64,000 nucleotides of DNA from Candidatus Omnitrophota bacterium. Lineage in GTDB: Bacteria > Omnitrophota > Gorgyraeia > Zapsychrales > Zapsychraceae. Both the position numbers and the translations under genes were made by a program. Positions 1 to 64,000 of this stretch are shown here, one piece after another (positions within the stretch are counted from its first letter, which is position 1; each line of letters starts with the position of its first letter). The notes under the pieces are model-generated. The model was given only the letters and a program-made list of their open reading frames with translations, searched no databases and had not been told where the DNA came from. The DNA lies in NCBI GenBank assembly GCA_029261065.1, contig JAJDCB010000026.1:166320-230319 (forward strand), read 5' to 3'.

Positions 1-484
1 ATCAGCGAAGGATGCAGCGATAGCTTTAAAGCCATTAGCTGGTCCGTATGCGAGTATGTTATTTTCCTTCGGATTATTTATCGCCTCCATTTTTGCAGCA
101 TCGATATTACCATTATCGACAGCTTATAGTGTTTGTGAGGGGATGGGGTGGGATGCGGGCATTGATAAGAGATTTGAGGAGGCCCCTGAATTTTTCTGGA
201 TGTATGCTTTTATGATTATTGTTGGGGCTGGAGTCGTTTTGCTTCCTAAATTTCCTCTACTCAGCGTTATGTATTTTTCACAAGTAGGTAATGGGATATT
301 GCTGCCCTTTGTTCTGTTATTAATGCTTGCTCTTATTAATAATAAAGAAATCATGGGTGAGGATTTTGTGAACACCAGATCTCTAAATGTTATAACTTGG
401 ATCGCCGTTGTTGCCATTATTGTGATCACTATCGTTATGGTTGTATTTACATTCATGTATTCTTCGAAAGTAACCGTGATATAA
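1..484 (+). CDS. mntH: NRAMP-family divalent metal (Mn2+/Fe2+) transporter MntH, C-terminal part (gene starts upstream of window)
   Basis: Frame is open from nt 2. PLAG motif near the start. C-terminal tail KEIMGEDFVNTRSLNVITWIAVVAII closely resembles the MntH tail KRLMGEFVNSRLVAIISWIIAVLII. Several TM helices. Confidence 0.75.
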   Translation, partial: SAKDAAIALKPLAGPYASMLFSFGLFIASIFAASILPLSTAYSVCEGMGWDAGIDKRFEEAPEFFWMYAFMIIVGAGVVLLPKFPLLSVMYFSQVGNGILLPFVLLLMLALINNKEIMGEDFVNTRSLNVITWIAVVAIIVITIVMVVFTFMYSSKVTVI

Positions 485-604
485 AGGGGTCAAAAATCTT
501 GACAGGGGCTAGGGGGTGTGTTAAAAAAAATTATTAATAATGAATATGAAAAAAGGCTTTATTATTGAAATTCAATGAAAATTTTTTAATCACATAGAAA
601 ACGT

Positions 605-637
605 CCGGAACCTTATAGATAAGGTTCCTTTTTTTTG
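605..637 (+). terminator. Rho-independent terminator downstream of mntH
   Basis: Stem GGAACCTT / AAGGTTCC with a 6-nt loop, followed by T8. It ends 2 nt before the ATG of the next gene. Confidence 0.6.
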
Positions 638-639
638 TT

Positions 640-1683
640 ATGAAAATAGGTATTACCTACGATTTAAAAGAAGACTGGGGTCATAAACAAGGGGATCCCT
701 TTGATGCGAATGCTGAATTTGATAAGCCAGAAACAGTTGATCGGGTTATCAAGGCGTTTGAGGATGGCGGGCATCGCGTTAAGAGGATCGGCAACGTTTA
801 TCAGTTGTTAAAGAAGATAGATCAACTTGATGTGGATATTGTTTTTAATATGTGTGAAGGTCGCGTTGGACGTAATCGTGAGATGCAGGTTCCTGTATTG
901 CTTGAGATGTTTGATATTCCTTTCGTTGGTGCTGATGCGTTAACCCTTGGGTTGACACTCGATAAAGTTGTTACTAAGAAAATTTTTGTCTCAGAAAATA
1001 TGCCAACGGCCCGTTGTTGTGCGGTAACAGAGAATCAAGATCTTGATGAGGCTTCTTTAAATAAGTTATTGCAAAAGCATCAACTTAATTTTCCTTTGAT
1101 GGTCAAGACATCCTATGAGGGTTCATCAAAGGGTATTACTCAGGATTCACGTGTTGAAGATGGGATAAGTTTGTTGCGACAGATTAAATGGGTTCATGAC
1201 AATTATCATCAAACAGCTTTAGTGGAGGAGTTTATTCGCGGAACAGAATTTACAGTTGCTGTTTTAGGAAATGAGGGTGCCCAAGGCATGCCCGTTTTAC
1301 AGTATGCGATGGATGGAAAGCTAGATTTAGGGGATGAAATATATACAGCGCAACGATTAGCTGATTTGTCCGTGGAATACATTTGTCCGGCGAAGATCTC
1401 TAATGAGCAGGCTCAACAGTTAAAAGATTTGGCGGTTGAAGCGTATCGCGCGGTTGGTTGTCGTGACTTTGGTCGTGTTGATTTTCGTGTCGATGAAAAG
1501 GGAACTCCTTTTATCTTAGAGGTTAATCCTCTTCCGAGTTTGGAGGTTAACGATTGTATTGATTTGTTTCCACCCGTAATAGGTTCGACATTTGAGAAGA
1601 CTATGAATGACATTGTTTCTTTTGCTGTGAAAAGATATCAACAAAAAAGAGAAATGTTTAGTTTAACTGGTACTAAATTATGA
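640..1683 (+). CDS. ATP-grasp enzyme of the D-alanine--D-alanine ligase family (Ddl-like, substrate unknown)
   Basis: N-terminus MKIGITYDLKEDW. C-terminal ATP-grasp motifs GCRDFGRVDFRVDEKGTPFILEVNPLP. Overlaps the downstream aminomutase gene by 4 bp, implying an operon. Confidence 0.6.
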   Translation: MKIGITYDLKEDWGHKQGDPFDANAEFDKPETVDRVIKAFEDGGHRVKRIGNVYQLLKKIDQLDVDIVFNMCEGRVGRNREMQVPVLLEMFDIPFVGADALTLGLTLDKVVTKKIFVSENMPTARCCAVTENQDLDEASLNKLLQKHQLNFPLMVKTSYEGSSKGITQDSRVEDGISLLRQIKWVHDNYHQTALVEEFIRGTEFTVAVLGNEGAQGMPVLQYAMDGKLDLGDEIYTAQRLADLSVEYICPAKISNEQAQQLKDLAVEAYRAVGCRDFGRVDFRVDEKGTPFILEVNPLPSLEVNDCIDLFPPVIGSTFEKTMNDIVSFAVKRYQQKREMFSLTGTKL

Positions 1684-2840
1684 ATCCCCTTGAGTCTCTT
1701 AAAGAAGAAGTCGTTGTTCGTTTGACCCCAAAAGAAAATAGAGTTATTGCTTCTTTTAAAGATGCCACACCTCTTGACTGGGAAGATTGGCGTTGGCAGT
1801 TGCGTAATCGTATTCGATCATTAGATGTTTTAAAAAAAGTTGTTAACCTTACCCTTCAAGAGGAAAAAGGGATTGTTGGTTGTGGGGATAAATTAACAAT
1901 GTCGATCCCACCTTACTTTGCGAGTCTCATGGACGCGGATGATCCAAAATGTCCGATCCGTTTACAAAGCGTTCCGCTTGGTTATGAATTAGAAACATCC
2001 GCTGAGGAGATGAAAGATCCTTGTGGGGAAGATGATCATTCACCCGTACATGGTTTGGTTCATCGTTATCCGGATCGTGTTTTGTTTTTAGTTAATGAAA
2101 TGTGTGCGATGTATTGTCGTTACTGTACGCGTTCGCGAATGGTCGGAGATGGTAAGCGGACGTTAAGTAAAGAAACTTATGAAGCAGCTTTCGATTATAT
2201 TCGATCAAATAAAAAGATTCGCGATGTCCTTATCTCCGGTGGCGATCCTTTAACAATGAGTGATCGGATGTTGGAATACATTATCAGCACATTAAAATCA
2301 ATTCCACATGTTGAGTTTGTTCGCATCGGCACGCGAATTCCTGTAACCCTTCCTCAAAGAATTACGTTTGATTTGGTTAACATGCTTAAAAAATATAGCC
2401 CTATCTGGATGAGCATACATTTTAATCATGCAAAAGAAATCACCAAGCGTGTTAAATTTGCGTGTGATTTATTAGCCGATAGCGGAATTCCATTAGGTAG
2501 TCAGACCGTGTTGCTAAAGGGGATTAATGATAAGCCCTCGATCATGAAGAAGTTGATGCACGAGTTATTAAAGATCCGCGTTCGTCCGTATTACATTTAC
2601 CAATGTGATCCCATTCTAGGATCCAAACATTTTCGCACCCCTGTGTCTGTTGGTATCAACATCATGGAAAAACTTCGCGGCCACACCACAGGCTACGCCG
2701 TTCCCACCTACGTCATCGACGGCCCAGGCGGAGGCGGCAAAATCCCCATCAACCCCAACTACATCATCGCCCGAGATGAAAACAAATACATCCTGCGTAA
2801 TTTTGCCAACCAAGAATTCCACTACGTCGATCCCCAATAA
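1680..2840 (+). CDS. KamA/EpmB-family lysine 2,3-aminomutase-like radical SAM enzyme
   Basis: CxxxCxxC radical SAM motif (CAMYCRYCTRS). PLP-binding-like region. The overall sequence resembles L-lysine 2,3-aminomutase. Confidence 0.7.
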   Translation: MNPLESLKEEVVVRLTPKENRVIASFKDATPLDWEDWRWQLRNRIRSLDVLKKVVNLTLQEEKGIVGCGDKLTMSIPPYFASLMDADDPKCPIRLQSVPLGYELETSAEEMKDPCGEDDHSPVHGLVHRYPDRVLFLVNEMCAMYCRYCTRSRMVGDGKRTLSKETYEAAFDYIRSNKKIRDVLISGGDPLTMSDRMLEYIISTLKSIPHVEFVRIGTRIPVTLPQRITFDLVNMLKKYSPIWMSIHFNHAKEITKRVKFACDLLADSGIPLGSQTVLLKGINDKPSIMKKLMHELLKIRVRPYYIYQCDPILGSKHFRTPVSVGINIMEKLRGHTTGYAVPTYVIDGPGGGGKIPINPNYIIARDENKYILRNFANQEFHYVDPQ

Positions 2841-2906
2841 GCTTTTATTGTTGTGAAGCCTAAAATATTGTCATATGTTATACTTTAATTTTAATTAATC
2901 GTAAGA

Positions 2907-3836
2907 ATGGTAGAGATTATGAGGATTCTTAAAATTTATTTAATACTATTGTGTTTAGTCTTTGTTTATCCAGCGCAAATAAGCCATGCAAAGTCGGTAA
3001 GTCAACGTTTGAAAGAGGATTGGGAGAGACGACAACTGGAAAAGCGAGAGGGATCTAAAAATAGTTCCTCAAAGGATAAAAAAAAGCGTAAATCAAATAA
3101 GTTTAAGAATCCTCTAAAGAAGGAGAAATACAAAAAAGTAGGAAGGTTTAGGCTTTTTGATGACAAGCTCTCTGCCGATGAATTTACTCAGTTTTTAGAG
3201 GGCGTTGAATACATGGATCGATTTTATGCCAAAATGGGAGCATCCGTAAAGCGCTTAAATATGAGAATGTTTACAGATAAAGATCGGTATGACGAATATT
3301 ACAACAAAAATTTCAGGGGGTCTAAAAAACATATAGCGAATGCCTATTATTCGTCAAGAAAAAATGAGATGGTGGTATATAAACATTGGAATTTTATGCG
3401 GAGTTTCTACCATGAATATTCTCATGCTTTTTATCGGGATATCATTCCTAAAGGAGCCCCACGGTGGCTTAATGAGGGCTTGGCTGAATACTTTGAAGGG
3501 ATGAAATTTCATTCGAGAAGCCGTGTTACTATTAGTCCACAGCGAGGAAGATTATTAACTGTTAGAGGATGGAAAGGTCGTTTGCCGAATTATGTTGAAG
3601 ATATCATGACGTTATCCTTCAGGAATTTTAAGGCAAAATATGATGATTCAAATTACAACGCTTATACAATATCTTGGGCCATAGCTTATTTTATTCTAAA
3701 ACAAACCCGTGGGGAGCATATTATGGAAAAGTTTTTAAAGGGAATTGCTAGGGGGCGTACGTCAAAGGAAGCTATTGGTGCTGCATATCCAGGGGGGTAC
3801 TCAAGTTTTATTGAGGATTTCTCAGCATTTTATTAG
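2907..3836 (+). CDS. Secreted putative gluzincin-type zinc metallopeptidase with a lysine-rich N-terminal low-complexity segment
   Basis: Signal peptide. HExxH motif (HEYSH) with a downstream NEGLAEYF third-ligand Glu motif. K-rich stretch KDKKKRKSNKFK. Confidence 0.45.
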   Translation: MVEIMRILKIYLILLCLVFVYPAQISHAKSVSQRLKEDWERRQLEKREGSKNSSSKDKKKRKSNKFKNPLKKEKYKKVGRFRLFDDKLSADEFTQFLEGVEYMDRFYAKMGASVKRLNMRMFTDKDRYDEYYNKNFRGSKKHIANAYYSSRKNEMVVYKHWNFMRSFYHEYSHAFYRDIIPKGAPRWLNEGLAEYFEGMKFHSRSRVTISPQRGRLLTVRGWKGRLPNYVEDIMTLSFRNFKAKYDDSNYNAYTISWAIAYFILKQTRGEHIMEKFLKGIARGRTSKEAIGAAYPGGYSSFIEDFSAFY

Positions 3837-3856
3837 AAGTTATCTATTTAGGGTTT

Positions 3857-3910
3857 ACCTTTGTTTGACAGTAAAGGTTTAATATGGTATCCTTTACTTG
3901 AAAGTAAAGG
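3857..3910. promoter_or_regulatory. Putative vapBC promoter with two operator-like palindromes
   Basis: Consensus TTGACA at 3865-3870. Palindrome ACCTTT-N10-AAAGGT at 3857-3878 and CCTTTAC-N6-GTAAAGG at 3891-3910. RBS GGGAGG lies before the ATG at 3920. Confidence 0.35.
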
Positions 3911-3919
3911 GAGGTCAGA

Positions 3920-4189
3920 ATGGTCACAAAACAAATAAAAATTTCATCAAAAAATCAAATTACAATTCCTCAAACGGTTTTGAAAAAATTAGGTGTTGGA
4001 CCCGGTGATGCTATACAGTTGAATATAGAGGGTCAACATGCAGAAATTCTTGTGGCCAAAAGAAAGCAATTGTCCGCGTTAGATTTAGGAAAAAAGTTTA
4101 AGAGCCACCCTAAAAAGGTTTTGTCTATAAAGCAGATTAATCAGGCTATCGTTGATGGTTATAAAGATTTGGCCGGTAAAAATAGATGA
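3920..4189 (+). CDS. vapB: AbrB/MazE-fold (SpoVT-AbrB) antitoxin VapB
   Basis: N-terminal swapped-hairpin DNA-binding motif (KISSKNQITIPQTVLKKLGVGPGD). 89 aa. Overlaps the PIN gene by 4 bp. Confidence 0.65.
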   Translation: MVTKQIKISSKNQITIPQTVLKKLGVGPGDAIQLNIEGQHAEILVAKRKQLSALDLGKKFKSHPKKVLSIKQINQAIVDGYKDLAGKNR

Positions 4190-4575
4190 AGGTTGCCGTA
4201 GATACGAATATTGTTTTAAGGCTTATTCTCGAAGACAACAAGGATCAGCTGTCAAAAGCTAGAAAAATTGTTAGGGATAATAAGGATGAGGGATCAATTT
4301 TTATCAGCTCGTTGGTTTTCCTTGAAATGTATTTTGTTTTAACCAAACTTCTTGGTTGGGATAAAGCACTCGTTTATCAGGCCTTTGAGGACATCTTATG
4401 TGTAAGAGAATTTAGTTTTGAGAATGAAATAGCCATTAGAATGGCCATATCGGATGTAAGAAAAAATCTTGATTTTAGCGATGCCCTCATTGGTCAGGTT
4501 GGAAACTCGAGAAATTTAAAGACATATACTTTCGATAAGCAATTAAAATCTGATACGGCTTTCATCGTCATATAG
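4186..4575 (+). CDS. vapC: PIN-domain toxin VapC
   Basis: Begins MKVAVDTNIVL, the classic PIN N-terminal acidic motif. 129 aa. Translationally coupled to the upstream antitoxin. Confidence 0.7.
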   Translation: MKVAVDTNIVLRLILEDNKDQLSKARKIVRDNKDEGSIFISSLVFLEMYFVLTKLLGWDKALVYQAFEDILCVREFSFENEIAIRMAISDVRKNLDFSDALIGQVGNSRNLKTYTFDKQLKSDTAFIVI

Positions 4576-4591
4576 GAGCAGTTTTACCAAG

Positions 4592-4636
4592 AACCGATTC
4601 CACTTCCGAAGTGGAATCGGTTTATTTGTTTTTTTC
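4592..4636 (+). terminator. Rho-independent terminator after vapC
   Basis: Perfect ~13-15 bp stem AACCGATTCCACTTC / GAAGTGGAATCGGTT followed by a T-rich run. Confidence 0.65.
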
Positions 4637-4730
4637 TAAATATATAGTACTCTTAACTATAGAGTAAAGTTTGACGCTTGAGGGTCTCTGTGTTAAGATA
4701 TCGCCATTCATTTTTAGGAGGAGGAAAAAT

Positions 4731-5033
4731 ATGAAAAAAATTGAAGCGATTGTACGAGATGAGAAGTTTGATGATATTATCAAGGCTTTGGAAGACTCGG
4801 GAATAGGTGGCATAACTGTAACGGAGGCAATGGGTTTTGGGCGTCATCGTAATGGCTTGAAGAAGAAAATGAAGCTAGAGATTTATTGTGATGAGTTTCA
4901 GGTCGATAAGGTTGTTGAGATGATTCGACGTCACGGCAAGACAGATACCACGGGAGATGGCAAAATTGCCGTTATTCGGCTTGAACAATTGTTCCGCATT
5001 CGTACCGGTGAGCAAGGGGCTAATGCGATTTAG
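4731..5033 (+). CDS. PII (GlnB-like) family signal-transduction protein with a short T-loop
   Basis: MKKIEAIVRDEKFDDIIKALEDSGIGGITVTEAMGFGR closely follows the PII N-terminus. C-terminal IRIRTGE motif. The T-loop segment is shorter than in GlnB/GlnK. RBS AGGAGG, preceded by TTGACG-17-TAAGAT. Confidence 0.6.
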   Translation: MKKIEAIVRDEKFDDIIKALEDSGIGGITVTEAMGFGRHRNGLKKKMKLEIYCDEFQVDKVVEMIRRHGKTDTTGDGKIAVIRLEQLFRIRTGEQGANAI

Positions 5034-5141
5034 GAGTGTTTTTAAGAAAAAGAAATTCGTTTACTTTTTAAGGAACTGTAATATAATAGCTAAATAATTT
5101 TTAAAGAGAAAAATAAAAAGAGAAAAGGCGGTGTTAGTTAG

Positions 5142-5300
5142 ATGATTGAAGTTAAAGTAAATGATCCTCACAACTTCGAAAAAGCTATGAAAATCTTTAA
5201 GAAAGCCTGTCAAAAAGACGGTTTTATGATGGAACTTAAAGACAGGCAATACTATAGCAAACCTTCGGAAAAAAAGAGACATAAGGGTAAGAAACGATAA
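5142..5300 (+). CDS. rpsU: 30S ribosomal protein S21
   Basis: 52-aa ORF MIEVKVNDPHNFEKAMKIFKKACQKDGFMMELKDRQYYSKPSEKKRHKGKKR, which matches the S21 pattern. Absent from the ORF track because it is under 60 aa. Confidence 0.8.
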   Translation: MIEVKVNDPHNFEKAMKIFKKACQKDGFMMELKDRQYYSKPSEKKRHKGKKR

Positions 5301-5422
5301 CCCTTTTTTTGAATACAGAATTTATGGCTTTGTGCCGTGGGTATTTGCTAAGTGCTTTTTAAAAGTGCCAAGCTAGAAGACTCATAGCCCAAAGCCATTT
5401 CCTTTCCCAAATTTTTAACAAT

Positions 5423-6979
5423 ATGATTAAAGTCAAACGTGCACTTATTAGTGTTTCCAATAAGAAAGGGCTTCTCCCTTTCGTGAAAGGCCTTCACGCC
5501 CTTGGTGTAGATATGATCTCTACCGGAGGCACAGCCCGCCTTATTAGAGAAGCAGGCCTTCCTGTAACTGAAGTTTCCGATTACACCGGTTTTCCCGAAA
5601 TGCTTGATGGACGTGTGAAAACCCTACATCCCAAAATCCACGGTGGTCTTCTCGCATTACGAGATAAGATCGAACATATGACACATATCAAAAAGCATGA
5701 GATTGAATTGATTGATATGGTTGTTGTTAATTTGTATCCATTTGAAAGTGTGACTCAAAAGAAAAATGTTAGTTTAGAAGAAGCTATAGAAAACATTGAT
5801 ATTGGTGGGCCTTCCATGTTACGTTCGGCAGCAAAGAATTATAAAAGTGTTGCCGTTGTTTCCAATCCTGTGCGGTACAACGATATTTTAGTTGAACTTG
5901 ATACCAATTCTGGACTAATGTCTGATAGCGTTTTGTACAATCTTGCCGTTGAAGCCTTTGAACACACCGCGCGGTATGATACCATCATCTCTCAATTTTT
6001 GAACCAACGTAAGACAAGCAAAGAATTTGGTCAACTTCCTCAAGAGATGGATTTTCAGTTTGAGAAGATTCAAGATTTGCGTTATGGAGAGAATCCTCAT
6101 CAAGCGGCATCCTTTTATAAATCAGAAGGGAAGGCTTTTGGGTTAGCGAATATTAAACAGCTTCACGGTAAGGAATTGTCGTTTAATAATATTTTAGATT
6201 TGAATGCAGCTGTTGAATTTATCAAAGGTTTCAATGAGCCGGCAGCTGTTGTCATCAAACACAATAACCCGACAGGCGTTGCGATTGATAAAACATTGGC
6301 GCAAGCGTATAAACAAGCTTGGGCGTGTGATAAGATTTCTGCCTTTGGTGGTATTATTGGATTAAACAAAAAAGTAGACGAACAAACAGCTCTCGCGATT
6401 TCCAAAAGTGGTTTTATGGAATGTGTTATTGCTCCAGGCTTTGGGAATGACGCTCTTAAAGTTTTAAAGAAAAAAAAGAATTTGCGGTTGGTTGAGTTAA
6501 AATTGAAGGATTTAAAGCAGCAATCTTATGATCTTAAGAAAGTCATTGGCGGGTTATTGGTTCAGGAATTTGATGCGCGAGATATAAAGTCGGAAGAATT
6601 AAGGATTGCAACGAAGAAAAAGCCTACCAAAGCACAATTAGATTCATTATTGTTTGGTTGGCGCGTTATTAAGAACGTTAAATCTAATGCGATTATCCTC
6701 GTCAAGGGAACGCGAACGGTTGGAATTGGTTGCGGACAAACCTCACGTGTGGAAAGCGTTAATATTGCCATCGATAAAGCAGGTCCTCAAACGAAAGGCT
6801 CTTCTCTTATCTCCGATGCCTTCATCCCCAAAACAGACAATGTGACTCTTGCTGCAAAAGCAGGTATTAAAGCCATCATCCAAACCGGGGGATCGATTGC
6901 CGATGAAGATGTTATTAAGGCGGCCGACAAGGCTGGCATAGCCATGGTTTTAACAGGTGTCAGACATTTCAAACATTAA
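5423..6979 (+). CDS. purH: Bifunctional AICAR transformylase / IMP cyclohydrolase
   Basis: N-terminus MIKVKRALISVSNKKGL (MGS-like domain) and a C-terminal AICARFT domain. 518 aa. Confidence 0.9.
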   Translation: MIKVKRALISVSNKKGLLPFVKGLHALGVDMISTGGTARLIREAGLPVTEVSDYTGFPEMLDGRVKTLHPKIHGGLLALRDKIEHMTHIKKHEIELIDMVVVNLYPFESVTQKKNVSLEEAIENIDIGGPSMLRSAAKNYKSVAVVSNPVRYNDILVELDTNSGLMSDSVLYNLAVEAFEHTARYDTIISQFLNQRKTSKEFGQLPQEMDFQFEKIQDLRYGENPHQAASFYKSEGKAFGLANIKQLHGKELSFNNILDLNAAVEFIKGFNEPAAVVIKHNNPTGVAIDKTLAQAYKQAWACDKISAFGGIIGLNKKVDEQTALAISKSGFMECVIAPGFGNDALKVLKKKKNLRLVELKLKDLKQQSYDLKKVIGGLLVQEFDARDIKSEELRIATKKKPTKAQLDSLLFGWRVIKNVKSNAIILVKGTRTVGIGCGQTSRVESVNIAIDKAGPQTKGSSLISDAFIPKTDNVTLAAKAGIKAIIQTGGSIADEDVIKAADKAGIAMVLTGVRHFKH

Positions 6980-6981
6980 TC

Positions 6982-8271
6982 ATGACGTTTTTAGAAGCGC
7001 AAAGCGTTCTTAATTCTTTTATCGATTTAGAAAAATCTCTAAATCACCGGGATCCCTCTGAGTTTAAATTAGATCGCATCAAACATCTGCTGCAACTCTT
7101 AGATAATCCTCATCAACATTTAAAAATTATTCATGTTGCCGGTTCCAAAGGCAAGGGTTCAACGTGTGCCATGACGGCGCATATTTTAAAGGAAGCCGGA
7201 TATAAAGTTGGTTTATATACCTCACCGCATTTATATCATTTTCGAGAACGCATCCGTTTGCTTGATAGAACGATACAGTCGTCGGAGGGGAGTGATGTTT
7301 TTTTAGATTGTATTAGTGAGCAACAATTTGCAGAGGTGTTAACGGAGATGTTGCCAGCGATTGAGAGTGTCCGTTTAAAGTTTGAGTTGGGTTCGTTGAC
7401 ATTTTATGAAGTGATCACGGCTTTAGCGTTGTATCATTTTAGTAAACAGATGGCAGACATTGTTATTTTAGAAACAGGGTTGGGTGGTCGTTTTGATGCT
7501 ACCAATGTTGTCTCGGCGATGGTGTGTGCGATAACGGCAATTGGTCTTGAACATACAAAGTTGCTTGGAGGAACTGTTGAAGCTATTTCGCGTGAGAAGA
7601 TTGCTATTGTGAAGACGGGCAAGGAGAGGGTTGTTGTGCAAAAGCAAGATCATGCAATTAATGAAGCCATTAATCAACATTGTAAAAAGTTAGCCATTGA
7701 TCCGTTCTGGGTTGAAGAAGAATGTATGGATTATGAGATACCGTTGCTGGGAAAACATCAACGGCGGAACTTAGCTGTTGCCGTGGCCATTGTTGAAGAA
7801 GTTAAATCTTTGGGTTACAACATTTCAACGGAAGCGATTAAGCGTGGGGCGCAAGGCGTATTTTGGCCAGGGCGAATAGAGGTTATTCAAAAGAATCCTT
7901 TATGGATTATTGATGGTGCTCACACATTAGATTCTGTAAAAGAATTGGTTGAAACTATGAAAGAATTATTCCCTGATCAGAAGGCACTTCTTGTTGTTGG
8001 TATGTCAGATGATAAAAACTTTAAGGAATTATTAGAAGAATTAAAACCGATTGTTCAAAAACTCATCATGACAAAATCCAATCATCCTCGAGCTCGTTTA
8101 TTTGACGAACAGCAATTAAATGGTATATTTGAAGATATTCCTATAACGTATATAAATAGTGTTAAAGAAGTGACAGAATATCTGGCAACTCAAAATGATG
8201 TTGCCTTGTTTACGGGTTCAATTTTTATGATTGCAGAGGTTAGAAAACTATGTACCAATATCAAAGTCTAG
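6982..8271 (+). CDS. folC: Folylpolyglutamate synthase / dihydrofolate synthase
   Basis: Mur-ligase P-loop HVAGSKGKGST. 429 aa. Overlaps mnmE by 22 nt. Confidence 0.85.
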   Translation: MTFLEAQSVLNSFIDLEKSLNHRDPSEFKLDRIKHLLQLLDNPHQHLKIIHVAGSKGKGSTCAMTAHILKEAGYKVGLYTSPHLYHFRERIRLLDRTIQSSEGSDVFLDCISEQQFAEVLTEMLPAIESVRLKFELGSLTFYEVITALALYHFSKQMADIVILETGLGGRFDATNVVSAMVCAITAIGLEHTKLLGGTVEAISREKIAIVKTGKERVVVQKQDHAINEAINQHCKKLAIDPFWVEEECMDYEIPLLGKHQRRNLAVAVAIVEEVKSLGYNISTEAIKRGAQGVFWPGRIEVIQKNPLWIIDGAHTLDSVKELVETMKELFPDQKALLVVGMSDDKNFKELLEELKPIVQKLIMTKSNHPRARLFDEQQLNGIFEDIPITYINSVKEVTEYLATQNDVALFTGSIFMIAEVRKLCTNIKV

Positions 8272-9641
8272 AAGATACGATTGTGGCCATCTCAACACCG
8301 TCAGGACAGGGTGGAATTGGGATTGTGCGTTTAAGTGGTGGGGAGGCTGTTTCCGTTTGTGAAAAGATGTTTAAGGGAAAGAAAGGTAAGCCTGTTTCAC
8401 AACTAAAGAGCCATACGGTCCATTACGGTTGGATTCAAAGTGGTGATGAGGTCGTTGATGAGGTGCTCTTAACCATTATGCGAGCACCCAAAAGTTATAC
8501 CAAAGAAGATGTGATCGAAATCAGTTGTCATGGCGGGATGGTTTCCCTGCGTGCTATTTTGCAACTAGCGATTTCTCACGGCGCGCGCATGGCGCAACCA
8601 GGCGAGTTTACCAAACGCGCATTTCTCAATGGTCGTATTGATTTAGCCCAGGCCGAAGCTGTTCTAGATATTATTCATTCAAAGACGGAACATTTTTTGA
8701 AAGTGAGCACTCATCAACTGAAGGGTGAGCTGTCCACGGAATTGGAATCTATTCGTGAAGAATTGTTAAAGAGTTATGTGGAAATCGAAGCCATCGTTAA
8801 TTTCCCCGAAGATGATATTGATGCGAGTCAACGTGAGAAAATAATTGAGAAGATAGATGTCCAAAAGCAAAGAGTTGAGAAGCTATTAGCCTCAAGTCAG
8901 CACGGACGGATTCTTAAAGAGGGGATCAAAATTGTTTTAGCAGGTCGTCCAAATGTTGGAAAATCATCACTACTAAATGTTTTGTTAAAAACACCTCGCG
9001 CCATTGTCTCAGACATCGCCGGCACCACGCGTGATACGATAGAGGAGCTAGCCCAAATTCAAGGCATCCCTTTTCAACTTGTTGATACCGCTGGTATTTT
9101 AGAGCCAAGAGATCTTATCGAAGAAGAAGCGGTTAAGCGCAGTCATATGTATATTCAAGGGGCTGATCTTGTATTGTTTGTGCTAGATGCAAGTAGCTCG
9201 GTACAACAAGAAGATCAAATGCTTATGGAACGCGTGAAAGATCATAACGCCTTGGTTGTGTTTAATAAATCAGATCTTAAAAGTCAGATGACTCAAGCGG
9301 ACATTAAGAAATATTTACCAAATAAGAAAATGGTCAAAGTGTCTGCTCTAAAAAATGAAGGGTTTGAGCAGCTAGAGTCCGAGATTCTTGAAGCCGTATG
9401 GCATGACAAACATATCGACACGCATGGCATCATGATAAGCAACGAAAGACACATTCAATCTTTAAGACAAGTTCAATCCATATTAGAAAAATCTCAACGC
9501 ATTTTTCAAGAAGGCATCTCTCTAGAGTTTGTTTCAGAAGAAATTAAACAAGCGGTTAATTATTTGGATAGCATTACAGGTCGTAATGTCGATGCAGATT
9601 TATTAGATACGATTTTTTCGAAGTTTTGTATTGGAAAGTAA
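8250..9641 (+). CDS. mnmE: tRNA modification GTPase MnmE
   Basis: G-domain GRPNVGKSSL and DTAG motifs. C-terminal CIGK motif. 463 aa. Confidence 0.9.
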   Translation: MYQYQSLEDTIVAISTPSGQGGIGIVRLSGGEAVSVCEKMFKGKKGKPVSQLKSHTVHYGWIQSGDEVVDEVLLTIMRAPKSYTKEDVIEISCHGGMVSLRAILQLAISHGARMAQPGEFTKRAFLNGRIDLAQAEAVLDIIHSKTEHFLKVSTHQLKGELSTELESIREELLKSYVEIEAIVNFPEDDIDASQREKIIEKIDVQKQRVEKLLASSQHGRILKEGIKIVLAGRPNVGKSSLLNVLLKTPRAIVSDIAGTTRDTIEELAQIQGIPFQLVDTAGILEPRDLIEEEAVKRSHMYIQGADLVLFVLDASSSVQQEDQMLMERVKDHNALVVFNKSDLKSQMTQADIKKYLPNKKMVKVSALKNEGFEQLESEILEAVWHDKHIDTHGIMISNERHIQSLRQVQSILEKSQRIFQEGISLEFVSEEIKQAVNYLDSITGRNVDADLLDTIFSKFCIGK

Positions 9642-9644
9642 TTG

Positions 9645-9669
9645 AGAAATAGTAAGTAAGTAGGTTGTA
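9645..9669. repeat. Left arm of a ~25-bp inverted repeat bracketing gene 9691..11019
   Basis: GAGAAATAGTAAGTAAGTAGGTTGTA. Its reverse complement recurs at 11051-11075 (18/19 identity with one indel in the core). Confidence 0.5.
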
Positions 9670-9690
9670 GATAGAGATGTTGAGGTGCAG

Positions 9691-11019
9691 TTAGTTGGCA
9701 CCATCAACTTTTTTAATCAAATCTCCAGTTGTTGGGTCAAATGATAAAGTCGTGCCTTCATGGGTTTTTACATCGAAAGAGTAATCAGAGGAATTGATTG
9801 ATTGAAAACCCATTGAATATTGGATGACTTGATAATGCGAATTCATTATCTCTACATTTTTTTTGTTTTTGTAGGCTAAATCAACAATCTCTATTGTTGA
9901 ATATTCTTTTAACATCTTTCCTTCTCGATAAAACCCTATCGCTAAATCATTTTCGTTAGGATTTTCTCCCTTGCCCCAAGTTCCCACACGGACTAAGTCT
10001 CGTTGGTTTAAGTAAATGTTATATTCATACCAGTCGTATGTGTCGAGCAGAACATCTTTGCCTTTAACAACTTGATAGACAAGAGTGTTTCCTTTTTTGC
10101 GATTTGTTAAGGGTTCATCATCAGTATCTATTTTAAGACTCTTTGTGTAAAAATTTCCAACCGCAGAAGCCTTAATCTGAGGATATGGATCGGGATTTAG
10201 CCACAATTCTTCAGCTGGCAAACAATGTCTTTTTGGACTGATATACCACGCTTTTTCATTAATTAAAAAGCTAGGGTTTTCTATGGATGAATATAAACGT
10301 TCAAAGTCTTCCAGATATTTACCATTTATATACATTAAATAATATTTCTCAAAATCAGGATCTTTTTTTGTGGATGGATGTTTCATGTCAGGCCAATTTT
10401 TCGGCCATGGATTAGGATCTGTTTCATCCATTGGAGTTGCCCAAATAACAAATTGCTCAGGTTGCCAGGATTTAAGGTTATTATGTTTAAAAGACTTGAT
10501 TCGATCATAAACTTTAAGAAATGCACGTGGAGTTTTGCTGCGGTCTTTTTTATTAGAATCGAGCTCACCGAAGACACCAACGACTCTTTCTAATTTTCCA
10601 TTTTTGAAATATGATAGAGTATTTGAAGGTGGATGAAAACGGTTAGAAGTAAAGGTACTGTCTTCAAGATGCATAAATTCATCAGAAAAATTAAATCCAC
10701 CTAAGAACTCTTGCATTTCACGTTGAGTCAGTGTGACGGAATATAAATTAATTAAATCCCCTTTCTTTTTTAGAATAACCAATCCGTCATCATAGAGGAC
10801 AAAAGAAGGGTTACGGTAACCAGTTTTATTGGTTATTGGATACGGAGGGTTATCTGTCAAGTGAGCTGTAATATAAAGCAATGAATATTTTAAGACGATA
10901 AGCGGCTTTCGTTCACTAATTTCTGATTTTTTCTCTGCAAAAAGGGATGCGGGAAGAAGGGAGGTTGATAGGAATCCTGCAAATAATAGCATGATCCATT
11001 TACGCCATAATATTTTCAT
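9691..11019 (-). CDS. Hypothetical secreted protein (~442 aa)
   Basis: Long ORF. Likely start MKILWRKW, with RBS AAGGAG 7 nt upstream. N-terminal signal peptide. No recognisable motif. Confidence 0.5.
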   Translation of the reverse strand: MKILWRKWIMLLFAGFLSTSLLPASLFAEKKSEISERKPLIVLKYSLLYITAHLTDNPPYPITNKTGYRNPSFVLYDDGLVILKKKGDLINLYSVTLTQREMQEFLGGFNFSDEFMHLEDSTFTSNRFHPPSNTLSYFKNGKLERVVGVFGELDSNKKDRSKTPRAFLKVYDRIKSFKHNNLKSWQPEQFVIWATPMDETDPNPWPKNWPDMKHPSTKKDPDFEKYYLMYINGKYLEDFERLYSSIENPSFLINEKAWYISPKRHCLPAEELWLNPDPYPQIKASAVGNFYTKSLKIDTDDEPLTNRKKGNTLVYQVVKGKDVLLDTYDWYEYNIYLNQRDLVRVGTWGKGENPNENDLAIGFYREGKMLKEYSTIEIVDLAYKNKKNVEIMNSHYQVIQYSMGFQSINSSDYSFDVKTHEGTTLSFDPTTGDLIKKVDGAN

Positions 11020-11050
11020 AAATCTCCTTATTATTTTTCTACCTACAACA

Positions 11051-11075
11051 TACAACCTACTACTTACTTTATCTC
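11051..11075. repeat. Right arm of the inverted repeat bracketing gene 9691..11019
   Basis: TACAACCTACTACTTACTTTATCTC is the reverse complement of the 9645-9669 arm. Confidence 0.5.
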
Positions 11076-11834
11076 AACAATCTTCGGCTTCGAGGCTTCT
11101 TCTTCCCTTCGCGCTTTATTATTCTCAACCCCTGTTTTAAAAATCTCTTTATTTAATAACATCAATTGTTTTAACATTTCTTGATCTTTCATAATGGATT
11201 TGAAATTTTCATTTTTAAGTAAACTCACAAAATCTTTTTCTTGGATTTGTCTGTTGGTTTCAGGATCACTGGCCAATTCCTGCATCGCTTTGTTTGTTAG
11301 AAGGGCTTTAAATTCATCCTTTTTTTCAAGCTTTTCTCTAAAATCAGGATTGTTTATAACTTGAGCGATGTTTTGAAATTCATCTAGACTTGTTGGAATT
11401 GAATTTTGAGTGAGATTATTTATAATAGTAAAGCTGTGGGATACTAATACATTTAGTTTTAATTTTTGAAAGGCATCTGACTCAATGGGGGCAATTACGA
11501 CGAGGATTAATAAAAGAGCGACAATAGTTCCGCTCCATAAAATACTCATACATCCACCCAAAAAACGACTAAAGGAAAAGCTACTTGTTTCTTCTTTTTT
11601 GTCTGCTTTGAGTATGGATTTAACAATGACAGAACCACAGAGTTTGATGGCAAACGGAACAGAGATTCCAATGAGAAGGGTCATGCCTAGGTTTTGTGTT
11701 TGGGTATAATATTGGAAACTAATGATAGATCCGATAACAAGTGCAATTGGACCTAAAATCATAAGGAACAGACCTTTTTGCCAGCCATGAATAAAAAAGA
11801 TGATGAAAAGTACTATGATAAAAGAATCGATCAT
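11064..11834 (-). CDS. CvpA-family membrane protein with a C-terminal soluble extension
   Basis: N-terminus MIDSFIIVLFIIFFIHGWQKG with about 4 TM helices, typical of colicin V production protein CvpA. Charged, coiled-coil-like C-terminal half. Confidence 0.4.
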   Translation of the reverse strand: MIDSFIIVLFIIFFIHGWQKGLFLMILGPIALVIGSIISFQYYTQTQNLGMTLLIGISVPFAIKLCGSVIVKSILKADKKEETSSFSFSRFLGGCMSILWSGTIVALLLILVVIAPIESDAFQKLKLNVLVSHSFTIINNLTQNSIPTSLDEFQNIAQVINNPDFREKLEKKDEFKALLTNKAMQELASDPETNRQIQEKDFVSLLKNENFKSIMKDQEMLKQLMLLNKEIFKTGVENNKARREEEASKPKIVEIK

Positions 11835-12101
11835 TGTTTTGTGATGTGTGTGTTGGGTTTACGTTAAAATATTAGTATATCATGAGATTTTTTTTGTTCA
11901 ATGATTGAACTAATAGGGTATGATTTTAAAAAAATATTTTAATTATTTTCATTCCAGAGGTTGTAATATAGCAAATAATAAAGTATATTTACAGTAGATA
12001 AGAAAGCGGTTTCATTTATTGGAAATATTAGTTGCTAATTCATCTCTACGTAATACAATACATTTGAAATTTCGTTCTAACCCATTTAAATATAGAAGCT
12101 A

Positions 12102-12431
12102 ATGAAAAATAACGATAATAAAAGAAAAATCCCTCGCCAGGGCTGCCGTGTTCCGGTAGAAGGTAAAAAAGATAGCCTTTTTGAGTCACTTGAAACAGTT
12201 GATATTAGTAAAAACGGTTTAGGCTTTATCTCAACCCATCGTATTCCTGTTAACAAAAAAATTCCTATAGAAATTAACCTATCTGAGGATGAAGATCCGG
12301 TTTTAGTGGTGGGTAAAGTGGAATGGAATCGGGTTATAAAAGGAACCGATAATTACCGTATCGGAGTCTCTTTTGATAGTATTATGAGAGGCTCAAAGTC
12401 ACGTCTTTTGCAATATTTTAAGTCCTTATAG
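12102..12431 (+). CDS. Single-domain PilZ c-di-GMP receptor
   Basis: RxxxR motif (RQGCR) and DxSxxG motif (DISKNG). 109 aa. Confidence 0.65.
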   Translation: MKNNDNKRKIPRQGCRVPVEGKKDSLFESLETVDISKNGLGFISTHRIPVNKKIPIEINLSEDEDPVLVVGKVEWNRVIKGTDNYRIGVSFDSIMRGSKSRLLQYFKSL

Positions 12432-12472
12432 GTATTATCAAAACATAAAGTCACTATTGAGGAAAAGTACCC

Positions 12473-12811
12473 TTGTTATCTCAAATACAAGATGATCGGC
12501 GTATGTTTGCTCGTTTTTCTGCGCGTTTTCCAGCGAAGTTTAAAGATGCCCGTGCAGATTATGGATCGGTTATCGGTCTAAGAGATGCCTCAGCTGGGGG
12601 GGTTAAAATTTTCTCCAGAGAGCGTCTCTATCTTAATGATACTGTCACTATTGAGGTTAGGTTGCCTGATACACAGGCTCCGCTCAATATCAAAGGACAG
12701 GTCGTTTGGTCTAAGAAAAACGAACCTAGTTTATGGGAATTTGGTTTGCAGTGCCACACCATTAGTTTGGTCAGTATGTCACGGCTTTATAAATTCGTAG
12801 TTGATAATTAG
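12473..12811 (+). CDS. Single-domain PilZ c-di-GMP receptor (second, tandem)
   Basis: RxxxR motif (RRMFAR) and DxSxGG motif (DASAGG). 112 aa. Confidence 0.65.
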   Translation: MLSQIQDDRRMFARFSARFPAKFKDARADYGSVIGLRDASAGGVKIFSRERLYLNDTVTIEVRLPDTQAPLNIKGQVVWSKKNEPSLWEFGLQCHTISLVSMSRLYKFVVDN

Positions 12812-12922
12812 TTTTTTAAGCCTCTCACCCTTAAAGATCTTGACCCATTCCCCCACATATGTTACATTTCAATATCTTACAAATTGTTGTTAAACTAACA
12901 GTTAGAGAGCTTTTTAAAAATT

Positions 12923-15643
12923 ATGGTTATTAAGCCCAAACTCTATCAATATTTCTCTGATGCAGCTTCCTTTAAATCAAGTGAAGCGATGAGCGATAGA
13001 ATGCTTTATTTTCCCTTGTGTGGGGCAAATAATGATTCTATCAAATCCTCAATTACGCCTTTTTTAAGCGGTGATATCAAGATCGATAAAAATCGTTATT
13101 TAACGAAACCATTTTCCAGAGAAGATTTACGGAGTGTTTCTCGTAATTTTTATCTTAGGAGTCATGATAATGTCATTTCTTTTGCAGATAAAATATCCAA
13201 TGAGCATTCAACAGTTGAAGCAGGGTTTCTTTGGCATAAGGTAACCAAGACTTTTCCTAAAAAAGGACTAGAGCTTCAAGCTTTGAACTTTGTTCCTGTT
13301 TCAGGTGAAAATGTTGAGCTTATGAAGATTACCTGCAAAAACGTTTCTTCAAAAAACATCTCGTTTACACCAACAGGATGTGTCCCAATGTTTGCCCGCG
13401 CCCTTTCCAATAAACATGACCACGAACATGTCACAGCATTACTACAAACTATTACTCAAACAAAACAGGGTGTTATTGTTGAGCCGACGATGTTATTTAA
13501 TGAGGAAGGTCATAAAGACGTTCAAACGACTTATTTTGTTTTTGGATTTGAGGATAGCGGTAACGCTATTAAAGGTACGTTTCCTACGATGGCTTGTTTT
13601 TGTGGTGATGCTGGAACTCTTCGGGAACCGCAGGCAGTCTGTGAGAATTTGGATCCCAAAGGGCTAACAGAGAAAGAATTAAACGGAGAAGAGGCGATTG
13701 GGGCTATACGTTTTGAAGATGTTGAACTTAAAGCCGGCGATTTGAAAGAATATTATATTGTTATGGGAATAGCAGAAAACAATAAAAGTGTGTTTGATAT
13801 TTTCTCGGCTTTTGATACGGGACCTAAATTTGAGCAAGCCTTAACCGAGAATAAAAAATATTGGCAAGCTAAGATTCATTCCATTGAGTTTAATACGGGT
13901 TCGACCGATTTTAATGCCTGGATGAAGTGGGTCACCTTACAGCCTGTTTTGCGTCGCATTTTTGGGTGTTCTTTTTTGCCAGATCATGATTATGGAAAAG
14001 GGGGGCGTGGTTGGAGAGATATTTGGCAGGATTTATTATCGCTTATTCTTATCGAACCGGAAAATGTCAGAGAGCATTTATTGAATAATTTTGCTGGTGT
14101 TCGCATTGATGGTTCTAACGCAACAATCATCGGTGATAAACCAGGTGAGTTTTTGGCCGATCGTAATGCGATTACACGGGTATGGATGGATCACGGCGTC
14201 TGGCCGTTTATGACATTGTTACTTTATATAAATCAAACAGGAGATTTTGATATTCTGTTTGAGGACAGTTTCTATTTCAAAGATCCGCAAATATCACGAA
14301 CCTTTCATAAAGATCTTCAATGGCACCCCAAGGATGGTAAAGAGTTAAAGGATGTGAACGGAAATGTTTACCAAGGTTCTATTTTAGAACATATTCTTGT
14401 TCAGCATTTGGTTCAATTTTTTAATGTGGGCGAACACAATATGATTCGATTAGAAAATGCTGATTGGAACGATGGCTTGGATATGGCTTTTGACCGCGGG
14501 GAAAGTGTTAGCTTTACATCCTTTTATGCTGGAAACTTAATGGCCTTAGCAGATCTTTTGGAACGCGTATCTAGCACAATACAGATTCATGATATTTCTG
14601 TGGCTCAAGAATTATTAAAGTTATTAGATGGGTTAGGAAAAAATAAAGTTGATTACAATAATGCAGATGCCAAACGCAAACATTTATTTGATGTTTATTT
14701 TCCTTCCGTTCAACCCAACGTTAGCGGAGAGAAGACAACGATTGCTATTAAAGATGTGGTTTTAGATTTACGAGCGAAGGGAGAATCGTTAAAAGTATGT
14801 ATTCGATCTCAAGAAAAGATAGTTGTTGATGATAAATCAAATCAGTTTCAGTGGTTTAATGGGTATTACGATAACAAGGGCAACCGTGTTGAAGGCAAAA
14901 AAGATGACACGGTTTGGATGACTCTTACGGGTGCCGTTTTTCCGATTATGTGTGATGTAGCTGAAGATGCTGATGTAGAAAACATTGTTAAATCTGTTAA
15001 TCATTTTTTGAAAGATCAAGAGCTGGGTGGTTATCGTCTTAATACGAATTTTGGTAAGCGTAATTATTTAGACTTAGGGCGAGCTTTTGGATTTGCCTTT
15101 GGGACAAAAGAAAATGGAGCCTTCTTTAGCCATATGATAGTGATGTATGCTTATGCCCTTTACACAAGAGGTTTTGTTCGCGAAGGTTATGAGGTGTTGC
15201 ATTCGATTTATCAGATGTGTATGAATACGGATAAAAGTAAAATTTACCCAGGAGTACCAGAGTACTGTGATGCACAAGGTCAAGGCATGTATCATTATCT
15301 AACGGGGTCCGCTAGTTGGCTTGTATTAACACAATTGACTCAAGTATTTGGTGTCAGAGGTGAGGGTGGCGATTTGGTTATTAGTCCTAAGCTTGTAAAA
15401 GAAGAGTTTTCACATGAAGGTAAGGCTTCTGTTGAAAGTTATTTTGCTGGAAAGAGAATAAAGGTCGTTTATCACAATGAACAGAAATTAGATTATGGAT
15501 CGTACACCATAAAAGGTGTTTCGTTTAAAGATTTTGAGGGTTCTGTTGAATTTTCACAAACGCATCCCGCCCAAATTAAGCTCTCAAGAGCCCCTATCCA
15601 ACAGGCCCCTTCTGGCCTTGAAATTCAGATTCAACTAGGTTGA
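12923..15643 (+). CDS. GH94-like glycoside phosphorylase (cellobiose/cellodextrin/chitobiose/beta-1,2-glucan phosphorylase superfamily)
   Basis: 906 aa. RGWRD (Arg...Asp at i, i+4) and DWNDGLD (Trp-x-Asp) are spaced ~150 aa apart. This mirrors the R351/D355 and W488/D490 catalytic-site residues of cellobiose phosphorylase. Family-level call only. Confidence 0.45.
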   Translation: MVIKPKLYQYFSDAASFKSSEAMSDRMLYFPLCGANNDSIKSSITPFLSGDIKIDKNRYLTKPFSREDLRSVSRNFYLRSHDNVISFADKISNEHSTVEAGFLWHKVTKTFPKKGLELQALNFVPVSGENVELMKITCKNVSSKNISFTPTGCVPMFARALSNKHDHEHVTALLQTITQTKQGVIVEPTMLFNEEGHKDVQTTYFVFGFEDSGNAIKGTFPTMACFCGDAGTLREPQAVCENLDPKGLTEKELNGEEAIGAIRFEDVELKAGDLKEYYIVMGIAENNKSVFDIFSAFDTGPKFEQALTENKKYWQAKIHSIEFNTGSTDFNAWMKWVTLQPVLRRIFGCSFLPDHDYGKGGRGWRDIWQDLLSLILIEPENVREHLLNNFAGVRIDGSNATIIGDKPGEFLADRNAITRVWMDHGVWPFMTLLLYINQTGDFDILFEDSFYFKDPQISRTFHKDLQWHPKDGKELKDVNGNVYQGSILEHILVQHLVQFFNVGEHNMIRLENADWNDGLDMAFDRGESVSFTSFYAGNLMALADLLERVSSTIQIHDISVAQELLKLLDGLGKNKVDYNNADAKRKHLFDVYFPSVQPNVSGEKTTIAIKDVVLDLRAKGESLKVCIRSQEKIVVDDKSNQFQWFNGYYDNKGNRVEGKKDDTVWMTLTGAVFPIMCDVAEDADVENIVKSVNHFLKDQELGGYRLNTNFGKRNYLDLGRAFGFAFGTKENGAFFSHMIVMYAYALYTRGFVREGYEVLHSIYQMCMNTDKSKIYPGVPEYCDAQGQGMYHYLTGSASWLVLTQLTQVFGVRGEGGDLVISPKLVKEEFSHEGKASVESYFAGKRIKVVYHNEQKLDYGSYTIKGVSFKDFEGSVEFSQTHPAQIKLSRAPIQQAPSGLEIQIQLG

Positions 15644-15662
15644 AAAATCCCAACACTTCATT

Positions 15663-15691
15663 TTGACAAATAGTCAACTGCATGATATACT
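15663..15691 (+). promoter_or_regulatory. Sigma-70-like promoter for the sugar ABC transporter operon
   Basis: TTGACA-17 nt-TATACT, about 130 nt upstream of the solute-binding protein gene. Confidence 0.4.
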
Positions 15692-15822
15692 CATGGTTCA
15701 AATTTTGAAATTAGTACGTAACATGTTCATTTTAAACCGTTTTTGATTCTTTTAGAAAAGACTTAAAGTTTTTTTATTAAGTATGAATATTAGGAAAACA
15801 TGATTTAAGTAGAGAGGTTAAT

Positions 15823-17130
15823 ATGAAGAAGCTACTCAAGGGATTTTTAATTTGTTCATTTTTAGTCTTAATCGGTAGTGGTCTGAGTTGTTCGGGAAAA
15901 GCGGCGGATCCCAACACCGTCACTCTTTGGCACTGGATGAACGATCGTCATGCCGCCATTGAAGAGTTAGCCTCACGTTACGAAGAACAAACAGGTATTA
16001 AAGTTAAAGTTGAATTGTTCGCCCCGCCAGATGCTTATACACAAAGAATCATTGCCTCCGCCCAATCAAGAGTCCTTCCCGACATATACGGAATCCTAGA
16101 TAAAAAAGAAATATTTGCCTCCTTTATTGAAAATGGTTTTGTTGCCAATTTAACGGAGGAGTTTGCCAAAGATAATAATGCTTGGGAAAAATCTTTGTTT
16201 GCCAAGGCCGTTGATGTGAATCGTTTTAAACCTAATAATCCTCAAAATATTGAACCAGGAATTTATGGTGTTCCAATTGATGTAACCAATATTCAAATGC
16301 TTTATAACAAAAAGCTTTTAGAAAAAGCAGGAATCAAAACACCACCAAAAACGTTTGATGAGTTTCTTGCAGCCGGTGAAGCTTTAAAAAGAGTGGGTAT
16401 AACAGGATTTGTTGCTGGTTGGGGTGAGTTATGGATGGCGGATTGTTTTGCTTCTAATTATGCGTTTAATATTATGGGTGAAGATAAGATTATGGCAACT
16501 TATAGGGGAGAGGTTCCTTATACAGACCCTGATTGGGTTAAGGTTTTTGGGGTTTTTAAAACACTTAGTGATAAAGGGATTTTAATTGAAGGTATTGTCA
16601 CAAAACCAAATAAAGATGCCGAACAAGACTTTGCCTTACAAAGGGCCGCCTTTTCTTTTAATGGTTCATGGTGCGTGAATGTTTATCACAATATGAATCC
16701 GGATTTAGATTATGGTGCTATGTTACCTCCTGCGATGAATTCAAAATTTCCTTTAAAGATTTGGGGAGGGGGAGGTTCATCCTTTGTTGTTAATAATCAT
16801 ACGCCTAATAAAGAGAAGGCTATTGCGTTTTTAAAATGGTTAACGGGTCATGAGCAACAAGCCTATCTTTCAGAATCAACAAAGAATTTGCCAGCTAACC
16901 GAGAAGCGTTGTCTTCTATTCCAAAAATATTATCTCAATTTGCATCGGCCATGGATGATACAACTCATCCAACGATTTGGAAGTTTAATGAATTGCCTCT
17001 AGTTGTTGAAAACTTTGATAAAGGGATTCAATCTATTATCATTGGAGAGAAAACTCCAGAACAGGTTGCTGCAGAGGTTCAGGCTGTTAAGGAAAGAGAA
17101 ATAGAAAAAGCTAAAAAGCGAAAAAGGTAA
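15823..17130 (+). CDS. Sugar ABC transporter solute-binding lipoprotein (family 1)
   Basis: Signal peptide with lipobox (LSCSG). 435 aa. Typical SBP_bac_1 length. Followed by two permease genes. Confidence 0.7.
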   Translation: MKKLLKGFLICSFLVLIGSGLSCSGKAADPNTVTLWHWMNDRHAAIEELASRYEEQTGIKVKVELFAPPDAYTQRIIASAQSRVLPDIYGILDKKEIFASFIENGFVANLTEEFAKDNNAWEKSLFAKAVDVNRFKPNNPQNIEPGIYGVPIDVTNIQMLYNKKLLEKAGIKTPPKTFDEFLAAGEALKRVGITGFVAGWGELWMADCFASNYAFNIMGEDKIMATYRGEVPYTDPDWVKVFGVFKTLSDKGILIEGIVTKPNKDAEQDFALQRAAFSFNGSWCVNVYHNMNPDLDYGAMLPPAMNSKFPLKIWGGGGSSFVVNNHTPNKEKAIAFLKWLTGHEQQAYLSESTKNLPANREALSSIPKILSQFASAMDDTTHPTIWKFNELPLVVENFDKGIQSIIIGEKTPEQVAAEVQAVKEREIEKAKKRKR

Positions 17131-17142
17131 GCCATAGGCGCC

Positions 17143-18111
17143 TTGAATGAAGATGGTTTTAAGGCGCAACAACAAAACTTTATTATGTCTACTCCGTCAG
17201 CAAAACAAGTCAGTTTCAACAAACTCAAAAACAACGCACAGAACTTTTCTTTTATCCTTCCCGCTGTCCTTATTTTTGCCACTTTTTATATTTATCCTTT
17301 CTACGACATCTTTAAATTATCAATGCATTCCTGGAACGGAATAAATCTTCATAAAACACCTGTTGGATTAGATAATTTCTTTGAGTTAATGACCGATGGC
17401 ATTTGGTGGAAGTCTGTTTGGAATGCAACCTACATTACATTGATTGCATTAACTTTTCAGAATTTATTAGCTTTTGGTTTAGCGTTAGCATGTGATCGTG
17501 AAATTAGGATGAAGAATTTTTATCGTGTTGTGTTTTTTATTCCCCCTGTTTTATCGGAGGTTGTCGTTGGATTAGTTTGGAAGTGGATTTTAAACCCTTC
17601 TGTTCAAGATGGCCAACACATTGGATTACTAAACTATTTTTTTGATAAAATCGGCTTACATCATTTGGTTCATAACTGGCTTTCCGACCCGAATACAGCC
17701 TTAACATGTATTGCTGTTGTTCATAGTTGGAAAGGATTTGGTTGGGGCTTTATAATGTTACTAGCGGGGCTTCAGACGATTGATCGTCAACTTTATGAGG
17801 CAGCAAAAGTTGATGGTGCAGGGTTTTGGAAAACTTTGACAAATGTCACTATTCCAATGATGATGCCTGTAATTTTAGTGGTTATTATTTTAACGGTATT
17901 AGGTTCGATGCAAGCATTTGTACTAGTGTTATCCATGGTGGGCCAAGGTTTGGTTTATCATACAGAAGTTCCTGTAACGAGGATTTTATCAGCCATGACG
18001 GGAACGAATCGCTTTGGATATGCTTGTTCTATGGGCGTTGTCTTTGGCGCCCTTTTGATTATGGTTTCCTTGGCGTTTAAATTTGTTTCAGATAAGGTAA
18101 AGCAGGCTTAA
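17143..18111 (+). CDS. Sugar ABC transporter permease (MalF/UgpA-like)
   Basis: Six TM helices. EAA motif EAAKVDGAGFWKTLTNVTIP. The true start may be the internal MSTPSAK. Confidence 0.75.
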   Translation: MNEDGFKAQQQNFIMSTPSAKQVSFNKLKNNAQNFSFILPAVLIFATFYIYPFYDIFKLSMHSWNGINLHKTPVGLDNFFELMTDGIWWKSVWNATYITLIALTFQNLLAFGLALACDREIRMKNFYRVVFFIPPVLSEVVVGLVWKWILNPSVQDGQHIGLLNYFFDKIGLHHLVHNWLSDPNTALTCIAVVHSWKGFGWGFIMLLAGLQTIDRQLYEAAKVDGAGFWKTLTNVTIPMMMPVILVVIILTVLGSMQAFVLVLSMVGQGLVYHTEVPVTRILSAMTGTNRFGYACSMGVVFGALLIMVSLAFKFVSDKVKQA

Positions 18112-18125
18112 GAAGATTATTTTGA

Positions 18126-18147
18126 GGTCCCCGCTTTCGCGGGGATC
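18126..18147. repeat. REP-like GC-rich hairpin (variant CCCCGC-TTTC-GCGGGG)
   Basis: GGTCCCCGCTTTCGCGGGGATC sits between the two permease genes. It belongs to the TCCCGC-N4-GCGGGA family. Confidence 0.55.
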
Positions 18148-18166
18148 AATTAAGAGTGTTATTATT

Positions 18167-19009
18167 ATGTTAAACAAATATCAAATTAAAGGCATGTTTA
18201 AATCCACGTTCCTCCACATCATCCTGATGTCTGTCGCAGCTACGTGTCTGTTTCCTTTATTCTGGATGTTACGTTGTTCTCTCATGACGAATCAGACCGT
18301 ATTTGTAGATAAATCTTTTTTCCCACATGAGTTGCATTTTATGAATTATTTTCAAGCTTGGACAGAAGGTAATTTTGGAATTTATTTCATTAACAGTATT
18401 ATTTACACAACAAGTGTTGTTGTCGGAATTGTTGTTGTATCATCCTTAGCCGCTTATGCATTCTCACGTCTTGAATTCCCTGGAAAAAAGGTGTTCTTTT
18501 ATATGTTTGTCTTAGCAATGATGATTCCTCTACCAGGTAGTTTCGTTGCCCTTTTTGATTTAATGAACATCATCGGACTTGTGAATACGCGAATAGGGTA
18601 TATACTTTGTATGATTAATGTTGGTCTTTCAATGAGCATCCTTTTATTAAAAACATTTTTTGATAAAATGCCCCCGGATCTTGAAGATGCCGCACGGATT
18701 GATGGTTGTGGAAGGCTTCGTATTTGGTGGAATGTTGCTCTTCCTTTAGCAAGACCTGCGTTGGCGGTTATTATTATTTTTAATTCATTGAATGTCTGGA
18801 ACGAATACATTTTAGCGCAGTTGTTACTAAGCGATAAAAATTTAATGCCATTGCAAAGAGGTCTTATGGTTTTTCAAGGATCACATAGTGTTGATTATCC
18901 TTTGTTGATGGCTGGCTTAACGATTGCTGCTATCCCTATTATTGCCGTGTATCTTTTTATGCAAAAACATATTATTAAAGGGTTATCGTCAGGAGCCGTT
19001 GTTGGATGA
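18167..19009 (+). CDS. Sugar ABC transporter permease (MalG/UgpE-like)
   Basis: EAA motif DAARIDGCGRLRIWWNVALP. Start taken at MLNKYQI so the upstream REP hairpin stays intergenic. No ATPase gene in the locus. Confidence 0.75.
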   Translation: MLNKYQIKGMFKSTFLHIILMSVAATCLFPLFWMLRCSLMTNQTVFVDKSFFPHELHFMNYFQAWTEGNFGIYFINSIIYTTSVVVGIVVVSSLAAYAFSRLEFPGKKVFFYMFVLAMMIPLPGSFVALFDLMNIIGLVNTRIGYILCMINVGLSMSILLLKTFFDKMPPDLEDAARIDGCGRLRIWWNVALPLARPALAVIIIFNSLNVWNEYILAQLLLSDKNLMPLQRGLMVFQGSHSVDYPLLMAGLTIAAIPIIAVYLFMQKHIIKGLSSGAVVG

Positions 19010-21459
19010 AAACCAAATTTATTTCAAAGTCCATTTTATATCTGTTGGTAACTCTGCTCGTTACTCATTTTTCAACCCTACCTTTGCAGGCATCCTCAAA
19101 AATAAAAACTTCTGAAACAGTTGTTAGTGAAATAGAAGAACCTCAAACCCCTCAAGAAGTACAAGAACCTCAAGAACAACCAAAAGATTCTAAAGAAATT
19201 AAAGAGAACAAGCTCAGTGAGTTAGCCATTAAGTCTTTATCGCAGCTTACTTCAGAGGAGATTATTCAACAGGCATGGGAATTTTCTAGCAATAATAATT
19301 TAGAAGAATTGGATCGTTTGATTGTGGCTTGTTTAGAATTTTATGGAGAAGATGCCAAGCTACAACATCAAGAATTAACAGATTTTCCTATTCGCACGGA
19401 AGCTAAAAATTATCAATCCTTAAACGATGTAGCGACGTGTCTTTTTATTAAAGCTGAGTCTCAGATGAATAATGGATTAAGAGAAAAAGCCATCGAAGGG
19501 TTTCAACATATTATTGATAATTACAAATGGTCACAGGCTTGGGATCCGAGAGGTTGGTATTGGTCGGTTGCTGAAAAAAGTCAGGCTAGTATCGATGTGT
19601 TGACAGGAAAGAAACAAGAAGAAATAGATCAAGCTGAGGTAAAAATTAATCGCACCAGACCGAGTCTTGTTGAAAAAGGGACAGAAAATATTATTGATTA
19701 TTCGAAATACGGAAAGTTTATTAATGTGGGCACTGAAAAATATCATTACTCTATTACAGATATGCAAGGACTTACGAAAGCGATAGGTGAGGGAATCTAT
19801 CCAAATACAAGCAGCATTTTTAATAATCCCCGTTTTAAGAAGTTAAAGAAGGAAGGACGCTTAGAGGGGAGTCAATGGGACTATGTTAACACTGATGATC
19901 TTGAAGCGGCTTTTTTTAAATGGGCTACAGCTCATGAGCCATGGGGGATTCGTTTGTTTTACATTGGTATGATATTTGAAAAGGCTGAGATGTACTACGA
20001 GGCTTTAAGAGCCTATCACGCTTTAGTTGTTCATTATCCTAAGACAGTTGCTTGGACATATTGGCAGACTCCTTGGTATCCAGGGCAAGTGGCTATTGCC
20101 AAAATTCGCCATATTATTCGTATTCGTCCAGAGTTACACTTGCAAGATAAGTGGATGAAGATTGAGGTGGAAAATGGGTTTGATAATGAAGTGAAAAATG
20201 ATATTTTTATCTCATATCCAGGAAAAATTTTAGAGAAGAGTTTGATGGAAAAAGTTAAAGATAGATTTCTGGATGATAAAGCGTCGTTAGATAAAGTCAA
20301 AAAAGAATTAGGAAAAGGGACTGTACGTTTGGTTCAATATGAAAATGATCACTGGCAGATGTTGGTTAATGATAAACCTTACATTATTAAAGGTGTCACT
20401 TATGCGCCAACAAAGATTGGTCAAAGTCCTGATAAAGGATCGTTAGAAAATTGGATGGAGCAAGATACAGATGATAACGGTCTTATTGATGGGCCTTATG
20501 ATTCTTGGGTTGATAAAAACAGAAATAATAAACGTGATGAAGATGAGGCTGTTGTTGGCGATTTTCAATTGATGAAAGATATGGGTGTTAATACCATACG
20601 TGTTTATCATGTTCCTGATACCCCTAATAAAAAATTGTTAAGAGAAATGTATGAGAAATATGGAATTCGTGTCATTATGGGAGACTTTTTGGGTAAGTAC
20701 GCTATTGGTTCAGGAGCCAAATGGAGCGATGGAACAGATTATGAAAATGAAGAGCATAAGAAGAAGATGTTAGATGCTGTTAAAGGAATGGTTAATGAGT
20801 TTAAGGATGAACCTTATATTTTAATGTGGCTTTTAGGTAATGAAAATAATTATGGCGTTGCTTGTAATGCTGATAAAAAGCCTGAGGCGTATTTTAAATT
20901 TGCTGATGAGGTTGCTCAATGGATCAAATCTGTTGATAAAAATCATCCCGTTGCAATTAGCAATGGTGATACTCTGTTTTTAGACCTTTTTGCGCAAAAT
21001 GCCCCTAATATTGATATTTTTGCAGCCAATGTTTATCGAGGCAATTATGGGTTTGATCCTTTTTGGGAACAAATTCAGGACGCCAGCGGTAAGCCTGCCT
21101 TTATCACAGAATATGGATGCCCTGCCTTTGCAAAACATCTATCGTTAGAGGAGGCCGAAAAAGCTCAAGCCGATTATCATGAAGGTAATTGGCTAGATAT
21201 TGCAAGAAATACAGCAGGTTCGCAAGACGGTGTAGGGAATGCTTTAGGGGGTATTGTTTTTGAATGGATGGATGAATGGTGGAAAAATTATGAACCTTAT
21301 CTGCACGATCGTGCCTCTGATGCCGTCGGACCGTTTCCGGGAGGTTTTTATTATGAAGAATGGTTTGGTATTGTAAGTCAAGGAAATGGTCGAAAAAGCC
21401 CTTTTTTAAGACAATTAAGAAAGGCCTATTTTTCCTATCAAGAGATGTGGAATCAATAA
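19006..21459 (+). CDS. Secreted clan GH-A (GH2/GH5-like TIM-barrel) glycoside hydrolase with an N-terminal GWFWKP-repeat domain
   Basis: Signal peptide. The N-terminal ~170 aa carry one copy of the repeat that also builds ORFs 21617 and 51589 (…AWDPRGWYWSVAEKSQ). C-terminal TIM barrel has acid/base-like LLGNENNYG and nucleophile-like FITEYGCPAF motifs. Confidence 0.55.
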   Translation: MKTKFISKSILYLLVTLLVTHFSTLPLQASSKIKTSETVVSEIEEPQTPQEVQEPQEQPKDSKEIKENKLSELAIKSLSQLTSEEIIQQAWEFSSNNNLEELDRLIVACLEFYGEDAKLQHQELTDFPIRTEAKNYQSLNDVATCLFIKAESQMNNGLREKAIEGFQHIIDNYKWSQAWDPRGWYWSVAEKSQASIDVLTGKKQEEIDQAEVKINRTRPSLVEKGTENIIDYSKYGKFINVGTEKYHYSITDMQGLTKAIGEGIYPNTSSIFNNPRFKKLKKEGRLEGSQWDYVNTDDLEAAFFKWATAHEPWGIRLFYIGMIFEKAEMYYEALRAYHALVVHYPKTVAWTYWQTPWYPGQVAIAKIRHIIRIRPELHLQDKWMKIEVENGFDNEVKNDIFISYPGKILEKSLMEKVKDRFLDDKASLDKVKKELGKGTVRLVQYENDHWQMLVNDKPYIIKGVTYAPTKIGQSPDKGSLENWMEQDTDDNGLIDGPYDSWVDKNRNNKRDEDEAVVGDFQLMKDMGVNTIRVYHVPDTPNKKLLREMYEKYGIRVIMGDFLGKYAIGSGAKWSDGTDYENEEHKKKMLDAVKGMVNEFKDEPYILMWLLGNENNYGVACNADKKPEAYFKFADEVAQWIKSVDKNHPVAISNGDTLFLDLFAQNAPNIDIFAANVYRGNYGFDPFWEQIQDASGKPAFITEYGCPAFAKHLSLEEAEKAQADYHEGNWLDIARNTAGSQDGVGNALGGIVFEWMDEWWKNYEPYLHDRASDAVGPFPGGFYYEEWFGIVSQGNGRKSPFLRQLRKAYFSYQEMWNQ

Positions 21460-21616
21460 ATACTGAAAAATTTAACCGTTTTTGTCAATTCTATGCCGTA
21501 TCGCTAAATTTTGGCATTTTTATATATTATAGTGTATAATTAGACTACGTATTTAAAGGTAGTCTTATTTTTAACCCACCAAAATTCCTAAAAAGAAGAA
21601 AAGGAGAAGTAGTAAC

Positions 21617-22489
21617 ATGAAAAAATTGTTGTATCTATTTATCGCATTACTTATTTCAGGGGCTGGATTTGTTAGTCCAAATCAAGTTGAAGCATACAAT
21701 TTCGGAGATTTTCGTTCGGAAACGTTGACAGCAAAAGCATGGGAAGCTTTGGCAGAAGACGATATTGAGGCCGTATTAGCATATACAAATAAGGTTATGG
21801 AACTTTATGGGGCGCAAGCACAACAAATGCAAGAAAGTATTGATGAATTTGTTAGTGGTCCTAAAGAAGACGTCTATGCTTTATGGGCATTAAACGATGT
21901 TTCTACAAGTTTGTTTATCCAAGGGGAAGCCTTTAGAAAAGCTAATATGGTTGACGAAGCCAAAGAAGTTTACAAGAAACTCTTAAACGAATACACGTAT
22001 GGACAATCTTGGGATGATAATGGTTGGTTTTGGAAACCAGCTGAAGCTGCTAAAGAAAAATTGGCAATGCTAGAATCCGGAACGAATTTAGATTTTGGCG
22101 ATTATTCTTCAGCGTATTTGACAGATCAAGCATGGAAGGCCTTAGGTAGCCAAGATCTAGAAGGTGTTGTTATCTATACGGATAAAGTTATGGAACTTTA
22201 TGCGAACCAGGCGCAAGAAATGCAAAATTCTTTGACAGAATATGCTTGGGAATCAAAAGAAAAAATATTTTCTTTGTGGGCTTTAAATGATGTTGGTACA
22301 GCGCTTTTCATCAGAGGTGAAGCGTTTAGGCAAGCAGGAAAGAACAAAGAATCTGCGCAAGCTTATAAAGCTCTCGTTGATAGTTATTATTATGCTCAAT
22401 GTTGGGATCCAGGTGTTAACAATAAAGGTTGGTTCTGGAAACCAGCTGAGGCGGCTCAACAAGCATTGGATGAAATTGGAGAAGTTTAA
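21617..22489 (+). CDS. Secreted protein made of two ~130-aa GWFWKPAEAA repeats (novel domain)
   Basis: Signal peptide. Two internal repeats, each ending ...LWALNDV[SG]T.LFI.GEAFR...Y.Y.Q.WD..GWFWKPAEAA. Confidence 0.5.
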   Translation: MKKLLYLFIALLISGAGFVSPNQVEAYNFGDFRSETLTAKAWEALAEDDIEAVLAYTNKVMELYGAQAQQMQESIDEFVSGPKEDVYALWALNDVSTSLFIQGEAFRKANMVDEAKEVYKKLLNEYTYGQSWDDNGWFWKPAEAAKEKLAMLESGTNLDFGDYSSAYLTDQAWKALGSQDLEGVVIYTDKVMELYANQAQEMQNSLTEYAWESKEKIFSLWALNDVGTALFIRGEAFRQAGKNKESAQAYKALVDSYYYAQCWDPGVNNKGWFWKPAEAAQQALDEIGEV

Positions 22490-22511
22490 TATTTCTCATT
22501 CCACTATTTTT

Positions 22512-22543
22512 CAGGGTATTTGTTGATTCTAACAAATACCCTG
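22512..22543 (+). terminator. Perfect 13-bp hairpin (possible terminator or regulatory hairpin)
   Basis: CAGGGTATTTGTT-gattct-AACAAATACCCTG. No clean T-run follows it. Confidence 0.35.
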
Positions 22544-22635
22544 AAAATCCTTTTAAATCACAATTTGTAATCTACCATTTTCAAGCAAAAGATTAAAAAC
22601 AGAATGACCTGCCGAGAATAGAAAGGCTAAGCAAC

Positions 22636-23337
22636 ATGAAATTACGTTGGATTTTTTTTGTATGTGTGTTAAGTTTTACCGCTGGATGTGGAAATTCACA
22701 AAAAGCGAAACAAAAAGCTACACCACCTGAAACGAATCAGCAAACAGTTAAAACATCTTCCGAAACATTACCTGCCGCCTTAGATATTGACATCGAAGAG
22801 ATGGCCAATTCTAATGGATTTAAACCGTTCTATATTTATGCTGACAAAGGCTCTAGGCTAAATCATTATGTCCCTTCAGGATTTATGCCTAATGGCAAAT
22901 GCGTTACATTTAATGATGTCTGGCGTGAAAATTGCTATTCCGGAGAGACATGTGTCCAAATAGTCTATGATGTTGAATGTTCCCAGCTGGATCAAAAATG
23001 GGTGGGGATTTATTGGCTTAATCCTCCCAATAATTGGGGTCGCAGAAAAGGTGGTTTTAATTTAACCGGTGCCAACAAGTTAACCTTTTGGGCTAAGGGA
23101 CGTTCGGGTAACGAACAGATACAAGAATTTACGGTTGGAGGCATTGAAGGTGATTATCCTGATACGGATAAGGTCGTTCTTGGGCCTATTATTTTAACGG
23201 ATCAATGGAAGCAATACACCATTGACTTAAGGGGTAAAGATTTATCTTATATTAGCGGGGGATTTGCGTGGGCAACGGAGGCCGATGTGAACGAAGGGAG
23301 TTGTGAGTTTTACTTGGATAATCTTAGATTTGAGTAA
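22636..23337 (+). CDS. Lipoprotein with a beta-sandwich (carbohydrate-binding-module-like) C-terminal domain
   Basis: Lipobox FTAGC. Aromatic- and Gly-rich C-terminal domain. Located inside the glycan-utilisation locus. Confidence 0.4.
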   Translation: MKLRWIFFVCVLSFTAGCGNSQKAKQKATPPETNQQTVKTSSETLPAALDIDIEEMANSNGFKPFYIYADKGSRLNHYVPSGFMPNGKCVTFNDVWRENCYSGETCVQIVYDVECSQLDQKWVGIYWLNPPNNWGRRKGGFNLTGANKLTFWAKGRSGNEQIQEFTVGGIEGDYPDTDKVVLGPIILTDQWKQYTIDLRGKDLSYISGGFAWATEADVNEGSCEFYLDNLRFE

Positions 23338-23388
23338 TTTATAACCCTGTTGTAAGTTTAAAATTTAACTTAGAAAATTTTATGTTTT

Positions 23389-23422
23389 AAAAAGCGCTTT
23401 GTTTATCGAAGCGCTTTTTTTA
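23389..23422 (+). terminator. Rho-independent terminator
   Basis: AAAGCGCTTTG...CGAAGCGCTTTTTTT: a GC-rich palindromic stem followed by T7. Confidence 0.55.
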
Positions 23423-23706
23423 TTTCTAAATAAAGATGACAGCAAGAAGTGTTTTTATAACAAGATGTTAGGAAAATATTGGTCGTAAAAATAATGAATT
23501 ATTCTTGTATTAAATATAATAGTTTGTTATATTCATATTAATTAATAATATACCAAAAAGGCGCGTCGCATCTTCTTAGTGAGAAGGTGTATACATTTTT
23601 ATATACCGACGAGAACTATTGTTACCTTACTATTACAAGCATAAAAAATTGATTCAACTAAATCATATAGATAGTAATAAAAGGGCACATAAAATGATAA
23701 CTTGGA

Positions 23707-25044
23707 GTGTGCATGTCTAAGGGTGCGGCTATTAAAATAACTGTAGTCGTCATCTTGTTAGTTATTGCATGTCTTGGTCTTGCAGGGTGGTTGTACAAAT
23801 TAAATACAGATCTAAAAGAAAAGAATTTGTCTTTAGAAAAAGAAGTTGAGCAGGTTCATAAACGAGAACTTGCAGCGGTGAGAGATGCAAAGGCTATTGA
23901 ACAAAAGTTAAAAAAAGTTAGAGAAGAGAAAGTAGCTTTAGAAACGAACATTAGTGAATTACACAAACAAACGACGGGTCTTAACGAAGAAATTGATAGC
24001 ATCAGTGCTGATCGCGATAAGTTTAAAAATAGAATAGAAAATATCAAAAAAGAGCGTGATGATCTGATGGCCCGCATGCAAGAAATGGCCACGGAAATAG
24101 AAAACCACAAGCTAGCCGCCGCACAATCCTCCGGGAGTCAATTCTCAAATTCAGCCCAAATACAATTGCCCAACTCAGAGGGTAGTCAAGTTACCGTCCT
24201 GGAATCCGCTCCAGAACCTGTCGATTATTCTCAAATTGAGGAGAGAAAAGGGGATTACGAGCATTGGGCTAAACTTTTAAGAGCAAAAGCGAATTTAGAA
24301 GTTAAAGTAGATCAATTAAAAAGAGACCTATCAGAAGCTGCTGTTGAAATTGTTGATTTGAAGCAAACAAATTCTGATTTTCAAATGGATATTGAAAATT
24401 TAACGTTAAATAAAGAAGATATCGGCCGCGAAATTCAATACAAGGAAGAGATGATTAATAATCTTTCATTAGAACTTGCCCGTGCTAAGAATGATAAAAA
24501 GTTTTTAACAGATCGTGTTTCAAAGATTAATGATGGGAATAAAGAGTTAAGAAACCAGCTTAAAACTTTAATTACAAAAAAGAGTGCACTCGAGAAAACA
24601 GTTGTTAAGCTGACACAAGATAAGAATAATATTAATAAGAAATTAGCTGGGTCAGAAGAAGTTATTCAGAGCAAAATTGATGAAATTTGGGACATTAAAG
24701 ACAGTATTGATAATACATTTAAATCAACGCGTTTGTCTGTTCCATCAAGCGAAGTTGAATTGCCTCCTATTGTTGTTAATTCTAATGGTCCCGCTGTTAG
24801 CTTTAATCCTGGAGCAACAATTCCAGGTATTGACGCTCAAGTGGTAAGTGTTAATCATGATAATAATTTTGTTATTCTTGATGCTGGAGAGAATACCGGA
24901 GTACGTATAGGCGATACATTAAGCGTTTATCGAGACTCAAAATACGTTGCCCGCCTTGAAGTTATCCAAGTTCGTAAAGATATCTCAGCTGCTGATATTA
25001 AAGACAAATGGTCTCGTCTTGAGGCAGGAGATGTTGTTCGTTAA
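23707..25044 (+). CDS. Membrane-anchored long coiled-coil protein with a small C-terminal beta domain
   Basis: N-terminal TM helix. ~300 aa of heptad-rich E/K/L sequence. C-terminal ...VILDAGENTGVRIGDTLSVYRD... domain. Confidence 0.4.
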   Translation: MCMSKGAAIKITVVVILLVIACLGLAGWLYKLNTDLKEKNLSLEKEVEQVHKRELAAVRDAKAIEQKLKKVREEKVALETNISELHKQTTGLNEEIDSISADRDKFKNRIENIKKERDDLMARMQEMATEIENHKLAAAQSSGSQFSNSAQIQLPNSEGSQVTVLESAPEPVDYSQIEERKGDYEHWAKLLRAKANLEVKVDQLKRDLSEAAVEIVDLKQTNSDFQMDIENLTLNKEDIGREIQYKEEMINNLSLELARAKNDKKFLTDRVSKINDGNKELRNQLKTLITKKSALEKTVVKLTQDKNNINKKLAGSEEVIQSKIDEIWDIKDSIDNTFKSTRLSVPSSEVELPPIVVNSNGPAVSFNPGATIPGIDAQVVSVNHDNNFVILDAGENTGVRIGDTLSVYRDSKYVARLEVIQVRKDISAADIKDKWSRLEAGDVVR

Positions 25045-25067
25045 CAATCTATTTAGTAGTTTTTATT

Positions 25068-26075
25068 ATGAGTCAAAAAAAAATTAGTATTGATGATGTA
25101 GCCCGTCGAGCCAAAGTCTCCATTACAACAGTCTCTCGTGTTATCAATAACGTACCTACCGTTTCCAATAAAAATCGAGCTAAAGTTGAAGAGGCTGTTG
25201 CTGCCTTAAAGTTTAAACCAAACGTCAGTGCCCAACGTCTCGCCCGAGGTGTTAACAATGCGATTGGTCTTGTTATGCCTGGGTATCCAGGAATCTTTCA
25301 TTCTTTTTATGCCATAGAGCTTGTACGTGGGATTGGACATTCATGTGAAACATTAAGAATGGATATGGTTTTTCATATCACCAATGGATTTAATCCGATC
25401 AATAACAACAATGTTGGTGGGGTTATTTTTGCTGATATTATTGAAAACCGTAAACAAGTCGAATCCGCCGTTGCAACGGGAACACCTTGTGTGATTATTA
25501 ATAATAAAGTAGATGATTTAGATGTGAGTTATGTCTCTATTCATAATCATTTTGGTGGTGAGTTAGCAGCTGATTATTTGTATAGTCTTGGACATCGCGA
25601 TATCGCTATCGTTTCGGGATCTTTTAATACCCAAGCCGGTATTCAACGATTTGACGGGTTTAGGAAATATTTAGAAAAACAAAATAATCCTCTCAATGAG
25701 GAGTATATTTTCGAAGGTGATTATTCAAGGCGATGTGCGCGTGTGGCGGCCGAACAGTTTTTAAAAGCTAAAAAAAGACCAACTGCCATTTTTGCGGCTA
25801 GTGATGAAATGGCTTTAGAGTTGATGGCCTTTTTTTTAGAGAAAGGAGTTAAGATTCCTGAAGAACTTTCGATTATTGGCTTTGACGATAATCCAGCCTG
25901 CCTGTATGGCCCCGTAGCCCTAACAACCATAAAACAGCCTCTTTTTAAGATGGCAGAAGAATCCGTAAGAATGCTTCATAAGATCATCCAAGAGCAAAAG
26001 CATGTTAGGAAAAAGTTAATTTTAAAACCCGAGCTCGTTATCCGAGAATCCTGCGCTCCCTGCCCAAAGAAGTAA
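25068..26075 (+). CDS. LacI-family transcriptional regulator
   Basis: N-terminal HTH (ISIDDVARRAKVSITTVSRVIN) and a periplasmic-binding-protein-like effector domain. 335 aa. Confidence 0.8.
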   Translation: MSQKKISIDDVARRAKVSITTVSRVINNVPTVSNKNRAKVEEAVAALKFKPNVSAQRLARGVNNAIGLVMPGYPGIFHSFYAIELVRGIGHSCETLRMDMVFHITNGFNPINNNNVGGVIFADIIENRKQVESAVATGTPCVIINNKVDDLDVSYVSIHNHFGGELAADYLYSLGHRDIAIVSGSFNTQAGIQRFDGFRKYLEKQNNPLNEEYIFEGDYSRRCARVAAEQFLKAKKRPTAIFAASDEMALELMAFFLEKGVKIPEELSIIGFDDNPACLYGPVALTTIKQPLFKMAEESVRMLHKIIQEQKHVRKKLILKPELVIRESCAPCPKK

Positions 26076-26194
26076 TTTCTCTTAACCTTAAGCTAGCTAA
26101 CATCTTTCAATACTTCATCGTAATCCTCATTACTTGACAAACCCTTCAATATGCTATATTTTAGTGCATCACATAAAAATATGGATAGACGTTT

Positions 26195-28090
26195 ATGAAT
26201 CAGAGATATAATACTATTATTATTGGTGGCGGCCATGCAGGTGTTGAAGCCGCCTTAGCAGCCGCACGTATGGGGGTTAAGACCCTTATGGTGACCTTTT
26301 ATGCCGATACCATTGGCCAAATGAGCTGTAATCCAGCTATTGGCGGTGTTGGGAAGGGGCAGTTGGTTAAGGAAATTGATGCTCTTGGAGGTGAGATGGG
26401 GCTTGCGGCTGATCGTAGCGCTATTCAATTTCGCCAATTGAACACCTCCAAAGGACAAGCCGTTCGTTCCTCCCGATGTCAGTCTGATCGAAAACAATAT
26501 AAGCTTTATATTCAGGGTGTTGTTTCCAAGCAAGAGAATCTTACCGTATTAGAAGATAAGGTCAGTGATTTGTTGGTTAAGGGCGGACAGGTACTAGGTG
26601 TTAAAACCGAAAAAGGTTTAACAATAGATTGTCAAAACGTTGTAATCACCACAGGTACTTTTTTAAGAGGGCGCATTCATATAGGGCGAGAAATCACGCA
26701 GGGTGGAAGAATTGGTGAGCCAAACTCCATTTCGCTTGCTGATAGTATTGAAGCTTTAGGTTTTGAAGTGTTGCTCTTTAAAACAGGAACGCCTCCAAGA
26801 CTTGATGGGAAGACCATCGACTTCTCAAAATGTATCCCTCAATATTCTGATAATCTTCCCATACCATTTTCTTTTCGTACAACAGAGATTCCAAGTGATC
26901 AAAAATTATTGCCCTGTCACATTACGCATACAAATGAAAAGACACATCAAATTATTCAAGACAATATGGATTTGTCTCCGATGTATTCCGGCCAGATGAG
27001 TGCGACAGGTGTTCGCTATTGTCCGTCCATTGAAGATAAGTTAAAGAAATTTGGTGATAAGTTGCAGCACAACATTTTTTTAGAACCAGAAGGTCTTGAT
27101 ACGGATGAATATTACCCTAATGGCATTTCAACAGGTTTGCCTTTAGACGTTCAGGAGCAGTTCGTTCGTTCCGTTAAAGGATTAGAAAATGTAGTGATTG
27201 TTCGTCCGGGATATTCGATTGAACACGGTGTTATTCCACCGACGGAATTAACACCTTATCTAGAGACTAAAAAGGTAAAAGGTTTATTTTTAGCTGGACA
27301 AATTAATGGAACGACTGGATACGAAGAAGCTGGCGCACAAGGGTTGATGGCAGGTATTAATGCAGCATTGCAAGTTCAAAACAAAGAGCCATTTGTTTTA
27401 GGACGTAATGAATCTTACATTGGTGTTCTTATTGACGACTTAACGACAAAGGGAACGGAAGAACCTTACCGGATGTTTACCTCACGTGTTGAGTATCGTT
27501 TAATTGTTCGTGAAGATAATGCAGATAATAGATTGAGTCATTATGGGCACCAATTTGGTTTGTTATCTGATGAAGAGTTTGCAAGAGTACAAAAAAAATA
27601 TGAAGTTATCTCAGAAGAGATTCAACATTTACGTGAGACAAGAGTATATCCGGGAGAAGCGATTGATAGTGAACTAAGGAAGAGAAATAGTGCGCCCCTT
27701 AAACAACCGACATTGTTAAGTGATTTATTAAAGAGGCCGGAGGTTGATTATCAACTCATTGCTCCTTTTGATGGAGATTTAAAGAAGTATCCCAAGGTTA
27801 TGATTGATCAGGTTGAATATGAAATCAAATATGAAGGGTTTATTGCTAGACAAAAAAAAGATGTTGCGCGGTTTAGACATATTGAGAATATTAAAATTCC
27901 TGCTAATATCAATTATGATGAAGTGCCAAGTCTTTCTATTGAAATTCGTCAAAAGTTAAAACGTTTTACTCCACTTAATCTCGGCCAAGCCAATAGAATT
28001 TCAGGCGTCACACCGGCCGCGATTTCCATTTTGATGGTTTATTTAAAGAAATTTTTAACAAACTCTAGGTCCTCGCTTTTGCGGGGATGA
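26195..28090 (+). CDS. mnmG: tRNA uridine 5-carboxymethylaminomethyl modification enzyme MnmG (GidA)
   Basis: FAD-binding [10 protein letters not shown] motif. 631 aa. Sequence is MnmG-like throughout. Confidence 0.9.
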
Positions 28091-28140
28091 CAATATTAAT
28101 ATTTATATTAAGCGTGTCGTCCCCACGTATGTGGGGATCT
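28070..28140. repeat. Two REP-like GC-rich hairpins between mnmG and cysK
   Basis: CCTCGC-TTTT-GCGGGG overlaps the mnmG stop. GTCGTCCCCAC-GTAT-GTGGGGA follows it. The GTCGTCCCC prefix is shared with the copies at 42681 and 48170. Confidence 0.5.
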
Positions 28141-28161
28141 CATAATGGAGAAAGTAATATT

Positions 28162-29097
28162 ATGAAGGTTGCCAAAGATATAACAGAACTTATCGGAAAC
28201 ACCCCGCTGGTGCGGCTTAATAAATTAAGCGAAGGGTGTCATGCCGAAATTTTATTAAAGTTAGAATTTTTTAATCCTCTTGGATCTGTCAAAGATCGCA
28301 TTGGGTTTGCTATGATTGAGGCCGCTGAAGCCCAAGGTAAGTTGAAAAAAGGAAAAACAATTATCCTTGAACCTACCTCAGGAAATACGGGCATCGCGTT
28401 GGCTTTTGTGTGTGCGGTTAAAGGTTATAAGTGTACATTAACGATGCCTGAGACAATGAGTTTAGAGAGACGTGCTTTGTTAAAGTCATTGGGTGCAAGT
28501 CTGATATTAACGCCCGCTTATGAAGGTATGCAGGGAGCAATTAAAAAAGCAAAAGAACTCGCCGCCTCAGATAGTCATTATTTTATCCCCCAACAATTCG
28601 AAAATCCCGCCAACCCTGAAATTCACCGAAATACAACCGCCCAAGAAATTTGGAACGACACAGATGGAGAAGTAGATATTCTTATTTCTGGCGTTGGTAC
28701 AGGTGGAACGATTACAGGTGTTTCTGAGGTGATTAAAAAGAAAAAATCTTCGTTTAAATCTATAGCTGTTGAGCCAAAAGGATCTCCTGTTATTTCCGGT
28801 GGTGAGGCTGGTCCGCATAAAATTCAAGGTATTGGCGCTGGGTTCGTTCCTGTAATATTAAACAAAGATATTATTGATGAAATTATTCAGGTAGATAACG
28901 AACATTCTTTTGAGTTTGCAAGACGCCTAATAAAGGAAGAAGGAATTTTATCCGGTATCTCCTCTGGCGCGGCTGTTTGGGCTGCTGTTGAGGTTGCAAA
29001 AAGAGAAGAGAATAAGGGGAAAGTTATTGTCGTGATTATTCCAAGTACGGGTGAGAGATATTTGAGTACGGAGTTGTTTGAAGAATATAGAAGTTAG
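28162..29097 (+). CDS. cysK: Cysteine synthase A (O-acetylserine sulfhydrylase)
   Basis: PLP-Lys motif SVKDR. Gly-rich loop GTGGTITG. Start chosen at MKVAKDI. Confidence 0.85.
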
Positions 29098-29101
29098 TAT
29101 G

Positions 29102-29191
29102 GATCCCCGTTTTCACGGGGATTACAAGGTTTCTATTAATACTAAGCATGTCATTCCCACCCCTTATGTCATTCCCGCGAAAGCGGGAATC
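29102..29191. repeat. REP-like repeat cluster (two hairpins)
   Basis: CCCCGT-TTTC-ACGGGG followed by CCCCTTATGTCATTCCCGCGAAAGCGGGAATC. The second matches 42690-42720 almost exactly. Confidence 0.55.
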
Positions 29192-29199
29192 AAATAATA

Positions 29200-29922
29200 A
29201 TGAAAAAAGAAACCATACTAAATTCTTTTAAATTCCTCAGCCTCATCGCCATCCTCACAGGCTGCTGGTGGCTTGGGCGAGAACTGGATATTGATTTTGA
29301 ACATTATCGAGAGATGTTCAAGCAGTATCCTGTTTTTATTTCGGGTCTTATTTTTATAGGTCTTTATAGTGCGATTACTTTAGTCGTTTGGTTTGTCGCC
29401 AAAGATGTTTTTCGTATTATGGCAGCTGTCCTTTATGGACCCCTGACAAGTACGATTATTATTTGGTTGGCTGAGTTACTTAATGCATTTATTCTTTTTC
29501 ATTTAAGTCGTTTATTAGGTCGAGAGTTTGTTCAACAACGTTTTAAGGTGCGTTCAAAAGATATTGATCATGTGAAAAAAGATACATCCTTTTGGTGGAT
29601 CTTGGCATTAAAGATTAATCCGCTGTTTCCATTTCGTTTGCTTGATTTAGGCTTCGGCTTATCCTCAGCATCCTTCTTAAAATATTTCACAATTTCTGCG
29701 ATCTTTACTCCCTTTCGCATTTATTGGCTGCAGTTTGTATTAGCAGGTGTAGGAGGAGAGATTTTAAAAGATATCAACTTCGTAAGAGATTTCTTAGTCG
29801 ACAATCCCTTTATTATTATTTACAGTGTGATTTATTTTTTGAGCGTATTTGTGTTAACAATTATTGCATTTACAGTACAATCTCAAAAAAGAAAAGACGC
29901 GTCTTATGCGGGACGAGTTTAA
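29200..29922 (+). CDS. TVP38/TMEM64 (DedA-related) family membrane protein
   Basis: Polytopic membrane protein. The pattern ...PLTSTIIIWLAELLNAFILFHLSRLLGREF... resembles the SNARE-associated / TVP38 family. Confidence 0.4.
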   Translation: MKKETILNSFKFLSLIAILTGCWWLGRELDIDFEHYREMFKQYPVFISGLIFIGLYSAITLVVWFVAKDVFRIMAAVLYGPLTSTIIIWLAELLNAFILFHLSRLLGREFVQQRFKVRSKDIDHVKKDTSFWWILALKINPLFPFRLLDLGFGLSSASFLKYFTISAIFTPFRIYWLQFVLAGVGGEILKDINFVRDFLVDNPFIIIYSVIYFLSVFVLTIIAFTVQSQKRKDASYAGRV

Positions 29923-29930
29923 AAGAAAGG

Positions 29931-30235
29931 CTCTTTAAAGTATTAAGTGGGTAAGTTAAGGCTAAAACATGTTGTCACGCGCAGTTCCGAAGCCGACAGC
30001 TTACCAATAATTGATGGTCAAGTCATATGATCATTCGCTCGGACAGTCCTCGCAGCGCATTTTTCTAAAAATTGCTTGCTGCGGAACTCGCTCTTATGAT
30101 CATATGACTTGACCATCAACAGAAAAGCTGAGAAATAAGCAATACAGTTCGTTTGCTTATTTCTTGTCGAGCGAAGGCTGTTTGAGCATGACAACATGTT
30201 TTAGCCTTAACTTACCCACGTGATTCTCCAAAGAG
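29931..30235. mobile_element. MITE-like non-coding element, copy 1 (~305 bp)
   Basis: Terminal inverted repeats CTCTTT..GTGGGTAAGTTAAGGCTAAAACATGTTGTCA (31 bp perfect). Internal 18-bp-arm hairpin GGTCAAGTCATATGATCA...TGATCATATGACTTGACC. No ORF. Homologous in inverted orientation to the element at 59300-59620. Confidence 0.55.
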
Positions 30236-30253
30236 TCAAAAGAAAATAGCTGG

Positions 30254-31270
30254 TTACGCCTGGATCCTTCGCCAATCGGTAAAAACAGGATCGAGGTTTT
30301 TTTCTTTTAAGAGGGTTGTGATGGCCTTCACACTGCGGGTATCTTCAATGTCAAATTGAGGGTCTTGTTGTTGGGGTTCTTTTAATGTGTAGCCTCCAAC
30401 AGAGGTGTTTGATCCAGCGGACATTCGCGTGATGCCAAGTTTAAGGGCATGGTCGCGTAATTCTGGTTTCTCACGTGTAGAAAGGTTGATGCCAACGCGT
30501 GGGAAAAGGGTTCGTGTTAGACAAATAATTTTAATAAACGTTTTATCATCGATATACACCTTCCCAAAATCCTCTCCTTTAATTTTCTGAATCCTTGGAA
30601 AGGAAAGACTGTACTCAACACCAGGATAATTTTTTTCCATAAAGCTTAAATGTTCGTATAAATCAAAAAGGTCTTGGGAGGTGTTTGAACTCAGGCCTAA
30701 TAATATTCCTAATGAAATACTTCTTATGCCCGCCGCAGCTGCTCTCTGGGCTGTACCCGCTCGAAAGTCATAGTCTGCTTTAATACCAGAGAGGTGAACT
30801 TTTTTGTAGCGCTCTCGATCATAAGTTTCTTGATATACAGTAATCCCATCAACACCATGTAAGAATAACGTTTTATATTCATCTTCTTCCATAGGATGAA
30901 CTTCTAAGCTTATATTGGGGAAGTATTGTTTGGCGACGGTGACGGTATCCATTAAATAAGAAAGAGGTGTTACTTTATAAGACTCACCGGTGAGCAGTAA
31001 AATATTTTCTATGCCTTGATCGGCAACATGCTTCATCTCTTGGTTCATTTCTTTATCCGTTAATTTAAAACGTTTGATGCGATGATGACTGTGAAATCCG
31101 CAATAGGTGCAATGACTGGAGCAGAAGTTTGATAAGTAAATAGGAGCGTAAAGAGAAATGGTGTGGCCGAAGTATTGACGGGTTAAGGATGAGGCCTCTT
31201 GAGCAAGGGCTTCGATATTTGTTGGATTGTTGTCGGTAAGGATTTTTTGTATGTGGTTAAAAGAAATCAT
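30254..31270 (-). CDS. thiH: 2-iminoacetate synthase ThiH (radical SAM)
   Basis: Radical SAM CxxxCxYC motif (SSHCTYCGF). 338 aa. Sits immediately downstream of thiS-thiG on the same strand. Confidence 0.75.
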   Translation of the reverse strand: MISFNHIQKILTDNNPTNIEALAQEASSLTRQYFGHTISLYAPIYLSNFCSSHCTYCGFHSHHRIKRFKLTDKEMNQEMKHVADQGIENILLLTGESYKVTPLSYLMDTVTVAKQYFPNISLEVHPMEEDEYKTLFLHGVDGITVYQETYDRERYKKVHLSGIKADYDFRAGTAQRAAAAGIRSISLGILLGLSSNTSQDLFDLYEHLSFMEKNYPGVEYSLSFPRIQKIKGEDFGKVYIDDKTFIKIICLTRTLFPRVGINLSTREKPELRDHALKLGITRMSAGSNTSVGGYTLKEPQQQDPQFDIEDTRSVKAITTLLKEKNLDPVFTDWRRIQA

Positions 31271-31276
31271 ATGTTT

Positions 31277-31357
31277 GTCATTCCCGAGACATCGGGGACC
31301 CGTGAAGTTATTGTTAGAATTTTTTTATGTATAGGTTCCCGCTTTCGCGGGAATGAC
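31277..31357. repeat. REP-like hairpins between thiH and thiG
   Basis: GTCATTCCCGAGACATCGGGGAC and GGTTCCCGCTTTCGCGGGAATGAC. The second is the reverse-orientation form of GTCATTCCCGCGAAAGCGGGAAT. Confidence 0.55.
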
Positions 31358-31383
31358 ATGTTTTGGTTGTGTATGTCTTTGTG

Positions 31384-32199
31384 TCAATTCTCATAGAGAA
31401 AACCAGTTAGAGGTGACGATGCATTCGCGGTATCTTTCACAGGAGGAAGGTTGCTTAAATATCCTAATCGACCAGCTTGAACAGCCATTGCAAAAGCTTT
31501 GGCCAGTTTTGCTGGCTTTTCTGCAGTAGCAACTGCCGTGTTAACCAACACAGCATCTGCTCCCATTTCCATCGCTTCGGCCGCTTGGGAAGGACATCCA
31601 ATCCCGGCATCAACAATAATAGGAATGTCTATCTCATTGATCAAGACTCTGATAAGTTCTTTTGTTTTTAATCCCTGATTACTTCCGATAAGCGACCCTA
31701 AAGGCATGACACTCGCAGCACCAACCTTGACCAATTCACGTGCAACATATAAATCAGGACTGACATAAGGCAGGACAACAAAACCTTCTTTAACTAACGT
31801 TTCTGTAGCTTTAATTGTTTCGGAATTATCAGGAAGTAAATATTTGGTATCGTTAATAACTTCAATCTTTATCCAATTGCCATAACCTGATTCTTTTGCC
31901 AATCGAGCAATACGGATTGCTTCTTGAGCATCCCGCGCGCCAGATGTATTTGTTAATAATGTGACGGATTTAGGGATGTGCTCAAGGATATTTTCTTCAT
32001 GATGTTCAAGATCAATTCGGCGAAGGGCAACAGTTACGATTTCTGTTTGAGATTCCGTAATGCTTTGAGCAAGATCAGCCTTGTTTCTAAACTTTCCCGT
32101 TCCTAATAGAAATCGACTTGTTAATTTTTTTCCACCAATAAAGAATGGTGTATCTTCAATAGCATCAGCAATTTTTGTCTCTGTAGTACGTGTAGTCAA
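31384..32199 (-). CDS. thiG: Thiazole synthase ThiG
   Basis: TIM-barrel ThiG. Conserved Lys (Schiff-base) region. 271 aa. Adjacent to thiS. Confidence 0.85.
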
Positions 32200-32200
32200 T

Positions 32201-32401
32201 TTAACCGCCTCCTACAAATTGTAATAATTCAATACTATCGCCTTCGTTAATGGAAGTTTCTTTCCATCTTTCTGCCTGAATGACAGTGCCGTTAAGTTCG
32301 AGAATAATAGAGGAAGGCGTTTTACTGTATTGTTGCACAATCTCTGTTAGCGAGGTTTGCTTTAAATATTGTTTCTCTGTGCCGTTTAGTGAAATTTTCA
32401 T
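32201..32401 (-). CDS. thiS: Sulfur-carrier protein ThiS
   Basis: 66 aa ending in GG (…LLQFVGGG). Immediately upstream of thiG. Confidence 0.7.
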
Positions 32402-32557
32402 AGTGGAATAAATTAACTGCCGTTAATCTTTTGGTTAATGAACCCATATTAAACCAATTAATTTGCAAATGCAATTGAAAAGGAAAGCGCTCATTAAGGT
32501 TTCAGAAATCGAGAATTCTTTTGACTACGCATTTGGGTAGTGTGATAATAGCTCTTT

Positions 32558-32755
32558 ATGAGCGAATACATCTGTCCCAACTGCAAAAATCCAATCTATG
32601 ACGAAGACGCTTTACTATGCCATTTTTGTGGCGGCAGTCTAAAAAGGGCTGGTAAAGGCCTTATTAGCAATATGCGCTACTCCAAAAGGACATGGTTTTG
32701 GCCGTTACTTGTTCTTTGCGTTTTATTGGCCTTTGTTTTGTTGATGGTATTCTAA
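32558..32755 (+). CDS. Small zinc-ribbon protein with a C-terminal TM helix
   Basis: CPNC...CHFCGG pairs of Cys. Hydrophobic C-terminus. 65 aa. Confidence 0.35.
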   Translation: MSEYICPNCKNPIYDEDALLCHFCGGSLKRAGKGLISNMRYSKRTWFWPLLVLCVLLAFVLLMVF

Positions 32756-32808
32756 TGCTGGATTTTCCCCGCAATATGTAGTATATTGACGCCCTTAGAG
32801 ATAATATT

Positions 32809-35289
32809 ATGTCCTACATCACAGAAGAAATATTAAAAATAGAGAAGAAATGGCAAAAGATTTGGGAGGATAATAAATTATTCCAAGCCCAAAACGATAC
32901 CGCCAAACCAAAGTATTATGTCCTAGAGATGTATCCCTATCCTTCTGGAAAGCTGCATATGGGCCATGTGCGTAATTACACGATTGGTGATGTGTTAGCC
33001 CGCTTTCGTCGTATGCAAGGGTTTAATGTCCTCTACCCCATGGGCTTTGACAGCTTTGGGCTTCCTGCTGAAAATGCCGCCATCAAAAATAAAACAAATC
33101 CTAAAGAATGGACCGAAGCGCGCATGAATGACATGGTCGCGCAAATGAAACAGATCGGTCTAAGTTACGACTGGTCTCGTTTTCTTTACAGTCATAGTGA
33201 AGATTATTACAAATGGAATCAATGGATCTTTCTTCAAATGTATAAACAGGGGCTTGTTTATAAAAAGAAATCTGTGGTCAATTGGGATCCTATTGATAAT
33301 ACGGTTTTAGCTAATGAACAAGTCATTGATGGTAAAGGATGGCGTAGTGGCGCTGTTGTTGAGAAACGAGAGATTGAGCAATGGTTTATTAAGATTACCG
33401 ATTATGCTGAAGAATTGTTAAGTGACTTGGATAAATTGGATGATTGGCCCGAGCGTGTTAAGTCCATGCAACGAAATTGGATTGGGAAGAGTGAGGGGTG
33501 TATGATTACGTTTGATGTTGTTGATGGTACTGGGAAAAAGATTGATGAGATCAAAACTTTTACGACGCGTCCGGATACCGTATTTGGCATTAAATATGTT
33601 GTTTTAGCGGCCGAACATCCTAAATGTATTGAGTGGAGCAAGAGCACAGAATACGAATCACCTGTTAAAGACTTTATCGCCGATGTTGCCAAAGAAACTT
33701 TGATTGAGCGTATGGCTGAAGGCAAAGAAAAAAATGGAACAGCGCTGGGTGTCTTTGCGGTTAATCCAGCCAATGGCAAGAAGGTTCCGTTGTGGGTTGC
33801 TAATTACGCATTGATGGATTACGGAACAGGAGCTGTGATGGCGGTACCCGCACATGATCAAAGAGATTTTGAGTTTGCAAAAAAATATCAATTACCTGTC
33901 TCCGTTGTTATTAATCCAAAAGACCAAGATGCGCTTAACGCTGATACGATGAGTGAAGCATTTGTTGAAGTTGGTATTATGACAAACTCCAAAGAGTTTG
34001 ATGGTGTATCCAGTGATGATGCGAAATTAAAGATGGCGCAATGGATGGAGGAGAAAGGTTTTGGATCAAGAACGACTACCTATCGATTAAAAGATTGGCT
34101 TATTTCTCGTCAACGTTACTGGGGAACTCCAATTCCTATTTATTATGATGATGACGGAAATCCTCAACTGATTCCAGAAGAGGAGTTGCCCGTTAAGTTG
34201 CCTAAGGATGTTGAGTTTGGTAAGGGAAATCCTCTTGAAACGTCACAGACATTTATAAATTATACAGATCCAAAGTCTGGCAAAACATATCGTCGTGAAA
34301 CAGACACGATGGATACTTTTTTTGACAGCAGTTGGTATTACATTCGTTACACCGATTTAAATGATAAGTGTATCTTTGATAAATCATTAGCCAATTACTG
34401 GATGCCCGTTGATCAATACATCGGCGGTATTGAACATGCTATCTTGCATTTATTGTATTCTCGTTTTTTTCTTAAGTTTTTTAGAGACATAGGTTTGGTT
34501 GATGAGAGCGAACCTTTTAAACGTTTATTAACGCAGGGTATGGTTCTTTTGTCCGGTGAGGTTATGTCTAAATCAAAGGGGAACATTGTTGATCCCGATG
34601 AAATTTTAAAGAAATTTGGAACAGATTCTTTGCGCATGTTTATTTTATTCGCCGCACCTCCCGAAGATCAGCTGGAATGGAATGACGATGCTATCGAAGG
34701 ATCGTGGCGATTTTTAAGTCGAATTTGGAAGTTAGTCGAGCATCGCTTCTCCATAGTTGAAGATGAGTTAAATGTTAGTGACATGGATGATCAAGATAAA
34801 GAGATAGAGCGGGAACGAAACTTTACAATCAAAAAAGTGACAGAAGATCTTTCTTCGTATAAATTTAATACAGCGATTAGTTCGTTAATGATTTTAATGA
34901 ACAAGATTGATAAATACAAAGTTCCAGAAGGGGCTTTAACAAAACAGATTGTATTAAATAATGTTACGCGATCTATTATTCAATTATTAGCTCCACTAGC
35001 TCCTCATATGTGTGAAGAGTTATGGCAGAAATGTGGTGCCACACAATACAGTATTATTCTGGAAGGTTGGCCGAGTTATGATGAAGCGGCATTAAAACAA
35101 GATGTGATTGAGTTAATTGTTCAAGTTAACGGAAAACTTCGTTCTCGGATTTCGATTCCAGCAGATAGTAGTAAAGAGGACGTTCAACGTCTAGCTCTTG
35201 AAGATGAAAAGGTTCAACAATTTGTCTCATCTGACGCTATAAAGAAGTTTATTTATGTGCCGGGCAAATTGGCGAATTTTGTAGTATAA
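32809..35289 (+). CDS. leuS: Leucyl-tRNA synthetase
   Basis: HIGH motif (HMGHVRNY) and KMSKS motif (VMSKSKGN). 826 aa. Confidence 0.95.
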
Positions 35290-35385
35290 TATTTCCTAAC
35301 GTTTCAGCGGGTTATCACCTTCCCCCTCGATAACCTTCCCTCAATTAAGAGAATACTTCCCCCCTCATAGAAAGCGATTAGTCTT

Positions 35386-35724
35386 ATGTTTAATTGGACC
35401 AAAGAAGAACGTCTGGTTCTATTGCTGTTTGTTGCCGTTTTATTGACGGGTAGCATGCTTCACTATACCTTCAAAAAATATCCTGAAGTGCAAGATTACG
35501 TCAACTTTGTCGACAGCGATCGAGCCTATCCCAAGCTAGATATCAATAAAGCAAGCCATCAAGAGTTTGTTGATATCCCCTATATTGGTGAATATACCGC
35601 GGGGGAGATTTTATCTTATCGAGAAGAACATGGACTCTTTGCCTCTTTAGAAGAATTGAAATTAATTAAGGGTATAAAGGAAAAGAATTATGAAAAGTTC
35701 TCTAAGTATCTCAAAGTTAACTAA
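35386..35724 (+). CDS. comEA: ComEA-like helix-hairpin-helix DNA-binding competence protein
   Basis: N-terminal TM. C-terminal HhH region: DINKASHQEFVDIPYIGEYTAGEILSYREEHGLFASLEEL. Confidence 0.65.
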   Translation: MFNWTKEERLVLLLFVAVLLTGSMLHYTFKKYPEVQDYVNFVDSDRAYPKLDINKASHQEFVDIPYIGEYTAGEILSYREEHGLFASLEELKLIKGIKEKNYEKFSKYLKVN

Positions 35725-37309
35725 TCGTACACCCAACAAAAAGATACCAAAGAAAATTCATCGTCCATTTTTGGGCCTTGTTGTTTGTTTTGCAAGCGGC
35801 ATCTATTTAAGTCGAATGTTTCCGGTATCTATGTCAATTAACATTATAGTTGCGATGATTCTTACTGGATTATGCGTTGTTTGTTTTTCTCGCGCAAGGC
35901 TCTCCACGTGGATCATTCTTATGTTGTATGTGTGTATGGGAACCATATATACGAATGGTTATCAACAATTAGCCAAAGAAGATATATCCAAGGTCGCGAA
36001 GTATTATTACGGAGAGCAAGTTCAATTAGAGGGAGTCGTTGGTCATGATTTGAAAGTTGTTAACTTTTTTAACGGCCAAAAAACAAGTTTTACGTTAAAT
36101 GTAAAAAAGATGCAAACACAATGGGGATGGAAGAAGAAAAAGGGGAAGGTATTAGTTAATGTCTTTCAAAAGCTTCAAGCGAATTATGGAGACACAATTG
36201 TTATTGAAGGAAAACTTCACCGCCCATTTGAATTTTCTAAAGACAAATCGTTTTCGTATTTGGATTATCTCAAACGTCGAGGGATTAGATGGGTTTTAAC
36301 GGCTAAGAAAAATGCGTTGATCGAGGTTAAGTCTCAGGAAAGCCATTTTAATGTTTTAACAACCCTACTGAATTTTAGAGGTTCACTAGAACAACGTTTT
36401 GATCATGCCTTAACAAAAAATGAATCGGCGATTATGCAAGCACTGTTGCTTGGAAAGCGGTCGGACATTCCTCGTCATATTAAAGAGTTGTTTGAAAAGA
36501 CAGGAACGATTCATATTTTAGCGATCAGTGGTTTGCATGTTGGGTTTGTTGCGGCATTTTTTATTATGCTTCTTAAACCTTTTCCTGTTTCTCGAAAAAT
36601 ACAACTTTGTTTAGGCGCCATTTTACTCATAGCTTATTGTCTAATGACAGGCGCCCGCCCTTCTGTGGTTCGGGCAACTGTTATGACTGTCATTGTATTA
36701 ATTAGTCTTTTAATGGAACGCCACACAAATTTATTAAACACCCTTAGTTGCGCGGCCTTTTGTCTTTTGTTGATTAATCCATTTTATTTGTTTGATGTTG
36801 GCTATCAGTTATCGTTTTGTTGTGTGTTGTCCATTGTATGTATTAATCCTTTGGTGATGAAGGTTCTCGTCTTTTTATGTAAGGGAAATGTTTCAAAAAA
36901 GGGGCAGTGGATTTTGCAGTCTTTTTCGGTTTCGCTATCTGTTTGGATCGGAATCATAGCCCTCATTGGATATTATTTTCAAATCATAACGCCCATTACC
37001 GTTTTCATTAATATTATCATCATTCCATTTATTCCAGTCCTGCTAGCCTTGGGATTTGGACTCCTTTTAACCTCCTTTTTTCTCCCCATCTGTACCGTAT
37101 TTTTCGCGATGTGCCTTAAAATCACCCTCAACCTTATGGTCGCCATCATCTTCCTTGCTGCCAAAGTTCCCGGAGCATTTTTTAATGTTTATTTTGTAAG
37201 TTATTGGGGTGTAATTGCTTATTATTCAGTATTGATTGTGATTCTTTTTTTGATTTATCAAAGATGCCATATATATGATGACACACGGAATTATGAAAAG
37301 TTTTCGTAA
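35690..37309 (+). CDS. comEC: ComEC/Rec2-family DNA internalisation channel (no metallo-beta-lactamase domain)
   Basis: Polytopic membrane protein with a competence-domain HILAISGLHVGF motif. At 539 aa it is shorter than a canonical ComEC with its C-terminal MBL domain. Confidence 0.6.
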   Translation: MKSSLSISKLTNRTPNKKIPKKIHRPFLGLVVCFASGIYLSRMFPVSMSINIIVAMILTGLCVVCFSRARLSTWIILMLYVCMGTIYTNGYQQLAKEDISKVAKYYYGEQVQLEGVVGHDLKVVNFFNGQKTSFTLNVKKMQTQWGWKKKKGKVLVNVFQKLQANYGDTIVIEGKLHRPFEFSKDKSFSYLDYLKRRGIRWVLTAKKNALIEVKSQESHFNVLTTLLNFRGSLEQRFDHALTKNESAIMQALLLGKRSDIPRHIKELFEKTGTIHILAISGLHVGFVAAFFIMLLKPFPVSRKIQLCLGAILLIAYCLMTGARPSVVRATVMTVIVLISLLMERHTNLLNTLSCAAFCLLLINPFYLFDVGYQLSFCCVLSIVCINPLVMKVLVFLCKGNVSKKGQWILQSFSVSLSVWIGIIALIGYYFQIITPITVFINIIIIPFIPVLLALGFGLLLTSFFLPICTVFFAMCLKITLNLMVAIIFLAAKVPGAFFNVYFVSYWGVIAYYSVLIVILFLIYQRCHIYDDTRNYEKFS

Positions 37310-37363
37310 ATTTTTAAGGGAAAAATAAATTTGGTAAGTATAGTTAATTAGGGTATACTTATC

Positions 37364-37495
37364 ATGGGTATAGAGGATGGGCAATATAGTCAGATCGTTG
37401 AGTTGCCTAATTTTACAAGATTAGTCACAACTTATTTAAGCGATGATGAATATAATAAATTACAGTGCTATCTTATTAAACAAAAGATGATTTAA
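37364..37495 (+). pseudogene. N-terminal remnant (43 aa) of a HigB-2/RelE-like toxin gene
   Basis: ...FTRLVTTYLSDDEYNKLQCYLIKQ resembles the N-terminus of Vibrio HigB-2-type toxins (…YLSDEEYRLFQ…). The ORF stops ~65 aa short of a full toxin. It sits directly upstream of the cognate-type HTH antitoxin. Confidence 0.35.
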
Positions 37496-37532
37496 TGAAG
37501 GAACAATACAAAATTTTAATGGAGGACATCTG

Positions 37533-37820
37533 GTGAAAAAGGAAGATTTTAAAAATTTACGGCAAGGAATTAAGGAGTTAAAGCTCTATCGGCAAAACAA
37601 ATTGAAACCCAGTCGCGTGTTTAATTTTGATCCTGATGTTAAAGCTATTAGATCAAAACTAAAAATGTCACAATCGGAATTTGCAGATTTTTTGGGCGTT
37701 AGCGCAAACACAATTAGAAACTGGGAACAAGATCGATCGAAACCCGTGGGAGCGGCAAGATCTTTATTGACCGTTGCCCAAAAAGAACCTCAGGCTGTAT
37801 TCTCAGCATTGCATGGTTAA
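37533..37820 (+). CDS. HigA-like XRE-family HTH antitoxin (orphan)
   Basis: GTG start with RBS GGAGGA. HTH MSQSEFADFLGVSANTIRNWEQDRSKP. Confidence 0.6.
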   Translation: MKKEDFKNLRQGIKELKLYRQNKLKPSRVFNFDPDVKAIRSKLKMSQSEFADFLGVSANTIRNWEQDRSKPVGAARSLLTVAQKEPQAVFSALHG

Positions 37821-37835
37821 TATTATAACAATTTT

Positions 37836-38309
37836 ATGAACGATCTAATCTTACTAAAAGCCTTTTACCACAAACACGAAGCCGAGATGGCCGTTGGGTT
37901 ATTAAAGGAGGGAGGTGTCATCGCTATTCTTCAATCAGATGATGCCGGAGGTTTTCGTCATCATTTGACATTGGGTGTGGGGAATAATCGGGTTATGATT
38001 CAAAGAAAGGATGCGCAAAAGGCTTTAGAGTTAATTAAGGTGCTCGATGACAATGTATCTATTGAAGAGTTAAAGCAGATTGAGGAGGAGGCCGTTAATT
38101 CTCCCAGACCGTCCACCCAAAGGTTGAAGAAAAAAACAAAAAGTGAGTATACCCTCGTTATTCCGTTTATTGTCGCTGCGCTATTTATTATGTCTTATTA
38201 TTTCCAGGAAAGTAAAAAAAGTGATCGTTCATTCGAAGGCTATTTAAGCAATATGGATTGCCAAGAAGGCGAACCAAGCTCTAGAGAGTATATTGATTGC
38301 AAAGAATGA
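37836..38309 (+). CDS. DUF2007-like (PII-fold-like) putative signalling protein with a C-terminal TM helix
   Basis: N-terminus LILLKAFYHKHEAEMAVGLLKEGGV resembles the DUF2007 signal-transducing family. Hydrophobic segment near the C-terminus. Confidence 0.3.
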   Translation: MNDLILLKAFYHKHEAEMAVGLLKEGGVIAILQSDDAGGFRHHLTLGVGNNRVMIQRKDAQKALELIKVLDDNVSIEELKQIEEEAVNSPRPSTQRLKKKTKSEYTLVIPFIVAALFIMSYYFQESKKSDRSFEGYLSNMDCQEGEPSSREYIDCKE

Positions 38310-38445
38310 TGTCCCAGCCATTTAGTAATATTTATATTACTAATAATTTGCATTACTGCTATGATGAAAATGTTCATTTTAGGCCTTTTTCATAAGCCTC
38401 TGGCAATGATTGACAAATAGAAACGACTATGATAAATTTGGGCTA

Positions 38446-39414
38446 ATGTTTAAAAAGACACTATACATATCTTATCTAATAATAGTATTATTACTATTAT
38501 CCATACAGCCTTCCCAGGCATTTTGGGTTTGGACATCCGACAGTAAGAAGTGGGAGAATCCAAAATACTCTGTCAAAGGGACCCCTCAAGAGCAATTAGA
38601 AATTGGGAAACAATATCTAAAAGATAAAAAATATAAAATGGCACGCCGCGCTTTTAAGAAGTTGATTAAGCATTATCCTAAGGCTAGACAGGCGCCAGAG
38701 GCTCAATTTCATATTGGGGAGATTTTTGATGAGCAGGGGAAAACCTTTGAGGCCTTTAAGCAGTATCAACTTGTCATAGATAAATACCCCTTTAGCGAAC
38801 GTTCGGCTCAGATTGTTAAAAAACAATATGAGATCGGAAATCAGCTGTTAGACGGGCGAGAAGATCGTAATAAGTTTATAGAATCTTTATCAGGGGCTGA
38901 TTACAATATTATTGAAGTTTTTAAAAAAGTTATTAAGAATGCGCCATATGGCGAGTTGGCAGCACCTTCTCAATATAAAATTGGGTTATATCTTCAGGAA
39001 AAAGGATTGCTTCAAGAGGCGCGTGATGAGTTTGAAAAGGTTGTTAACGATTATCCTGATAGTGAGTGGGCAAAGGCCGCTAATTATCAGATTGCGGTAA
39101 CGGATTCAAAAAGATCGGCAGGCGCTCAATATGATCAAAAGATCACTAAGGCCGCAGTTGATGAGTTTAAGGACTTTTTGGAAAGATATCCAGATGCCGA
39201 ATTATCTGAGGATGCTAAGGGAGAGGTTTTTAAGTTAAAAGAAAAAGAAGCGGCTAATAATTTGGTCGTTGCTCAGTTTTATGAAAAACAAAAAAATTAT
39301 ACAGCGGCAAAAGTTTATTATCAAATAATCGTTGAAGATTATGCCAACACGCCTTATGCATCAGGGGCTTTACAAAAAATTCGAGAGATGAATGAATTGG
39401 AGAATAGTAAGTGA
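38446..39414 (+). CDS. Secreted TPR-like repeat protein (BamD/YbgF-like fold)
   Basis: Signal peptide. Repeated ~34-aa helical units (…YKMARRAFKKLIKHYP…, …AFKQYQLVIDKYP…, …EFEKVVNDYPDS…). No lipobox Cys. Confidence 0.4.
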   Translation: MFKKTLYISYLIIVLLLLSIQPSQAFWVWTSDSKKWENPKYSVKGTPQEQLEIGKQYLKDKKYKMARRAFKKLIKHYPKARQAPEAQFHIGEIFDEQGKTFEAFKQYQLVIDKYPFSERSAQIVKKQYEIGNQLLDGREDRNKFIESLSGADYNIIEVFKKVIKNAPYGELAAPSQYKIGLYLQEKGLLQEARDEFEKVVNDYPDSEWAKAANYQIAVTDSKRSAGAQYDQKITKAAVDEFKDFLERYPDAELSEDAKGEVFKLKEKEAANNLVVAQFYEKQKNYTAAKVYYQIIVEDYANTPYASGALQKIREMNELENSK

Positions 39415-39968
39415 AGATAAAGAAGCTACTCATGAGAAGTAAATTTTGTGTTGTATTCTTTTCAATACTAGTCATTTCTATTGGAATGAGTGGCTGTGGT
39501 TATACAACAGGAGCATCTTTTGGGGGGGGCAAGAAAACCATTTTTATTGAACCCATCAAAAATAATGTTGATTATGGCTCAGATAGTCGTCGTACCGTTT
39601 ATTTGCCTTTGCTTGAGGTTGATGTGAGAAATGCTGTGATTGATCGGTTTTTATTTGATGGAAATTTAAAAATTGCTCAAGAACAAACCGCTGATTTTCT
39701 ATTAAAAGGAGAATTGATTCAGTACAATCGTGATGCTCTGCGTTTTACGGACAATGATGATGTGGAAGAATATCGGGTTTTGATAACGGTAAAGTTGGAG
39801 TTGTGGGATAGAGCAACGAATCAATTGTTGTGGGAAGAAACAAGTTTTGTTGGAGAAGATACATTTTTTATCCGGGGTTCCACTGTCACGACCGAAGAAT
39901 CTGCTGTTGATGGCGCTATTGAGGATTTAGCAAGACGTATTGTAGAACGAACGATTGAAAATTGGTAA
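39411..39968 (+). CDS. lptE: LptE-like outer-membrane lipoprotein
   Basis: Lipobox IGMSGC. ~185 aa. Lies between leuS and holA, as lptE (rlpB) does in the E. coli leuS-lptE-holA neighbourhood. Confidence 0.45.
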   Translation: MKIKKLLMRSKFCVVFFSILVISIGMSGCGYTTGASFGGGKKTIFIEPIKNNVDYGSDSRRTVYLPLLEVDVRNAVIDRFLFDGNLKIAQEQTADFLLKGELIQYNRDALRFTDNDDVEEYRVLITVKLELWDRATNQLLWEETSFVGEDTFFIRGSTVTTEESAVDGAIEDLARRIVERTIENW

Positions 39969-39986
39969 TTGATATAGTATTAATGG

Positions 39987-40020
39987 CTTGTCTCACATTT
40001 TGAGACAAGTTGTTTTTTTT
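39987..40020 (+). terminator. Rho-independent terminator after the lptE-like gene
   Basis: CTTGTCTCA-cattt-TGAGACAAG followed by T8. Confidence 0.6.
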
Positions 40021-40050
40021 AATGGTCGCTTGTTAGTGAGATAAAAAAAT

Positions 40051-40707
40051 ATGATTTACCTTTTTACGGGAGAAGATCAGGTTGCCAAAGATGAAAAGAT
40101 TGCGCAATTAAAAACATCTATTCTACCTACGGAAGATGAAAAGACGTTTGATTATCAGTCCCTGCACGCCGCTAAATTAAGTCCAACCGATTTAAAGAAA
40201 AATCTCATTACCCTCCCAACAGTTGCCAAAAAAAGACTCATTGTTTTACGTTTTTGTGAAAAACTATCAAATGCCAATAAAGATTTGATTCTTGAATTTT
40301 CTGAGAAAAAAGAAACCAAAATAGACGTCATTTTGGATACGAATCAAAGTGCCTTAAGTAATAATTTCTTAAAAATAATAGCTAAGGTGGGCAAACATGT
40401 TCCTTTTCAGACAGCAAAAAAGAAGAACGTCTTTGATATGACCAATGCTTTATCTAGAAATAGCTCGGCAGATGCTTTAAATATATTATCTGAATTAATG
40501 TCAGGTGGGGATCATCCTTTACAGATTATGGGTGGGTTAGTTTGGTTTTGGGGACGTTCCAAAACAAAACTAACGCCCCAACGTTTTCAATTGGGGCTTA
40601 AGGCCTTGGAACAGGCAGATTTAAATATTAAACGGAGTCGCTTAAAAAGCGAGCATGCTATGGAAGTATGCGTTGTTAAGCTGGCAGGTTATTTAAATGC
40701 AAATTAG
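40051..40707 (+). CDS. holA: DNA polymerase III delta subunit (short form)
   Basis: N-terminus MIYLFTGED. C-terminal ...ALNILSELMSGGDHPLQIMGGLVWFW motif typical of HolA. 218 aa, shorter than E. coli HolA. Confidence 0.5.
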   Translation: MIYLFTGEDQVAKDEKIAQLKTSILPTEDEKTFDYQSLHAAKLSPTDLKKNLITLPTVAKKRLIVLRFCEKLSNANKDLILEFSEKKETKIDVILDTNQSALSNNFLKIIAKVGKHVPFQTAKKKNVFDMTNALSRNSSADALNILSELMSGGDHPLQIMGGLVWFWGRSKTKLTPQRFQLGLKALEQADLNIKRSRLKSEHAMEVCVVKLAGYLNAN

Positions 40708-40709
40708 GA

Positions 40710-40973
40710 TTAATTAAGCGTTGCTAATAAGCGGGTATAACGAGATTTGCGGCGAGAAGCCGTATTAAGTTGAAGAATATTACGTTTTGTTGCTTTATCC
40801 AATTTTTTAAAGACAACTTTTAAATTAGATGTCGCTTCTTCTTTGTTTTTAATCTCAACGCTAGCTAAATACTTCTTGATAGTCTTTTTAAGATCTGTTT
40901 TGATATCAAGATTGTGCATATGTCTTTTGCGATTCTGGCGTAAAGCTGTGACTCCTGATTTTCTTTGTGGCAA
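40710..40973 (-). CDS. rpsT: 30S ribosomal protein S20
   Basis: S20-like sequence (…ALRQNRKRHMHN…KKLDKATKRNILQLNTASRRKSRYTRLLATLN). Most likely starts at TTG, 7 nt after AAGGAG. The ORF-track ATG start (41045) would add a non-homologous extension. Confidence 0.8.
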   Translation of the reverse strand: MPQRKSGVTALRQNRKRHMHNLDIKTDLKKTIKKYLASVEIKNKEEATSNLKVVFKKLDKATKRNILQLNTASRRKSRYTRLLATLN

Positions 40974-41038
40974 TTTAATGCTCCTTCGCGTAGTTTTTAT
41001 CGAATTAGAAGTGTGTAATATACCAAAAACCCCAAAAT

Positions 41039-42652
41039 ATGTCAATTAATAAATCCAACGAGAATGACACGTCAGATGAGGGCTCCCACAAGGGTCCAGA
41101 CTCGCACCGTTCCATCATTAAGTCTACATCCATGTTATCTGTGGGCACCTTAAGTTCGCGCATTTTGGGCTTTTTTCGAGATGTTATTATTGCGAAGCTC
41201 TTGGGAACGGGTATCAGGGCGGATGCCTTTTTTGTGGCGTTTAAGATTCCTAATTTGTTTCGAGATTTGGTGGGAGAGGGGGCGACAAATGCCGCAGTTG
41301 TCCCTGTTTTTGCTGAGTATAAGGAAAAGCTACGCAAAGAGAAATTTTGGAATTTTGTGAGTATTATTTTCTGTTTGGGTATGATTATTCTCAGTGCGTT
41401 AACGATATTAGGTATATTGTTAACCCCTGTCATTGTTAGACTTATAGCTCCAGGGTTTATCGTAGAACCTGAAAAACTGGCACTTACGATCGATCTGACC
41501 AAACTTCTTTTTCCCTATCTCGTTTTTATTGGTTTAACCGCTTATTCCGTTGGTATTTTATTCACATTTCGATCCTTTATGGTCCCCGCCTTTAGTCCCT
41601 GTTTGCTCAATATTTCAATGATCATCAGCGCCCTTATTGCCTCAAGGACCATGGATGAACCCGTTTTTGGCCTGGCAATCGGAGTTTTGGTGGGGGGGGC
41701 TTTGCAATTGCTTGTCCAAATACCGCCATTATTAAAGACAGGGTTTAAGTTTACTTTTCCCAAAACGTTTATTCATCCAGGCGCTAGAAAAATTGGCCGG
41801 TTATTGATCCCCCGAATGCTGGGAAGTGGTGTTTATCAAATGACGGTTTTAGTTGATACCTTTTGCGCCTCACTTTCTTCGATTGTGGGTGCCGGAGGCA
41901 TTTCAGCGATTTATTATTCCAATCGTATTATTCAGTTTCCTATGGGAATTTTTAGTGTGGCGTTGGCTTCAGCGGTTTTGCCTTCACTTGCGGGGTTAGC
42001 GCATAAAAAAGATACAGCCTCAATTAAAAAGACGGTTGTGTTCTCATTAGAAAATATTTTCTTTGTCATGTGTCCAACGATTGTGGTCTTACTTTTATTA
42101 GCAACACCCATCATCCGCGTTTTGTTTCAACGTGGTGAGTTTGGCGAGTATTCTACGAACATCACGTCATTTGCACTCACCTTTTATGCGGCTGGATTGT
42201 TTAGTTTTGGGGGTATCAAAATTTTGGTAACGGCATTTCATGCTCTTCAAGACACAAAGACACCGGTTAAGGTTGCGGCGTTATGTTTGGTGATTAATGC
42301 TGTTTTAAATTTTGTTTTGATGAGACCCTTACAAGTTGGAGGCATTGCCTTAGCCAGTTCCATTGCGGGAACTGTCGATTTTTTGATTCTATTCTATGTG
42401 ATGGATAAAAAACTTGGAGGCTTTGATTCGGATCTATTAGGATATTTCTTTCGCGTCACATTGGCCGCGGCTCTAACAGGATTGTTTGTTTATACCTGCT
42501 GGACTTTCATCCCACTAAGATTTGAAACCATCAAACTCTTTGCCATCGGAGGGGCTGGTTTTGTGGTTTATGAAATTGTGTGTTTAAGGTTGAAGGTTGT
42601 GCAGGCGGAGAAGATTTGGAAGTGGATGTCTGGGGTGTATTCTAGTAGGTAG
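41039..42652 (+). CDS. murJ: Lipid II flippase MurJ (MviN)
   Basis: 14 predicted TM helices. N-terminal SRILGFFRDVIIAKLLG motif. 537 aa. Confidence 0.85.
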   Translation: MSINKSNENDTSDEGSHKGPDSHRSIIKSTSMLSVGTLSSRILGFFRDVIIAKLLGTGIRADAFFVAFKIPNLFRDLVGEGATNAAVVPVFAEYKEKLRKEKFWNFVSIIFCLGMIILSALTILGILLTPVIVRLIAPGFIVEPEKLALTIDLTKLLFPYLVFIGLTAYSVGILFTFRSFMVPAFSPCLLNISMIISALIASRTMDEPVFGLAIGVLVGGALQLLVQIPPLLKTGFKFTFPKTFIHPGARKIGRLLIPRMLGSGVYQMTVLVDTFCASLSSIVGAGGISAIYYSNRIIQFPMGIFSVALASAVLPSLAGLAHKKDTASIKKTVVFSLENIFFVMCPTIVVLLLLATPIIRVLFQRGEFGEYSTNITSFALTFYAAGLFSFGGIKILVTAFHALQDTKTPVKVAALCLVINAVLNFVLMRPLQVGGIALASSIAGTVDFLILFYVMDKKLGGFDSDLLGYFFRVTLAAALTGLFVYTCWTFIPLRFETIKLFAIGGAGFVVYEIVCLRLKVVQAEKIWKWMSGVYSSR

Positions 42653-42680
42653 CGGTATGTTTTTTTACAATAATGGTAAT

Positions 42681-42899
42681 GTCGTCCCCGCCCCTTATGT
42701 CATTCCCGCGAAAGCGGGAATACTATGGGATAAACTCTAGTGGAATCACAAAATAGTTATAACTATAAATAGATTCCCGATTCCTCGGGAATGACAGGTA
42801 CGTGTTTTTCCCGTGATTACGCTTTTGTGCAACTCGGGAATGACAGGTACGTGTCTTTCCCGTGATTACGTTTTTGTGCAACTCGGGAATGACACGTAT
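42681..42899. repeat. Composite REP-like repeat cluster with 49-bp tandem direct repeats
   Basis: GTCGTCCCCGCCCCTTATGTCATTCCCGCGAAAGCGGGAAT. Then TTCCCGATTCCTCGGGAA. Then 2.3 tandem copies of the 49-bp unit CTCGGGAATGACAGGTACGTGTYTTTCCCGTGATTACGYTTTTGTGCAA (42784-42900). Confidence 0.6.
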
Positions 42900-42913
42900 C
42901 TGCCACTAAGCTT

Positions 42914-44146
42914 ATGGACATCAAACTCAAACTAAAATCCCTCCCCCTAACCAGCGGCGTTTACTTGATGAAAGATAAGAAGGGGAAGGTCATCTACGTT
43001 GGTAAGGCCGTGTCGTTGCGTAAACGTGTGCAGTCTTATTTTAGAAAAAAGCAGACGATGACTAAGACCGATTTGTTGGTCGCTGAAATTGCAGACATTG
43101 ATTACATCGAGACCGCAAGTGAGGCGGGCGCTCTTTTATTAGAAGCGAGTTTAATTAAGAAATATAAAACAAAGTACAACATTGAACTGCGTGATGATAA
43201 GAGTTATCCCTACATTGAGGTGACGGGCGAGAAGTTTCCTCGTATTTCTGTCGAACGGCCCAATGAGAAGAAAAAGAGTTCCACGTATTATGGTCCGTAT
43301 GTTAGTGTTGGTTTAGTCCGTGAGGCGTTAAGTTTATTAAGAAAAATCTTTCATTTTCGCACCTGTGATCCTTTTCCTAAAAAAGAATGCCTCGATTTTC
43401 ATATTGGTTTATGCGAAGCTCCCTGCATAGGAAAGATTTCAAAAACAGAGTACTTAAAAAATGTTAAACATGTGCGTTTCATTCTTGAAGGCAAGCGTGA
43501 TCAGTTGTATAAGAATCTCAAAAAAGAAATGGATACCCACTCTCAACGTCAAGAATATGAACAAGCTGCCAAAGTGCGCGATCAGTTAAGAGCGATTGGG
43601 GCGTTGTATTCGGGAACGACGAATATCAATTATTTTAAAGAAGCTGAACAGTTGCAGCGAGCTTTGGGTTTAGAGCGATTGCCTGAACGTATGGAGGCCT
43701 TTGATATTTCTAATATTATGGGAAATCAAGCCGTGGGCTCTATGGTTTCTTTTTTTCATGGCAAACCAGATAAGCGAAATTATCGGCGCTTTCGTATTAA
43801 GGATGTTGAGGGAATAGATGATTTTAAAATGATTGGAGAAGTCGTTCGCCGCAGATACACGAGACTTAAAAAGGAGGGGGCCGCTTATCCTGATTTAATT
43901 ATCATTGATGGAGGAAAGGGGCAATTATCAAGTGCTTGTGAGGAGTTAAAAAAAATCGATGTTGTCATTCCTATTATTTCGTTAGCTAAAAGAGAAGAAG
44001 AGGTTTTTTTTCCGTATAAAAGAAGTTCAGTTCGACTTTCTCATGAGTCTTTGGGGCTTAATCTTTTGCGAAGAATCCGTGATGAAGCGCACCGTTTTGC
44101 CATAACATATCATCGACTTTTGCGTTCTAAGGCATTTTTGAAATGA
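42914..44146 (+). CDS. uvrC: UvrC-like excinuclease (GIY-YIG, UVR and RNase H-like endonuclease domains; no C-terminal HhH)
   Basis: GIY-YIG N-terminus (GVYLMKDKKGKVIYVGKA). UVR motif (QEYEQAAKVRDQLRAI). Endonuclease domain (FDISN…IIIDGGKGQ). 410 aa. Confidence 0.7.
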   Translation: MDIKLKLKSLPLTSGVYLMKDKKGKVIYVGKAVSLRKRVQSYFRKKQTMTKTDLLVAEIADIDYIETASEAGALLLEASLIKKYKTKYNIELRDDKSYPYIEVTGEKFPRISVERPNEKKKSSTYYGPYVSVGLVREALSLLRKIFHFRTCDPFPKKECLDFHIGLCEAPCIGKISKTEYLKNVKHVRFILEGKRDQLYKNLKKEMDTHSQRQEYEQAAKVRDQLRAIGALYSGTTNINYFKEAEQLQRALGLERLPERMEAFDISNIMGNQAVGSMVSFFHGKPDKRNYRRFRIKDVEGIDDFKMIGEVVRRRYTRLKKEGAAYPDLIIIDGGKGQLSSACEELKKIDVVIPIISLAKREEEVFFPYKRSSVRLSHESLGLNLLRRIRDEAHRFAITYHRLLRSKAFLK

Positions 44147-44301
44147 AAATTTAAGAGGATCATCGTCTAATTCCATTTGAAGAAAAGTGATCCTACAAAT
44201 GGATTATTTCACTTTTTCCTGATTTTTTTAGTCATAATGTGTACAATGTAATTATAGCCGCAGCATATATTTAGCAATTATTAATAAATGGGAGCCGTGT
44301 T

Positions 44302-45381
44302 ATGAATATTAGTCATCTTTTTCGCTTAATGATTGAAAAGGAGGCTTCGGATATGTATCTGAGAACGAAGGCTTTTCCTCGTGCGCGCATTAACGGACGT
44401 GTTCAGGTGATCAGTGATGAATTGATTTCGCGTTCCGATATGCAGGCATTATCTACTTTTCTGCTGGCCAGTGAACAGCGTCGCAAAAAATTTCAAGAAA
44501 AGTTAGATATTGATTTTATTCACGAGGAACCTGAAATAGGTCGTTTCCGAATTAATATATTTATCCAACGAGGAACCCCTGCCATTGTTGCCCGCCATGT
44601 ACATTCGAATATAAAGAGTTTTAATGAGCTTAATCTGCCTGTTAAATTTTGCAAATTATTTAGTGAAGAGGCTAAGGGTTTATTTTTAGTGTGTGGTCCT
44701 GCTGGTAACGGAAAGTCAACAGCCATTGCCAGTATGATTGAATATATTAACAGTATTCACGAAAAACATATCCTAACTATTGAAGATCCTATCGAATATA
44801 TGTTTCAGGATCAAAAAAGTATTATAAATCAAAGAGAGTTGGGATTAGATGTTTTAAGTTATCAAGATGCATTAAGATCCATAACACAACAAAGTCCGGA
44901 CATTATTTATATTGGTAATATCCGTGATGTCGAAACGATGAAGGCTGCTGTGACAGCAACGGAATTAGGGGCCTTTGTTATGACAACATTTCATACGGTT
45001 AACGCCGTTCAAACATTGATAAGAATCATAAATTTTTTCCCACCTCATCTCCATGAAGAAGTCCGCATGCAATTGTCCCTTATTCTTAAAGGAACAATTT
45101 CTTTAAGGTTGTTACCCCGTAAGGATGGCTCCGGACGAATTCCCGCCTTTGAAACCATGGTTGTTACCCCCACCGTATCTCGTCTTATTCGTGAAGGCCG
45201 TATTCAAGAAATTCAAAATTTCATCGACCAAGGAGACCTTTTTGGTATGCAATCCTTTAGAAAATCTTTAGTGCAACTTGTTAAAGATGAGGTCGTCGAT
45301 GTCGATGAGGCCCGCCGTTTTGCGGACAGTAAAGATGAGTTTGATCTTTCGATTAAGGGGATTAAGAGTAGTTTTGATTAG
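44302..45381 (+). CDS. pilT: Type IV pilus retraction ATPase PilT/PilU family
   Basis: Walker A GPAGNGKST. PilT-like N-terminus. 359 aa. Confidence 0.75.
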   Translation: MNISHLFRLMIEKEASDMYLRTKAFPRARINGRVQVISDELISRSDMQALSTFLLASEQRRKKFQEKLDIDFIHEEPEIGRFRINIFIQRGTPAIVARHVHSNIKSFNELNLPVKFCKLFSEEAKGLFLVCGPAGNGKSTAIASMIEYINSIHEKHILTIEDPIEYMFQDQKSIINQRELGLDVLSYQDALRSITQQSPDIIYIGNIRDVETMKAAVTATELGAFVMTTFHTVNAVQTLIRIINFFPPHLHEEVRMQLSLILKGTISLRLLPRKDGSGRIPAFETMVVTPTVSRLIREGRIQEIQNFIDQGDLFGMQSFRKSLVQLVKDEVVDVDEARRFADSKDEFDLSIKGIKSSFD

Positions 45382-45613
45382 TTTTTTAGGTCCTGGTTTG
45401 TCCTATTGATTATTTTGTTTTTAACTAATATAGTTAAAGCCTAAAAAGTTTTTTAAGATATTTCCCCGTCCCATGAGTTTTATTCCTTTTTAAATTTCAT
45501 GCGCTTAACATCCTGCCCTAAACATTTTTAAAGATATTAACGAAAAAATTTTTAAACTTGCAACGTGTCTCAAATATGATACACTTAAAAGGATGTTACA
45601 AAGATGAAAACGT

Positions 45614-45939
45614 ATGAGAATTTTTTTAGTTTATGATGGAAAGCATTATTCGGTTTATTTTCATGCTAACAGTTCCACTTTATCTGAAGTTTTTGAGTAT
45701 TATGAGAAATGTGACATGCCAACAAGGGCAAATTTGCTTTATCTGGTTCAGAGGATAGTAGATCATGGGCAGATTTACGATACTACGAAATTCCGCATTG
45801 AGAACAAGAAAAACAAAATTTATGCTTTTTTCAAGAAGGTCGCTTAATTATTATTACTTCTGCTTATCGAAAATCGGGGCAGAAAGTTGATAAAATGGCG
45901 CTTCGAAAGGCAATTAAGATTCAAGAATTATATATCTGA
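45614..45939 (+). pseudogene. higB: Gp49/HigB-like (RelE superfamily) toxin gene split by a -1 frameshift in a T6 run
   Basis: Frame A ends ...EYYEKCDMPTRANLLYLVQRIVDHGQIYDTTKFRIENKKNKIYAFFKKVA*. The next frame continues QEGRLIIITSAYRKSGQKVDKMALRKAIKIQELYI*, which matches the conserved toxin C-terminus (...FY.T.GKRIVILHAF.KKTQKTP..E...A..R...). Frames switch within TTTTTT at 45826-45831. Confidence 0.55.
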
Positions 45940-45954
45940 AGGGAGGTTTTTATT

Positions 45955-46224
45955 GTGGTGAAATCAATATTTGAAAAAGAAATGAAGAACCCTAAATTCC
46001 GTAAAACATATAAAGCCGAATCTTTTAAGCTTAATATTGGTGAATCTATTGCTAAGCTGCGTCATAAAAATAAATTAACCCAGTTAGAGTTAGCCCAAAA
46101 AGCGCAAACATCTAGATCAGCCATCGCACGATACGAGAGTGGTGATTATGAGAATTATAATATTGTGACATTACAAAAGATTGCACAAGCGCTTGGGAGA
46201 GAACTCAAAGTATCTTTTAAATAA
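45955..46224 (+). CDS. higA: HigA-like XRE HTH antitoxin
   Basis: GTG start with RBS GGGAGG. HTH LTQLELAQKAQTSRSAIARYESG. Confidence 0.6.
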   Translation: MVKSIFEKEMKNPKFRKTYKAESFKLNIGESIAKLRHKNKLTQLELAQKAQTSRSAIARYESGDYENYNIVTLQKIAQALGRELKVSFK

Positions 46225-46227
46225 GGA

Positions 46228-46653
46228 GTGATTATGAAAAAGTTATATCGTACAAATAAGGGACAAAAAATTGCGGGTGTATGTACGGGATTGGGAGAAC
46301 ATTTTGATCTTGATCCTGTTATTTTACGCGTTCTTTTTCTTGTGTGTGTGCCTTTTGGAGGTATAGGGTTTTTAACATACCTGATTATGTGGATCGTTGT
46401 TCCTCTAAAGGATTCAAATGTTTCTGGTAATAAGAGTGGCAAAAGATTATATCTTTCGACATCAAATAAAAAGGTTGCCGGAGTTTGTGGAGGGTTAGGT
46501 GACTTTTTTGATCTGGATCCTACGATATTTCGTGTGGGTTCTTTGGTATTGGTTTTTGTTGGCGGCTTGGGTGCTTTGTTATATGTCGTTCTTTGGCTTG
46601 TTATTCCGAAACAAGAAAAAGCGAAGAAAGATGCTCCTAAATTGTCAAATTGA
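46228..46653 (+). CDS. Tandem PspC-domain membrane protein
   Basis: Two copies of the PspC motif: KIAGVCTGLGEHFDLDPVILRV and KVAGVCGGLGDFFDLDPTIFRV. Each is followed by a TM helix. Confidence 0.6.
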   Translation: MIMKKLYRTNKGQKIAGVCTGLGEHFDLDPVILRVLFLVCVPFGGIGFLTYLIMWIVVPLKDSNVSGNKSGKRLYLSTSNKKVAGVCGGLGDFFDLDPTIFRVGSLVLVFVGGLGALLYVVLWLVIPKQEKAKKDAPKLSN

Positions 46654-46886
46654 GCTTTTTAAAAGCAGATAGTTTCTATTAAGGTTTAATTGCTCTTATT
46701 ATTCTGTTTGGTACAATGGAAAATCCGGAATATTTTAGTAGATAGAATAAAGGAGGAATAGAGATAGCCGCCTTTTATCTTAAAACACACCTTTAGTTGT
46801 AATCCTTTTACCTTATGATATAATGACTTCCAAAATTCTAAATAGGTGTTTATAATTGTTTTCCTCACATAGTTGAGGATTTTATT

Positions 46887-47988
46887 ATGGTTGATGATAT
46901 AAAAAAAATATTAGGTGATATTGAGGGAAAATTGAAGCACCTAAGGGGGTTTCTTTGACTTATCCGCTAAGGAAGAGTCAATTAAGGTTATACAAGAGAA
47001 GATGAATCAGCCCCATTTTTGGGATGATCAGGCCGGTTCTAATAAGTTGATGAAGGAATTGAAATATTTAAAGGGTTGTGTTGAGCCGTTTGATCAGAGT
47101 TTAAAGAAGTGTGAAGATTTAAAAGAGTTGCTTGAAATTTCTGTTGATGATCAAGAGATGCTTGATCAAATTAGTCTGGAACTTAAAGCATTAGAAAAAG
47201 ATGTTAATGCCACCGAAATACAAAGTATTTTGGGAGGCCCTTTTGATAGAAGTAATGTGATCTTTAGTATAAATGCTGGTGCCGGTGGAACAGAGTCCTG
47301 TGATTGGGCGAATATGTTATTAAGGATGTATACGCGATTTGCTGAGAAGCAAAACTATACACTTAAAACTATTGATATTCTTCCAGGGGAGGAGGCAGGC
47401 ATTAAGAATGTGACGCTTAGCATGGAAGGTGAGATGGCGTATGGTAAGCTCAAGAGTGAAAAAGGCGTTCACCGATTGGTGCGCATTTCTCCTTTTGATT
47501 CGAATAAACGTCGGCACACATCTTTTGTTTCCATTGATGTGATTCCAGAAATTGAAGAAGATGTTGATGTGGACATTAATCAAGAAGATTTACGCATTGA
47601 TATTTTTCGCTCATCAGGTCCAGGTGGGCAAAGCGTTAACACAACAGATTCAGCTGTAAGAATTACGCATATACCGACTGGTATCGTTGCTCAATGTCAG
47701 AATGAACGATCGCAATTGCAGAACAAACAAACCGCCATGCGTATTGTTCGGGCGCGTTTGTATGATCTAAAAATGCAAGAGCAAAACGAAAAGTTGGCTC
47801 AGGAGTACGGCCAAAAACAAAAGATTGAGTGGGGAAGCCAAATTCGTTCTTACGTCATGCATCCCTATTCAATGGTCAAAGATCATAGAACAAATGTAGA
47901 AACAGGTAATGTTCCTGCTGTGATGGATGGGGAGCTTACTTTATTTATAGAGGCTTATCTACGGATGAAGCCGGATGAGAAGGGGTAG
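46887..47988 (+). CDS. prfB: Peptide chain release factor 2 with programmed +1 frameshift
   Basis: Frame 0 reads MVDDIKKILGDIEGKLKHLRGFL and stops at TGA 46956-46958, inside AGGGGGTTTCTT TGA C (SD-like, then CTT_TGA_C). The +1 frame continues DLSAKEESI… with SPF and GGQ motifs to 47988. Confidence 0.85.
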
Positions 47989-48169
47989 TGGCGAATTTAA
48001 GGTTGAAACATTGGGGCGATTAAACCTTTTGTGCTATGATTCGCCATCGTTGTCAAAAATTGATATCTTCACTCACACTCACCCCTCCTTCAGGTCGGGG
48101 TTCAAGTTCGCTTAGATAACAATTTTAGACCGGTGACAATTGGTTGAGCTAAGTTGGAAAAGTAATAGT

Positions 48170-48267
48170 ATCGTCCCCGGCTCATCTGTCATTCCCGCGG
48201 AAGCGGGAATCCATGGGGTGAACATCTCATAATAGTATTAATAGGTTCCCGCTTCCGCGGGAATGAC
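48170..48267. repeat. REP-like repeat cluster between prfB and secA
   Basis: ATCGTCCCCGGCTCATCTGTCATTCCCGCGGAAGCGGGAATCC ... GGTTCCCGCTTCCGCGGGAATGAC. Two inverted copies of the core. Confidence 0.55.
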
Positions 48268-48297
48268 AGTTTTTTGAAGCAACAATAAGGTGATATC

Positions 48298-51200
48298 ATG
48301 ATTGATTTTTTATTACGCAAAACAGCCATCAACAGCACCCGACGCATGATCGAGAAACTGGATCCTCCAGTCGAGATTCATATGCATGATGAATTGACGC
48401 TCACCTCTGTGCAACTATTAAAGAAGATGGCCCCCATCGTTTCAAAAATCAAATCCTTCGAAGATACAATCAGTAATCTTTCCGACAGCGAACTTCAAGC
48501 AAAAACACAAGAATACAAAAAAAATTATACAGAAGGCATGAAAGATGTCCTTAAAGAATACGATGAGATGTTTGAACAATATCGACAAGCAAAGGCTGCG
48601 GATGTTAAAGAAGATTTAAGTTTAAAGTTAGATGCTAAACAAGAAGCTATCAAGAAGCAAAAAAAGAAAATTTTAGATGGTATCCTTCCTGAAGCTTTTG
48701 CTGTTGTACGGGAAACGGGGAAGCGCGTGTTAATTATGCGACATTTTGATGTGCAGATGATTGGTGGAATGGTTTTACACGGCGGTGATATTGCAGAGAT
48801 GACAACCGGAGAAGGTAAAACGTTAGTGGCTACGTTACCCGCGTATCTTAATGCGTTAACAGGAGAGGGTGTTCATGTCGTCACTGTTAACGATTATCTT
48901 GCCAAGCGTGACAGTGAATGGATGGGCCCGCTTTATCAGTTTTTAGGATTAACAGTTGGCGTGATCCAACATGATATGGCTCCTGAACATCGACAACAAG
49001 CGTATGGTTGCGATATTACCTATGGAACAAACAACGAATTTGGTTTTGATTATTTACGAGACAACATGGTTAATTATAAAGAAGATATGGCTCAGCGTGT
49101 TCATCATTTTTGTATTGTTGATGAGGTTGATAGTATTCTTATCGATGAGGCCCGCACTCCATTAATTATTTCAGGACCTTCTGAACAATCTACGGATAAA
49201 TATTTTGATGCTCACAAGGTCTCTCAAACGTTAAAGGGTCGACGAGTAACGGAAAAAGATGAAATTGATGCTAAACATCGCGAAGAAGATTTAACCATTG
49301 GGTTTGATTACATGGCTGATGAAAAAGCCAAATCTATCTCTCTAACAGAACAAGGAGAAGAGACGGCGGCCAAAGCTTTTGGCGTGGATAATCTTCACGA
49401 AATGGAAACGGTTGAATATCGTCATCACATTTTACAATCGCTTAAGGCTAAAGAGTTTTTTAACAGAGATGTTGATTACGTTGTCAAAGATGGTCAGGTT
49501 ATTATTGTTGATGAATTTACCGGGCGCCTCATGCCAGGTCGTCGATGGTCTGATGGTTTACACCAAGCTGTTGAAGCAGCCGAAGGGATTAAGATTGAAC
49601 GTGAAAACCAAACACTTGCCACAATCACCTTTCAAAATTATTTTCGTTTATATGAAAAACTTTCTGGTATGACGGGTACTGCTGACACAGAGGCCTCGGA
49701 GTTTAAACAAATTTATGATCTAGAAGTTGTTGTTGTGCCCACCAATCGACCCATTCAACGACAAAATCATGCTGACAGTATTTATCGTAGTTTAAATGAA
49801 AAATACAATGCTGTTGTCGATGAGATTGAAGAGTTTAATAAAAGAGGGCAGCCTGTTTTAGTTGGTACCATTTCTATTGAAAAGTCAGAGATGTTAGCCA
49901 GGATGCTTAAAGCGAAAGGCGTCCCGCATCAGGTTTTAAATGCTAAGTTTCATGAGATGGAGGCCAATATTATTGCTCAAGCTGGACGCTATAAAGGTGT
50001 TACGATTGCAACCAACATGGCTGGACGAGGAACAGATATTAATTTAGGCGGAAACGCAGAACAGCTTGCTCTGCAACTTGTCAGTGAAAAGGCCAAAGAT
50101 GTTGAAGATGAAGATGAGAAGAATGCTTTAACAAAGAAGTTTCTTGAAGAATTTCGTACAACAGTTAAAGAAGAACATAAAAAAGTTATTGAACTTGGGG
50201 GCTTGCATGTTTTAGGAACAGAACGTCACGAATCTCGACGAATAGATAATCAGTTGCGTGGTCGTCAAGGTCGTCAGGGCGACCCTGGTTCGTCTCGATT
50301 TTTTGTATCTATGGAAGATGACTTGATGCGTATTTTTGGTTCGGATCGGATTATGGGTATTATGGATAAGTTAGGGTTAGAGGAAGGTCAAGCGATTGAA
50401 CATCCTTGGTTAAGCAAAGCCTTAGAAAATGCACAGAAGAGAGTTGAGGGACATAACTTCGAAATTAGAAAACATTTGATCGAATACGACAATGTTATGA
50501 ATCGTCAGCGAGAAGTTATTTATAGCCAACGTCGCAATGTGCTAGATAGTGAAGATATTAAAGATCTTATTATGGAAGCGATTGAAGATGTCGCTGATCA
50601 GATGGTTGGTCAGTATATGGTCACAGATAAGGAAGAAATTTCGTGGGATGTGCAAGCGCTTGATTTGTATTTATCTGCAACTTTTAATTTTTCCTTGGGC
50701 GCTAAAAAGGATGGCATTAATAAAAAGACTCAAGATGAAGTGCGAGAATTGATAGAAAATGGTATGAAGGCTGCCTATGACGTTAAGGAACAAGAAGTGG
50801 GAAGCGACCAAATGCGATACATTGAAAGAATGTTATTCTTGCACACGATCGATACCAAATGGAAAGATCATTTGTATGCCATGGATCAATTAAAGGAAGG
50901 TGTTGGTTTACGTTCCTTTGCTCAGCGCGATCCTGTTATTGAATATAAAAAAGAAGGTTTCGAGATGTTTCAGATGATGTATGAATCCATTAATCGAGAC
51001 GCTGTGGAGACACTTTTTAAGATGCAAGCGCGTCGATCTGACGATGATCCTTCTGGTCAACCAAAAGAGCGTAAACGTCCCAAAGGTGTCTTTAGTTCTT
51101 TGCCTCAAAAATATATTCATGATGACGCTTCAGGTCTTTCTGGCGCAGAACAAGCTGGCATGCTAGGCCCGGGACCGGCATCGCAACAATCTTCAAATCC

Positions 51201-51300
51201 AAAACAACCCCCCGTTGTCAAAAGCGGTCCTAAAGTAGGCCGCAATGATCCATGTCCTTGTGGAAGTGGGAAGAAGCATAAAAAATGCTGTGGTGCGTAA
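48298..51300 (+). CDS. secA: Preprotein translocase ATPase SecA
   Basis: 1000 aa. DEAD-like motor motifs. C-terminal zinc-binding tail [14 protein letters not shown]. Confidence 0.95.
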
Positions 51301-51381
51301 GCTTTGCTCAATACATGTGATATGTGTGTTGGTCCACTAAGCAACGACTTCTACATATTCTAAGATGATATCTAAATTTAA

Positions 51382-51496
51382 TGGTGTCAGAAGACGCTAA
51401 GTTATTAGAGAGTAATGGGCTGCAATTAAAAAAGGTTTGTTTATTTGCAACTTATTTATTTGCTTTAGTTTGCCGTCTTCTGACACCATTTTTTTT
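51382..51496 (+). terminator. Long-loop hairpin plus T8 downstream of secA (terminator or small structured RNA)
   Basis: TGGTGTCAGAAGACGC ... GCCGTCTTCTGACACCA (16-bp arms, ~70-nt AT-rich loop) followed by TTTTTTTT. Confidence 0.4.
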
Positions 51497-51588
51497 GAAA
51501 TGCTCTCACTTTGACTTAACCCTTTTCTTTTGATATTATTATTAATATATAATATTTATTATATTTATTAAAGACGGACTCCATCATA

Positions 51589-53166
51589 TTGATTATGCGA
51601 ATAGAAAAGAAAGTCACTAGAGCGTTTTTTTTGATTCTTGTACTCATTGTCTTCTGTCTGGGCTTGACTCATACAACAAAGGCAAATGAGTATGATTTGG
51701 AAAATAACTCTTCAGAAGAACTCACAGCTAAAGCCTGGGCCGCTCTCAAAGAAAGAGACGTTGAAGCTGTGTTAGTTTATACAAATGAATGTATAAATTT
51801 GTATGCCGGTCGTGCTAAGAGAATGCAGGCTGAGTTAGAAAGTTATCCAACGGGTTCTAATGATGACGTTCATCAATATTGGGCTATCAACGATGTAGCC
51901 ACTTCATTATACATTCAGGCGGAGGCTTTTCGTGAAGTGAACATGATGGAGGAAGCCACAGAAGTCTACATTAAAATAATAAACGATTATAGTTTTGGCC
52001 AGACATGGGATCCAAGGGGCTGGTTTTGGAAGCCGGCTGAAGCCGCACAGGATAGGTTAGACGTTATTGAGTCGGGTAAGAATATAGATTTTGGGAATTA
52101 TTCTTCGGAGTTCTTGACGACGCAAGCATGGAATGCCTTAAATACTGGCGATCTTGACTCGGTCGATGACTACGCAGATAAGGTGATTAGCTTATATGCT
52201 GAGAAAGCTAAGGAGATGCAAAATTTTTTGGAAGACTATCCTTTGGGGTCAAATGAGGACATTCATCTTTTTTCAGCGCTCAATGATGTCGGAACTGTTT
52301 ATTTTATTAAAGCGCAAGCGCAAGAGAAAAAAGATGATAAAGATGGGGCTATCTATTATTATAAAAAAATAATTAACAGTTATTCTTACTCCCAGTGTTG
52401 GAATCCAGAAGGCTGGTTTTGGAAGCCGGCTGAAGGCGCGAAGGACAGAATACATATTATTAGGTCGGGTAAGAATATAGATTTCGGGAATTATTCTTCG
52501 GAATTTTTGACAACGCAAGCATGGAAGGCTTTAAATGCTGGAGACTTTGAGTCGGTCAATGACTATGCAGATAAGGTGATTAGTTTATATGCCGATAAAG
52601 CCAAAGAAATGCAAGACGCATTGAGCGGGTATCCCTGGGAGTCAAATGCAATTATTCATTCCCACTGGGCGTTGAATGATGTAGGCACCGTTTATTTTAT
52701 AAAGGGAGAAGCGGAAAGGAAGGCGGGCAACAATAAAAGAGCTATTAACTATTATGAAAAGGTTGTTAGTAATTTTTATTTCTCACAGTGCTGGGATCCA
52801 GAAGATTGGTTTTGGAAGCCGGCTGATGCAGCTCAACAGGCTTTAGATGAACTAGAAGATGAAGCGCAGAAGGCTAAAAAATACGCTCATATGAAAAGTT
52901 CAAAAAGAATCGGTGCTGATACGAAAAATATTACGGATAATAAGTTAGGCGTTGAAGGTGGTTTAGTCGTTTCTAATATGACTTATGGGAGTAAAAGTCC
53001 AATGATTGGAAGTATAGAGAATAGTGAAGTCATTTTTAACAATCAGAGTGAAAGTGAAGATGAAAATAAAGACAGTGTATGGGGAAAACTTTGGTGGAAA
53101 GTTATCATTCCAATATCAATATCGGTGATAGCAGCGGCATTAATTTTAAAATTCGTAAAGAAATAA
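51589..53166 (+). CDS. Secreted, C-terminally membrane-anchored protein made of three GWFWKPAEAA repeats
   Basis: Signal peptide. Three ~135-aa repeats each ending Q.WDP.GWFWKPAE[AG]A. Ser/Asn-rich linker. C-terminal TM helix (VIIPISISVIAAALIL). Confidence 0.5.
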   Translation: MIMRIEKKVTRAFFLILVLIVFCLGLTHTTKANEYDLENNSSEELTAKAWAALKERDVEAVLVYTNECINLYAGRAKRMQAELESYPTGSNDDVHQYWAINDVATSLYIQAEAFREVNMMEEATEVYIKIINDYSFGQTWDPRGWFWKPAEAAQDRLDVIESGKNIDFGNYSSEFLTTQAWNALNTGDLDSVDDYADKVISLYAEKAKEMQNFLEDYPLGSNEDIHLFSALNDVGTVYFIKAQAQEKKDDKDGAIYYYKKIINSYSYSQCWNPEGWFWKPAEGAKDRIHIIRSGKNIDFGNYSSEFLTTQAWKALNAGDFESVNDYADKVISLYADKAKEMQDALSGYPWESNAIIHSHWALNDVGTVYFIKGEAERKAGNNKRAINYYEKVVSNFYFSQCWDPEDWFWKPADAAQQALDELEDEAQKAKKYAHMKSSKRIGADTKNITDNKLGVEGGLVVSNMTYGSKSPMIGSIENSEVIFNNQSESEDENKDSVWGKLWWKVIIPISISVIAAALILKFVKK

Positions 53167-53240
53167 AGAAGGTAAGAGTAAGAGTTTAATGCAGTCACAT
53201 GCGGGGCTGGGATGACAATGTTGTTACGAAATACTAGTAC

Positions 53241-54758
53241 ATGCAATCAAAACTAAAAAATATCGCGTTTTGCGCATTAAGCGCCATTTTTCTTCTCTTA
53301 GCATTCCCCAAAACGAATTTCTTTCTTTTTGCTTGGGTCGGACTTGTTCCGTTGATGATTCTATTAGAGAGTAAAACGGGTAAGAAAGCATTTGGTTGGG
53401 CTTATTTGACTGGAGTTATCTTTTTTTCTTCTCTCCTTTATTGGTTTGTCTATGTTGATCCTATGATAGCCTTTTTGGGTTTGCCATGTATGATTTTGTA
53501 TTTAGCATTGTATTATGGTGCGTTTGGTTTTTTTTATAGTTTTGTCAATAAAGCTCAAACTCCTTTGAAATATGTGGCGATTCCTAGTGCGTGGGTTGCT
53601 TTGGAATTTATTCGTGCTCATTTTTTAACAGGATTTGATTGGGGAAGTTTGGGTTATTCGCAATTTAAGGCGTTGTCCTTGATTCAAATTGCAGATGTGA
53701 CAGGCGTATCGGGTATTTCTTTTTGTATTGTGTTTGTAAATTACGCGATTAAAGAATGGATTGTTTATAAAAAGAAATCCGTTTTGATAGCCGCTGGTTT
53801 GTTGATGAGTGTCGTTTTGGTTTACGGCGTTTTTGCCATAGTCTCGAGGGATAAATCAGATGAAATATCTGTTGCCGTCATACAGGCTAATATTGATCAA
53901 GATGATAAATGGAATGAGTCGCAATGGCCAATTATTTTTTCAAAGTATGTGGCGTTAACGCAAAAGGCAGTTAACGATCAACCGGACTTGATTATATGGC
54001 CGGAAACATCTTATCCAGGGTTTTTATGGGAAGATACAAAATATTACACGCAAATTAGGAAAATTGTTGATGAGAATAAGATTCCCATTTTGTTTGGTTC
54101 TGTAACCATCTTTAGTCAAAAGTATTATAATTCTGCACTTCTGCTACAACCGTCAAAACCTATCCCGCAAATTTACAGCAAACGTCATCTTGTTCCTTTT
54201 GGTGAATATATTCCGTTTCGTTCTTTGATTCCTGCTTTGTCTCGGTGGATTCCTATTGAAGATTTTAATGTTGGTAAAGAGTTAAAAGTTTTTAATTTAC
54301 AGGGTGAGGGGTTGGAGAAGAAGAAAAACCTTAAGTTTTCTGTTTTAATCTGTTTTGAAGATTCTATTGCACGTTTAGTCAGACAGTTTGTCCAAAAAGG
54401 GGCCCCGCTGTTGATCAATATGACGAATGATGCGTGGTTTAAAGATTCACGCGCCCTTTATATGCATTTATCAGCATCAGTGTTAAGAGCTGTGGAAAAT
54501 AGACGATCCATTATTAGGGCCGCTAATACCGGAGTGAGTTGTTTTATTAACTCTAGGGGAGTAGTCAAAAATTGTGTGGAAGATGCCGAAGGTAATCAGA
54601 CCAACGTTGATGGTTATGTCATGGGAACGGTTGCCTTTCAGGAAAAAATATCCTTTTTCACAAAATTCGGAGAAGTTTTTACATATTTGTGTTTTGGATG
54701 TATACTAATGACGTCTTTTTTTATATTAAAAAATAAGGAGAATTTAGATAATGTCTAA
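53241..54758 (+). CDS. lnt: Apolipoprotein N-acyltransferase
   Basis: N-terminal polytopic membrane domain. C-terminal CN-hydrolase domain with the catalytic Cys in VLICFED. Confidence 0.85.
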   Translation: MQSKLKNIAFCALSAIFLLLAFPKTNFFLFAWVGLVPLMILLESKTGKKAFGWAYLTGVIFFSSLLYWFVYVDPMIAFLGLPCMILYLALYYGAFGFFYSFVNKAQTPLKYVAIPSAWVALEFIRAHFLTGFDWGSLGYSQFKALSLIQIADVTGVSGISFCIVFVNYAIKEWIVYKKKSVLIAAGLLMSVVLVYGVFAIVSRDKSDEISVAVIQANIDQDDKWNESQWPIIFSKYVALTQKAVNDQPDLIIWPETSYPGFLWEDTKYYTQIRKIVDENKIPILFGSVTIFSQKYYNSALLLQPSKPIPQIYSKRHLVPFGEYIPFRSLIPALSRWIPIEDFNVGKELKVFNLQGEGLEKKKNLKFSVLICFEDSIARLVRQFVQKGAPLLINMTNDAWFKDSRALYMHLSASVLRAVENRRSIIRAANTGVSCFINSRGVVKNCVEDAEGNQTNVDGYVMGTVAFQEKISFFTKFGEVFTYLCFGCILMTSFFILKNKENLDNV

Positions 54759-54978
54759 GAATAGTAGTATTATTAAGTTAATTATACTTGGTGTTTTTAT
54801 GATTATTTGTATTCGCGTGTTGCTTTTTACTGTCCCTGTATTAATTAATGAGTATATAGCTACAGAAAATACAACAGGTGATGGATTTATCATGGTGTTA
54901 ACGATTGCATCAGCTGTTGGTGTGTGTTTAGGTTTGTTATTAATTAAAAGTAAACCATCTTTATCAAAAGCGAAATAA
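54751..54978 (+). CDS. Small two-TM membrane protein
   Basis: 75-aa hydrophobic ORF. Overlaps the lnt stop by 8 nt. Confidence 0.25.
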   Translation: MSKNSSIIKLIILGVFMIICIRVLLFTVPVLINEYIATENTTGDGFIMVLTIASAVGVCLGLLLIKSKPSLSKAK

Positions 54979-54981
54979 TCA

Positions 54982-56124
54982 ATGAACTGGAGACAATCAG
55001 AAATTAAAATTATTGGTTATGTGTTAGCCCTTCTCTATGCCATTTCCTTTTTGGCATATTATAATTTTTATCAATTTGTTACACTTAATGCTCCAGACGT
55101 TCAGGCGATGAAGTTGGTGTCCCTTTCGGTGATAGCTACATTCTTCGCTATTCTTTTTGTAGGTTCCATAGCTGTTGCTCAATTAAAAGAATGGGGGCGC
55201 ATTGTTATTGTATCTGCCAATCTTATGATGGGCATTTATTTGGCTATTCCGTATATAAATCCTGCGGACATCCTTCCGTTAAGTTACATCATCATGAATG
55301 TTGTTATATTTCTTTATTTTATTCAAGATAAAGTGAAGTCTCGTTTTAATATGATCATCGACGGCAAATGGCGTAGCATATTAGTCATCGATGACGATGA
55401 AACATTGCTTAAAACTATTCGCCCCATTCTTATCTCCAAAGGTTACTCGGTCTTAACAGCCATGACAGGAGAAGATGGTTTGCAAGCTGCTAAAAAACAT
55501 AAACCGGATTTAATCATTTTAGATGTTATTCTTCCAGGCATAAAGGGAAGAGATGTGTGTCGTAAAATAAAAGAAGATAAAACAACGACACATATTCCGG
55601 TTGTATTTTTGACATCGAAAAGTTCTGAATCTGATATTGAAGCAGAACTAGATGCTGGTGCGATAACACATTTGACGAAACCTGTTAATGCGACCATTTT
55701 AAGTTCTACAGTAAGAAATATTTTAGATGCAGAGTCAAAAGATCGTCCGGAATGGCGAAGTATATTAGTTATTGATGACGATCTAACGTATCTAACGACA
55801 TTGCGTCAATCATTGTTATCACATGGTTACTCGGTTTTAACAGCGAGTTCAGGAGAGGAAGGCCTTGCAATTGCTAAGAAACAAAAACCCGAACTCATTT
55901 TGTTGGATGTTATTATGCCAGGCCTTAAGGGTCGAGAAGTTTGCGAAAAACTTAAAGAAGGATCTGAGACTGTAGATATCCCAGTCGTTTTTTTAACAGC
56001 TAAAAATTCTCCAGATGATATTAAGGCAGAGTTAGAAGTTGGGGCAGTGACACATTTGACAAAGCCAGTCGATACCAAAGAGTTAATTTCGACAATCAGT
56101 AATATATTACATTTACAAAGTTAA
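54982..56124 (+). CDS. Membrane-anchored tandem receiver (REC-REC) protein with no output domain
   Basis: ~110-aa N-terminal region with 3-4 TM helices. Two ~125-aa CheY-like receiver domains (phospho-acceptor LIILDV and LILLDV; TKP motifs) share ~60% identity with each other. Confidence 0.65.
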   Translation: MNWRQSEIKIIGYVLALLYAISFLAYYNFYQFVTLNAPDVQAMKLVSLSVIATFFAILFVGSIAVAQLKEWGRIVIVSANLMMGIYLAIPYINPADILPLSYIIMNVVIFLYFIQDKVKSRFNMIIDGKWRSILVIDDDETLLKTIRPILISKGYSVLTAMTGEDGLQAAKKHKPDLIILDVILPGIKGRDVCRKIKEDKTTTHIPVVFLTSKSSESDIEAELDAGAITHLTKPVNATILSSTVRNILDAESKDRPEWRSILVIDDDLTYLTTLRQSLLSHGYSVLTASSGEEGLAIAKKQKPELILLDVIMPGLKGREVCEKLKEGSETVDIPVVFLTAKNSPDDIKAELEVGAVTHLTKPVDTKELISTISNILHLQS

Positions 56125-56162
56125 CGATGCCCGCCATCAGTGTATCTTATAAGATTTGATCC

Positions 56163-57086
56163 ATGAAATTTCAAGAGCGCGTTAAACGATTTAAAAGAGC
56201 TTTCGCTCGTTATTGCCTTTATTTTACATCTTGGATGTTTAAAAGAATGCCGTACTCTTTTGTTAAGGGGATGGCAAATTTTTTTGTTACGATTGGTTAT
56301 ACGTTAACTATTCGTCAGAAAAAAATAGCTTACGACAGTTTACAGATTGCTTTTGGAGATGAAAAGAGCGATCAGGAAATTCGATCTATTGTAAAAAAAT
56401 GTTTTGCGAATTTAGGGCGCGGGATGATTGAGTTGGTTTATTTGATGGATCATCCATCCCTTATAAAAGAAAATGTTGTCATAGAAGGTATGGAGCATTT
56501 AGAGCAGGCGTTTAAGAAGGGAAAGGGAGTTGTTGCTGTAAGTGCTCATTTTGGAAGCTTTCCGTTAATGTTGCTAAAGTTCGCGCAAGAAGGATATAAA
56601 ACCAACGCCATCATTCGTCCCACACGAGATGAGACTATTGAGAAATACTTTTTTAAACTGCGTTCGCGTCTAGGTTTAAACACAGTTTATAGTCATCCAC
56701 GCAAAAAATGTGTCGATACCTCGATTCGCGTTTTACGTAATAATGAACTGCTCTTTATTCCTCTTGATCAAAACTTTGGAAGTGGGGGCGGTGTTTTTGT
56801 TGATTTCTTTGGTCAAAAAGCAGCCACAGCAACAGGTCCTGTTGTTTTCTCAAAGCGAACGGGTGCACCGGTGATTCCAATGTTTATTGTTCGGCTAGAT
56901 AATAATACTCATAAAGTTATCATTGAACCTGAAATACCTTTGGAGTCACATGAAGATGAAAAGGAAATGATTCAAATTAATACAGCCAAGATTACAAAGT
57001 TGATAGAGCGTTATGTGCGGAAGTATCCGGAAGAGTGGGGTTGGATGCATCGGAGATGGAAGAGTAAGCCGCCTGGGGAAGAGTGA
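56163..57086 (+). CDS. LpxL/LpxM-family lipid A (Kdo2-lipid IVA) late acyltransferase
   Basis: N-terminal membrane anchor. Lysophospholipid-acyltransferase-like HX4D region (AVSAHFGSF). 307 aa. Confidence 0.65.
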   Translation: MKFQERVKRFKRAFARYCLYFTSWMFKRMPYSFVKGMANFFVTIGYTLTIRQKKIAYDSLQIAFGDEKSDQEIRSIVKKCFANLGRGMIELVYLMDHPSLIKENVVIEGMEHLEQAFKKGKGVVAVSAHFGSFPLMLLKFAQEGYKTNAIIRPTRDETIEKYFFKLRSRLGLNTVYSHPRKKCVDTSIRVLRNNELLFIPLDQNFGSGGGVFVDFFGQKAATATGPVVFSKRTGAPVIPMFIVRLDNNTHKVIIEPEIPLESHEDEKEMIQINTAKITKLIERYVRKYPEEWGWMHRRWKSKPPGEE

Positions 57087-57121
57087 TAATTTTTAGCGGT
57101 AGAATAACTAAGGTACAAGAT

Positions 57122-57140
57122 ATCCCGCCTTTTGCGGGAC
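57122..57140. repeat. REP-like hairpin (diverged copy)
   Basis: ATCCCGCC-TTTT-GCGGGAC. Confidence 0.4.
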
Positions 57141-57257
57141 CGCGGCAAGTTACAAAAAAGAAACAATAACCAATGACTAAAACACCAAACGTTAGGTTTC
57201 TAAGTAGTTGATTTTTAATCGTTTTTGTAGTTTTTACCTTTTATTGGAGAAGTCAAA

Positions 57258-57443
57258 ATGTCTCAAAATTCCGAATCCAGTTACAAAAAATTTTTGTCTG
57301 TCCTCATCGGTATTTTTCTTCTTGTCCTAGGCATCACCTTATGTTTGGTCTGGTGGAAAGATATGATAGCTTTAGTCCGAGGAGCTTCAGGTATTGTTTT
57401 GGCAGTGGCAGGGTTGTTGGTTTTGTATACACTTAGTAAATAA
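57258..57443 (+). CDS. Small membrane protein (61 aa)
   Basis: Two hydrophobic helices. RBS-like GGAGAAG upstream. Confidence 0.25.
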   Translation: MSQNSESSYKKFLSVLIGIFLLVLGITLCLVWWKDMIALVRGASGIVLAVAGLLVLYTLSK

Positions 57444-57552
57444 TTGGATTAAGTTAGAATTTATTGTTTAATACACCAAAAGAATTATCAATGGTTAAAA
57501 AAGTTAAGCGTTTGGTCATTTTATTATTGGGTATTGGTTATTTTTTGCCTTG

Positions 57553-57572
57553 GTCCCGCCAGAGGCGGGATA
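57553..57572. repeat. REP-like hairpin (diverged copy)
   Basis: GTCCCGCC-AGAG-GCGGGATA. Confidence 0.4.
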
Positions 57573-57629
57573 TCTTGTCTCTTGTACCTTGGTTATTCTT
57601 GCGTCAATAAATACCTTTAAAGGACAATC

Positions 57630-58619
57630 ATGTACTGGCTCGAATTCATCATTAGCGCAATTGTCATCATCATAGCAGGTGTTGTCTTGACTAAGAACGC
57701 AGATTTATTAAGCGAGCGATTGCAGTTAGGTAAGGCGTGGATTGGCATTGTTTTGTTGGGGTTTGTTACTTCTTTGCCCGAGGCGATTGCGAGTTTGGTT
57801 TCTATTGTTTCGTTACAAACATATGATTTAGCCATTGGAAACTTAGTAGGAAGTAATAATTTTAATCCAATGATGCTGGTCATGATGGACATGATTTATC
57901 GAGAAGGTGCCGTTACCAATGCGATTAAACCCCATCGTTCTCATTTTGCATCAGCTTCGTTTGCTATCATCTTAACACTTGTTGTGATCACAGAGATATT
58001 TGTAGCTTTGCCTGCATGGGGACCATTGAGTGTTGGTAGTATTTTAATTGTTGCTATTTATTTTGGTGGCATGTGGCGGTTATCCAAGCTTAATGCGGAT
58101 GATCCAGAGTTAAGTCAAGAAGCGTTAGTTCCTGTTGATAAAAGTATTTCGTTAAAACGGATTTGGGTTAGTCTTACGATTAGTTCTATTGTTGTTATTT
58201 TGGGAGCGATGGTCTTGGCGCGTTCGGCAGATACTATTGCAGAGCAATCCGGTTTAGGGGCTACGTTTGTCGGTAGCTTTTTATTAGCTTGTGTGACTTC
58301 TTTACCTGAGATGGTGGTAACGGTCTCGGCGGTAAGATTGGGTTCGCTTGATTTGGCTATTGGTAATGTGTTTGGGAGTAACATGACCAATGTTTTTATT
58401 CTGTTCTTTAGTAGTTTGTTTTATACAGAACAACCGATATTGCGTGTGGTCTCATCAACGCATGCCTTAACTGCTTTTTTTAGTATTATTTTTACCATTA
58501 TTGTTTTAGGCGGTATCAAGATTAAAAATAAAAAGACGTTCGCCCGATTAGGCATAGATTCTTGGATGCTTATTGTTTTATTTTTAGGGGCAACGTATGT
58601 TTTATATCAGTTGCGTTAA
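57630..58619 (+). CDS. CaCA-family cation/Ca2+ antiporter (YrbG-like)
   Basis: Two alpha-repeat signature motifs, GNLVGSNNFN and GNVFGSNMTN. ~10 TM helices. Confidence 0.7.
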   Translation: MYWLEFIISAIVIIIAGVVLTKNADLLSERLQLGKAWIGIVLLGFVTSLPEAIASLVSIVSLQTYDLAIGNLVGSNNFNPMMLVMMDMIYREGAVTNAIKPHRSHFASASFAIILTLVVITEIFVALPAWGPLSVGSILIVAIYFGGMWRLSKLNADDPELSQEALVPVDKSISLKRIWVSLTISSIVVILGAMVLARSADTIAEQSGLGATFVGSFLLACVTSLPEMVVTVSAVRLGSLDLAIGNVFGSNMTNVFILFFSSLFYTEQPILRVVSSTHALTAFFSIIFTIIVLGGIKIKNKKTFARLGIDSWMLIVLFLGATYVLYQLR

Positions 58620-58657
58620 ACTTATGTATCGAGGGCTTTTTATATAGGAGACTATAG

Positions 58658-59281
58658 ATGAAACAAATTACAGAAGCTATGAATCGAATTCGAAAATATT
58701 TTTTATCAGGATTGGTCGTCTTTTTGCCGATCACCTTGACGATTTTTTTATTTATTTGGGCGGTTACTGTATCCGACGGTGTGTTAGGAAAGTACCTTCA
58801 ACCTGTATTTGAGAAGAGGTTTGATTTTTATGTTCCGGGTATAAGTATTATTGTTACGGTTATAATAATTATTATTGTTGGTTTTCTTGTGACGAATTTT
58901 TTGGGACAGAGAATCTATTCTTATTTCGAGAATTTGGTTATCAAGTTTCCATTTTTTCGTCAAGTGTACCCTGCCCTTAAAGAGATGGCGTTGTTTCTTT
59001 TTTCTCGAGATCGTTTATCAAAATTTAAACAGGTTGTCCTTATTGAATATCCTCGCAAAGGTATTTTCGCCATTGGATTTTTGACGAATGAATCGTCGCA
59101 ACTTTTAAAAGATAAGGTGAAGAAAGATATTATCAATGTCTTTATTCCAAGTGCTCCGGGACCGTTAACAGGATTTGTGATATTGGTGCCACGTAATGAG
59201 GTTATTTTTACGGATATGACGATTGAGGAAGCTTTTAAATTTATTCTTTCAGGGGGCGTTGTTAATCCGTTGCATGTTTAA
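58658..59281 (+). CDS. DUF502-family membrane protein
   Basis: N-terminus ...RKYFLSGLVVFLPITLTIFL and the overall pattern are typical of DUF502. Confidence 0.45.
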   Translation: MKQITEAMNRIRKYFLSGLVVFLPITLTIFLFIWAVTVSDGVLGKYLQPVFEKRFDFYVPGISIIVTVIIIIIVGFLVTNFLGQRIYSYFENLVIKFPFFRQVYPALKEMALFLFSRDRLSKFKQVVLIEYPRKGIFAIGFLTNESSQLLKDKVKKDIINVFIPSAPGPLTGFVILVPRNEVIFTDMTIEEAFKFILSGGVVNPLHV

Positions 59282-59299
59282 AGAGTAACCAATGGCTTT

Positions 59300-59620
59300 T
59301 TGAAGTATTAAGTGGGTAACTTCAGAGGCCAAATAATATTGTCATGCTCAAATAAATAGCGTTTAGCTATTTTTTTGAGTGCTCAAACAACCTTCGCTCG
59401 ATAGGAAATAAGCAATAATAAAAGTTGTTTTGCTTATTTCCCTAGCTTTTTCTAAAATTAAGGGTCAAGGCCATATGATCACAAGAGCGAGTTCGTCGCA
59501 AAGCGACGTTGTCTGAGCGAATGATCATATGGCCTTGACCCTTAATTGATTGTAAGCTAGCGGCTTCGGAACTGCGCGTGACAACATTATTTAGCCTCTG
59601 AAGCTACCCACTTAAATTTC
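59300..59620. mobile_element. MITE-like non-coding element, copy 2 (~320 bp, inverted relative to copy 1)
   Basis: Terminal inverted repeats ATTAAGTGGGTAACTTCAGAGGCCAAATAATATTGTCATGC / reverse complement. Internal 20-bp-arm hairpin GGGTCAAGGCCATATGATCA...TGATCATATGGCCTTGACCC. Internal segments align with the reverse complement of 29931-30235. Confidence 0.55.
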
Positions 59621-59639
59621 CAAGGAACCTAAATAATCA

Positions 59640-61070
59640 ATGCTTTTTAACTCCCTAGAATTCCTCATATTCTTTACTATTGTTTACAGTCTCTATCTTG
59701 TTTGTAACCATCAATGGCAAAACCGAATGCTTTTGGTTGCGAGTTATGTCTTTTATGGTTGTTGGGACTGGCGATTTCTTTCTCTTATTTTTGTCTCAAC
59801 TCTTCTAGATTATGTCTGCGGCCTAAGAATGGCTTCACGGCCCAAAGATAAGCGAAAGATTTTTCTTTGGATCAGTTTAGGAGTTAATCTTACTCTCCTT
59901 GGTTTCTTTAAATACTTCAATTTTTTCACTGCAAATGTAATTGATTTTTTGGCGTTGATTAACGTTGATACCAATATCACCTTACTCAATATTATCCTTC
60001 CTGTCGGTATTTCTTTTTATACGTTTCAATCCCTGAGTTACACCATTGATATTTATAGGGGAGAGATCAAGCCTACGCGCAACTTTATTGATTTCGCCCT
60101 TTATGTTGCGTTGTTTACTCAATTAGTGGCGGGACCTATTGAGCGCGCTAAGCATTTATTACCTCAGGTGATTAAACCCCGCACAACATCAATGACGCAT
60201 TTTTATGAGGGATGTTTTTTAATTTTTTGGGGACTATTTGAGAAGATTTTTATTGCAGGGAATTTGGCCAAGATTGTAGATCCAATTTTTGCAGCAGAGG
60301 GCTCTTATGAAGGGTTGTCTGTTCTTGTTGGAATGTATGCGTTTTCTTTTCAAATTTTTTGTGACTTCGATGCGTATTCGAATATCGCCAAAGGATTGGG
60401 GCGATGTATGGGCTTTGATATCATGACTAATTTTAACTTGCCCTTTTTTGTCACCAACATGCAAGACTTTTGGAATCGTTGGCACATCTCTTTAAGTCTT
60501 TGGATACGAGACTATCTTTACTTTCCTCTTTTTCAAGCTTTAAAGAAGTTTAAAGGTAATATAAGAGTCTACATCACGTTATTGATTTCAATGACTCTTA
60601 TTGGTCTTTGGCATGGGGCGTCATGGAATTTTGTTGTGTTTGGTGTTTATCATGGGATCTTGCTGGCCATCTATGTGATGATCCGTCTGTATTGTCAGAC
60701 CTGGGTTAATCCGAAATCTCAATTGATGAAAGGTGTGTGGCATGTGGCGCGTGTCGTCTTTGCTTTTCATTTGATTGCCGTGGGAATGCTCATTTTTCGT
60801 GTGCAGACAATGGGACAGGCTGCGCGTATGCTGGGATCGCTTATAACAAACTTACAGTGTGATCAAACGGTAATAAATAGTTTTGTATTATTTCTTTTGA
60901 TTATCACACCACTTTTAGTCGTTCAGTTTGGACAACTTAAAACCAAGAATTTGATGTTTCTCTATAATCAACATTGGCTTGTTAAAACATTCGCATACGC
61001 CTTTATGAGTTATTTGCTTCTTGGCTGGGGGATTATGCAAACAGAGGAGTTTATTTACTTTCAATTTTAG
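59640..61070 (+). CDS. MBOAT-family membrane O-acyltransferase (DltB/AlgI/PatA-like)
   Basis: 476 aa, polytopic. Conserved His in LIGLWHGASWNFVVFG. Typical MBOAT core. Confidence 0.8.
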   Translation: MLFNSLEFLIFFTIVYSLYLVCNHQWQNRMLLVASYVFYGCWDWRFLSLIFVSTLLDYVCGLRMASRPKDKRKIFLWISLGVNLTLLGFFKYFNFFTANVIDFLALINVDTNITLLNIILPVGISFYTFQSLSYTIDIYRGEIKPTRNFIDFALYVALFTQLVAGPIERAKHLLPQVIKPRTTSMTHFYEGCFLIFWGLFEKIFIAGNLAKIVDPIFAAEGSYEGLSVLVGMYAFSFQIFCDFDAYSNIAKGLGRCMGFDIMTNFNLPFFVTNMQDFWNRWHISLSLWIRDYLYFPLFQALKKFKGNIRVYITLLISMTLIGLWHGASWNFVVFGVYHGILLAIYVMIRLYCQTWVNPKSQLMKGVWHVARVVFAFHLIAVGMLIFRVQTMGQAARMLGSLITNLQCDQTVINSFVLFLLIITPLLVVQFGQLKTKNLMFLYNQHWLVKTFAYAFMSYLLLGWGIMQTEEFIYFQF

Positions 61071-61073
61071 ACG

Positions 61074-62390
61074 ATGACACATTCAAAACATAATTCTATT
61101 TTTATAAAACTCTTTCGTATTTTTCTTTTTATCATCTTTTTAGAAGTTTTTCTTATTTGTGGGGGTGTGATTACGAAAGCTTATCAAGACCAGCACAATA
61201 AAAGGAGTTTGGGTAAGGACTATGAATATCGTATTTTAGTGTTGGGCGATTCCTTAAGCCACGCTGGAGGAGTGGATTCTTATCCGCTTCAATTAGAGAG
61301 ACTGCTCAATAAATCTCAATCAGACGTAATTTTTAAAGTCATTAATGAATCTTATCCTGCTCAGAACTCTAATATCATTCGAGAGAAAATTGATGAATGG
61401 ATTAACGAATACCAGCCGCATCTCGCTGTCACGATGTTTGGTATGAATGACGATGTTGATTTGGTGGCCTTTGATCAAAGGGATGAACCGCAAACTTTAA
61501 GTGCGACACTTAATAAATTTAAAGTTATGCGTTTAACCAAAAGCCTTTGGAAAGATATCATAAATCATTTTTCAGATGAGAGTGATGAAGCGCTCAGCAT
61601 GGAGAAGAATGATACGAAAGAAGCTCAAGATCAACCTAAAACAGGACCTGTTCCGCCTAAGTTTTCTTCCTTTATGATGCAAGGTATCAAATTGAATCAA
61701 CAGGGACAATATGCGCCAGCAGAGAAGATCTTTAAAGTGCTGTCACAAACAAATTTTGATGATACCTTCACCAAACGCTCGAATCGAGAATATTACAACA
61801 GTCTTTTTGGACAAAAGAAGTTTGAACAAGCCGTTAGGCAACTGAAACCATTTTTTCAAGATGACGCATGGGATTTTTTCGCCAGTGAAAGAGTAAAAAT
61901 TTTATGTAAAGATTCACAAGCAGCCCAACATACAATCACGATGTTTAAAACGATGATTCAAGAACGCCCCAAGGCAGAACGTTTTTACAATCTAACGGGA
62001 GCTTGTCACGCCGCCCAAAATCAAAACAAAGAAGCTGATCAATATTTTCAAGAAGCCAAAAAATTAAGTTCAAGCTCCATCAATCCCGTCACACAAGACA
62101 ATTATTTGTATGTCATAGATCGTTTAACCGAAAACAATATCTACATTGTTGCCATGCAATATCCAAGAAGAGATATCGAACCTCTAAAAAACATGCTTCG
62201 TTCATCAAGTACATTCGCAGACATTCATTTCGTTGATAACGATCAAACATTTGAATCTGCACTATCCAGCAAATCCTACGATGAGATCTTTATCGATCGA
62301 TCATTTGGAGACTTTGGACATTGTTCAGAAGAAGGCTATGCTCTTATTGCAGAGAATTTAGCAGGAGTTATTAAAGATATTGTTTATTAG
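61074..62390 (+). CDS. Membrane-anchored SGNH/GDSL-type esterase/transferase with a helical (TPR-like) insertion (DltD/AlgJ-like)
   Basis: N-terminal TM. Block I GDSLS (VLGDSLSHAGG). Block III GMND (FGMNDD). Block V DxxH near the C-terminus (GDFGH). ~250-aa helical insertion between blocks III and V. Confidence 0.6.
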   Translation: MTHSKHNSIFIKLFRIFLFIIFLEVFLICGGVITKAYQDQHNKRSLGKDYEYRILVLGDSLSHAGGVDSYPLQLERLLNKSQSDVIFKVINESYPAQNSNIIREKIDEWINEYQPHLAVTMFGMNDDVDLVAFDQRDEPQTLSATLNKFKVMRLTKSLWKDIINHFSDESDEALSMEKNDTKEAQDQPKTGPVPPKFSSFMMQGIKLNQQGQYAPAEKIFKVLSQTNFDDTFTKRSNREYYNSLFGQKKFEQAVRQLKPFFQDDAWDFFASERVKILCKDSQAAQHTITMFKTMIQERPKAERFYNLTGACHAAQNQNKEADQYFQEAKKLSSSSINPVTQDNYLYVIDRLTENNIYIVAMQYPRRDIEPLKNMLRSSSTFADIHFVDNDQTFESALSSKSYDEIFIDRSFGDFGHCSEEGYALIAENLAGVIKDIVY

Positions 62391-62530
62391 GCGAATCTAG
62401 GCGAATCACGCAAATTAAGTGTAAAGCGATATGATCATTCGCTCAGACAAACTCCCTTCGGTCGTAACTCGCTCGGTGATCATATCGCTTTACACTTAAC
62501 GGAAGAGTCGGCGAAGAGAGAATGTATCTT
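62391..62530. mobile_element. Solo hairpin module of the MITE family (copy 3)
   Basis: Perfect 21-bp arms AAGTGTAAAGCGATATGATCA...TGATCATATCGCTTTACACTT (62417-62507). Shares the ATATGATCATTCGCTCRGAC core with copies 1 and 2. Confidence 0.45.
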
Positions 62531-62590
62531 CACATATTTTGCGATTTATGATATATTGACGTTCCATTAAACAATTTAATATTTTTCCCA

Positions 62591-62887
62591 ATGATCAACG
62601 AAGAACAAGTAACCGAAGCCATTTATGCAGCTATTGATTCGGTTAATGAAACCTTACCAGCTGAGAAGCACATTAAAAAAGCCTTAGATACTGTTTTATT
62701 TGATATTGATGGTTATGTGGACTCTTTGGGTTTAACGATTTTAGTTGTTGCTATTGAACGAAAGGTTGATGAGATGTTTAATCAAAGCATCAATCTGATG
62801 AACGAACAACCAATGGCAACAAGCACCGGTCCATTTTCTAATGTCAAAAATTTAATTGATCACGTGAAAGTTTTATTAGAGGAATAA
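62591..62887 (+). CDS. Acyl/peptidyl carrier protein (DltC-like)
   Basis: 98 aa. Phosphopantetheine-attachment Ser motif (DGYVDSLGLTILVVAIE). Confidence 0.6.
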   Translation: MINEEQVTEAIYAAIDSVNETLPAEKHIKKALDTVLFDIDGYVDSLGLTILVVAIERKVDEMFNQSINLMNEQPMATSTGPFSNVKNLIDHVKVLLEE

Positions 62888-62890
62888 TAT

Positions 62891-64000
62891 ATGGATCCTC
62901 AAAAAATTCTTTTGATTTCAGATTTTAATTGCGAAATTCTTAAAGGTTATCTGGATAACAACGCGGAAGTTCCTTCATTGCAAGCTTCATGCTCCACTTT
63001 TGGCCAACCCATTCAAACCCTATTAAATCCTTCCGATCCTATTTGGCAATCAAAATATGATGCGTTATTGATTTGGACGCAGCCGCAGGCTGTCATTGAA
63101 TCGTTTCATGATTGTCTTAATTTCAAACACCCTTCTCTCGATACCATCCTTAATCAAGTCGATGAGTATGCTGATATTATTTTAGAGAATAAAACAAAGG
63201 CTTCGCATATCTTTATCCCTACATGGAGCGTTCCTTCATGTTTTCGTGGTTTTGCCCTTCTTGATCATAAACAAACAGGCATCGCGTATGTTCTTTCACA
63301 AATGAATGCGCGCTTAGCATCTCGTTTTATGAATGAAGACAATATTTTCATTTTAGATTCTCAAAAATGGATTGAATCCGTCGGGCCAAAGGCTTTTAAT
63401 TCTAAGATGTGGTATCTTTCTAAGACACCTTTTGATCTGACTGTTTTGCAAAAAGTGGCTGTGGATATTAAAGCAGCATTGTGCGCCTTAGCTGGGCAGA
63501 CAAAGAAATTGGTTATTGTCGATCTTGATGACACCCTTTGGGGAGGCATTGTTGGAGATGTGGGTTGGGAACATTTACGTTTAGGGGGACATGATGCGAT
63601 CGGGGAGGCTTATCTTGATTTTCAAAAGGCTTTGAAATCTTTAACCAACCGAGGCATTCTTCTCGGTATCGTTAGTAAGAATGAAGAATCGATCGCCCTT
63701 GATGCTATTGATCAAAATCCTGAAATGTTTCTAAAGCGGGAAAACTTTGCTGCTTGGCGCATTAATTGGGACGACAAGGTTCAAAATATTTTAGATTTAG
63801 TTGAAGAGCTCAATTTAGGATTACAATCAGTTGTTTTTATTGATGATAATCCCGTTGAACGTGCCCGGGTTAAAGAGGTTTTACCGGAATTGCTCGTGCC
63901 TGACTGGCCTAAAGATCATTCTCTTTTTAAAGAGACCCTTCTTTCGATGTCTTGTTTTGATCAAAGTGTGTTAACAGAAGAAGATAGCAAGCGTAATGAA
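62891..64000 (+). CDS. FkbH-like HAD-superfamily (subfamily IIIC) loader enzyme, N-terminal ~370 aa (continues beyond window)
   Basis: Open frame from the ATG at 62891 to the window end. HAD motif I LVIVDLDDTLWGGIVGD. Motif III SKNEES. Motif IV IDDNPVE. FkbH-like N-terminal domain. Confidence 0.6.
   Translation, partial: MDPQKILLISDFNCEILKGYLDNNAEVPSLQASCSTFGQPIQTLLNPSDPIWQSKYDALLIWTQPQAVIESFHDCLNFKHPSLDTILNQVDEYADIILENKTKASHIFIPTWSVPSCFRGFALLDHKQTGIAYVLSQMNARLASRFMNEDNIFILDSQKWIESVGPKAFNSKMWYLSKTPFDLTVLQKVAVDIKAALCALAGQTKKLVIVDLDDTLWGGIVGDVGWEHLRLGGHDAIGEAYLDFQKALKSLTNRGILLGIVSKNEESIALDAIDQNPEMFLKRENFAAWRINWDDKVQNILDLVEELNLGLQSVVFIDDNPVERARVKEVLPELLVPDWPKDHSLFKETLLSMSCFDQSVLTEEDSKRNE

Follow-up and report, generated by a model that had tools for sequence, protein, structure and literature searches.

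A KamA-linked ATP-grasp ligase gene and a lysine 2,3-aminomutase gene in Omnitrophota as a candidate pathway for beta-lysine ligation

The gene pair and its boundaries

Two genes lie together on the forward strand near the beginning of the window, the whole 64-kb stretch of Omnitrophota DNA analysed here. ORF A (640..1683 in the list of open reading frames) starts with ATG and encodes a protein of 347 aa, a predicted ATP-grasp ligase of the Ddl fold that belongs to a distinct KamA-linked clade, called AG1. ORF B (1680..2840 in the same list) also starts with ATG and encodes a protein of 386 aa, a predicted short-form lysine 2,3-aminomutase of the KamA/AblA type, with radical SAM and PLP chemistry. 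A preliminary description of this DNA had seen here a Ddl-type ATP-grasp gene paired with a KamA-like one, and the Pfam and NCBIfam profiles of both proteins agree with it; both are genuine genes, with homologues in the thousands. The 4-bp overlap that it reported is also present, as bases 1680..1683 of the forward strand, read from the sequence, are ATGA, shared by the stop codon of ORF A and the start codon of ORF B. An overlap of 4 bp is by itself commonplace within operons, and here it is consistent with translational coupling of the two genes.

On the 5' side, the promoter/terminator scan revealed a terminator-like hairpin on the same strand (607..636), GGAACCTTAT-AGA-TAAGGTTCC followed by T8, whose 9-bp stem has 4 G-C pairs and whose end lies 3 nt 5' of the ORF A start codon. 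This hairpin probably serves the upstream Nramp gene as terminator and marks the 5' boundary of the unit, or it could function instead as a leader or attenuator. Positions 1-6000 gave no riboswitch or leader match to an Rfam family at E<=1, and the hairpin is not conserved, since the one found at a related locus (L001) is unrelated and is located ~130 bp upstream. ORF A is the single ATP-grasp gene of the window: a second Ddl-like gene and a second AG paralogue were sought throughout the 64 kb and none was found, and neither mur nor ftsQ is a neighbour of ORF A.

Predicted activities of the two enzymes

ORF B harbors the Pfam domains Radical_SAM and LAM_C, passes the NCBIfam KamA-family model TIGR00238 (361.1 bits, cut-off 199.2) and aligns without gaps to the crystallised lysine 2,3-aminomutase (LAM) of C. 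subterminale, PDB 2A5H, with 489.9 bits and 56% identity. Its best NCBIfam equivalog is the AblA/lysine 2,3-aminomutase model TIGR03820, where it scores 522.9 against a cut-off of 525.4; this shortfall of 2.5 bits is explained by the absence of the C-terminal tail, model positions 5-361 of 417 being matched. The models for glutamate and arginine 2,3-aminomutase give 471 bits (cut-off 650) and 423 bits (cut-off 600), respectively. The CxxxCxxC motif and the PLP lysine (C125/C129/C132 and K337 in LAM) correspond to C142, C146, C149 and K354 of ORF B, and in the alignment to 2A5H residues R134, D293 and D330 are all kept, as R151, D310 and D347. In 2A5H, we take R134 to contact the carboxylate and D293 and D330 to bind the epsilon-ammonium group of lysine, and the roles of the ORF B residues are assigned from these presumed roles together with that alignment. 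ORF B is thus predicted to be a lysine 2,3-aminomutase that converts L-lysine into beta-lysine. The identification as EpmB, which the preliminary description had left open, was rejected, as the TIGR03821 score is 245.7 against a cut-off of 369.3, next to the near-threshold TIGR03820 score and the retention of both aspartates. The window and 176 related loci (1.86 Mb) contain no efp gene.

ORF B lacks the zinc site of LAM, which we take to be an inter-subunit site made of C268 and three C-terminal cysteines: C268 is replaced by K, and the protein stops at the position of LAM residue 369, so that the C-terminal ~47 residues are missing. C268 is likewise absent from all ten ATP-grasp-linked KamA proteins examined. 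In the AG1::KamA fusions described below, the KamA domain has Q at the D293 position, and substrate specificity may therefore differ within the family.

ORF A matches Pfam Dala_Dala_lig_C (4e-31), and its predicted structure is a confident model of the three-domain Ddl-type ATP-grasp fold, whose closest structures appear to be Ddl enzymes at 22-28% identity. The 30 family members compared, ORF A included, share without exception the counterparts of DdlB K97, K144, S150/S151, E180, E187, R255, D257, E270 and N272; of these residues, all except S150/S151 were treated as ATP/Mg2+ and transition-state residues. The residues of DdlB that bind D-Ala, which are presumably H63, K215, Y216, S281 and L282, show a different picture across the 30 aligned members. 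H63 is replaced by an invariant glutamate (E73 in ORF A), conservation is lacking at K215/Y216, where ORF A has L240 and A241, S281 becomes D305, with D in 21 of the 30, and the L282 position is variable. The N-terminal insertion makes the counterpart of DdlB E15 ambiguous, the invariant E26 being the likely one, and the family motif FNxxEGxxGRNRE stands where Ddl has HGRGGEDG. ORF A is therefore predicted to be a catalytically intact ligase with a remodelled substrate pocket.

Whether the ATP-grasp protein might simply be a cell-wall Ddl had also been raised in the preliminary description. ORF A falls below the NCBIfam Ddl subfamily cut-offs (NF002378, 162.7 against 243; TIGR01205, 143 against 245.65) and is more than 200 bits short of all Ddl equivalog models, and these scores, with the replacement of the mapped substrate-site residues, led to the rejection of a bona fide Ddl; by homology it is predicted not to be one. 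It differs from Ddl and VanA in its N-terminal insertion, in having no conserved K215/Y216 loop and in the D in place of S281, and its context is kamA, not cell-wall genes. Some relatives carry extra N-terminal regions of ~200-310 aa, for which a Pfam search gave no match.

Conservation of the pairing

For the family, the species-level genome collection contains 595 relatives, of which the best 80 were examined. At the species level, KamA is located downstream of the ATP-grasp gene or genes, on the same strand, in 73 of 73 informative Omnitrophota loci; 28 of them have the order of the window, a single ATP-grasp gene followed by KamA, and 45 have two AG1 paralogues before it. The commonest junction between ATP-grasp gene and KamA is the -4 overlap, present in 28 of the 71 that could be measured. 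Synteny extends throughout the region in Omnitrophota, with era, yjeF_N and nth on one side of AG1 and KamA, and P-II, rpsU, DJ-1, purH, folC and mnmE on the other. As this synteny is phylum-wide, adjacency within Omnitrophota alone is weak evidence, and the case rests on other clades and on gene fusions.

In a Chloroflexota-type clade the operon KamA-AG1-AG2-GNAT is fixed: of 80 loci, 53 contain it in full, 27 are truncated where the contig stops, and none contradicts it. The four-gene operon is found, for example, at locus L094 of CP070642.1. An HDAC-type gene occurs in 10 of these 80 loci, and clustering of their neighbours revealed nothing else recurrent besides the four cassette genes. 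The GNAT of this operon has weak rimI-type matches (37-49 bits, cut-off 86.4) and matches no AblB model. In Omnitrophota, a GNAT homologue was found neither in the window nor in 87 loci (tblastn, E<=1e-3), and the AG2-type ligase is absent from the Omnitrophota loci and from the window, so that the product there may differ from that of the four-gene operon.

Other arrangements are also found. At two loci (L091 and L093) KamA adjoins 2-3 ATP-grasp domains, three of them at L091, which is flanked by an amino-acid permease gene, and of 270 proteins retrieved for the family, 40 are tandem double ATP-grasps. No KamA lies within 8 kb of a tandem relative at L092; this gene overlaps by 4 bp one of the Peptidase_S58 family, which we take to include the DmpA/BapA beta-aminopeptidases. 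AG1::KamA fusions from NCBI, Logan, ENA and JGI fall into 10 clusters of proteins (47-100% identity), and the reverse order, KamA::AG1, occurs at L176, where it is followed by an AG2::GNAT fusion. L176 is flanked by Na+/H+ exchangers. Upstream of the L088 fusion there is a 306-aa protein without a Pfam match, unrelated to the LPG_synthase_C protein at L090, and the basic 40-aa ORF 3' of the L088 fusion is probably spurious; the fusions thus have no consistent third partner.

The pairing of KamA with ATP-grasp genes is not a matter of chance: the genome-neighbourhood survey found it strictly kept in two separate clades, with fusions in both orders. The family comprises 584 representative clusters at E<=1e-30, with 590 relatives in the metagenome scan, and spans at least Omnitrophota and Chloroflexota, almost wholly uncultured phyla. 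Literature searches did not find a paper on the KamA/ATP-grasp pairing, and with the linkage this widespread the suggestion that it represents an uncharacterised small pathway holds. The pathway is real, widespread, uncharacterised and assembled from known enzyme types.

Proposed pathway and alternative explanations

The model that we consider probable is that the two-gene operon makes beta-lysine and then ligates it into a small amide or peptide. With a [4Fe-4S] cluster, SAM and PLP, ORF B would make beta-lysine (3,6-diaminohexanoate) from L-lysine by shifting the alpha-amino group to C3. ORF A would phosphorylate a carboxylate with ATP, and the resulting acyl-phosphate would be coupled to an amine, which would give a small amide or peptide that contains beta-lysine, either as beta-lysyl-X or as X-beta-lysine. 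In this scheme we infer that beta-lysine is the substrate of the ATP-grasp enzyme, and the same holds for the way the ligation runs, for the second substrate and for the role in the cell. The ATP-dependent ligation of beta-lysine put forward in the preliminary description is supported by the linkage, the fusions and the non-Ddl substrate-site residues, and what we infer beyond this is the type of product, be it a dipeptide, an amide or an oligomer. ORF A and ORF B represent the minimal form of a cassette present in several phyla, whose fuller forms may add a second ATP-grasp, a GNAT and an HDAC-type deacetylase, and these probably make N-acetylated beta-lysine peptides. By analogy, the most plausible physiological role is that of a lysine-derived cytoplasmic solute, either a compatible solute or a nitrogen-rich metabolite. 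As for genomic context, the hints of an osmolyte role are solely the exchangers at L176 and the permease at L091.

Several known systems resemble this scheme in part. The AblA/AblB pair, which makes N-epsilon-acetyl-beta-lysine in methanogens and some bacteria (kamA-yodP in B. subtilis), has the same type of lysine 2,3-aminomutase, and in both cases the enzyme of the neighbouring gene derivatises beta-lysine or would do so; the fuller cassettes of other phyla also carry a GNAT and sometimes a deacetylase. However, the partner of ORF B is an ATP-grasp ligase and not an acetyltransferase, the cassette GNAT is not AblB-like, and the KamA of ORF B has neither the zinc site nor the C-terminal tail. 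The AblA/AblB operon was rejected as the identity of the pair, there being no adjoining AblB-type GNAT. In the EpmB/EpmA system, a KamA-family enzyme also provides beta-lysine, and an ATP-dependent ligation to an amine follows, whereas ORF A is an ATP-grasp protein instead of a lysyl-tRNA-synthetase paralogue, ORF B is under the EpmB cut-off and efp is not near any of the 176 loci. The radical SAM enzyme PylB acts on lysine and, with the ATP-dependent PylC, condenses two lysines (PMC8225853). The likeness lies in a radical SAM lysine isomerase whose rearranged product is joined to an amine by an ATP-grasp enzyme; ORF A and ORF B themselves were not found to be a PylC-type ATP-grasp and a PylB-type radical SAM protein. 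A single protein, Ngg, N-acetylates and also forms the peptide bond of the dipeptide osmolyte N-acetylglutaminylglutamine amide, NAGGN (PMC8070244). This system, Ngg/AsnO, would be similar in forming the peptide bond with neither ribosomes nor NRPS and in yielding, with N-acetylation, a small cytoplasmic solute, and the AG2::GNAT fusion at L176 has a comparable two-activity architecture, as a functional analogy only. NAGGN synthesis differs in using glutamine and not a beta-amino acid, in having no radical SAM step and in requiring an amidotransferase, which is absent here, and the two-gene version of the window has no acetyltransferase.

The ATP-grasp enzymes might instead be iterative, linking beta-lysine units, with or without a partner, into an oligomeric or polymeric beta-peptide that would be cationic or would store nitrogen, in analogy to cyanophycin synthesis. 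The tandem double ATP-grasps, the three domains beside KamA at L091 and the two AG1 paralogues of most Omnitrophota would be in line with this, the Peptidase_S58 overlap at L092 would suit the turnover of a beta-peptide, and in the Omnitrophota loci examined the gene next after KamA encodes the nitrogen-signalling protein P-II. We nevertheless regard it as rather unlikely, because the window has one ATP-grasp, the Ddl enzymes that are its closest structural relatives make dipeptides, the S58 link is a single locus without KamA, the P-II adjacency belongs to the phylum-wide synteny, and the GNAT and deacetylase of the fuller cassettes better fit a small capped molecule. A broader version, unlikely though a little easier to entertain, is that AG1 proteins are NRPS-independent beta-peptide synthetases making cationic peptides of the oligo- or poly-beta-lysine type, with the GNAT as capping enzyme and HDAC- or S58-type hydrolases as trimming enzymes where present. 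If true, it would define a new class of bacterial beta-peptides, serving as nitrogen reserve, polycation or osmolyte in thousands of uncultured bacteria of at least two phyla. Ligation of beta-lysine to a protein is quite improbable, whether the ATP-grasp enzyme took over the role of EpmA on EF-P or added tails to a ribosomal or carrier protein in the manner of RimK/LysX. To our knowledge, EF-P beta-lysylation by EpmB/EpmA is the sole established housekeeping use of bacterial KamA-family enzymes, and the position of the Omnitrophota pair among translation-related genes (era, rpsU, mnmE), the 595 relatives in the species-level collection (the best 80 having been examined) and the weakly RimI-like GNAT point the same way. 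On the other hand, ORF B resembles AblA/LAM and not EpmB, no efp lies in the 176 loci or the window, no conserved gene for a small carrier or target accompanies the cassette, the nearest structures are Ddl enzymes acting on small molecules, and the rimI matches are far under their cut-off.

The remaining two explanations concern the identity of the enzymes themselves. It is very improbable that the aminomutase yields a different beta-amino acid, or that the ligase uses alpha-lysine or an unrelated compound. The 2.5 bits missing on the AblA model, the scores on the glutamate and arginine models and the Q at the D293 position of the fused KamA domains leave some room for it, as does a ligase substrate that cannot be read from sequence, but ORF B keeps both aspartates for the epsilon-ammonium group of lysine and is 56% identical to an authentic LAM, its AblA shortfall is accounted for by the missing tail, and the glutamate and arginine cut-offs are missed by much wider margins. 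That ORF A is an ordinary cell-wall D-Ala-D-Ala ligase, with no functional meaning in the adjacency of kamA, is hardly credible. Its fold is that of Ddl, Ddl comes out on top in Pfam, NCBIfam and PDB, many relatives are named 'D-alanine-D-alanine ligase' by JGI, and the window holds no second Ddl-like gene. Against this stand the curated cut-offs missed by far, the replaced substrate-site residues, the lack of mur or ftsQ neighbours, the strict KamA linkage in two clades with fusions in both orders, and the abundance of the family in records named Dehalococcoidia; the cultured members of this class, as far as we know, have no peptidoglycan.

The formation of a small beta-lysine amide or peptide is the favoured reading. 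The fates of beta-lysine known to us are few, namely N-epsilon-acetyl-beta-lysine, the modification of EF-P, lysine fermentation and a small number of antibiotics, and the KamA/ATP-grasp cassette would add another one. Being compact and partly fused, the cassette is directly testable by heterologous expression. The family is also subject to systematic misannotation: its members are automatically named 'D-alanine--D-alanine ligase', and the tandem ATP-grasp forms reach the NCBIfam Ddl subfamily cut-off only because two domains are summed, so that inferences about the cell wall of uncultured lineages can be misled by this name.

The gene pair and its predicted enzymes

ORF A, the ATP-grasp gene (window 640..1683; 347 aa; Pfam Dala_Dala_lig_C, 4e-31), and ORF B, the KamA-family gene (1680..2840; 386 aa; Pfam Radical_SAM and LAM_C), lie on the same strand and overlap in the ATGA at 1680-1683; the ORF listing and the sequence as read agree with the preliminary description on this overlap and its coordinates. 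Both are real genes. A sequence identical to ORF A is present at NCBI, and the nearest relatives of ORF A bear the names Candidatus Omnitrophica or Omnitrophota. A strong terminator-like hairpin followed by T8 (607-636) ends 3 nt 5' of the ORF A start codon, ahead of which no Shine-Dalgarno sequence is visible; the hairpin region has no match in Rfam, and at the equivalent position of the related locus L001 a different hairpin lies ~130 bp upstream.

The top NCBIfam model for ORF B is TIGR03820 (lysine 2,3-aminomutase AblA), on which its 522.9 bits fall short of the 525.4 required; the protein covers no more than positions 5-361 of the 417 in the model, and the C-terminus that it lacks accounts for the difference. 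The protein exceeds the KamA-family cut-off (361 vs 199 bits), and falls clearly below that of EpmB (245.7 vs 369.3) and clearly under those of the glutamate and arginine aminomutases. It aligns without gaps to the lysine 2,3-aminomutase (LAM) of Clostridium subterminale (PDB 2A5H; 489.9 bits, 56% identity), and retains C125/C129/C132, R134, D293, D330 and K337 of LAM, of which D293 and D330 hold the epsilon-ammonium group of lysine and K337 binds PLP. The zinc ligand C268 is replaced by K and the protein stops at LAM residue 369, and therefore ORF B is without the inter-subunit zinc site and the C-terminal domain, both of which are absent in 10/10 ATP-grasp-linked KamA proteins aligned. By sequence, ORF B belongs with the lysine 2,3-aminomutases and not with EpmB.

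The AlphaFold model of ORF A is confident (pLDDT 93.7), and adding E. coli DdlB to an alignment of 30 family members allowed residues to be mapped between them. Those serving ATP, Mg2+ and the acyl-phosphate (K97, K144, S150/151, E180, E187, R255, D257, E270 and N272) are invariant. On the substrate side the residues differ: DdlB H63 is replaced by a Glu (E73) that is invariant across the family, K215 and Y216 are unconserved, S281 is Asp (D305) in 21/30 members and L282 is variable. The family also has an invariant motif of its own, FNxxEGxxGRNRE, and an N-terminal insertion. ORF A scores below the cut-offs of both NCBIfam Ddl subfamily models (162.7 vs 243, and 143 vs 245.65), and no second Ddl-like gene is found elsewhere in the window; no member of the family has a solved structure or a specific NCBIfam model. 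ORF A thus appears to have the fold and chemistry of a Ddl, yet not to be a Ddl. The two counter-readings named in the preliminary description, grouping of the aminomutase with EpmB and a bona fide cell-wall Ddl, are both disfavoured, the former on the model scores, AblA being the best, and the latter on the cut-offs and the changed substrate-side residues.

A syntenic locus in Omnitrophota

A scan with one genome per species returned 595 relatives, the best 80 of which are all Omnitrophota-type MAGs, some deposited as 'uncultured Planctomycetales' and one as Margulisiibacteriota. In 73 of these 80 loci a KamA gene comes after the ATP-grasp gene on the same strand; the remaining 7 end <1 kb past the ATP-grasp gene and are uninformative. 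The layout of the window, ATP-grasp then KamA, occurs in 28 loci, and 45 carry between the two a second ATP-grasp paralogue ~35% identical to the first; the commonest junction with KamA is the 4-bp overlap seen in the window (28/71 measurable junctions). Both paralogues belong to AG1, the KamA-linked clade that includes ORF A; AG2, the second ATP-grasp type of fuller cassettes, and the GNAT are absent from the Omnitrophota loci. Adjacency within this phylum alone proves little, because the whole region is syntenic across it: era, yjeF_N and nth, then the ATP-grasp and KamA genes, then P-II, rpsU, DJ-1, purH, folC, mnmE and cvpA.

In the window, three genes (2907-4575) separate KamA from the P-II gene (about 4731-5033): a DUF1570/HExxH-like protein (2907-3836) and, as assigned from reading the sequence, an AbrB/SpoVT-type antitoxin-like ORF (3920-4189) with a 4-bp overlap to a PIN/VapC-like ORF (4186-4575). 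P-II directly follows KamA in L001, L004 and L006/L007, and the stretch resembles an insertion, specific to this lineage and carrying a toxin-antitoxin pair, in the phylum-wide block. Elsewhere in the window, two secreted proteins (21617-22489 and 51589-53166) share, in their translations, repeat modules of ~130 aa ending '...WFWKPAEAAQ...', a motif also present at 19006-21459; they look like an expanded repeat family adjoining a sugar ABC-transporter/glycosidase cluster.

Cassettes and fusions beyond Omnitrophota

The pairing recurs well outside this block, as the neighbourhood survey envisaged in the preliminary description reveals: besides the Omnitrophota loci, gene order is invariant in a second clade and fusions occur in both orders. 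An exhaustive representative search gave 584 clusters at E<=1e-30; phylum names in the records are those of the Omnitrophota and Chloroflexota clades only. One remote clade of single-domain proteins, with 38% identity to ORF A, is that of Chloroflexota/Dehalococcoidia, where one complete 1.76-Mb genome carries KamA, AG1, AG2 and GNAT as an overlapping operon, an order invariant across 80 metagenomic loci (53 complete, 27 cut by contig ends). A histone-deacetylase-family protein directly follows GNAT in 10/80 of them (in L167, 8535-10277, 581 aa; histone-deacetylase/acetylpolyamine-amidohydrolase, PF00850, 2.4e-75), which suggests that acetylation of the product is reversible.

Rosetta-stone fusions are of two kinds. 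AG1::KamA is no assembly artefact, as 10 clusters (47-100% identity) spread over four data sources contain it; locus L176 has the reverse fusion, KamA::AG1, followed by AG2::GNAT. This twice-fused cassette (L176 4684-7507) is flanked by two genes for Na+/H+ exchangers, one of which carries a TrkA_N domain, a weak hint of a salt-related role. In 3/3 AG1::KamA fusions examined (P0190, P0275, P0280) the D293 position is Gln and D330 is retained, and this sub-clade may have an altered substrate specificity. In L090 (2700-5808) the next gene, 5 bp after such a fusion, encodes LPG_synthase_C as a protein on its own (PF09924, 1e-36), the aminoacyl-transferase domain known from MprF, raising the possibility that in this lineage a lysine-like group is passed to a lipid or other acceptor. 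L093 combines two ATP-grasps, GNAT and KamA, and in L091 KamA is accompanied by three ATP-grasp domains, two of them in tandem, adjoining an amino-acid permease.

Product of the cassette and competing readings

Comparison of these loci shows that selection has kept a lysine 2,3-aminomutase and an acyl-phosphate-forming ligase, both functional-looking, side by side in independent lineages, and that the two are repeatedly fused. The enzymes are of known superfamilies and their chemistry has precedents in AblAB, Ngg, PylBC and EpmAB; no description of the KamA/ATP-grasp cassette was found in the published literature. In the proposed model, beta-lysine made by ORF B would be the substrate of ORF A, which would join it to a second molecule by an amide bond. 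AG1 probably takes beta-lysine directly, because it is always adjacent or fused to KamA, and the conserved extra acidic residues E73 and D305 might suit a cationic substrate. In fuller cassettes, a second ligation and N-acetylation would come next. From the pairing itself and by analogy, the favoured product is a small beta-lysine-containing peptide solute: the osmolyte N-epsilon-acetyl-beta-lysine offers a parallel acetylation of beta-lysine, Ngg, one enzyme that supplies both the acetylation and the peptide bond in the osmolyte NAGGN, resembles the proposed ligation and N-acetylation (PMC8070244), and PylB/PylC likewise place an ATP-grasp enzyme after a radical SAM lysine isomerase (PMC8225853).

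A less likely reading, an iterative oligomer or polymer synthetase, is suggested by the tandem double ATP-grasps (40/270 fetched proteins), by loci with several ATP-grasps and by a single Peptidase_S58 neighbour. The latter gene has a 4-bp overlap with that of a 675-aa tandem ATP-grasp relative (L092 8001-11116), within 8 kb of which there is no KamA; the S58 family contains DmpA/BapA-type aminopeptidases, and its presence hints that the ligase products may be beta-peptides, later recycled. Protein beta-lysylation is disfavoured, as the aminomutase is AblA-like and not EpmB-like, efp is absent from 1.86 Mb of related loci, and no conserved target gene was found around the cassette; conservation of the lysine-binding residues likewise disfavours another amino acid as substrate. 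The cut-offs, the altered active site and the fusions contradict the view of ORF A as an ordinary Ddl with an unrelated kamA next to it, as does the abundance of the family in Dehalococcoidia-named records.

Many family members carry the automatic name 'D-alanine-D-alanine ligase' (JGI), and the tandem proteins P0123, P0124, P0126 and P0130 exceed the NCBIfam Ddl subfamily cut-off (305-324 bits) only through summing of their two domains. This naming is probably a systematic misannotation, one that affects cell-wall inferences for uncultured phyla, and the cassette itself would represent an uncharacterised multi-phylum route from beta-lysine.

Follow-up and report, generated by a model that had tools for sequence, protein, structure and literature searches.

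The material analysed here is a single stretch of 64,000 nt from Candidatus Omnitrophota bacterium (GCA_029261065.1 JAJDCB010000026.1:166320-230319), hereafter referred to as the window, and all coordinates are positions within it. At 8250-9641, the plus strand carries mnmE (TIGR00450, E=2e-120), whose conserved C-terminus ...FCIGK* is intact. It is faced by a minus-strand gene at 11064-11762 encoding a cvpA-like membrane protein (232 aa according to the gene caller, with a longer ORF reaching 11834), for which the match to Colicin_V/CvpA is weak. Between these two convergent genes lies a minus-strand ORF of 442 aa (9691-11019), which we call the passenger gene and which had been correctly delimited in an earlier note on this DNA. 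Its ATG (11019-11017) is preceded, four bases upstream, by a Shine-Dalgarno sequence AAGGAG (11024-11029, minus strand).

The passenger gene is bracketed by an inverted repeat. On the plus strand, the left arm has a 28-nt core at 9642-9669, TTGAGAAATAGTAAGTAAGTAGGTTGTA, beginning at the base that directly follows the mnmE stop TAA (9639-9641). The right arm covers 27 nt at 11051-11077 and reads TACAACCTACTACTTACTTTATCTCAA on the plus strand, or TTGAGATAAAGTAAGT-AGTAGGTTGTA once reverse-complemented. The alignment of one arm with the other (28 and 27 nt, respectively) contains 25 matches, two mismatches and one single-base indel. Repeats of about 25 bp thus do flank the ORF, as the earlier note had proposed, but they are not exact reverse complements of each other; nor does the 26-nt left string given in that note start at 9645, its first base being 9644. 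Weaker gapped similarity continues on the left-arm side up to 9690, so that it takes in all 49 nt separating the stop codon of mnmE from that of the ORF, and on the right-arm side it runs inward to about 11030. Both arms had been placed in short intergenic spacers, which holds for the left arm and only in part for the right one, as the outer 14 nt of the latter (11064-11077) belong to the cvpA-like gene and make up its last four codons and its stop (11064-11066). Read inward, each arm contains stop codons in all three frames, a feature to which we give little weight because we roughly estimate that some 15% of equally long AT-rich sequences would share it.

Smith-Waterman alignment of the two spacers gives a score of 39, against a maximum of 31 over 2000 spacer shuffles. 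Of 25 simulations of the full 64 kb under a second-order Markov model, one produced an inverted repeat with a score of 39 or more within 3 kb, and blastn-short recovers the arm match within the window with an E value of 0.12-0.16. From the simulations and the E value, the repeat by itself appears only moderately significant. It becomes convincing by its placement. Inverted-orientation comparison of the two 100-nt flanks, applied to every one of the 48 window genes, gives 39 for 9691-11019 and 10-22 for the other 47, so that this test singles out the passenger gene; at 58 metagenomic loci harbouring homologues of the passenger gene, the same score is at most 28. One could still suppose that two AT-rich, low-complexity spacers (of the GTAAGTAAGTAGG type) resemble each other by chance beside an independently gained gene. 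The modest E value, the one simulated window with an equally good repeat and the stop-codon-rich, low-complexity nature of the arms would all agree with such a coincidence. However, both arms would then have to fall in the two spacers of about 50 nt belonging to one and the same gene, which we estimate to be about three orders of magnitude rarer, and none of the other 47 window genes and none of the 58 homologue loci comes close. We therefore consider chance similarity to be very improbable. The arrangement is also reproduced in a second, independent assembly, as the Logan assembly of SRR15505515 (L001) is identical to the window from 6851 to 18455, with 0 mismatches in 11,605 nt. Moreover, the arms share only exact stretches far shorter than the k-mers used by assemblers, and the orientation of the segment should therefore not reflect an assembly ambiguity. 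Our analysis confirms that the inverted repeat bracketing the minus-strand gene 9691-11019 is real.

We could not score any sigma-70-like promoter in the right spacer or arm, nor any terminator near the left arm, and the regional counts of both signals correspond to shuffle expectation. Neither type of signal was scored anywhere between the cvpA-like gene, the ORF and the left arm, and no Rfam family matches at any position in the window. The lack of scored promoters and terminators in the spacers suggests read-through from the cvpA-like gene as the route of expression. A single transcript could then span both arms, which raises the question of a role at the RNA level, in which the arms would pair as a long-range stem of about 28 bp around the cistron and direct its processing by an RNase III-type enzyme, or stabilize it, as in rRNA operons. 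In both the MFE and the centroid folds of the 1,461-nt minus-strand RNA, the pairing of the arms indeed forms the outermost helix. Nevertheless, such a predicted pairing follows automatically from complementarity, and the two mismatches are U-U and A-A rather than wobble pairs. There is no homologous locus in which covariation could be sought, no other gene of the window has such flanks, and the origin of the repeat itself would be left unexplained. An RNA-level role thus seems to us improbable.

The best matches to MnmE share 67% identity with the window protein and several of them are labelled Candidatus Omnitrophica, in line with an Omnitrophota-like placement. We could identify five relatives (L030, L031, L033, L034 and L035) in which purH-folC-mnmE faces a cvpA-like gene, as in the window, within a common gene order of about 20 kb (ATP-grasp, LAM, P-II, purH, folC and mnmE facing the cvpA-like gene, followed by two PilZ genes and GH94 and/or an ABC sugar transporter). 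None of the five carries a gene at the mnmE/cvpA-like junction. The two stop codons are separated by 3 nt in L030, 4 nt in L031, 12 nt in L034, 8 nt in L035 and 144 nt in L033, whereas in the window the segment missing from these relatives, 9642-11063, keeps the two convergent stop codons 1,422 nt apart. If the right arm is included in full, the element would extend over 1,436 nt (9642-11077). The earlier note had suggested looking in relatives for an mnmE-cvpA adjacency devoid of the insert, and this is what we observe in five mutually distant Omnitrophota-like lineages; the contrary outcome that it envisaged, a gene kept at the same position in distant relatives, is contradicted by the absence of the gene from all five. 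These empty sites all belong to distant relatives, the pairwise identity of MnmE being 63-70% in every pair among the seven proteins compared. Since no pair stands apart, the lineage of the window is not an outgroup to the others and a single gain is the parsimonious scenario. A word-based search of 5.8 billion proteins returned no close enough relative of either the passenger ORF or the cvpA-like protein, suggesting that no closer genome is present in those data. The C-terminal tail of the cvpA-like protein is not conserved among the relatives. Judged from this comparison of gene orders, the passenger gene is a lineage-specific gain, that is, an insert.

Other differences were noticed along the same conserved block. 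The 144-nt spacer of L033 (positions 6393-6536 of that locus) is rich in hairpins, at a junction where the other relatives have 3-12 nt. In the same locus, a gene for an 864-aa DUF7948 protein (2372-4966) is inserted between folC and mnmE. The window itself carries a DUF1570 gene (2907-3836) and a PIN-domain gene (4186-4575) in the interval 2907-4575, between a lysine-2,3-aminomutase-like gene and the P-II gene. Both genes are absent from the same place in L031, L034 and L035 and appear to represent a second lineage-specific gain, this one with no flanking inverted repeat (scores of 15-17). Several junctions of this conserved block thus accept insertions.

The passenger protein begins with a predicted Sec-type signal peptide, deduced from the sequence MKILWRKWIMLLFAGFLSTSLLPASLFA/EKK. 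No Pfam or NCBIfam model matches it, in agreement with its previous description as a protein devoid of any recognizable domain. That description is nevertheless incomplete, as an exhaustive HMMER search of 1.84 billion cluster representatives retrieved 669 homologues at E <=0.001, which fall into two families. Residues ~10-279 correspond to a family that we call N, with a Mago-nashi-like alpha/beta fold and members of about 250-300 aa, and residues ~277-440 to a family that we call C, which resembles a partial beta-propeller and has members of about 190-260 aa. Members of each family have a signal peptide of their own. The junction between the two halves is precise: after the C-terminal CLPxEELW motif of the N family come about ten residues, and the C family then starts with its mature N-terminus. 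No homologue spanning both halves is present among the best 150 of the 669, and within this set the passenger appears so far to be a unique fusion of two widespread, uncharacterized families of secreted proteins. Its nearest homologue is 38-41% identical and covers the N-terminal half only; being both distant and half-length, it does not qualify as a donor or sister copy, and none is known. We did not detect any C-family match near the N-family genes of 70 metagenomic loci (L040-L109), and the two families are not neighbours at the two loci of the closest homologues either (P0123 and P0126), where the adjacent genes are unrelated.

N-family genes were found on metagenome contigs from soil, wetland, sediment and the human gut. 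Neither family is modelled in Pfam, if one sets aside two N-family homologues that match DUF6438 at 20.6-25 bits, below the Pfam gathering threshold of 30 bits; the passenger protein, which has no Pfam match, does not belong to DUF6438 by this measure. No catalytic motif and no solved relative emerged for the passenger, and we tentatively view it as a putative exported (periplasmic or surface) binding protein.

The history of the passenger gene was also examined from the side of its homologues and of its composition. Flanking repeats comparable to those described here are absent from the 58 testable N-family metagenomic loci, and only weak ones occur at the two loci of close homologues. The plasmid collection yielded one weak match to the passenger (25% identity) and the phage collection none; likewise, the alignment of the N domain retrieved nothing from viral contigs, and there is no paralogue of the gene in the window. 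Its GC content is slightly low (0.348) and its GC3 is 0.287, for a window value of 0.332 +/- 0.035, and its synonymous codon log-likelihood (-1.035) is close to the window mean (-1.032). With codon usage and GC3 both typical of the host, the gene shows no sign of a recent foreign origin.

We looked for the usual marks of transposition at the borders of the segment, which read ...AAGTAA/TTGAGA...TCTCAA/CAATCT..., the slashes marking its two ends. There is no target-site duplication, and no direct repeat of at least 2 nt exists under any of the end definitions tried. Further copies of the arms are lacking in the 64-kb window, whether at up to three mismatches or by blastn-short, and in 655 kb of fetched loci that include the relatives. 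Exact scanning of the 18-nt arm core against 185,579 species-representative genomes gave 27 single matches scattered over unrelated taxa, for about 35 expected by chance according to our rough estimate, and none of them extends into the outer TTGAGA; a scan of IMG/VR for the arms gave two chance matches only, neither of these collections containing the genome of the present organism. To our knowledge, no insertion sequence has ends that match the arms. We scanned the principal ORFs of the window (48 ORFs, each of 100 aa or more) against Pfam and obtained no transposase, integrase, invertase or recombinase domain, in agreement with the earlier note, which saw no recombinase there, and the only ORF inside the segment is that of the 442-aa secreted protein.

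The window contains several other repeats. Two MITE-like non-coding elements are located at 29930-30237 and 59295-59628, together with a fragment at 62413-62499. They are about 310-330 nt long, with terminal inverted repeats of about 50 nt (GGCTCTTTAAAGTATTAAGTGGGTAAG..., the ends starting with GGCTCTTT) and nested inner repeats, and by eye their alignment indicates a mutual similarity of about 75-80%. The first lies between two identical direct copies of the 8-bp sequence AAAAGAAA, and the flanks of the second match at 6 of 8 positions (TAACCAAT / TAAATAAT). The GGCTCTT end and the 8-bp duplication are reminiscent of the ISL3 family. Similar to the segment described here, the MITEs are non-autonomous, possess terminal inverted repeats and are inserted between genes, but unlike it they carry no gene. 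We also compared the arms with the MITE ends and do not retain them as members of the same family: 9 of 11 positions match at the same offset, but the alignment scores of 13-16 are reached by 81-292 of 500 shuffles.

A REP-like palindromic unit, (TGTCA)TTCCCGCGAAAGCGGGAA, is present in seven copies for 0.09 expected by chance, at 29166-29189, 31281-31298, 31336-31359, 42698-42796 and 48186-48269. These units are intergenic, some standing alone and others forming inverted pairs at distances of 40-70 nt; two copies separated by 2.1 kb bracket a VTT-domain gene, a MITE and a radical-SAM/BATS gene. Between the lipid A acyltransferase and Na/Ca-exchanger genes, a long imperfect inverted repeat (57101-57194 / 57505-57599), with arms of about 95 nt lying 310-460 nt apart, holds the GC-rich hairpin TATCCCGCCTTTTGCGGGA. 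Finally, two perfect inverted repeats of 17 nt may be terminators or further small repeats: TTTTCAGGGTATTTGTT, with a 6-nt loop, at 22508-22547, just past a TPR gene ending at 22489, and AATGGTGTCAGAAGACG, whose arms are 77 nt apart, at 51380-51490 after secA.

This abundance of intergenic palindromes, with the TTCCCGCGAAAGCGGGAA units at four sites and palindromic elements of about 300 nt, bears on a further explanation, according to which the segment arose through a one-off event. Illegitimate or template-switch recombination could have produced an inverted duplication at the junctions, or the gene could have landed in the loop of a pre-existing palindrome, the two arms being the halves of its split stem. 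That we found neither a target duplication, nor a second copy, nor a partner transposase is compatible with such an event, as is the hairpin-rich spacer of L033 at the very same junction, and the host-like codon usage would fit an intragenomic origin. This explanation, however, meets several difficulties. Four of the five relatives have just 3-12 nt at the junction, which leaves no room for a stem, and the L033 spacer is unrelated in sequence. Furthermore, none of the other repeat families in the window matches the arms, and an AT-rich stem of 28 bp would be atypical as a terminator. Mainly because of the very short junctions in these four relatives, we do not favour a one-off rearrangement or a split palindrome, which we regard as unlikely, albeit worth keeping in mind.

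The earlier note had also raised the possibility of a site-specific invertible segment, in which a recombinase would flip the gene between the transcription unit of the cvpA-like gene and the mnmE operon. Invertons such as fim, hin and the promoter switches of Bacteroides likewise have a short inverted repeat at each side of a discrete segment, and the repeats found here have a suitable length. Beyond these repeats, nothing in our data speaks for inversion. Invertons usually enclose a promoter or alternative gene ends beside a recombinase gene, whereas the present segment encloses an entire gene, ribosome-binding site included, but no promoter that could be scored, and a recombinase or invertase domain is lacking in the 48 principal ORFs of the 64 kb. 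In either orientation the gene would lie behind a flanking operon, so that no clear ON/OFF effect would be expected, and a plausible switch logic is lacking. Neither arm has the internal dyad symmetry of hix- or dif-type sites. Lastly, the segment has one and the same orientation in the two assemblies, and lookups of the ORF, MnmE and the cvpA-like protein each led to a single contig. Taken together, these observations make an invertible segment highly improbable.

The pdif/Xer modules of Acinetobacter plasmids, in which single genes are located between 28-bp sites in inverted orientation, offer another comparison. They resemble the segment by their single gene and by inverted sites on the scale of 28 bp. 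Xer sites, however, have an 11-6-11 layout with partial dyad symmetry, which is not the case of the arms. When the latter are written in this way, as TTGAGAAATAG-TAAGTA-AGTAGGTTGTA, no internal dyad symmetry appears, and the right arm is 1 nt shorter precisely in what would be the centre. We thus do not retain the arms as Xer/dif-type sites.

The organization of the segment is most reminiscent of that of mobile insertion cassettes (MICs), which are described as two inverted repeats with no transposase gene nearby, and for which a target-site duplication is usually observed (PMC3913671). The mic-qnrD of Proteeae plasmids, for instance, measures 1,519 bp and has imperfect repeats of 24 bp and no transposase (PMC3913671); MIC231 of Bacillus cereus is mentioned as another MIC (Chen et al. 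1999, as cited in PMC3913671). Similar to MICs, the segment consists of a passenger gene with its own expression signals between imperfect inverted repeats of about 24-28 bp, has no transposase inside or nearby, is of the same size (about 1.4-1.5 kb) and is absent from related, though distant, backbones. It differs from them in that it displays no target-site duplication, no known cognate insertion sequence and no second copy in what was searched. In addition, its host is an uncultured Omnitrophota-like bacterium and its passenger encodes a secreted protein rather than a resistance determinant or an enzyme.

It is tempting to suggest that the segment is a MIC-type cassette, now fixed or decaying, that was moved in trans by a transposase encoded elsewhere. 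This is the reading that we prefer, although we would put its likelihood slightly short of even. The proposal of a mobilized cassette, already made in the earlier note, is supported by the status of the segment as an insert, by its inverted ends and by the lack of a transposase, and not by target-site duplication or by a second copy of the arms in the collections searched. The evidence thus supports an insert, the case for its mobility being plausible but weak, and nothing shows that the segment can still move. In the scenario that we envisage, a 1.42-kb segment with one complete gene and its own ribosome-binding site would have been inserted where the stop codons of mnmE and the cvpA-like gene converge. 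As a non-autonomous cassette, it would have relied on a transposase from elsewhere that recognized both imperfect ends of about 28 nt and moved the passenger gene in trans. Trans-mobilization of non-autonomous elements does appear to operate in this genome, given the bona fide MITEs of the window. The cassette would have landed in or beside the gap of 3-12 nt between the convergent genes, presumably a neutral site, possibly at the expense of the final codons of the cvpA-like gene, which now stops inside the right arm. Read-through from the cvpA-like gene would most likely provide the transcript of the passenger, whose translation would rely on its own AAGGAG. The lack of a target duplication, the imperfection of the arms and a composition similar to that of the host all suggest an old, fixed copy, which is probably decaying.

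Alternatively, the arms could be the ends of an undescribed family of Omnitrophota transposable elements, that is, transposase-less cassettes carrying a single secreted-protein gene, which would insert into the few bases between convergent genes and generate no target duplication. A variant of this idea would give the arms a second role in the RNA, where they would pair over a long range into a stem serving to cut the passenger cistron out of the host transcript. We consider that the existence of such a family has little likelihood.

A MIC-type cassette would be a known and fairly ordinary kind of element, and our observations do not overturn current understanding; their value lies in a clean example of an insertion for which the empty site is available. 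The fusion of the N and C families in the passenger provides a small hint that these two families of secreted proteins work together. If the interpretation of the segment as a cassette mobilized in trans is correct, it would add an uncharacterized end sequence to the catalogue of such elements, and it would mean that an uncultured lineage with small genomes, the Omnitrophota, has gained a gene for a secreted protein by way of an element with inverted ends and no transposase of its own.

Follow-up and report, generated by a model that had tools for sequence, protein, structure and literature searches.

Which glycan does this gene cluster serve, and why do two genes for stand-alone PilZ proteins, predicted receptors of c-di-GMP, stand at its head? 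The cluster occupies positions 12102-26075 of the window, by which we mean the whole 64-kb stretch of DNA analysed, part of an Omnitrophota MAG. Our preferred reading, to which we assign a probability of roughly 60%, is that the cluster lets an uncultured, diderm Omnitrophota bacterium utilise beta-1,3-glucan (laminarin-type) and has a conserved pair of c-di-GMP-receptor genes at its head. All 12 open reading frames named in the first-pass annotation were recovered in place on the plus strand, with their domains matched by Pfam (Table 1). Behind cvpA the block runs in the order PilZ, PilZ, phosphorylase (LBP), binding protein (SBP), permease, permease, glycoside hydrolase (GH), TPR repeat protein, lipoprotein, coiled-coil protein and LacI.

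Table 1. Genes and predicted regulatory elements of the locus (window coordinates)
Feature	Position	Strand	Remarks
Promoter-like element of the PilZ pair, TTGTAA-17-TATATT	11961..11989	+	equivalent -10 boxes directly 5' of the operator in orthologous loci
Predicted LacI/cre-type palindromic operator GAAAGCGGTTTC	12002..12013	.	some 13 bp 3' of the PilZ1 -10 box
PilZ1	12102..12431	+	109 aa, single domain; Pfam PilZ 6e-10
PilZ2	12473..12811	+	112 aa, single domain, TTG start; Pfam PilZ 1e-14
Promoter-like element 5' of the phosphorylase, TTGACC-17-TACATT, TG-extended	12840..12868	+
GH94 laminaribiose phosphorylase homologue (LBP)	12923..15643	+	906 aa, cytoplasmic; GH94 catalytic and supersandwich domains (Pfam)
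Promoter of the importer/hydrolase unit, TTGACA-17-TATACT, sigma-70-type, strong	15663..15691	+	11/12 matches, TG extension
SBP, CUT1-type oligosaccharide-binding protein	15823..17130	+	SBP_bac_8 1.5e-35, SBP_bac_1 5.6e-31
ABC permease 1	17143..18111	+	BPD_transp_1 4e-17; UgpA/MalF-like
ABC permease 2	18122..19009	+	BPD_transp_1 2e-16; UgpE/MalG-like
Exported 817-aa hydrolase	19006..21459	+	Glyco_hydro_2_C/GH72 TIM barrel and weak TPR_6 (Pfam)
Promoter-like element of the repeat protein, TTGGCA-18-TATAAT	21511..21540	+
Exported 290-aa repeat protein	21617..22489	+	TPR_6; signal peptide; two copies of the hydrolase's helical repeat unit
Intrinsic-terminator-like hairpin	22508..22547	+	18 bp stem
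233-aa lipobox protein	22636..23337	+	lipobox kept in 9 orthologues
Intrinsic-terminator-like hairpin	23389..23419	+
Promoter-like element of the coiled-coil/LacI unit, TTGTAT-17-TATATT, TG-extended	23505..23533	+	conserved
445-aa membrane-anchored coiled-coil protein	23707..25044	+	small C-terminal beta domain; weak FlgT_C 1.9e-5
LacI-family repressor	25068..26075	+	LacI HTH 5e-16, Peripla_BP_3 1e-34

The substrate is best approached through the two enzymes. The product of ORF 12923, annotated before as GH94-like, is homologous over its full length to the crystallised laminaribiose phosphorylase of Paenibacillus (PsLBP), an enzyme restricted to disaccharides by a beta-hairpin "gate". A PDB search aligned residues 9-870 (862 residues) with PsLBP (6GGY) at 886 bits and E 1.9e-265, with short indels only, while the next best were a cyclic beta-1,2-glucan synthase at 80 bits and a cellobiose phosphorylase at 70 bits, and cellobiose and chitobiose phosphorylases gave E values of 1e-18 or worse. 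The motifs RD (R365-D366), WND (W515-N516-D517) and SH (H737) align with those of PsLBP and do not vary among 23 homologues. In PsLBP the WND loop is catalytic, with Asp as the general acid, RD serves the sugar 1-phosphate and a conserved His the phosphate (PMC6771811). By full-length similarity and motifs the predicted protein falls into the GH94 laminaribiose phosphorylase subfamily.

The exported hydrolase begins with a signal or anchor helix and a disordered linker, which are followed by a helical repeat (about aa 80-373), a beta-sandwich (379-465) and a clan GH-A TIM barrel (about 500-817), whose (beta/alpha)8 fold is seen in the predicted model. GH158 beta-1,3-glucanases are the best match of this catalytic domain in sequence and predicted fold, at an identity of only 17-26%; N612-E613 and E702 align with the acid/base N136-E137 and the nucleophile E220 of BuGH158. 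The hydrolase is accordingly described here as closest to GH158, a placement that draws on sequence and model. The main product of the family member GH158(Pro) is laminaribiose (PMC13195107), and processive release of laminaribiose is known in the family. Among the supporting observations is a Phycisphaerae locus in which importer orthologues (SBP 6e-132) occur together with LBP and a GH149-like protein. Since the phosphorylase is homologous to LBP and the hydrolase is nearest to GH158, the substrate class is most likely a beta-1,3-glucan. The earlier proposal of an intracellular phosphorolysis of imported beta-gluco-oligosaccharides thereby gains support and is narrowed, among the four substrates it listed, to laminari- (beta-1,3) oligomers.

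The repeat domain which the first-pass annotation saw in both the GH-A hydrolase and the next open reading frame is real: the repeat protein matches the N-terminal domain of the hydrolase in BLASTP at 7e-17 and 2e-15, and is conserved in eight loci. The lipoprotein downstream of it has a conserved, aromatic-rich, all-beta C-terminal domain with neither a Pfam nor a PDB sequence match, and its position among the genes makes it a candidate glycan-binding protein. The importer comprises a family 1 binding protein, whose signal sequence ends in Cys, and two MalF/MalG-type permeases, as expected for the CUT1 class; no close characterised homologue of the binding protein was found in the PDB. The domain search over the 64-kb window bore out that an ATPase is missing, as no ABC_tran domain was detected in the locus, in the window or in the related locus L084. 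CUT1 importers commonly use a shared MsmX/MalK-type ATPase that is encoded elsewhere.

A pathway of three steps can be proposed. Outside the cytoplasm, the exported hydrolase would degrade beta-1,3-glucan to laminaribiose or short oligomers, with the repeat protein and the lipoprotein as probable helpers; the importer, energised by an ATPase encoded elsewhere, would take up the products; and the cytoplasmic LBP would convert laminaribiose and phosphate to glucose and alpha-glucose 1-phosphate.

A repressor, an importer and an exported hydrolase form the layout of nutrient acquisition, and this bears on the suggestion that the locus recycles a c-di-GMP-controlled beta-glucan exopolysaccharide of the organism itself. 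PilZ domains classically gate exopolysaccharide synthases, and in another Omnitrophota genome (L082) an LBP homologue adjoins a processive-type GT2 glycosyltransferase, both of which speak for such recycling. Against it, the locus, the window and the 13 syntenic loci revealed neither a GT2 synthase nor an export component nor a synthase fused to PilZ, and the PilZ proteins stand alone. We consider this suggestion, already raised in the first-pass annotation, very improbable.

The transcriptional layout is relevant to the part played by the PilZ pair. The locus is co-directional, as had been noted, but this carries no weight here because just 4 of the roughly 45 real genes in the window lie on the minus strand. 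Two strong terminator-like hairpins and the conserved promoter-like elements split the locus into at least five predicted transcription units, i.e. it is predicted to be several units and not a single operon. Cross-species comparison places conserved promoter-like elements before the LBP, SBP, TPR protein and coiled-coil genes. The element before LBP (TTGACC/TTGTCC-17-extended -10) is similar in seven other loci, and the previously noted TTGACA-17-TATACT promoter, which the promoter scan found again, is kept at the same place in five orthologous loci. Before the repeat protein, a TGnnATACTTA-type extended -10 is conserved in seven orthologous loci, and the element at 23505..23533 comes from the cross-species comparison only, lying below the threshold of the single-sequence promoter scan. 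No Rfam elements were found in the locus.

The promoter of PilZ1 differs from all others of the locus in having a conserved LacI-type palindrome with a central CG, GAAAGCGGTTTC. Within the 64-kb window this palindrome is unique at 0-1 mismatch, and all 12 genome loci that include this region have it at the same position; further metagenome loci have it with 0-2 mismatches (11 loci) or 3 mismatches (two more), in intergenic DNA that is otherwise unalignable between loci. The only full locus without LacI, L016, has the most degenerate site. Six Omnitrophota orthologues share the recognition helix of LacI (VSITTVSRV) without change, and the NCBIfam matches of the protein are RbsR/CcpA/PurR-like, all below the equivalog cut-offs. 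The local LacI is the inferred binder of the operator, a role that a global CcpA-like factor could take instead. The coiled-coil gene is conserved 11-83 bp 5' of LacI in seven loci; the resemblance of its product to TsaP is not significant (E 0.02). Because the palindrome occurs only at the PilZ1 promoter and the stretch from PilZ2 to LBP has no predicted terminator, both PilZ genes and, by read-through, LBP would form a repressor-controlled unit, while the importer/hydrolase unit, like the remaining units, would run from a strong promoter of its own.

Both PilZ proteins are predicted to bind c-di-GMP. Their domain scores of 39.7 (PilZ1) and 54.7 bits (PilZ2) exceed the Pfam gathering cut-off of 22.5, and both c-di-GMP-binding motifs, RxxxR and (D/N)xSxxG, are intact in each. 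PilZ1 has RKIPR and DISKNG, kept in 13 orthologues, and PilZ2 has RMFAR and DASAGG, with R10, R14, D38, S40 and G43 invariant in 27 orthologues. As the c-di-GMP-contacting motifs are all kept and PilZ1 and PilZ2 are always paired, we infer from these sequence data that the two proteins work together as adaptors for c-di-GMP and are co-expressed with the pathway.

The full block recurs in 13 species-level genomes, with LBP only 54-60% identical to that of the window. A reverse search seeded with PilZ2 found LBP (14 contigs) or SBP (3) directly downstream in 17 of about 20 informative contigs, and the PilZ-PilZ-LBP triad is kept in L002 and a JGI contig, which lack importer and hydrolase. Associations of other kinds occur as well: LBP and SBP are found without the pair in L010 and in Phycisphaerae (L078), and in many further cases an Omnitrophota LBP homologue stands by itself.

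These distributions allow another interpretation of the pair, namely that the glycan locus is as described and the PilZ genes are an unrelated cvpA-adjacent neighbour with a function of their own (for example in motility, pili or secretion), kept in place by the inherited gene order of one Omnitrophota lineage. A promoter of its own precedes the pair, another, conserved one precedes LBP, and cvpA and mnmE upstream are conserved about as well as LBP downstream. Glycan genes are absent beside the pair in L095, where a response regulator follows, in L107, with a mechanosensitive channel and CNNM, and probably in L096. The pair also stays where LBP is absent (L091, L093, L109), as it does in the two contigs without importer; modules thus vary while the pair persists, as would be expected of a fixed anchor. 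On the other hand, it is the promoter of the pair that carries the single LacI-type operator conserved in the locus, the gap between PilZ2 and LBP shrinks to 8-9 bp in L005 and L008 (33 bp in L004), a terminator in this gap is not predicted, and in L043 and L075, from other Omnitrophota, a distant LBP paralogue (45-48% identity) is likewise directly preceded by single-domain PilZ genes. We regard an unrelated neighbour as rather unlikely, though to be taken seriously. Of the link to c-di-GMP that had been suggested for the locus, the intact motifs, the place of the pair at the head of most related loci and the operator stand, whereas the separate promoters of the pair, LBP and SBP and the two to three contigs without glycan genes weaken it.

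Under the preferred reading of a beta-1,3-glucan system, the pair would couple the c-di-GMP state of the cell to sugar use, or sugar availability to c-di-GMP-dependent behaviour. A more specific and doubtful version is that of a second-messenger checkpoint: the pair would be made only when LacI senses laminari-oligosaccharide, and, loaded with c-di-GMP, would bind the phosphorylase or the ATPase of the importer and so gate the carbon flow. In reverse, the pair might report the presence of beta-glucan to the machinery for attachment or for giant proteins in these bacteria, which are ultra-small and may depend on a host. If true, this would be a previously undescribed link of c-di-GMP signalling to oligosaccharide phosphorolysis or import.

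Giant proteins also figure in a different explanation, in which the block belongs, as its downstream portion, to an Omnitrophota "giant gene" neighbourhood for predation or parasitism, the PilZ proteins sense c-di-GMP that giant surface proteins synthesise with their GGDEF domains, and hydrolase, binding proteins and importer harvest envelope sugars of prey or host, not free laminarin. According to a 2023 bioRxiv preprint (10.1101/2023.11.21.568195), most giant genes of Omnitrophota are followed by small pilZ genes and then by SBP transporters and glycosyl hydrolases; one section of it proposes degradation of prey cell walls rather than use of beta-1,3-glucan. In L012, L016 and L041, open reading frames of at least 2472-2664 aa end just 5' of cvpA and the pair, and L015 has the same arrangement, with 816 aa in view before the contig end. 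Against this explanation, the window has mnmE upstream and no open reading frame above 1000 aa in its 64 kb, and L003, L006, L014, L087, L089 and L098 likewise have mnmE and no giant gene. The last 2500 residues of the giant open reading frames are free of GGDEF domains. Both enzymes point to beta-1,3-glucan, which is not typical of bacterial or archaeal walls. We judge this explanation improbable.

Comparison with known systems shows which features of the locus are familiar. The laminaribiose phosphorylase of Paenibacillus sp. YM-1 (GH94, 6GGY/6GH2) matches the LBP of the window over its full length and in its catalytic motifs, and in six Paenibacillus loci its orthologue is linked to LacI, SBP and two permeases, likewise without ATPase. 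The order there is reversed, however (LacI on the minus strand, SBP, permease, permease, LBP), the binding proteins are not orthologous to that of the window (E 1e-13 to 1e-20), and PilZ genes, the GH158-like hydrolase, the repeat protein and the lipoprotein are missing. With the endo/processive GH158 enzymes (BuGH158, 6PAL; GH158(Pro), 9ORO) of the Bacteroides 1,3-glucan utilisation loci, the hydrolase has in common a clan GH-A TIM barrel, the aligned NE acid/base and TE(Y/W)G nucleophile and, as predicted here, the role of an outward-facing depolymerase in a beta-1,3-glucan locus. BuGH158 consists of an N-terminal barrel and a C-terminal Ig-like domain (PMC7157763), while the hydrolase of the window lacks the latter and has its helical repeat and beta-sandwich in front of the barrel. 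In contrast to the Bacteroides loci, neither a SusC-like TonB-dependent transporter nor a SusD-like protein was found in the locus, and a predicted phosphorolysis takes the place of a downstream GH3 glucosidase.

Stand-alone PilZ adaptors are known from MapZ/PA4608 and DgrA, and the two proteins of the locus resemble these in their single domain of about 110 aa with canonical RxxxR and DxSxxG motifs, but form an obligate tandem pair that heads a sugar-catabolic locus behind a LacI-type operator. They differ also from synthase systems of the BcsA/Alg44 type, as the PilZ proteins are single-domain and locus and window hold no glycosyltransferase. The occurrence of pilZ and carbohydrate transporters downstream of Omnitrophota giant genes is already known from the 2023 preprint (10.1101/2023.11.21.568195), in whose main text the word phosphorylase does not occur; its block belongs to the same phylum and shows the same succession of pilZ, SBP transporters and glycosyl hydrolases, but includes the giant gene that the window lacks. 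What is unusual in the present locus is mainly the two PilZ genes behind a site of the sugar-repressor type, conserved at its head.

The locus is read here as a catabolic pathway for beta-1,3-glucan products combined with a functionally relevant pair of tandem single-domain PilZ proteins (PilZ1 and PilZ2), a combined statement to which we assign a probability of roughly 0.6. All twelve ORFs of the first-pass annotation were recovered at the coordinates it gave, and domain searches bear out the domains it assigned to them. The locus is co-directional as described, but this is uninformative, as nearly all genes of the window lie on the plus strand. Likewise, the genes are present as listed but form more than one transcription unit, judging from terminator-like hairpins and conserved internal promoter-like elements. 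Such elements precede the genes of the phosphorylase (LBP), the solute-binding protein (SBP), the repeat protein and the coiled-coil protein, and are kept across species. The TTGACA-17-TATACT promoter had been correctly recognised and carries a TG extension. LptE, a BamD-like lipoprotein, a lipid A acyltransferase and Lnt are also encoded in the window, which implies a diderm host. The closest homologues all come from Candidatus Omnitrophota MAGs (phosphorylase ~60%, hydrolase 60-70%, PilZ2 42-62% identity), and the phosphorylase sequence has an exact match in one Logan contig (run SRR15505515).

Table. Genes and sequence elements of the locus and its surroundings (window coordinates; operators of homologous loci are listed by sequence)
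Feature	Position	Strand	Sequence
mnmE (flank)	8250-9641		
CvpA-like membrane protein, 256 aa, and family-less ORF, 454 aa	9691-11055 and 11064-11834	- (both)	
Operator, window	12002-12013		GAAAGCGGTTTC
Operator, L003			GAAAGCGCTTTC
Operator, L012			GAAAACGTTTTC
Operator, L008			GAAAGCGCTTTG
Operator, L014			GGAAACGCTTTCC
TACGTA at PilZ1, SBP and repeat-protein promoters	12047-12052, 15715-15720, 21546-21551		TACGTA
PilZ, single-domain, two proteins	12102-12431, 12473-12811	+	
GH94 protein, 906 aa	12923-15643	+	
Promoter, TTGACA-17-TATACT	15663-15691		
11-mer near SBP and repeat-protein promoters	15735-15745, 21474-21484		AACCGTTTTTG
Family 1 solute-binding protein and two permeases, no ATPase	15823-19009	+	
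Clan GH-A TIM barrel protein, 817 aa, weak TPR matches	19006-21459	+	
Repeat protein, 290 aa	21617-22489	+	
Strong terminator-like hairpin, 3' of repeat protein	22508-22547		
Lipobox protein, 233 aa, no family	22636-23337	+	
Strong terminator-like hairpin, 3' of lipoprotein	23389-23419		
Membrane-anchored coiled-coil protein	23707-25044	+	
C-terminal domain of coiled-coil protein, ~100 aa	24727-25044		
TACGTA, fourth copy	24902-24907		TACGTA
LacI regulator	25068-26075	+	
mnmG (flank)	26195-28090		
Paralogue of repeat protein, 525 aa	51589-53166		

Residues 9-870 of ORF 12923 align to the laminaribiose phosphorylase of Paenibacillus sp. YM-1 (PsLBP, PDB 6GGY) with 886 bits (E 1.9e-265), against at most 80 bits for the remaining GH94 specificities in the PDB, which places the protein within the phosphorylase families, in agreement with the first-pass annotation. 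The RD motif, the WND catalytic loop and the phosphate-site His of PsLBP (PMC6771811) are all found in ORF 12923 and are invariant across 23 homologues. Because laminaribiose phosphorylase is the nearest relative, the likely substrate is narrowed to a beta-1,3 disaccharide, and the suggested phosphorolytic use of imported beta-gluco-oligosaccharides appears right, with a restriction to beta-1,3 linkages. The catalytic domain of the hydrolase (ORF 19006) finds GH158 first among PDB sequences (E 3e-11 as a single sequence, 2e-13 as an 8-sequence profile), as does its AlphaFold model (pLDDT 77) in Foldseek (E 9e-11). Its residues N612-E613 and E702 align with N136-E137 and E220 of BuGH158, which were verified by experiment (PMC7157763). 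The top match, GH158(Pro), acts processively on beta-1,3-glucan and releases mainly laminaribiose (PMC13195107), the exact substrate of the downstream phosphorylase. Taken for itself, the catabolic pathway as proposed is very probable, while the earlier suggestion that the cell turns over its own exopolysaccharide found no support.

In front of its beta-sandwich the hydrolase has two modules, a helical unit of ~120 aa (aa 82-200) and a second one at aa 220-373. The helical unit occurs in two copies in the neighbouring 290-aa protein and in three (47-50% identity) in the 525-aa paralogue, which is encoded directly after secA. Both modules together match only 561 of 1.84 billion cluster representatives, in proteins of 110 to ~2000 aa; by this measure the N-terminal repeat domain is rare, and it is uncharacterised. 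Both the hydrolase and its helical repeat domain may represent a new CAZy family or subfamily. The lipoprotein combines a conserved lipobox with a C-terminal domain rich in aromatic residues. Neither Pfam nor PDB sequences matched it, also when a profile of nine sequences was used, and its single-sequence AlphaFold model is unusable (pLDDT 33); that it binds glycans can only be guessed from where its gene lies. PDB relatives of the SBP are generic CUT1 proteins and do not indicate its specificity. The coiled-coil gene is always immediately 5' of the LacI gene. Non-significant matches of its product's C-terminal domain to FlgT_C (1.9e-5) and, best in the PDB, to TsaP (E 0.02) are a faint indication of a fold associated with secretins or flagellar rings.

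A phosphorylase profile was run against one genome for each GTDB species and gave 80 loci, whose six-frame ORFs were searched with the proteins of the window. In 13 Omnitrophota genomes the PilZ pair is located directly 5' of LBP, and wherever downstream DNA is adequate the block order is identical: cvpA(-), PilZ1, PilZ2, LBP, SBP, two permeases, hydrolase, repeat protein, lipoprotein, coiled-coil protein and LacI, then mnmG. The LBP of these genomes is only 54-60% identical to that of the window. The two PilZ genes are separated by -10 to 81 bp, and the gap between PilZ2 and LBP is 8-9 bp in two loci, 33 bp in a third and otherwise ~50-230 bp. The cvpA gene, divergent from the PilZ promoter and with weak Colicin_V and MarP N-terminal matches in its product, adjoins the pair in most loci; no counterpart of the 454-aa ORF turned up in any other locus searched.

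Several loci deviate from this arrangement. In L017 a 4.5-kb insert between PilZ2 and LBP holds a 1251-aa ORF (3438-7193) without known domain or Pfam match, and in L010, the only contig of the syntenic type with LBP and SBP but without the pair, an IS-like DDE transposase fragment (1217-1801) lies directly 5' of LBP. Omnitrophota LBP homologues of ~60% identity also stand alone (L082, 13054-14154; L083, 9325-9966), among them one adjoining a processive-type GT2 glycosyltransferase and another behind a HAD-family hydrolase. A related locus without PilZ genes is found in another phylum, in a Phycisphaerae MAG (L078, 2550-16692), and comprises a GH-A hydrolase (-), orthologous SBP and permeases, a GH149-like protein (~1100-1300 aa, E 4e-23), LBP and LacI.

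In the reverse search, a PilZ2 alignment was used to scan metagenome contigs; 27 loci resulted, about 20 of them with enough downstream DNA. LBP is next after PilZ2 in 14 of these ~20 (two of the 14 near-identical), whereas SBP follows directly and LBP is absent in three (L091, L093, L109). In L097 the hydrolase comes directly after LBP, with no importer, and two other contigs (L002 and a JGI contig) have PilZ, PilZ and LBP followed by ychF, prfA and secA, importer and hydrolase being absent. No glycan gene follows the pair in two to three of the ~20, namely L095 (response regulator), L107 (mechanosensitive channel and CNNM transporter) and L096, the last with too little sequence for certainty. 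Wherever the upstream sequence of a contig can be read, PilZ1 nearly always adjoins PilZ2; the exception is L107, where no PilZ1 was detected. These absences show that the locus headed by the pair is built of modules that can go missing singly, and that the pair itself is not strictly tied to them.

The association of the PilZ pair with the glycan genes may be understood as inherited gene order, an explanation that is live because cvpA on the 5' side is kept about as faithfully as LBP on the 3' side. For the syntenic block, chance is an unlikely cause of the adjacency: no further PilZ gene was found in the 64-kb window, and the background in non-syntenic Omnitrophota loci is ~1 per 75 kb. Single-domain PilZ genes also occur directly 5' of distant LBP paralogues (45-48% identity; L043, L075), and other PilZ architectures are found nearby in L030 and L034 (STAS-PilZ, PilZ-T2SSE ATPase). 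This is suggestive but inseparable from the generally higher PilZ gene number in the phylum, and these scattered cases may be due to chance.

Both PilZ proteins have canonical motifs (RKIPR and DISKNG in PilZ1, RMFAR and DASAGG in PilZ2). These motif residues are kept in 13 orthologues of PilZ1, and R10, R14, D38, S40 and G43 of PilZ2 are invariant in 27. The c-di-GMP link proposed in the first-pass annotation is plausible from the conserved motifs, but is weakened by the two to three contigs in which the pair lacks glycan genes. The window holds no GGDEF or EAL proteins, and an Rfam search of 11000-27000 gave no match at E <= 1, so that no known c-di-GMP riboswitch matches there. That the role of the pair is functional and not merely positional we propose tentatively, with the odds slightly against it.

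The DNA 5' of PilZ1 cannot be aligned between species, yet a 12-bp LacI/cre-type palindrome adjoins the -10 box. It was found in all 12 genome loci holding the region, in most ~10-15 bp downstream of the -10 box and in L012, L015 and L016 within the promoter spacer, as well as in metagenome loci (11 with 0-2 mismatches, two more with 3). The operator is unique in the window at <=1 mismatch; a relaxed pattern, AAANCGNTTT with one mismatch, has 55 matches in this AT-rich sequence and is too common to inform. Six orthologues of the locus LacI share its recognition helix, VSITTVSRV, without any change, and the only full locus without LacI (L016) has the most degenerate site. Cross-species comparison found no conserved palindrome at the SBP, repeat-protein and coiled-coil promoters. 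The most economical interpretation puts the PilZ1 promoter under control of the LacI repressor. Since no terminator is predicted after PilZ2, the transcript probably runs into the phosphorylase gene, while the importer and hydrolase unit would be driven by its own strong promoter.

TACGTA was rejected as a conserved operator, as it is absent from orthologous loci, and is kept as a window-specific feature: three of its five copies in the 64 kb lie at promoters and a fourth 166 bp upstream of LacI. The 11-mer AACCGTTTTTG, a half-palindrome around CG, is likewise not conserved elsewhere; 5 of its 7 matches at <=1 mismatch fall inside the locus, and these sites could be secondary operators.

A 2023 preprint describes what commonly lies 3' of Omnitrophota giant genes: small pilZ genes come first, transporters with solute-binding proteins and glycosyl hydrolases after them, and they are read there as part of prey cell-wall degradation (10.1101/2023.11.21.568195); in a term search of its main text, "phosphorylase" has 0 occurrences. 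In three of our loci (L012:3-7736, L016:1-7992, L041:3-7418) an ORF of at least 2472-2664 aa, open at the edge of the sequence analysed, ends just 5' of cvpA and the pair; in L015:3-2450 an ORF is placed likewise, but the end of the contig leaves only 816 aa of it visible. The ORFs in L012, L016 and L041 have almost no Pfam domains and are probably the 3' ends of giant genes, which implies that the window locus is the same conserved block, here without the giant gene. Our literature search found no report of this block as laminaribiose phosphorylase plus GH158-like enzyme, of an operator at the pilZ promoter, or of modular locus behaviour.

Omnitrophota are widespread, uncultured and very small bacteria, whose lifestyle is debated between free-living fermenters and predators or parasites, and beta-1,3-glucan is among the most abundant aquatic polysaccharides. 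A locus kept in many of their genomes that points to this substrate suggests concretely, and in testable form, what they may feed on, and names a substrate that could be tried in enrichment. For the role of c-di-GMP in the phylum, the PilZ pair kept behind the sugar-repressor operator is a simple starting point, and through it one may ask if signalling by a second messenger can gate the catabolism of a sugar.

The locus adds to a known pathway type in a poorly understood phylum. The same logic of depolymerase, ATPase-less CUT1 importer, GH94 phosphorylase and LacI regulator is known from Paenibacillus and other bacteria. The Paenibacillus locus, which differs in its non-orthologous binding protein and in having no PilZ genes, is arranged as LacI(-), SBP, two permeases and LBP.

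Follow-up and report, generated by a model that had tools for sequence, protein, structure and literature searches.

The window, a stretch of 64,000 nucleotides of Omnitrophota DNA, encodes three proteins that share a unit of ~131 residues, and this unit is a specialised, self-contained extracytoplasmic module of TPR fold with an added tryptophan-rich hairpin. Our preferred reading, to which we give a probability of about 45%, is that the unit serves as a non-catalytic, glucan-binding accessory module in a beta-1,3-glucan locus.

The repeat unit in ORFs A, B and C

To place the unit in ORFs A, B and C, we used an HMM built on the six units of the window (Table 1). The original prediction had assigned two copies to ORF A, three copies and a TM anchor to ORF B, and one copy to the N-terminus of the hydrolase ORF C; all three ORFs are present at the positions in Table 1, the HMM bears out each copy number, and a hydrophobicity scan bears out the TM helix. 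In ORF A the HMM matches span aa 25-156 (199 bits) and aa 157-290 (200 bits). The other four units of ORFs A and B are 41–53% identical to unit A1, and the ORF C unit is 25% identical; when the alignment of ORF C orthologues is compared with the unit profile by hhalign, unit C1 is recovered with a probability of 100% (E 6e-51). Judged by these comparisons, the similarity among the three ORFs is far beyond chance. The motifs predicted for the repeat (LTxKAWxAL, YTxK[VC]xxLY, WALNDV[SG]T, GEAFR and Q[SC]WDPxGWFWKPAE[AG]A) are all found, and they are conserved family-wide (195 units from 149 clusters at 50% identity).

Table 1. Features of the window, with positions counted from its first nucleotide.
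Feature	Position	Strand	Description
GH94, laminaribiose-phosphorylase-like	12923..15643	+	First gene of the locus; Pfam GH94
ABC sugar importer	15823..19009	+	Solute-binding protein 15823-17130; permeases 17143-18111 and 18122-19009
ORF C	19006..21459	+	817-aa secreted hydrolase: signal peptide, full unit, middle region with half unit, clan GH-A TIM barrel
Unit C1	19225..19614	+	aa 74-203; diverged hairpin SQAWDPRGWYWSVAE; HMM 181 bits
Degenerate half unit of ORF C	19945..20115	+	aa 314-370; second TPR hairpin, aromatic hairpin AWTYWQTPWYP, then helix
Clan GH-A TIM-barrel catalytic domain of ORF C, GH158-like	20368..21456	+	aa 455-817
Promoter-like site upstream of ORF A	21511..21540	+	TTGGCA-18-TATAAT, 11/12 matches; from consensus scan only
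ORF A	21617..22489	+	Secreted 290-aa protein: signal peptide (aa 1-26) and two units
Unit A1	21695..22084	+	aa 27-156; HMM 199 bits; TPR_6 match aa 98-126
Unit A2	22085..22486	+	aa 157-290; HMM 200 bits; 52% identical to unit A1
Terminator-like hairpin right after ORF A	22508..22547	+	18-bp stem; from consensus scan only
Lipoprotein, 233 aa	22636..23337	+	Lipobox FTAGC; conserved neighbour of ORF A
Membrane-anchored coiled-coil protein, 445 aa	23707..25044	+	Conserved yet fast-evolving locus member
LacI-family regulator	25068..26075	+	Pfam LacI and Peripla_BP_3; in 61/80 loci
ORF B	51589..53166	+	Signal peptide, three units, ~70-aa linker, C-terminal TM helix
Unit B1	51685..52080	+	aa 33-164; HMM 206 bits
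Unit B2	52081..52473	+	aa 165-295; HMM 212 bits
Unit B3	52474..52866	+	aa 296-426; HMM 208 bits
C-terminal hydrophobic helix of ORF B	53089..53160	+	Followed by KFVKK; Kyte-Doolittle scan; aa 499-522 in 523-aa numbering

All three proteins have hydrophobic, signal-peptide-like N-termini, with an AxA site immediately before YNFGD in ORF A orthologues, and none of ORFs A, B and C has a lipobox cysteine. The public record of ORF B (P0125) begins at an ATG two codons downstream, at 51595, which is probably the true start. ORF A has 1881 homologues at E<=1e-3, and every named one belongs to Omnitrophota; its slot in the operon holds two units, or three in some lineages. It is not unusually conserved, with a median identity of 61% against 57–73% for its operon neighbours. 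The promoter-like and terminator-like sites on either side of it would predict that ORF A is expressed separately and at a high level.

Fold of the unit

The repeat had been described as a novel domain that could not be assigned. At the level of fold this description fails on the prediction's own terms, because the unit matches an already annotated family, TPR_6 (PF13174): ORFs A, B and C score 37.6, 32.9 and 27.2 bits, respectively, against a gathering cut-off of 26.3, and of 29 units taken in isolation, 26 have a match at E<=0.01 (one single unit alone scores 24.9 bits, just below the cut-off). What stands is that the unit as a whole is not covered by any model of Pfam or NCBIfam, or by any sequence in PDB: Pfam sees only ~29 of its 131 residues, corresponding to the second hairpin only, and a search of PDB sequences with the ORF A profile returned nothing meaningful (best E 0.3).

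The AF2 model of a single unit (unit A1; pLDDT 96, pTM 0.90) predicts stacked antiparallel helix-turn-helix hairpins, as in solved TPR domains, with two hairpins and a capping helix in each unit. The Foldseek search that the original prediction had proposed for a single unit gave no PDB neighbour of significance (E 0.1 and TM 0.58 at best), the closest structures being TPR proteins. With the model of the whole of ORF A (pLDDT 87, pTM 0.65) only weak TPR matches were obtained (TM 0.15–0.30), possibly due to an orientation between the two units that is not fixed in the model; on this whole-protein pTM and these global TM values, the units look like separate capped beads.

The unit departs from the canonical fold in that helix 2 is longer at its C-terminal end, helix 3 is longer at its N-terminal end (the WALNDVxT motif), and the last two helices are separated by an inserted beta-hairpin rich in tryptophan (QCWDPxGWFW). 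The residues that are invariant across the family are polar and aromatic and lie in these non-canonical parts, and helices 4 and 5 are variable (195 units). Compared with the C-terminal TPR domain of YbgF/CpoB (PDB 2XEV; TPR_6), the unit is only 13–15% identical, leaves ~40 of 132 residues unaligned, adds the helix extensions and the aromatic beta-hairpin, and is tandemly repeated as an entire module; the proteins that carry it have no N-terminal coiled coil, and their neighbours are sugar-uptake genes, not tol-pal. The NCBIfam model tol_pal_ybgF (TIGR02795) gives 18.5 bits, far below its cut-off of 90.1, and that of BamD/YfiO (TIGR03302) gives 21.1 bits, below its cut-off of 81.4; unlike BamD, ORFs A, B and C lack the lipobox of a lipoprotein.

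Homologues are already named 'tetratricopeptide repeat protein' by NCBI and JGI, and we found no description of the unit in the literature on Omnitrophota with TPR or laminarin, or on TPR, CBM and glucan. Behind the generic label stands a well-defined family that forms more than 1300 clusters at 50% identity and merits a profile of its own.

Two further candidates were considered and set aside. DUF6360 (PF19887) scores above its cut-off in ORF B, yet none of 29 units and none of 16 single-unit proteins matches it individually; on this comparison the match is local and does not represent the family of the unit. Cysteine often occupies positions 35, 73 and 106 of the unit, but Cys35 and Cys106 co-occur too loosely for a disulfide staple (both in 110 units, one alone in 45 and 22, neither in 18), and the units of the window mostly carry just one. 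We treated these cysteines as buried small residues.

The locus and its hydrolase

The original prediction had also placed the repeat in a glycan-utilisation locus, and this part holds: the locus is conserved, its substrate is probably a beta-1,3-glucan (laminarin-type), and hydrolases of clan GH-A recur as fusion partners or direct neighbours of the unit. In Omnitrophota, 80 species-level genomes share the gene order solute-binding protein, permease, permease, glycoside hydrolase, ORF A, lipoprotein, coiled-coil protein, LacI. The lipoprotein has a counterpart in 74 of the 80 related loci, with no family match in Pfam or NCBIfam and no PDB relative found, and the coiled-coil protein has one in 64 (median identity 37%). 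Importer orthologues match Pfam SBP_bac_1 and BPD_transp_1; no TBDT was found among the 80 loci, and the window locus has no SusC/SusD. The GH94 protein matches laminaribiose phosphorylase (PDB 6GGY) over its full length (E 1.9e-265).

The catalytic barrel of ORF C matches Glyco_hydro_2_C (1.2e-17) and Glyco_hydro_72 (1.2e-8) in Pfam, and its best PDB matches are the GH158 entries 9oro and 6pal (E 1.6e-11), at a weak 47 bits and with partial coverage of ~145–185 residues. Because this match is weak, the assignment to beta-1,3-glucan rests mainly on the GH94 neighbour. The candidate acid/base of ORF C, N612/E613, and its candidate nucleophile, E702, fall in GNE and TE[FW]G motifs that line up with those of 9oro and 6pal and are conserved in 52 orthologues. 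These residues correspond to N136/E137/E220, the catalytic residues of BuGH158 (PMC7157763). By this alignment, ORF C has the arrangement expected of a clan GH-A barrel of GH158, an N-E acid/base after beta-4 and an E nucleophile after beta-7. Both ORF C and the GH158 endo-beta-1,3-glucanases (BuGH158, PDB 6PAL; 9ORO) have a clan GH-A barrel with aligned N-E and E residues, and ORF C and BuGH158 are each encoded in a beta-1,3-glucan locus, the substrate being putative for ORF C. They differ in that BuGH158 is a Bacteroides surface lipoprotein with a C-terminal Ig-like domain, whereas in ORF C the barrel is preceded by an N-terminal region of ~450 residues that includes the unit and the half unit.

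The half unit of ORF C aligns to unit positions 72-128 (hhalign probability 94%, E 1.5e-7), matches TPR_6 at aa 317-347, and is highly conserved across the 52 orthologues, more so than the full N-terminal unit. This conservation upstream of the barrel would fit a reading in which the unit belongs to the GH-A barrel as a subunit, structural or regulatory: it might help the barrel to fold, stabilise it, or extend or cover the substrate cleft and so set the preferred chain length or the processivity. Such a subunit could act in cis, as in ORF C, P0163, P0185 and P0179, or in trans, as in L089 and possibly with ORF A. On contig L089 (60–66% GC) a single-unit protein of 168 aa has its own gene, which shares 17 nt with the gene of a hydrolase homologous to ORF C (E 4e-16). 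Partners that interact physically typically show this pattern, fused in some genomes and encoded in another by overlapping genes, here probably coupled in translation. We nevertheless consider a subunit role improbable, given that unit-only proteins, with 1 to 7 copies, number in the hundreds, that many of them have no hydrolase nearby, and that kinase, anti-sigma and RHS fusions also occur.

Fusions and possible roles of the unit

Homologue searches for lineage spread and fusion partners, in line with what the original prediction had proposed, found units mainly in Omnitrophota, with GH-A, GT2, kinase, FecR and RHS partners and 1 to 7 copies per protein; these proteins are secreted, lipid-anchored or membrane-anchored. 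P0169, the only single-unit protein with a named source, is labelled Candidatus Omnitrophota. The host of L089 seems to lie outside Omnitrophota, possibly in Planctomycetota, going only by the GC content and the N_methyl and SBP_bac_10 neighbours. N-terminal units as in ORF C are found in P0220, P0235, P0253 and P0260; P0185 has a GH-A barrel followed by four C-terminal units, P0232 has units on both sides of the barrel, P0179 runs from a TM helix through a GH-A barrel and two units to a GT2 synthase with several TM helices, and P0163 joins two units to Glyco_hydro_cc, which we take to be the GH128-type beta-1,3-glucanase family. Units are also fused to a Ser/Thr kinase (P0269/P0272), to a FecR anti-sigma domain (P0233) and to RHS repeats. 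Because the position relative to the barrel is shuffled (N-terminal, C-terminal or both), the copy number in the same slot is two or three, and sensor fusions occur, the unit behaves like an accessory binding module. The fusions and the genomic context, including the gene overlap in L089, lend support to the suggestion that it may bind polysaccharide or anchor proteins at the surface.

It is instructive to compare the unit with systems of known function. The SusD-like SGBP-A proteins of Bacteroidota use a TPR-based scaffold for glycan capture beside glycoside hydrolases, including GH158, in beta-1,3-glucan loci (PMC7157763), and may offer the closest analogy for how the unit works. The unit has no SusD family match in Pfam at E<=1, and a SusD protein is a lipoprotein of ~500 aa with a single domain, partnered by a TonB-dependent transporter of SusC type, in contrast to a repeatable 131-aa module in an ABC importer locus. 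Like the CBM families of CAZy, the unit is contiguous, non-catalytic, fused to CAZymes at variable position and copy number, and also found alone in tandem arrays; it differs in being an all-alpha TPR module. Its fusions to GH158-like, GH128-type and GT2 proteins, together with a compact and confident model, point to a contiguous, independently folding module associated with carbohydrate-active enzymes, which is one part of how CAZy defines a CBM; the other part is binding of carbohydrate, an activity that is predicted for the unit.

P0179 is fused to a GT2 synthase, and in L096 a single-unit gene lies near GT2, epimerase and nucleotidyl-transferase genes. These two cases would fit a role in making or remodelling an exported beta-glucan of the cell itself, like that of the TPR parts of BcsC, PelB, PgaA and AlgK, which lead a growing polysaccharide through the periplasm, with the locus recycling this polymer instead of using external laminarin. 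We regard this as very unlikely: the window locus lacks both a glycosyltransferase and a barrel for export through the outer membrane, and it has the catabolic hallmarks of an ABC importer, a phosphorylase and a LacI repressor. In addition, BcsC, PelB, PgaA and AlgK have long continuous TPR superhelices attached to outer-membrane beta-barrels, whereas the units are discrete, capped and without a barrel, and their locus is catabolic.

In the pathway that goes with our preferred reading, the GH158-like retaining endo-hydrolase ORF C, with its unit and half unit, would cut the glucan outside the cytoplasm, the ABC importer would bring in the resulting oligosaccharides, the laminaribiose-phosphorylase-like GH94 would cleave them inside the cell, and LacI would control the locus. 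The unit would bind the glucan chain through the polar and aromatic invariants clustered around the hairpin, with a predicted surface of Q47, N68, D69, T72, Q105, W107, D108, W112, F113 and W114. ORF A would then be a free multivalent glucan-holding protein, ORF C would hold its own copy beside the catalytic barrel, and ORF B would display three units from the membrane. We infer the substrate beta-1,3-glucan, the binding of carbohydrate, the location of the site and the exposure of its aromatics; a two-stranded hairpin with four aromatics presumably cannot bury both of its faces.

TPR domains canonically mediate protein-protein interactions, and the closest structures to the unit (YbgF, BamD, Hop, Fis1 and the P4H peptide-binding domain) all have proteins or peptides as ligands, which counts against glucan binding. 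So does the fact that nearly all recognised CBM families are, to our knowledge, beta-rich (beta-sandwich or other) and not helical. Some contexts are moreover not related to carbohydrate: one Omnitrophota single-unit gene lies amid phosphate-uptake genes, ORF B is flanked by secA on one side and lnt on the other, and RHS fusions occur.

The main rival reading is a protein-protein adaptor, and contexts that have nothing to do with glycans, such as the phosphate-uptake genes, are in keeping with it. The units would bind a partner protein or each other and so either bring some or all of five proteins (the hydrolase, ORF A, the lipoprotein, the coiled-coil protein and the solute-binding protein) together in an envelope complex or tether enzymes to an envelope component. 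The glucan would be recognised elsewhere, for example by the lipoprotein or in the catalytic cleft. ORF A always adjoins the conserved lipoprotein and the membrane-anchored coiled-coil protein, the overlapping genes in L089 suggest a stoichiometric complex, and the kinase and anti-sigma fusions fit protein ligands equally well. However, the invariant residues lie in lineage-specific extensions and the hairpin, off the helices of the canonical concave groove; the unit recombines with at least three catalytic contexts in varied order, which is unusual for a fixed partner interface; and its copy number varies within one operon slot. We judge an adaptor role to be somewhat less probable than glucan binding.

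Within the glucan-binding reading, a more ambitious and more tentative proposal is that modules binding beta-1,3-glucan include a new, all-alpha family on a TPR scaffold, with this unit as its founder, in which the hairpin, not the groove, binds. Its members would serve as a free, multivalent capture protein, be appended to GH158-like and GH128-type enzymes, and act as the sensor domain of kinases and anti-sigma factors, in Omnitrophota and some GC-rich bacteria.

Omnitrophota are uncultivated and widespread, their carbon sources are largely inferred, and an uptake locus of probable laminarin type is now defined in 80 species-level genomes, together with an accessory module in it that is typical of the lineage. 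Should the unit prove to be an adaptor, this locus would encode an envelope-bound, multi-protein glucan-degrading assembly in a phylum without an experimental model. If it binds glucan, the unit would be among very few helical carbohydrate-binding modules, and it would be a useful metagenome marker for beta-glucan enzymes and sensors.

Fold and conservation of the repeat unit

We trained an HMM on the six units of the window and used it to place the repeats in ORF A, ORF B and the hydrolase ORF C (table). Every window unit scores 181-212 bits against this model, and identity to ORF A unit 1 is 41-53% for the other four ORF A and B units and 25% for the ORF C unit. The three proteins are real as first described, with two, three and one units respectively, and the units contain all the motifs listed in the original prediction. 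Secretion and the C-terminal transmembrane (TM) anchor of ORF B are likewise supported: all three proteins have signal-peptide-like N-termini, and ORF B has a C-terminal hydrophobic helix with basic residues behind it. In ORF A orthologues an AxA site directly precedes YNFGD, so the mature protein would start with the first unit.

Coordinates of the units and of the features of the probable glucan locus (aa, protein residues; unit, positions within the ~131-aa repeat)
Feature	Position	Strand	Details
GH94, first gene of locus	12923-15643	+	full-length match to laminaribiose phosphorylase, PDB 6GGY, E 1.9e-265
ORF C	19006-21459	+	hydrolase
ORF C full unit	aa 74-203		six-unit HMM
ORF C degenerate half unit	aa 314-370; 19945-20115	+	GIRLFYIG...AWTYWQTPWYPGQVAIAKIRHI
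Promoter-like site of ORF A	21511-21540	+	near-consensus sigma-70-like, 11/12 matches; consensus scan only
ORF A	21617-22489	+	two-unit protein
ORF A units	aa 25-156, 157-290		six-unit HMM
Terminator-like hairpin after ORF A	22508-22547	+	18-bp stem; consensus scan only
Lipoprotein	22636-23337	+	233 aa, lipobox FTAGC
Second hairpin, after lipoprotein	23389-23419
Coiled-coil protein	23707-25044	+	445 aa; N-terminal TM helix, long coiled coil, small C-terminal domain
ORF B	51589-53166	+	three-unit protein
ORF B units	aa 33-164, 165-295, 296-426		six-unit HMM
Unit N-terminal segment	DFGDYxS		short, extended; AlphaFold2
Unit helices	unit 10-22; 26-49 (long); 59-63 (short); 66-84; 88-101; 117-130		AlphaFold2
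Unit beta-hairpin	unit 107-109 + 113-115		QCWDPxGWFW motif; AlphaFold2

The unit belongs to the TPR superfamily: its fold is a TPR in variant packaging and is not new. Pfam TPR_6 matches above gathering score in each of the three ORFs, and 26 of 29 units scanned singly also hit TPR_6; the match covers only ~29 of the 131 unit residues (positions 74-102). AlphaFold2 models have pLDDT 87 for ORF A and pLDDT 96 (pTM 0.90) for a lone unit. The claim that the domain could not be assigned to any known family therefore fails at fold level, by the refuting result that the original prediction itself had named, and homologues are already labelled "tetratricopeptide repeat protein" in public annotation. 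Membership in YbgF or BamD was rejected, with scores far under the family cut-offs, and neither Pfam nor NCBIfam has a dedicated model for the unit. What is distinctive is that some 2.5 TPRs are packed into a capped domain, which is itself the unit of repetition. Helix 2 is lengthened C-terminally and helix 3 N-terminally, and the aromatic hairpin is placed between the last two helices.

Over 195 units, the best-conserved positions are S9, L12, A16, W17, C35, Y39, A43, Q47, L50, W65-V70 (WALNDV), T72, F75, I76, G78, A90, Q105, C106, W107, D108, G111, W112, F113 and W114; helices 4 and 5 are variable. Canonical TPR positions explain the hydrophobic share of these; the invariant residues that are polar or aromatic fall in the hairpin and the lengthened helix ends. 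Because the end of helix B adjoins the start of helix A in TPRs, these invariants would be expected to form one patch at the domain edge. The hairpin is probably unable to bury all four aromatic side chains. Cys is the commonest residue family-wide at positions 35, 73 and 106 (e.g. ORF A aa 262, ORF B aa 66), with loose co-occurrence; window units mostly retain just one of the three.

Genomic setting of the three proteins

Behind the GH94 gene come an ABC solute-binding protein (SBP), two permeases and ORF C. Among PDB entries, the ORF C barrel is closest to GH158 endo-beta-1,3-glucanases (E 1.6e-11), and its N612/E613 and E702 align with the GNE and TE[FW]G motifs of GH158, which correspond to catalytic N136/E137/E220 of BuGH158 (PMC7157763). 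Downstream of ORF A lie the lipoprotein, the coiled-coil membrane protein and a LacI regulator. With this gene content (GH94, ABC importer, GH158-like ORF C, LacI), the locus looks like an acquisition system for beta-1,3-glucan or laminari-oligosaccharides. Almost without exception, the 80 related genomes keep the order SBP, permease, permease, GH, ORF A, lipoprotein, coiled-coil, LacI, MnmG, provided that their contigs reach far enough, and three-unit proteins hold the ORF A slot in some lineages. Conservation of ORF A does not exceed that of its locus neighbours (median identity 61% versus 57-73%). The promoter-like site and terminator-like hairpin flanking it suggest separate expression, possibly at high level, within the operon. 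Literature searches found no description of the unit module or of this Omnitrophota locus.

The lipoprotein follows ORF A in 74 of the 80 related loci. Searches of Pfam and PDB gave it no relative, and its best lead is a weak 'choice-of-anchor J' match (E 0.003); it may prove to be the surface protein that actually binds glycan in this locus. The coiled-coil protein, present in 64 of 80 loci, is fast-evolving (median identity 37%), and its C-terminal domain has a weak likeness to FlgT_C. The main rival to carbohydrate binding is that the unit may be a protein adaptor, the canonical TPR role, and would hold the enzyme, the lipoprotein and the coiled-coil proteins together or anchor them; we consider this somewhat less likely than carbohydrate binding.

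ORF B, whose near-duplicate units 2 and 3 both start NIDFGNYSSEFLTTQAW, has its start at the ATG at 51595 in the public record. It sits between the housekeeping envelope genes secA (48298-51300) and lnt (53241-54758), outside any glycan locus, and this paralogue is the sole example of a three-unit, C-terminally anchored architecture among the best 150 cluster representatives. Elsewhere in the window, a 380-aa protein (54982-56124, +) has a membrane-embedded N-terminus and then two response-regulator receiver-like segments, which both start WRSILVIDDD and thus indicate an internal duplication; a 454-aa ORF (9691-11055, -) upstream of a CvpA-like (Colicin_V) gene has no Pfam match at E<=0.001.

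Distribution and domain partners of the family

A profile of 29 units searched against 1.84 billion representatives gave 1330 clusters (50% identity) at E<=1e-3 and 847 at E<=1e-10, and 256 unit loci were confirmed in a motif scan over 185,579 species genomes. The best 80 of these 256 are in Omnitrophota MAGs or placeholder-named MAGs, except for one on a short contig that bears the label Lysobacterales. More distant, single-unit versions are also present on GC-rich contigs (60-66% GC) with N_methyl/SBP_bac_10 genes, which are typical of Planctomycetota-like genomes. In the GC-rich locus L089/L090, a 168-aa single-unit gene overlaps a hydrolase gene by 17 nt (L089 8001-9972, contig of 60-66% GC); the hydrolase (493 aa, clan GH-A) is a homologue of ORF C (28% identity, E 4e-16). 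From the GC content and neighbour genes of L089 we infer that the unit-hydrolase pairing occurs beyond Omnitrophota. A GntR-type regulator and a GH99 gene also lie close by.

Where units are joined to other domains, clan GH-A barrels predominate. Besides ORF C-type fusions (P0220, P0235, P0253, P0260), two units accompany Glyco_hydro_cc, the GH128-type beta-1,3-glucanase family, in P0163; P0185 has a barrel, four C-terminal units, an Ig domain and DUF4082, and P0232 a barrel with units on both sides. ORF C itself carries a half unit in its middle region, ahead of the TIM barrel; its hhalign match to the unit profile has probability 94% and E 1.5e-7. This half unit is very well kept across 52 orthologues and more conserved than the full N-terminal unit. 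That the unit is a structural subunit of the barrel is a reading to weigh here, and we consider it unlikely. Copy number ranges from 1 to 7 units per protein, and single-unit secreted proteins of 150-200 aa are frequent. P0179, an ENA metagenome protein of 1202 aa, runs from an N-terminal TM helix through a GH158-like barrel bearing the GNE motif and two units to a multi-TM, cellulose-synthase-like GT2 domain, which puts synthase and hydrolase in one polypeptide. A further role for the unit, the least likely of those considered, could be to handle glucan that the cell itself exports, as BcsC-like systems do. The remaining partners are CHB_HEX_C/Fn3_assoc (P0146), a 3-keto-disaccharide-hydrolase-like domain (P0224), Ser/Thr kinases (P0269, P0272), a FecR anti-sigma factor (P0233) and RHS repeats (P0186, P0271), and P0208 is a giant unit-bearing protein of 5953 aa. 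Genes for single-unit proteins have varied neighbours: LacI, SBP and a large PATR protein; GT2 and sugar-nucleotide genes; or phosphate-uptake genes.

Proposed function of the unit

We propose that the unit would act as an extracytoplasmic, non-catalytic accessory module that binds carbohydrate, a tentative reading to which we give a probability of roughly 45%. The pattern is that of an accessory binding module, since the unit is extracytoplasmic and non-catalytic, can stand before or after a catalytic domain that acts on glycans, varies in copy number and also serves as a sensor ectodomain. Carbohydrate would be the most economical ligand because the unit is fused to two different beta-1,3-glucanase-type barrels, belongs to a laminaribiose-phosphorylase locus, and has polar-aromatic invariants that appear to cluster around a hairpin whose four aromatic side chains could hardly all be buried. 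In its presumed way of working it would be closest to SusD-type and CBM-type glycan binders. Unlike SusD systems, however, the unit proteins lack SusD domains and the locus lacks a SusC partner, so that the unit is a non-member; nor is it counted as a CBM, its carbohydrate binding being putative. If true, glucan binding would be by a helical module.
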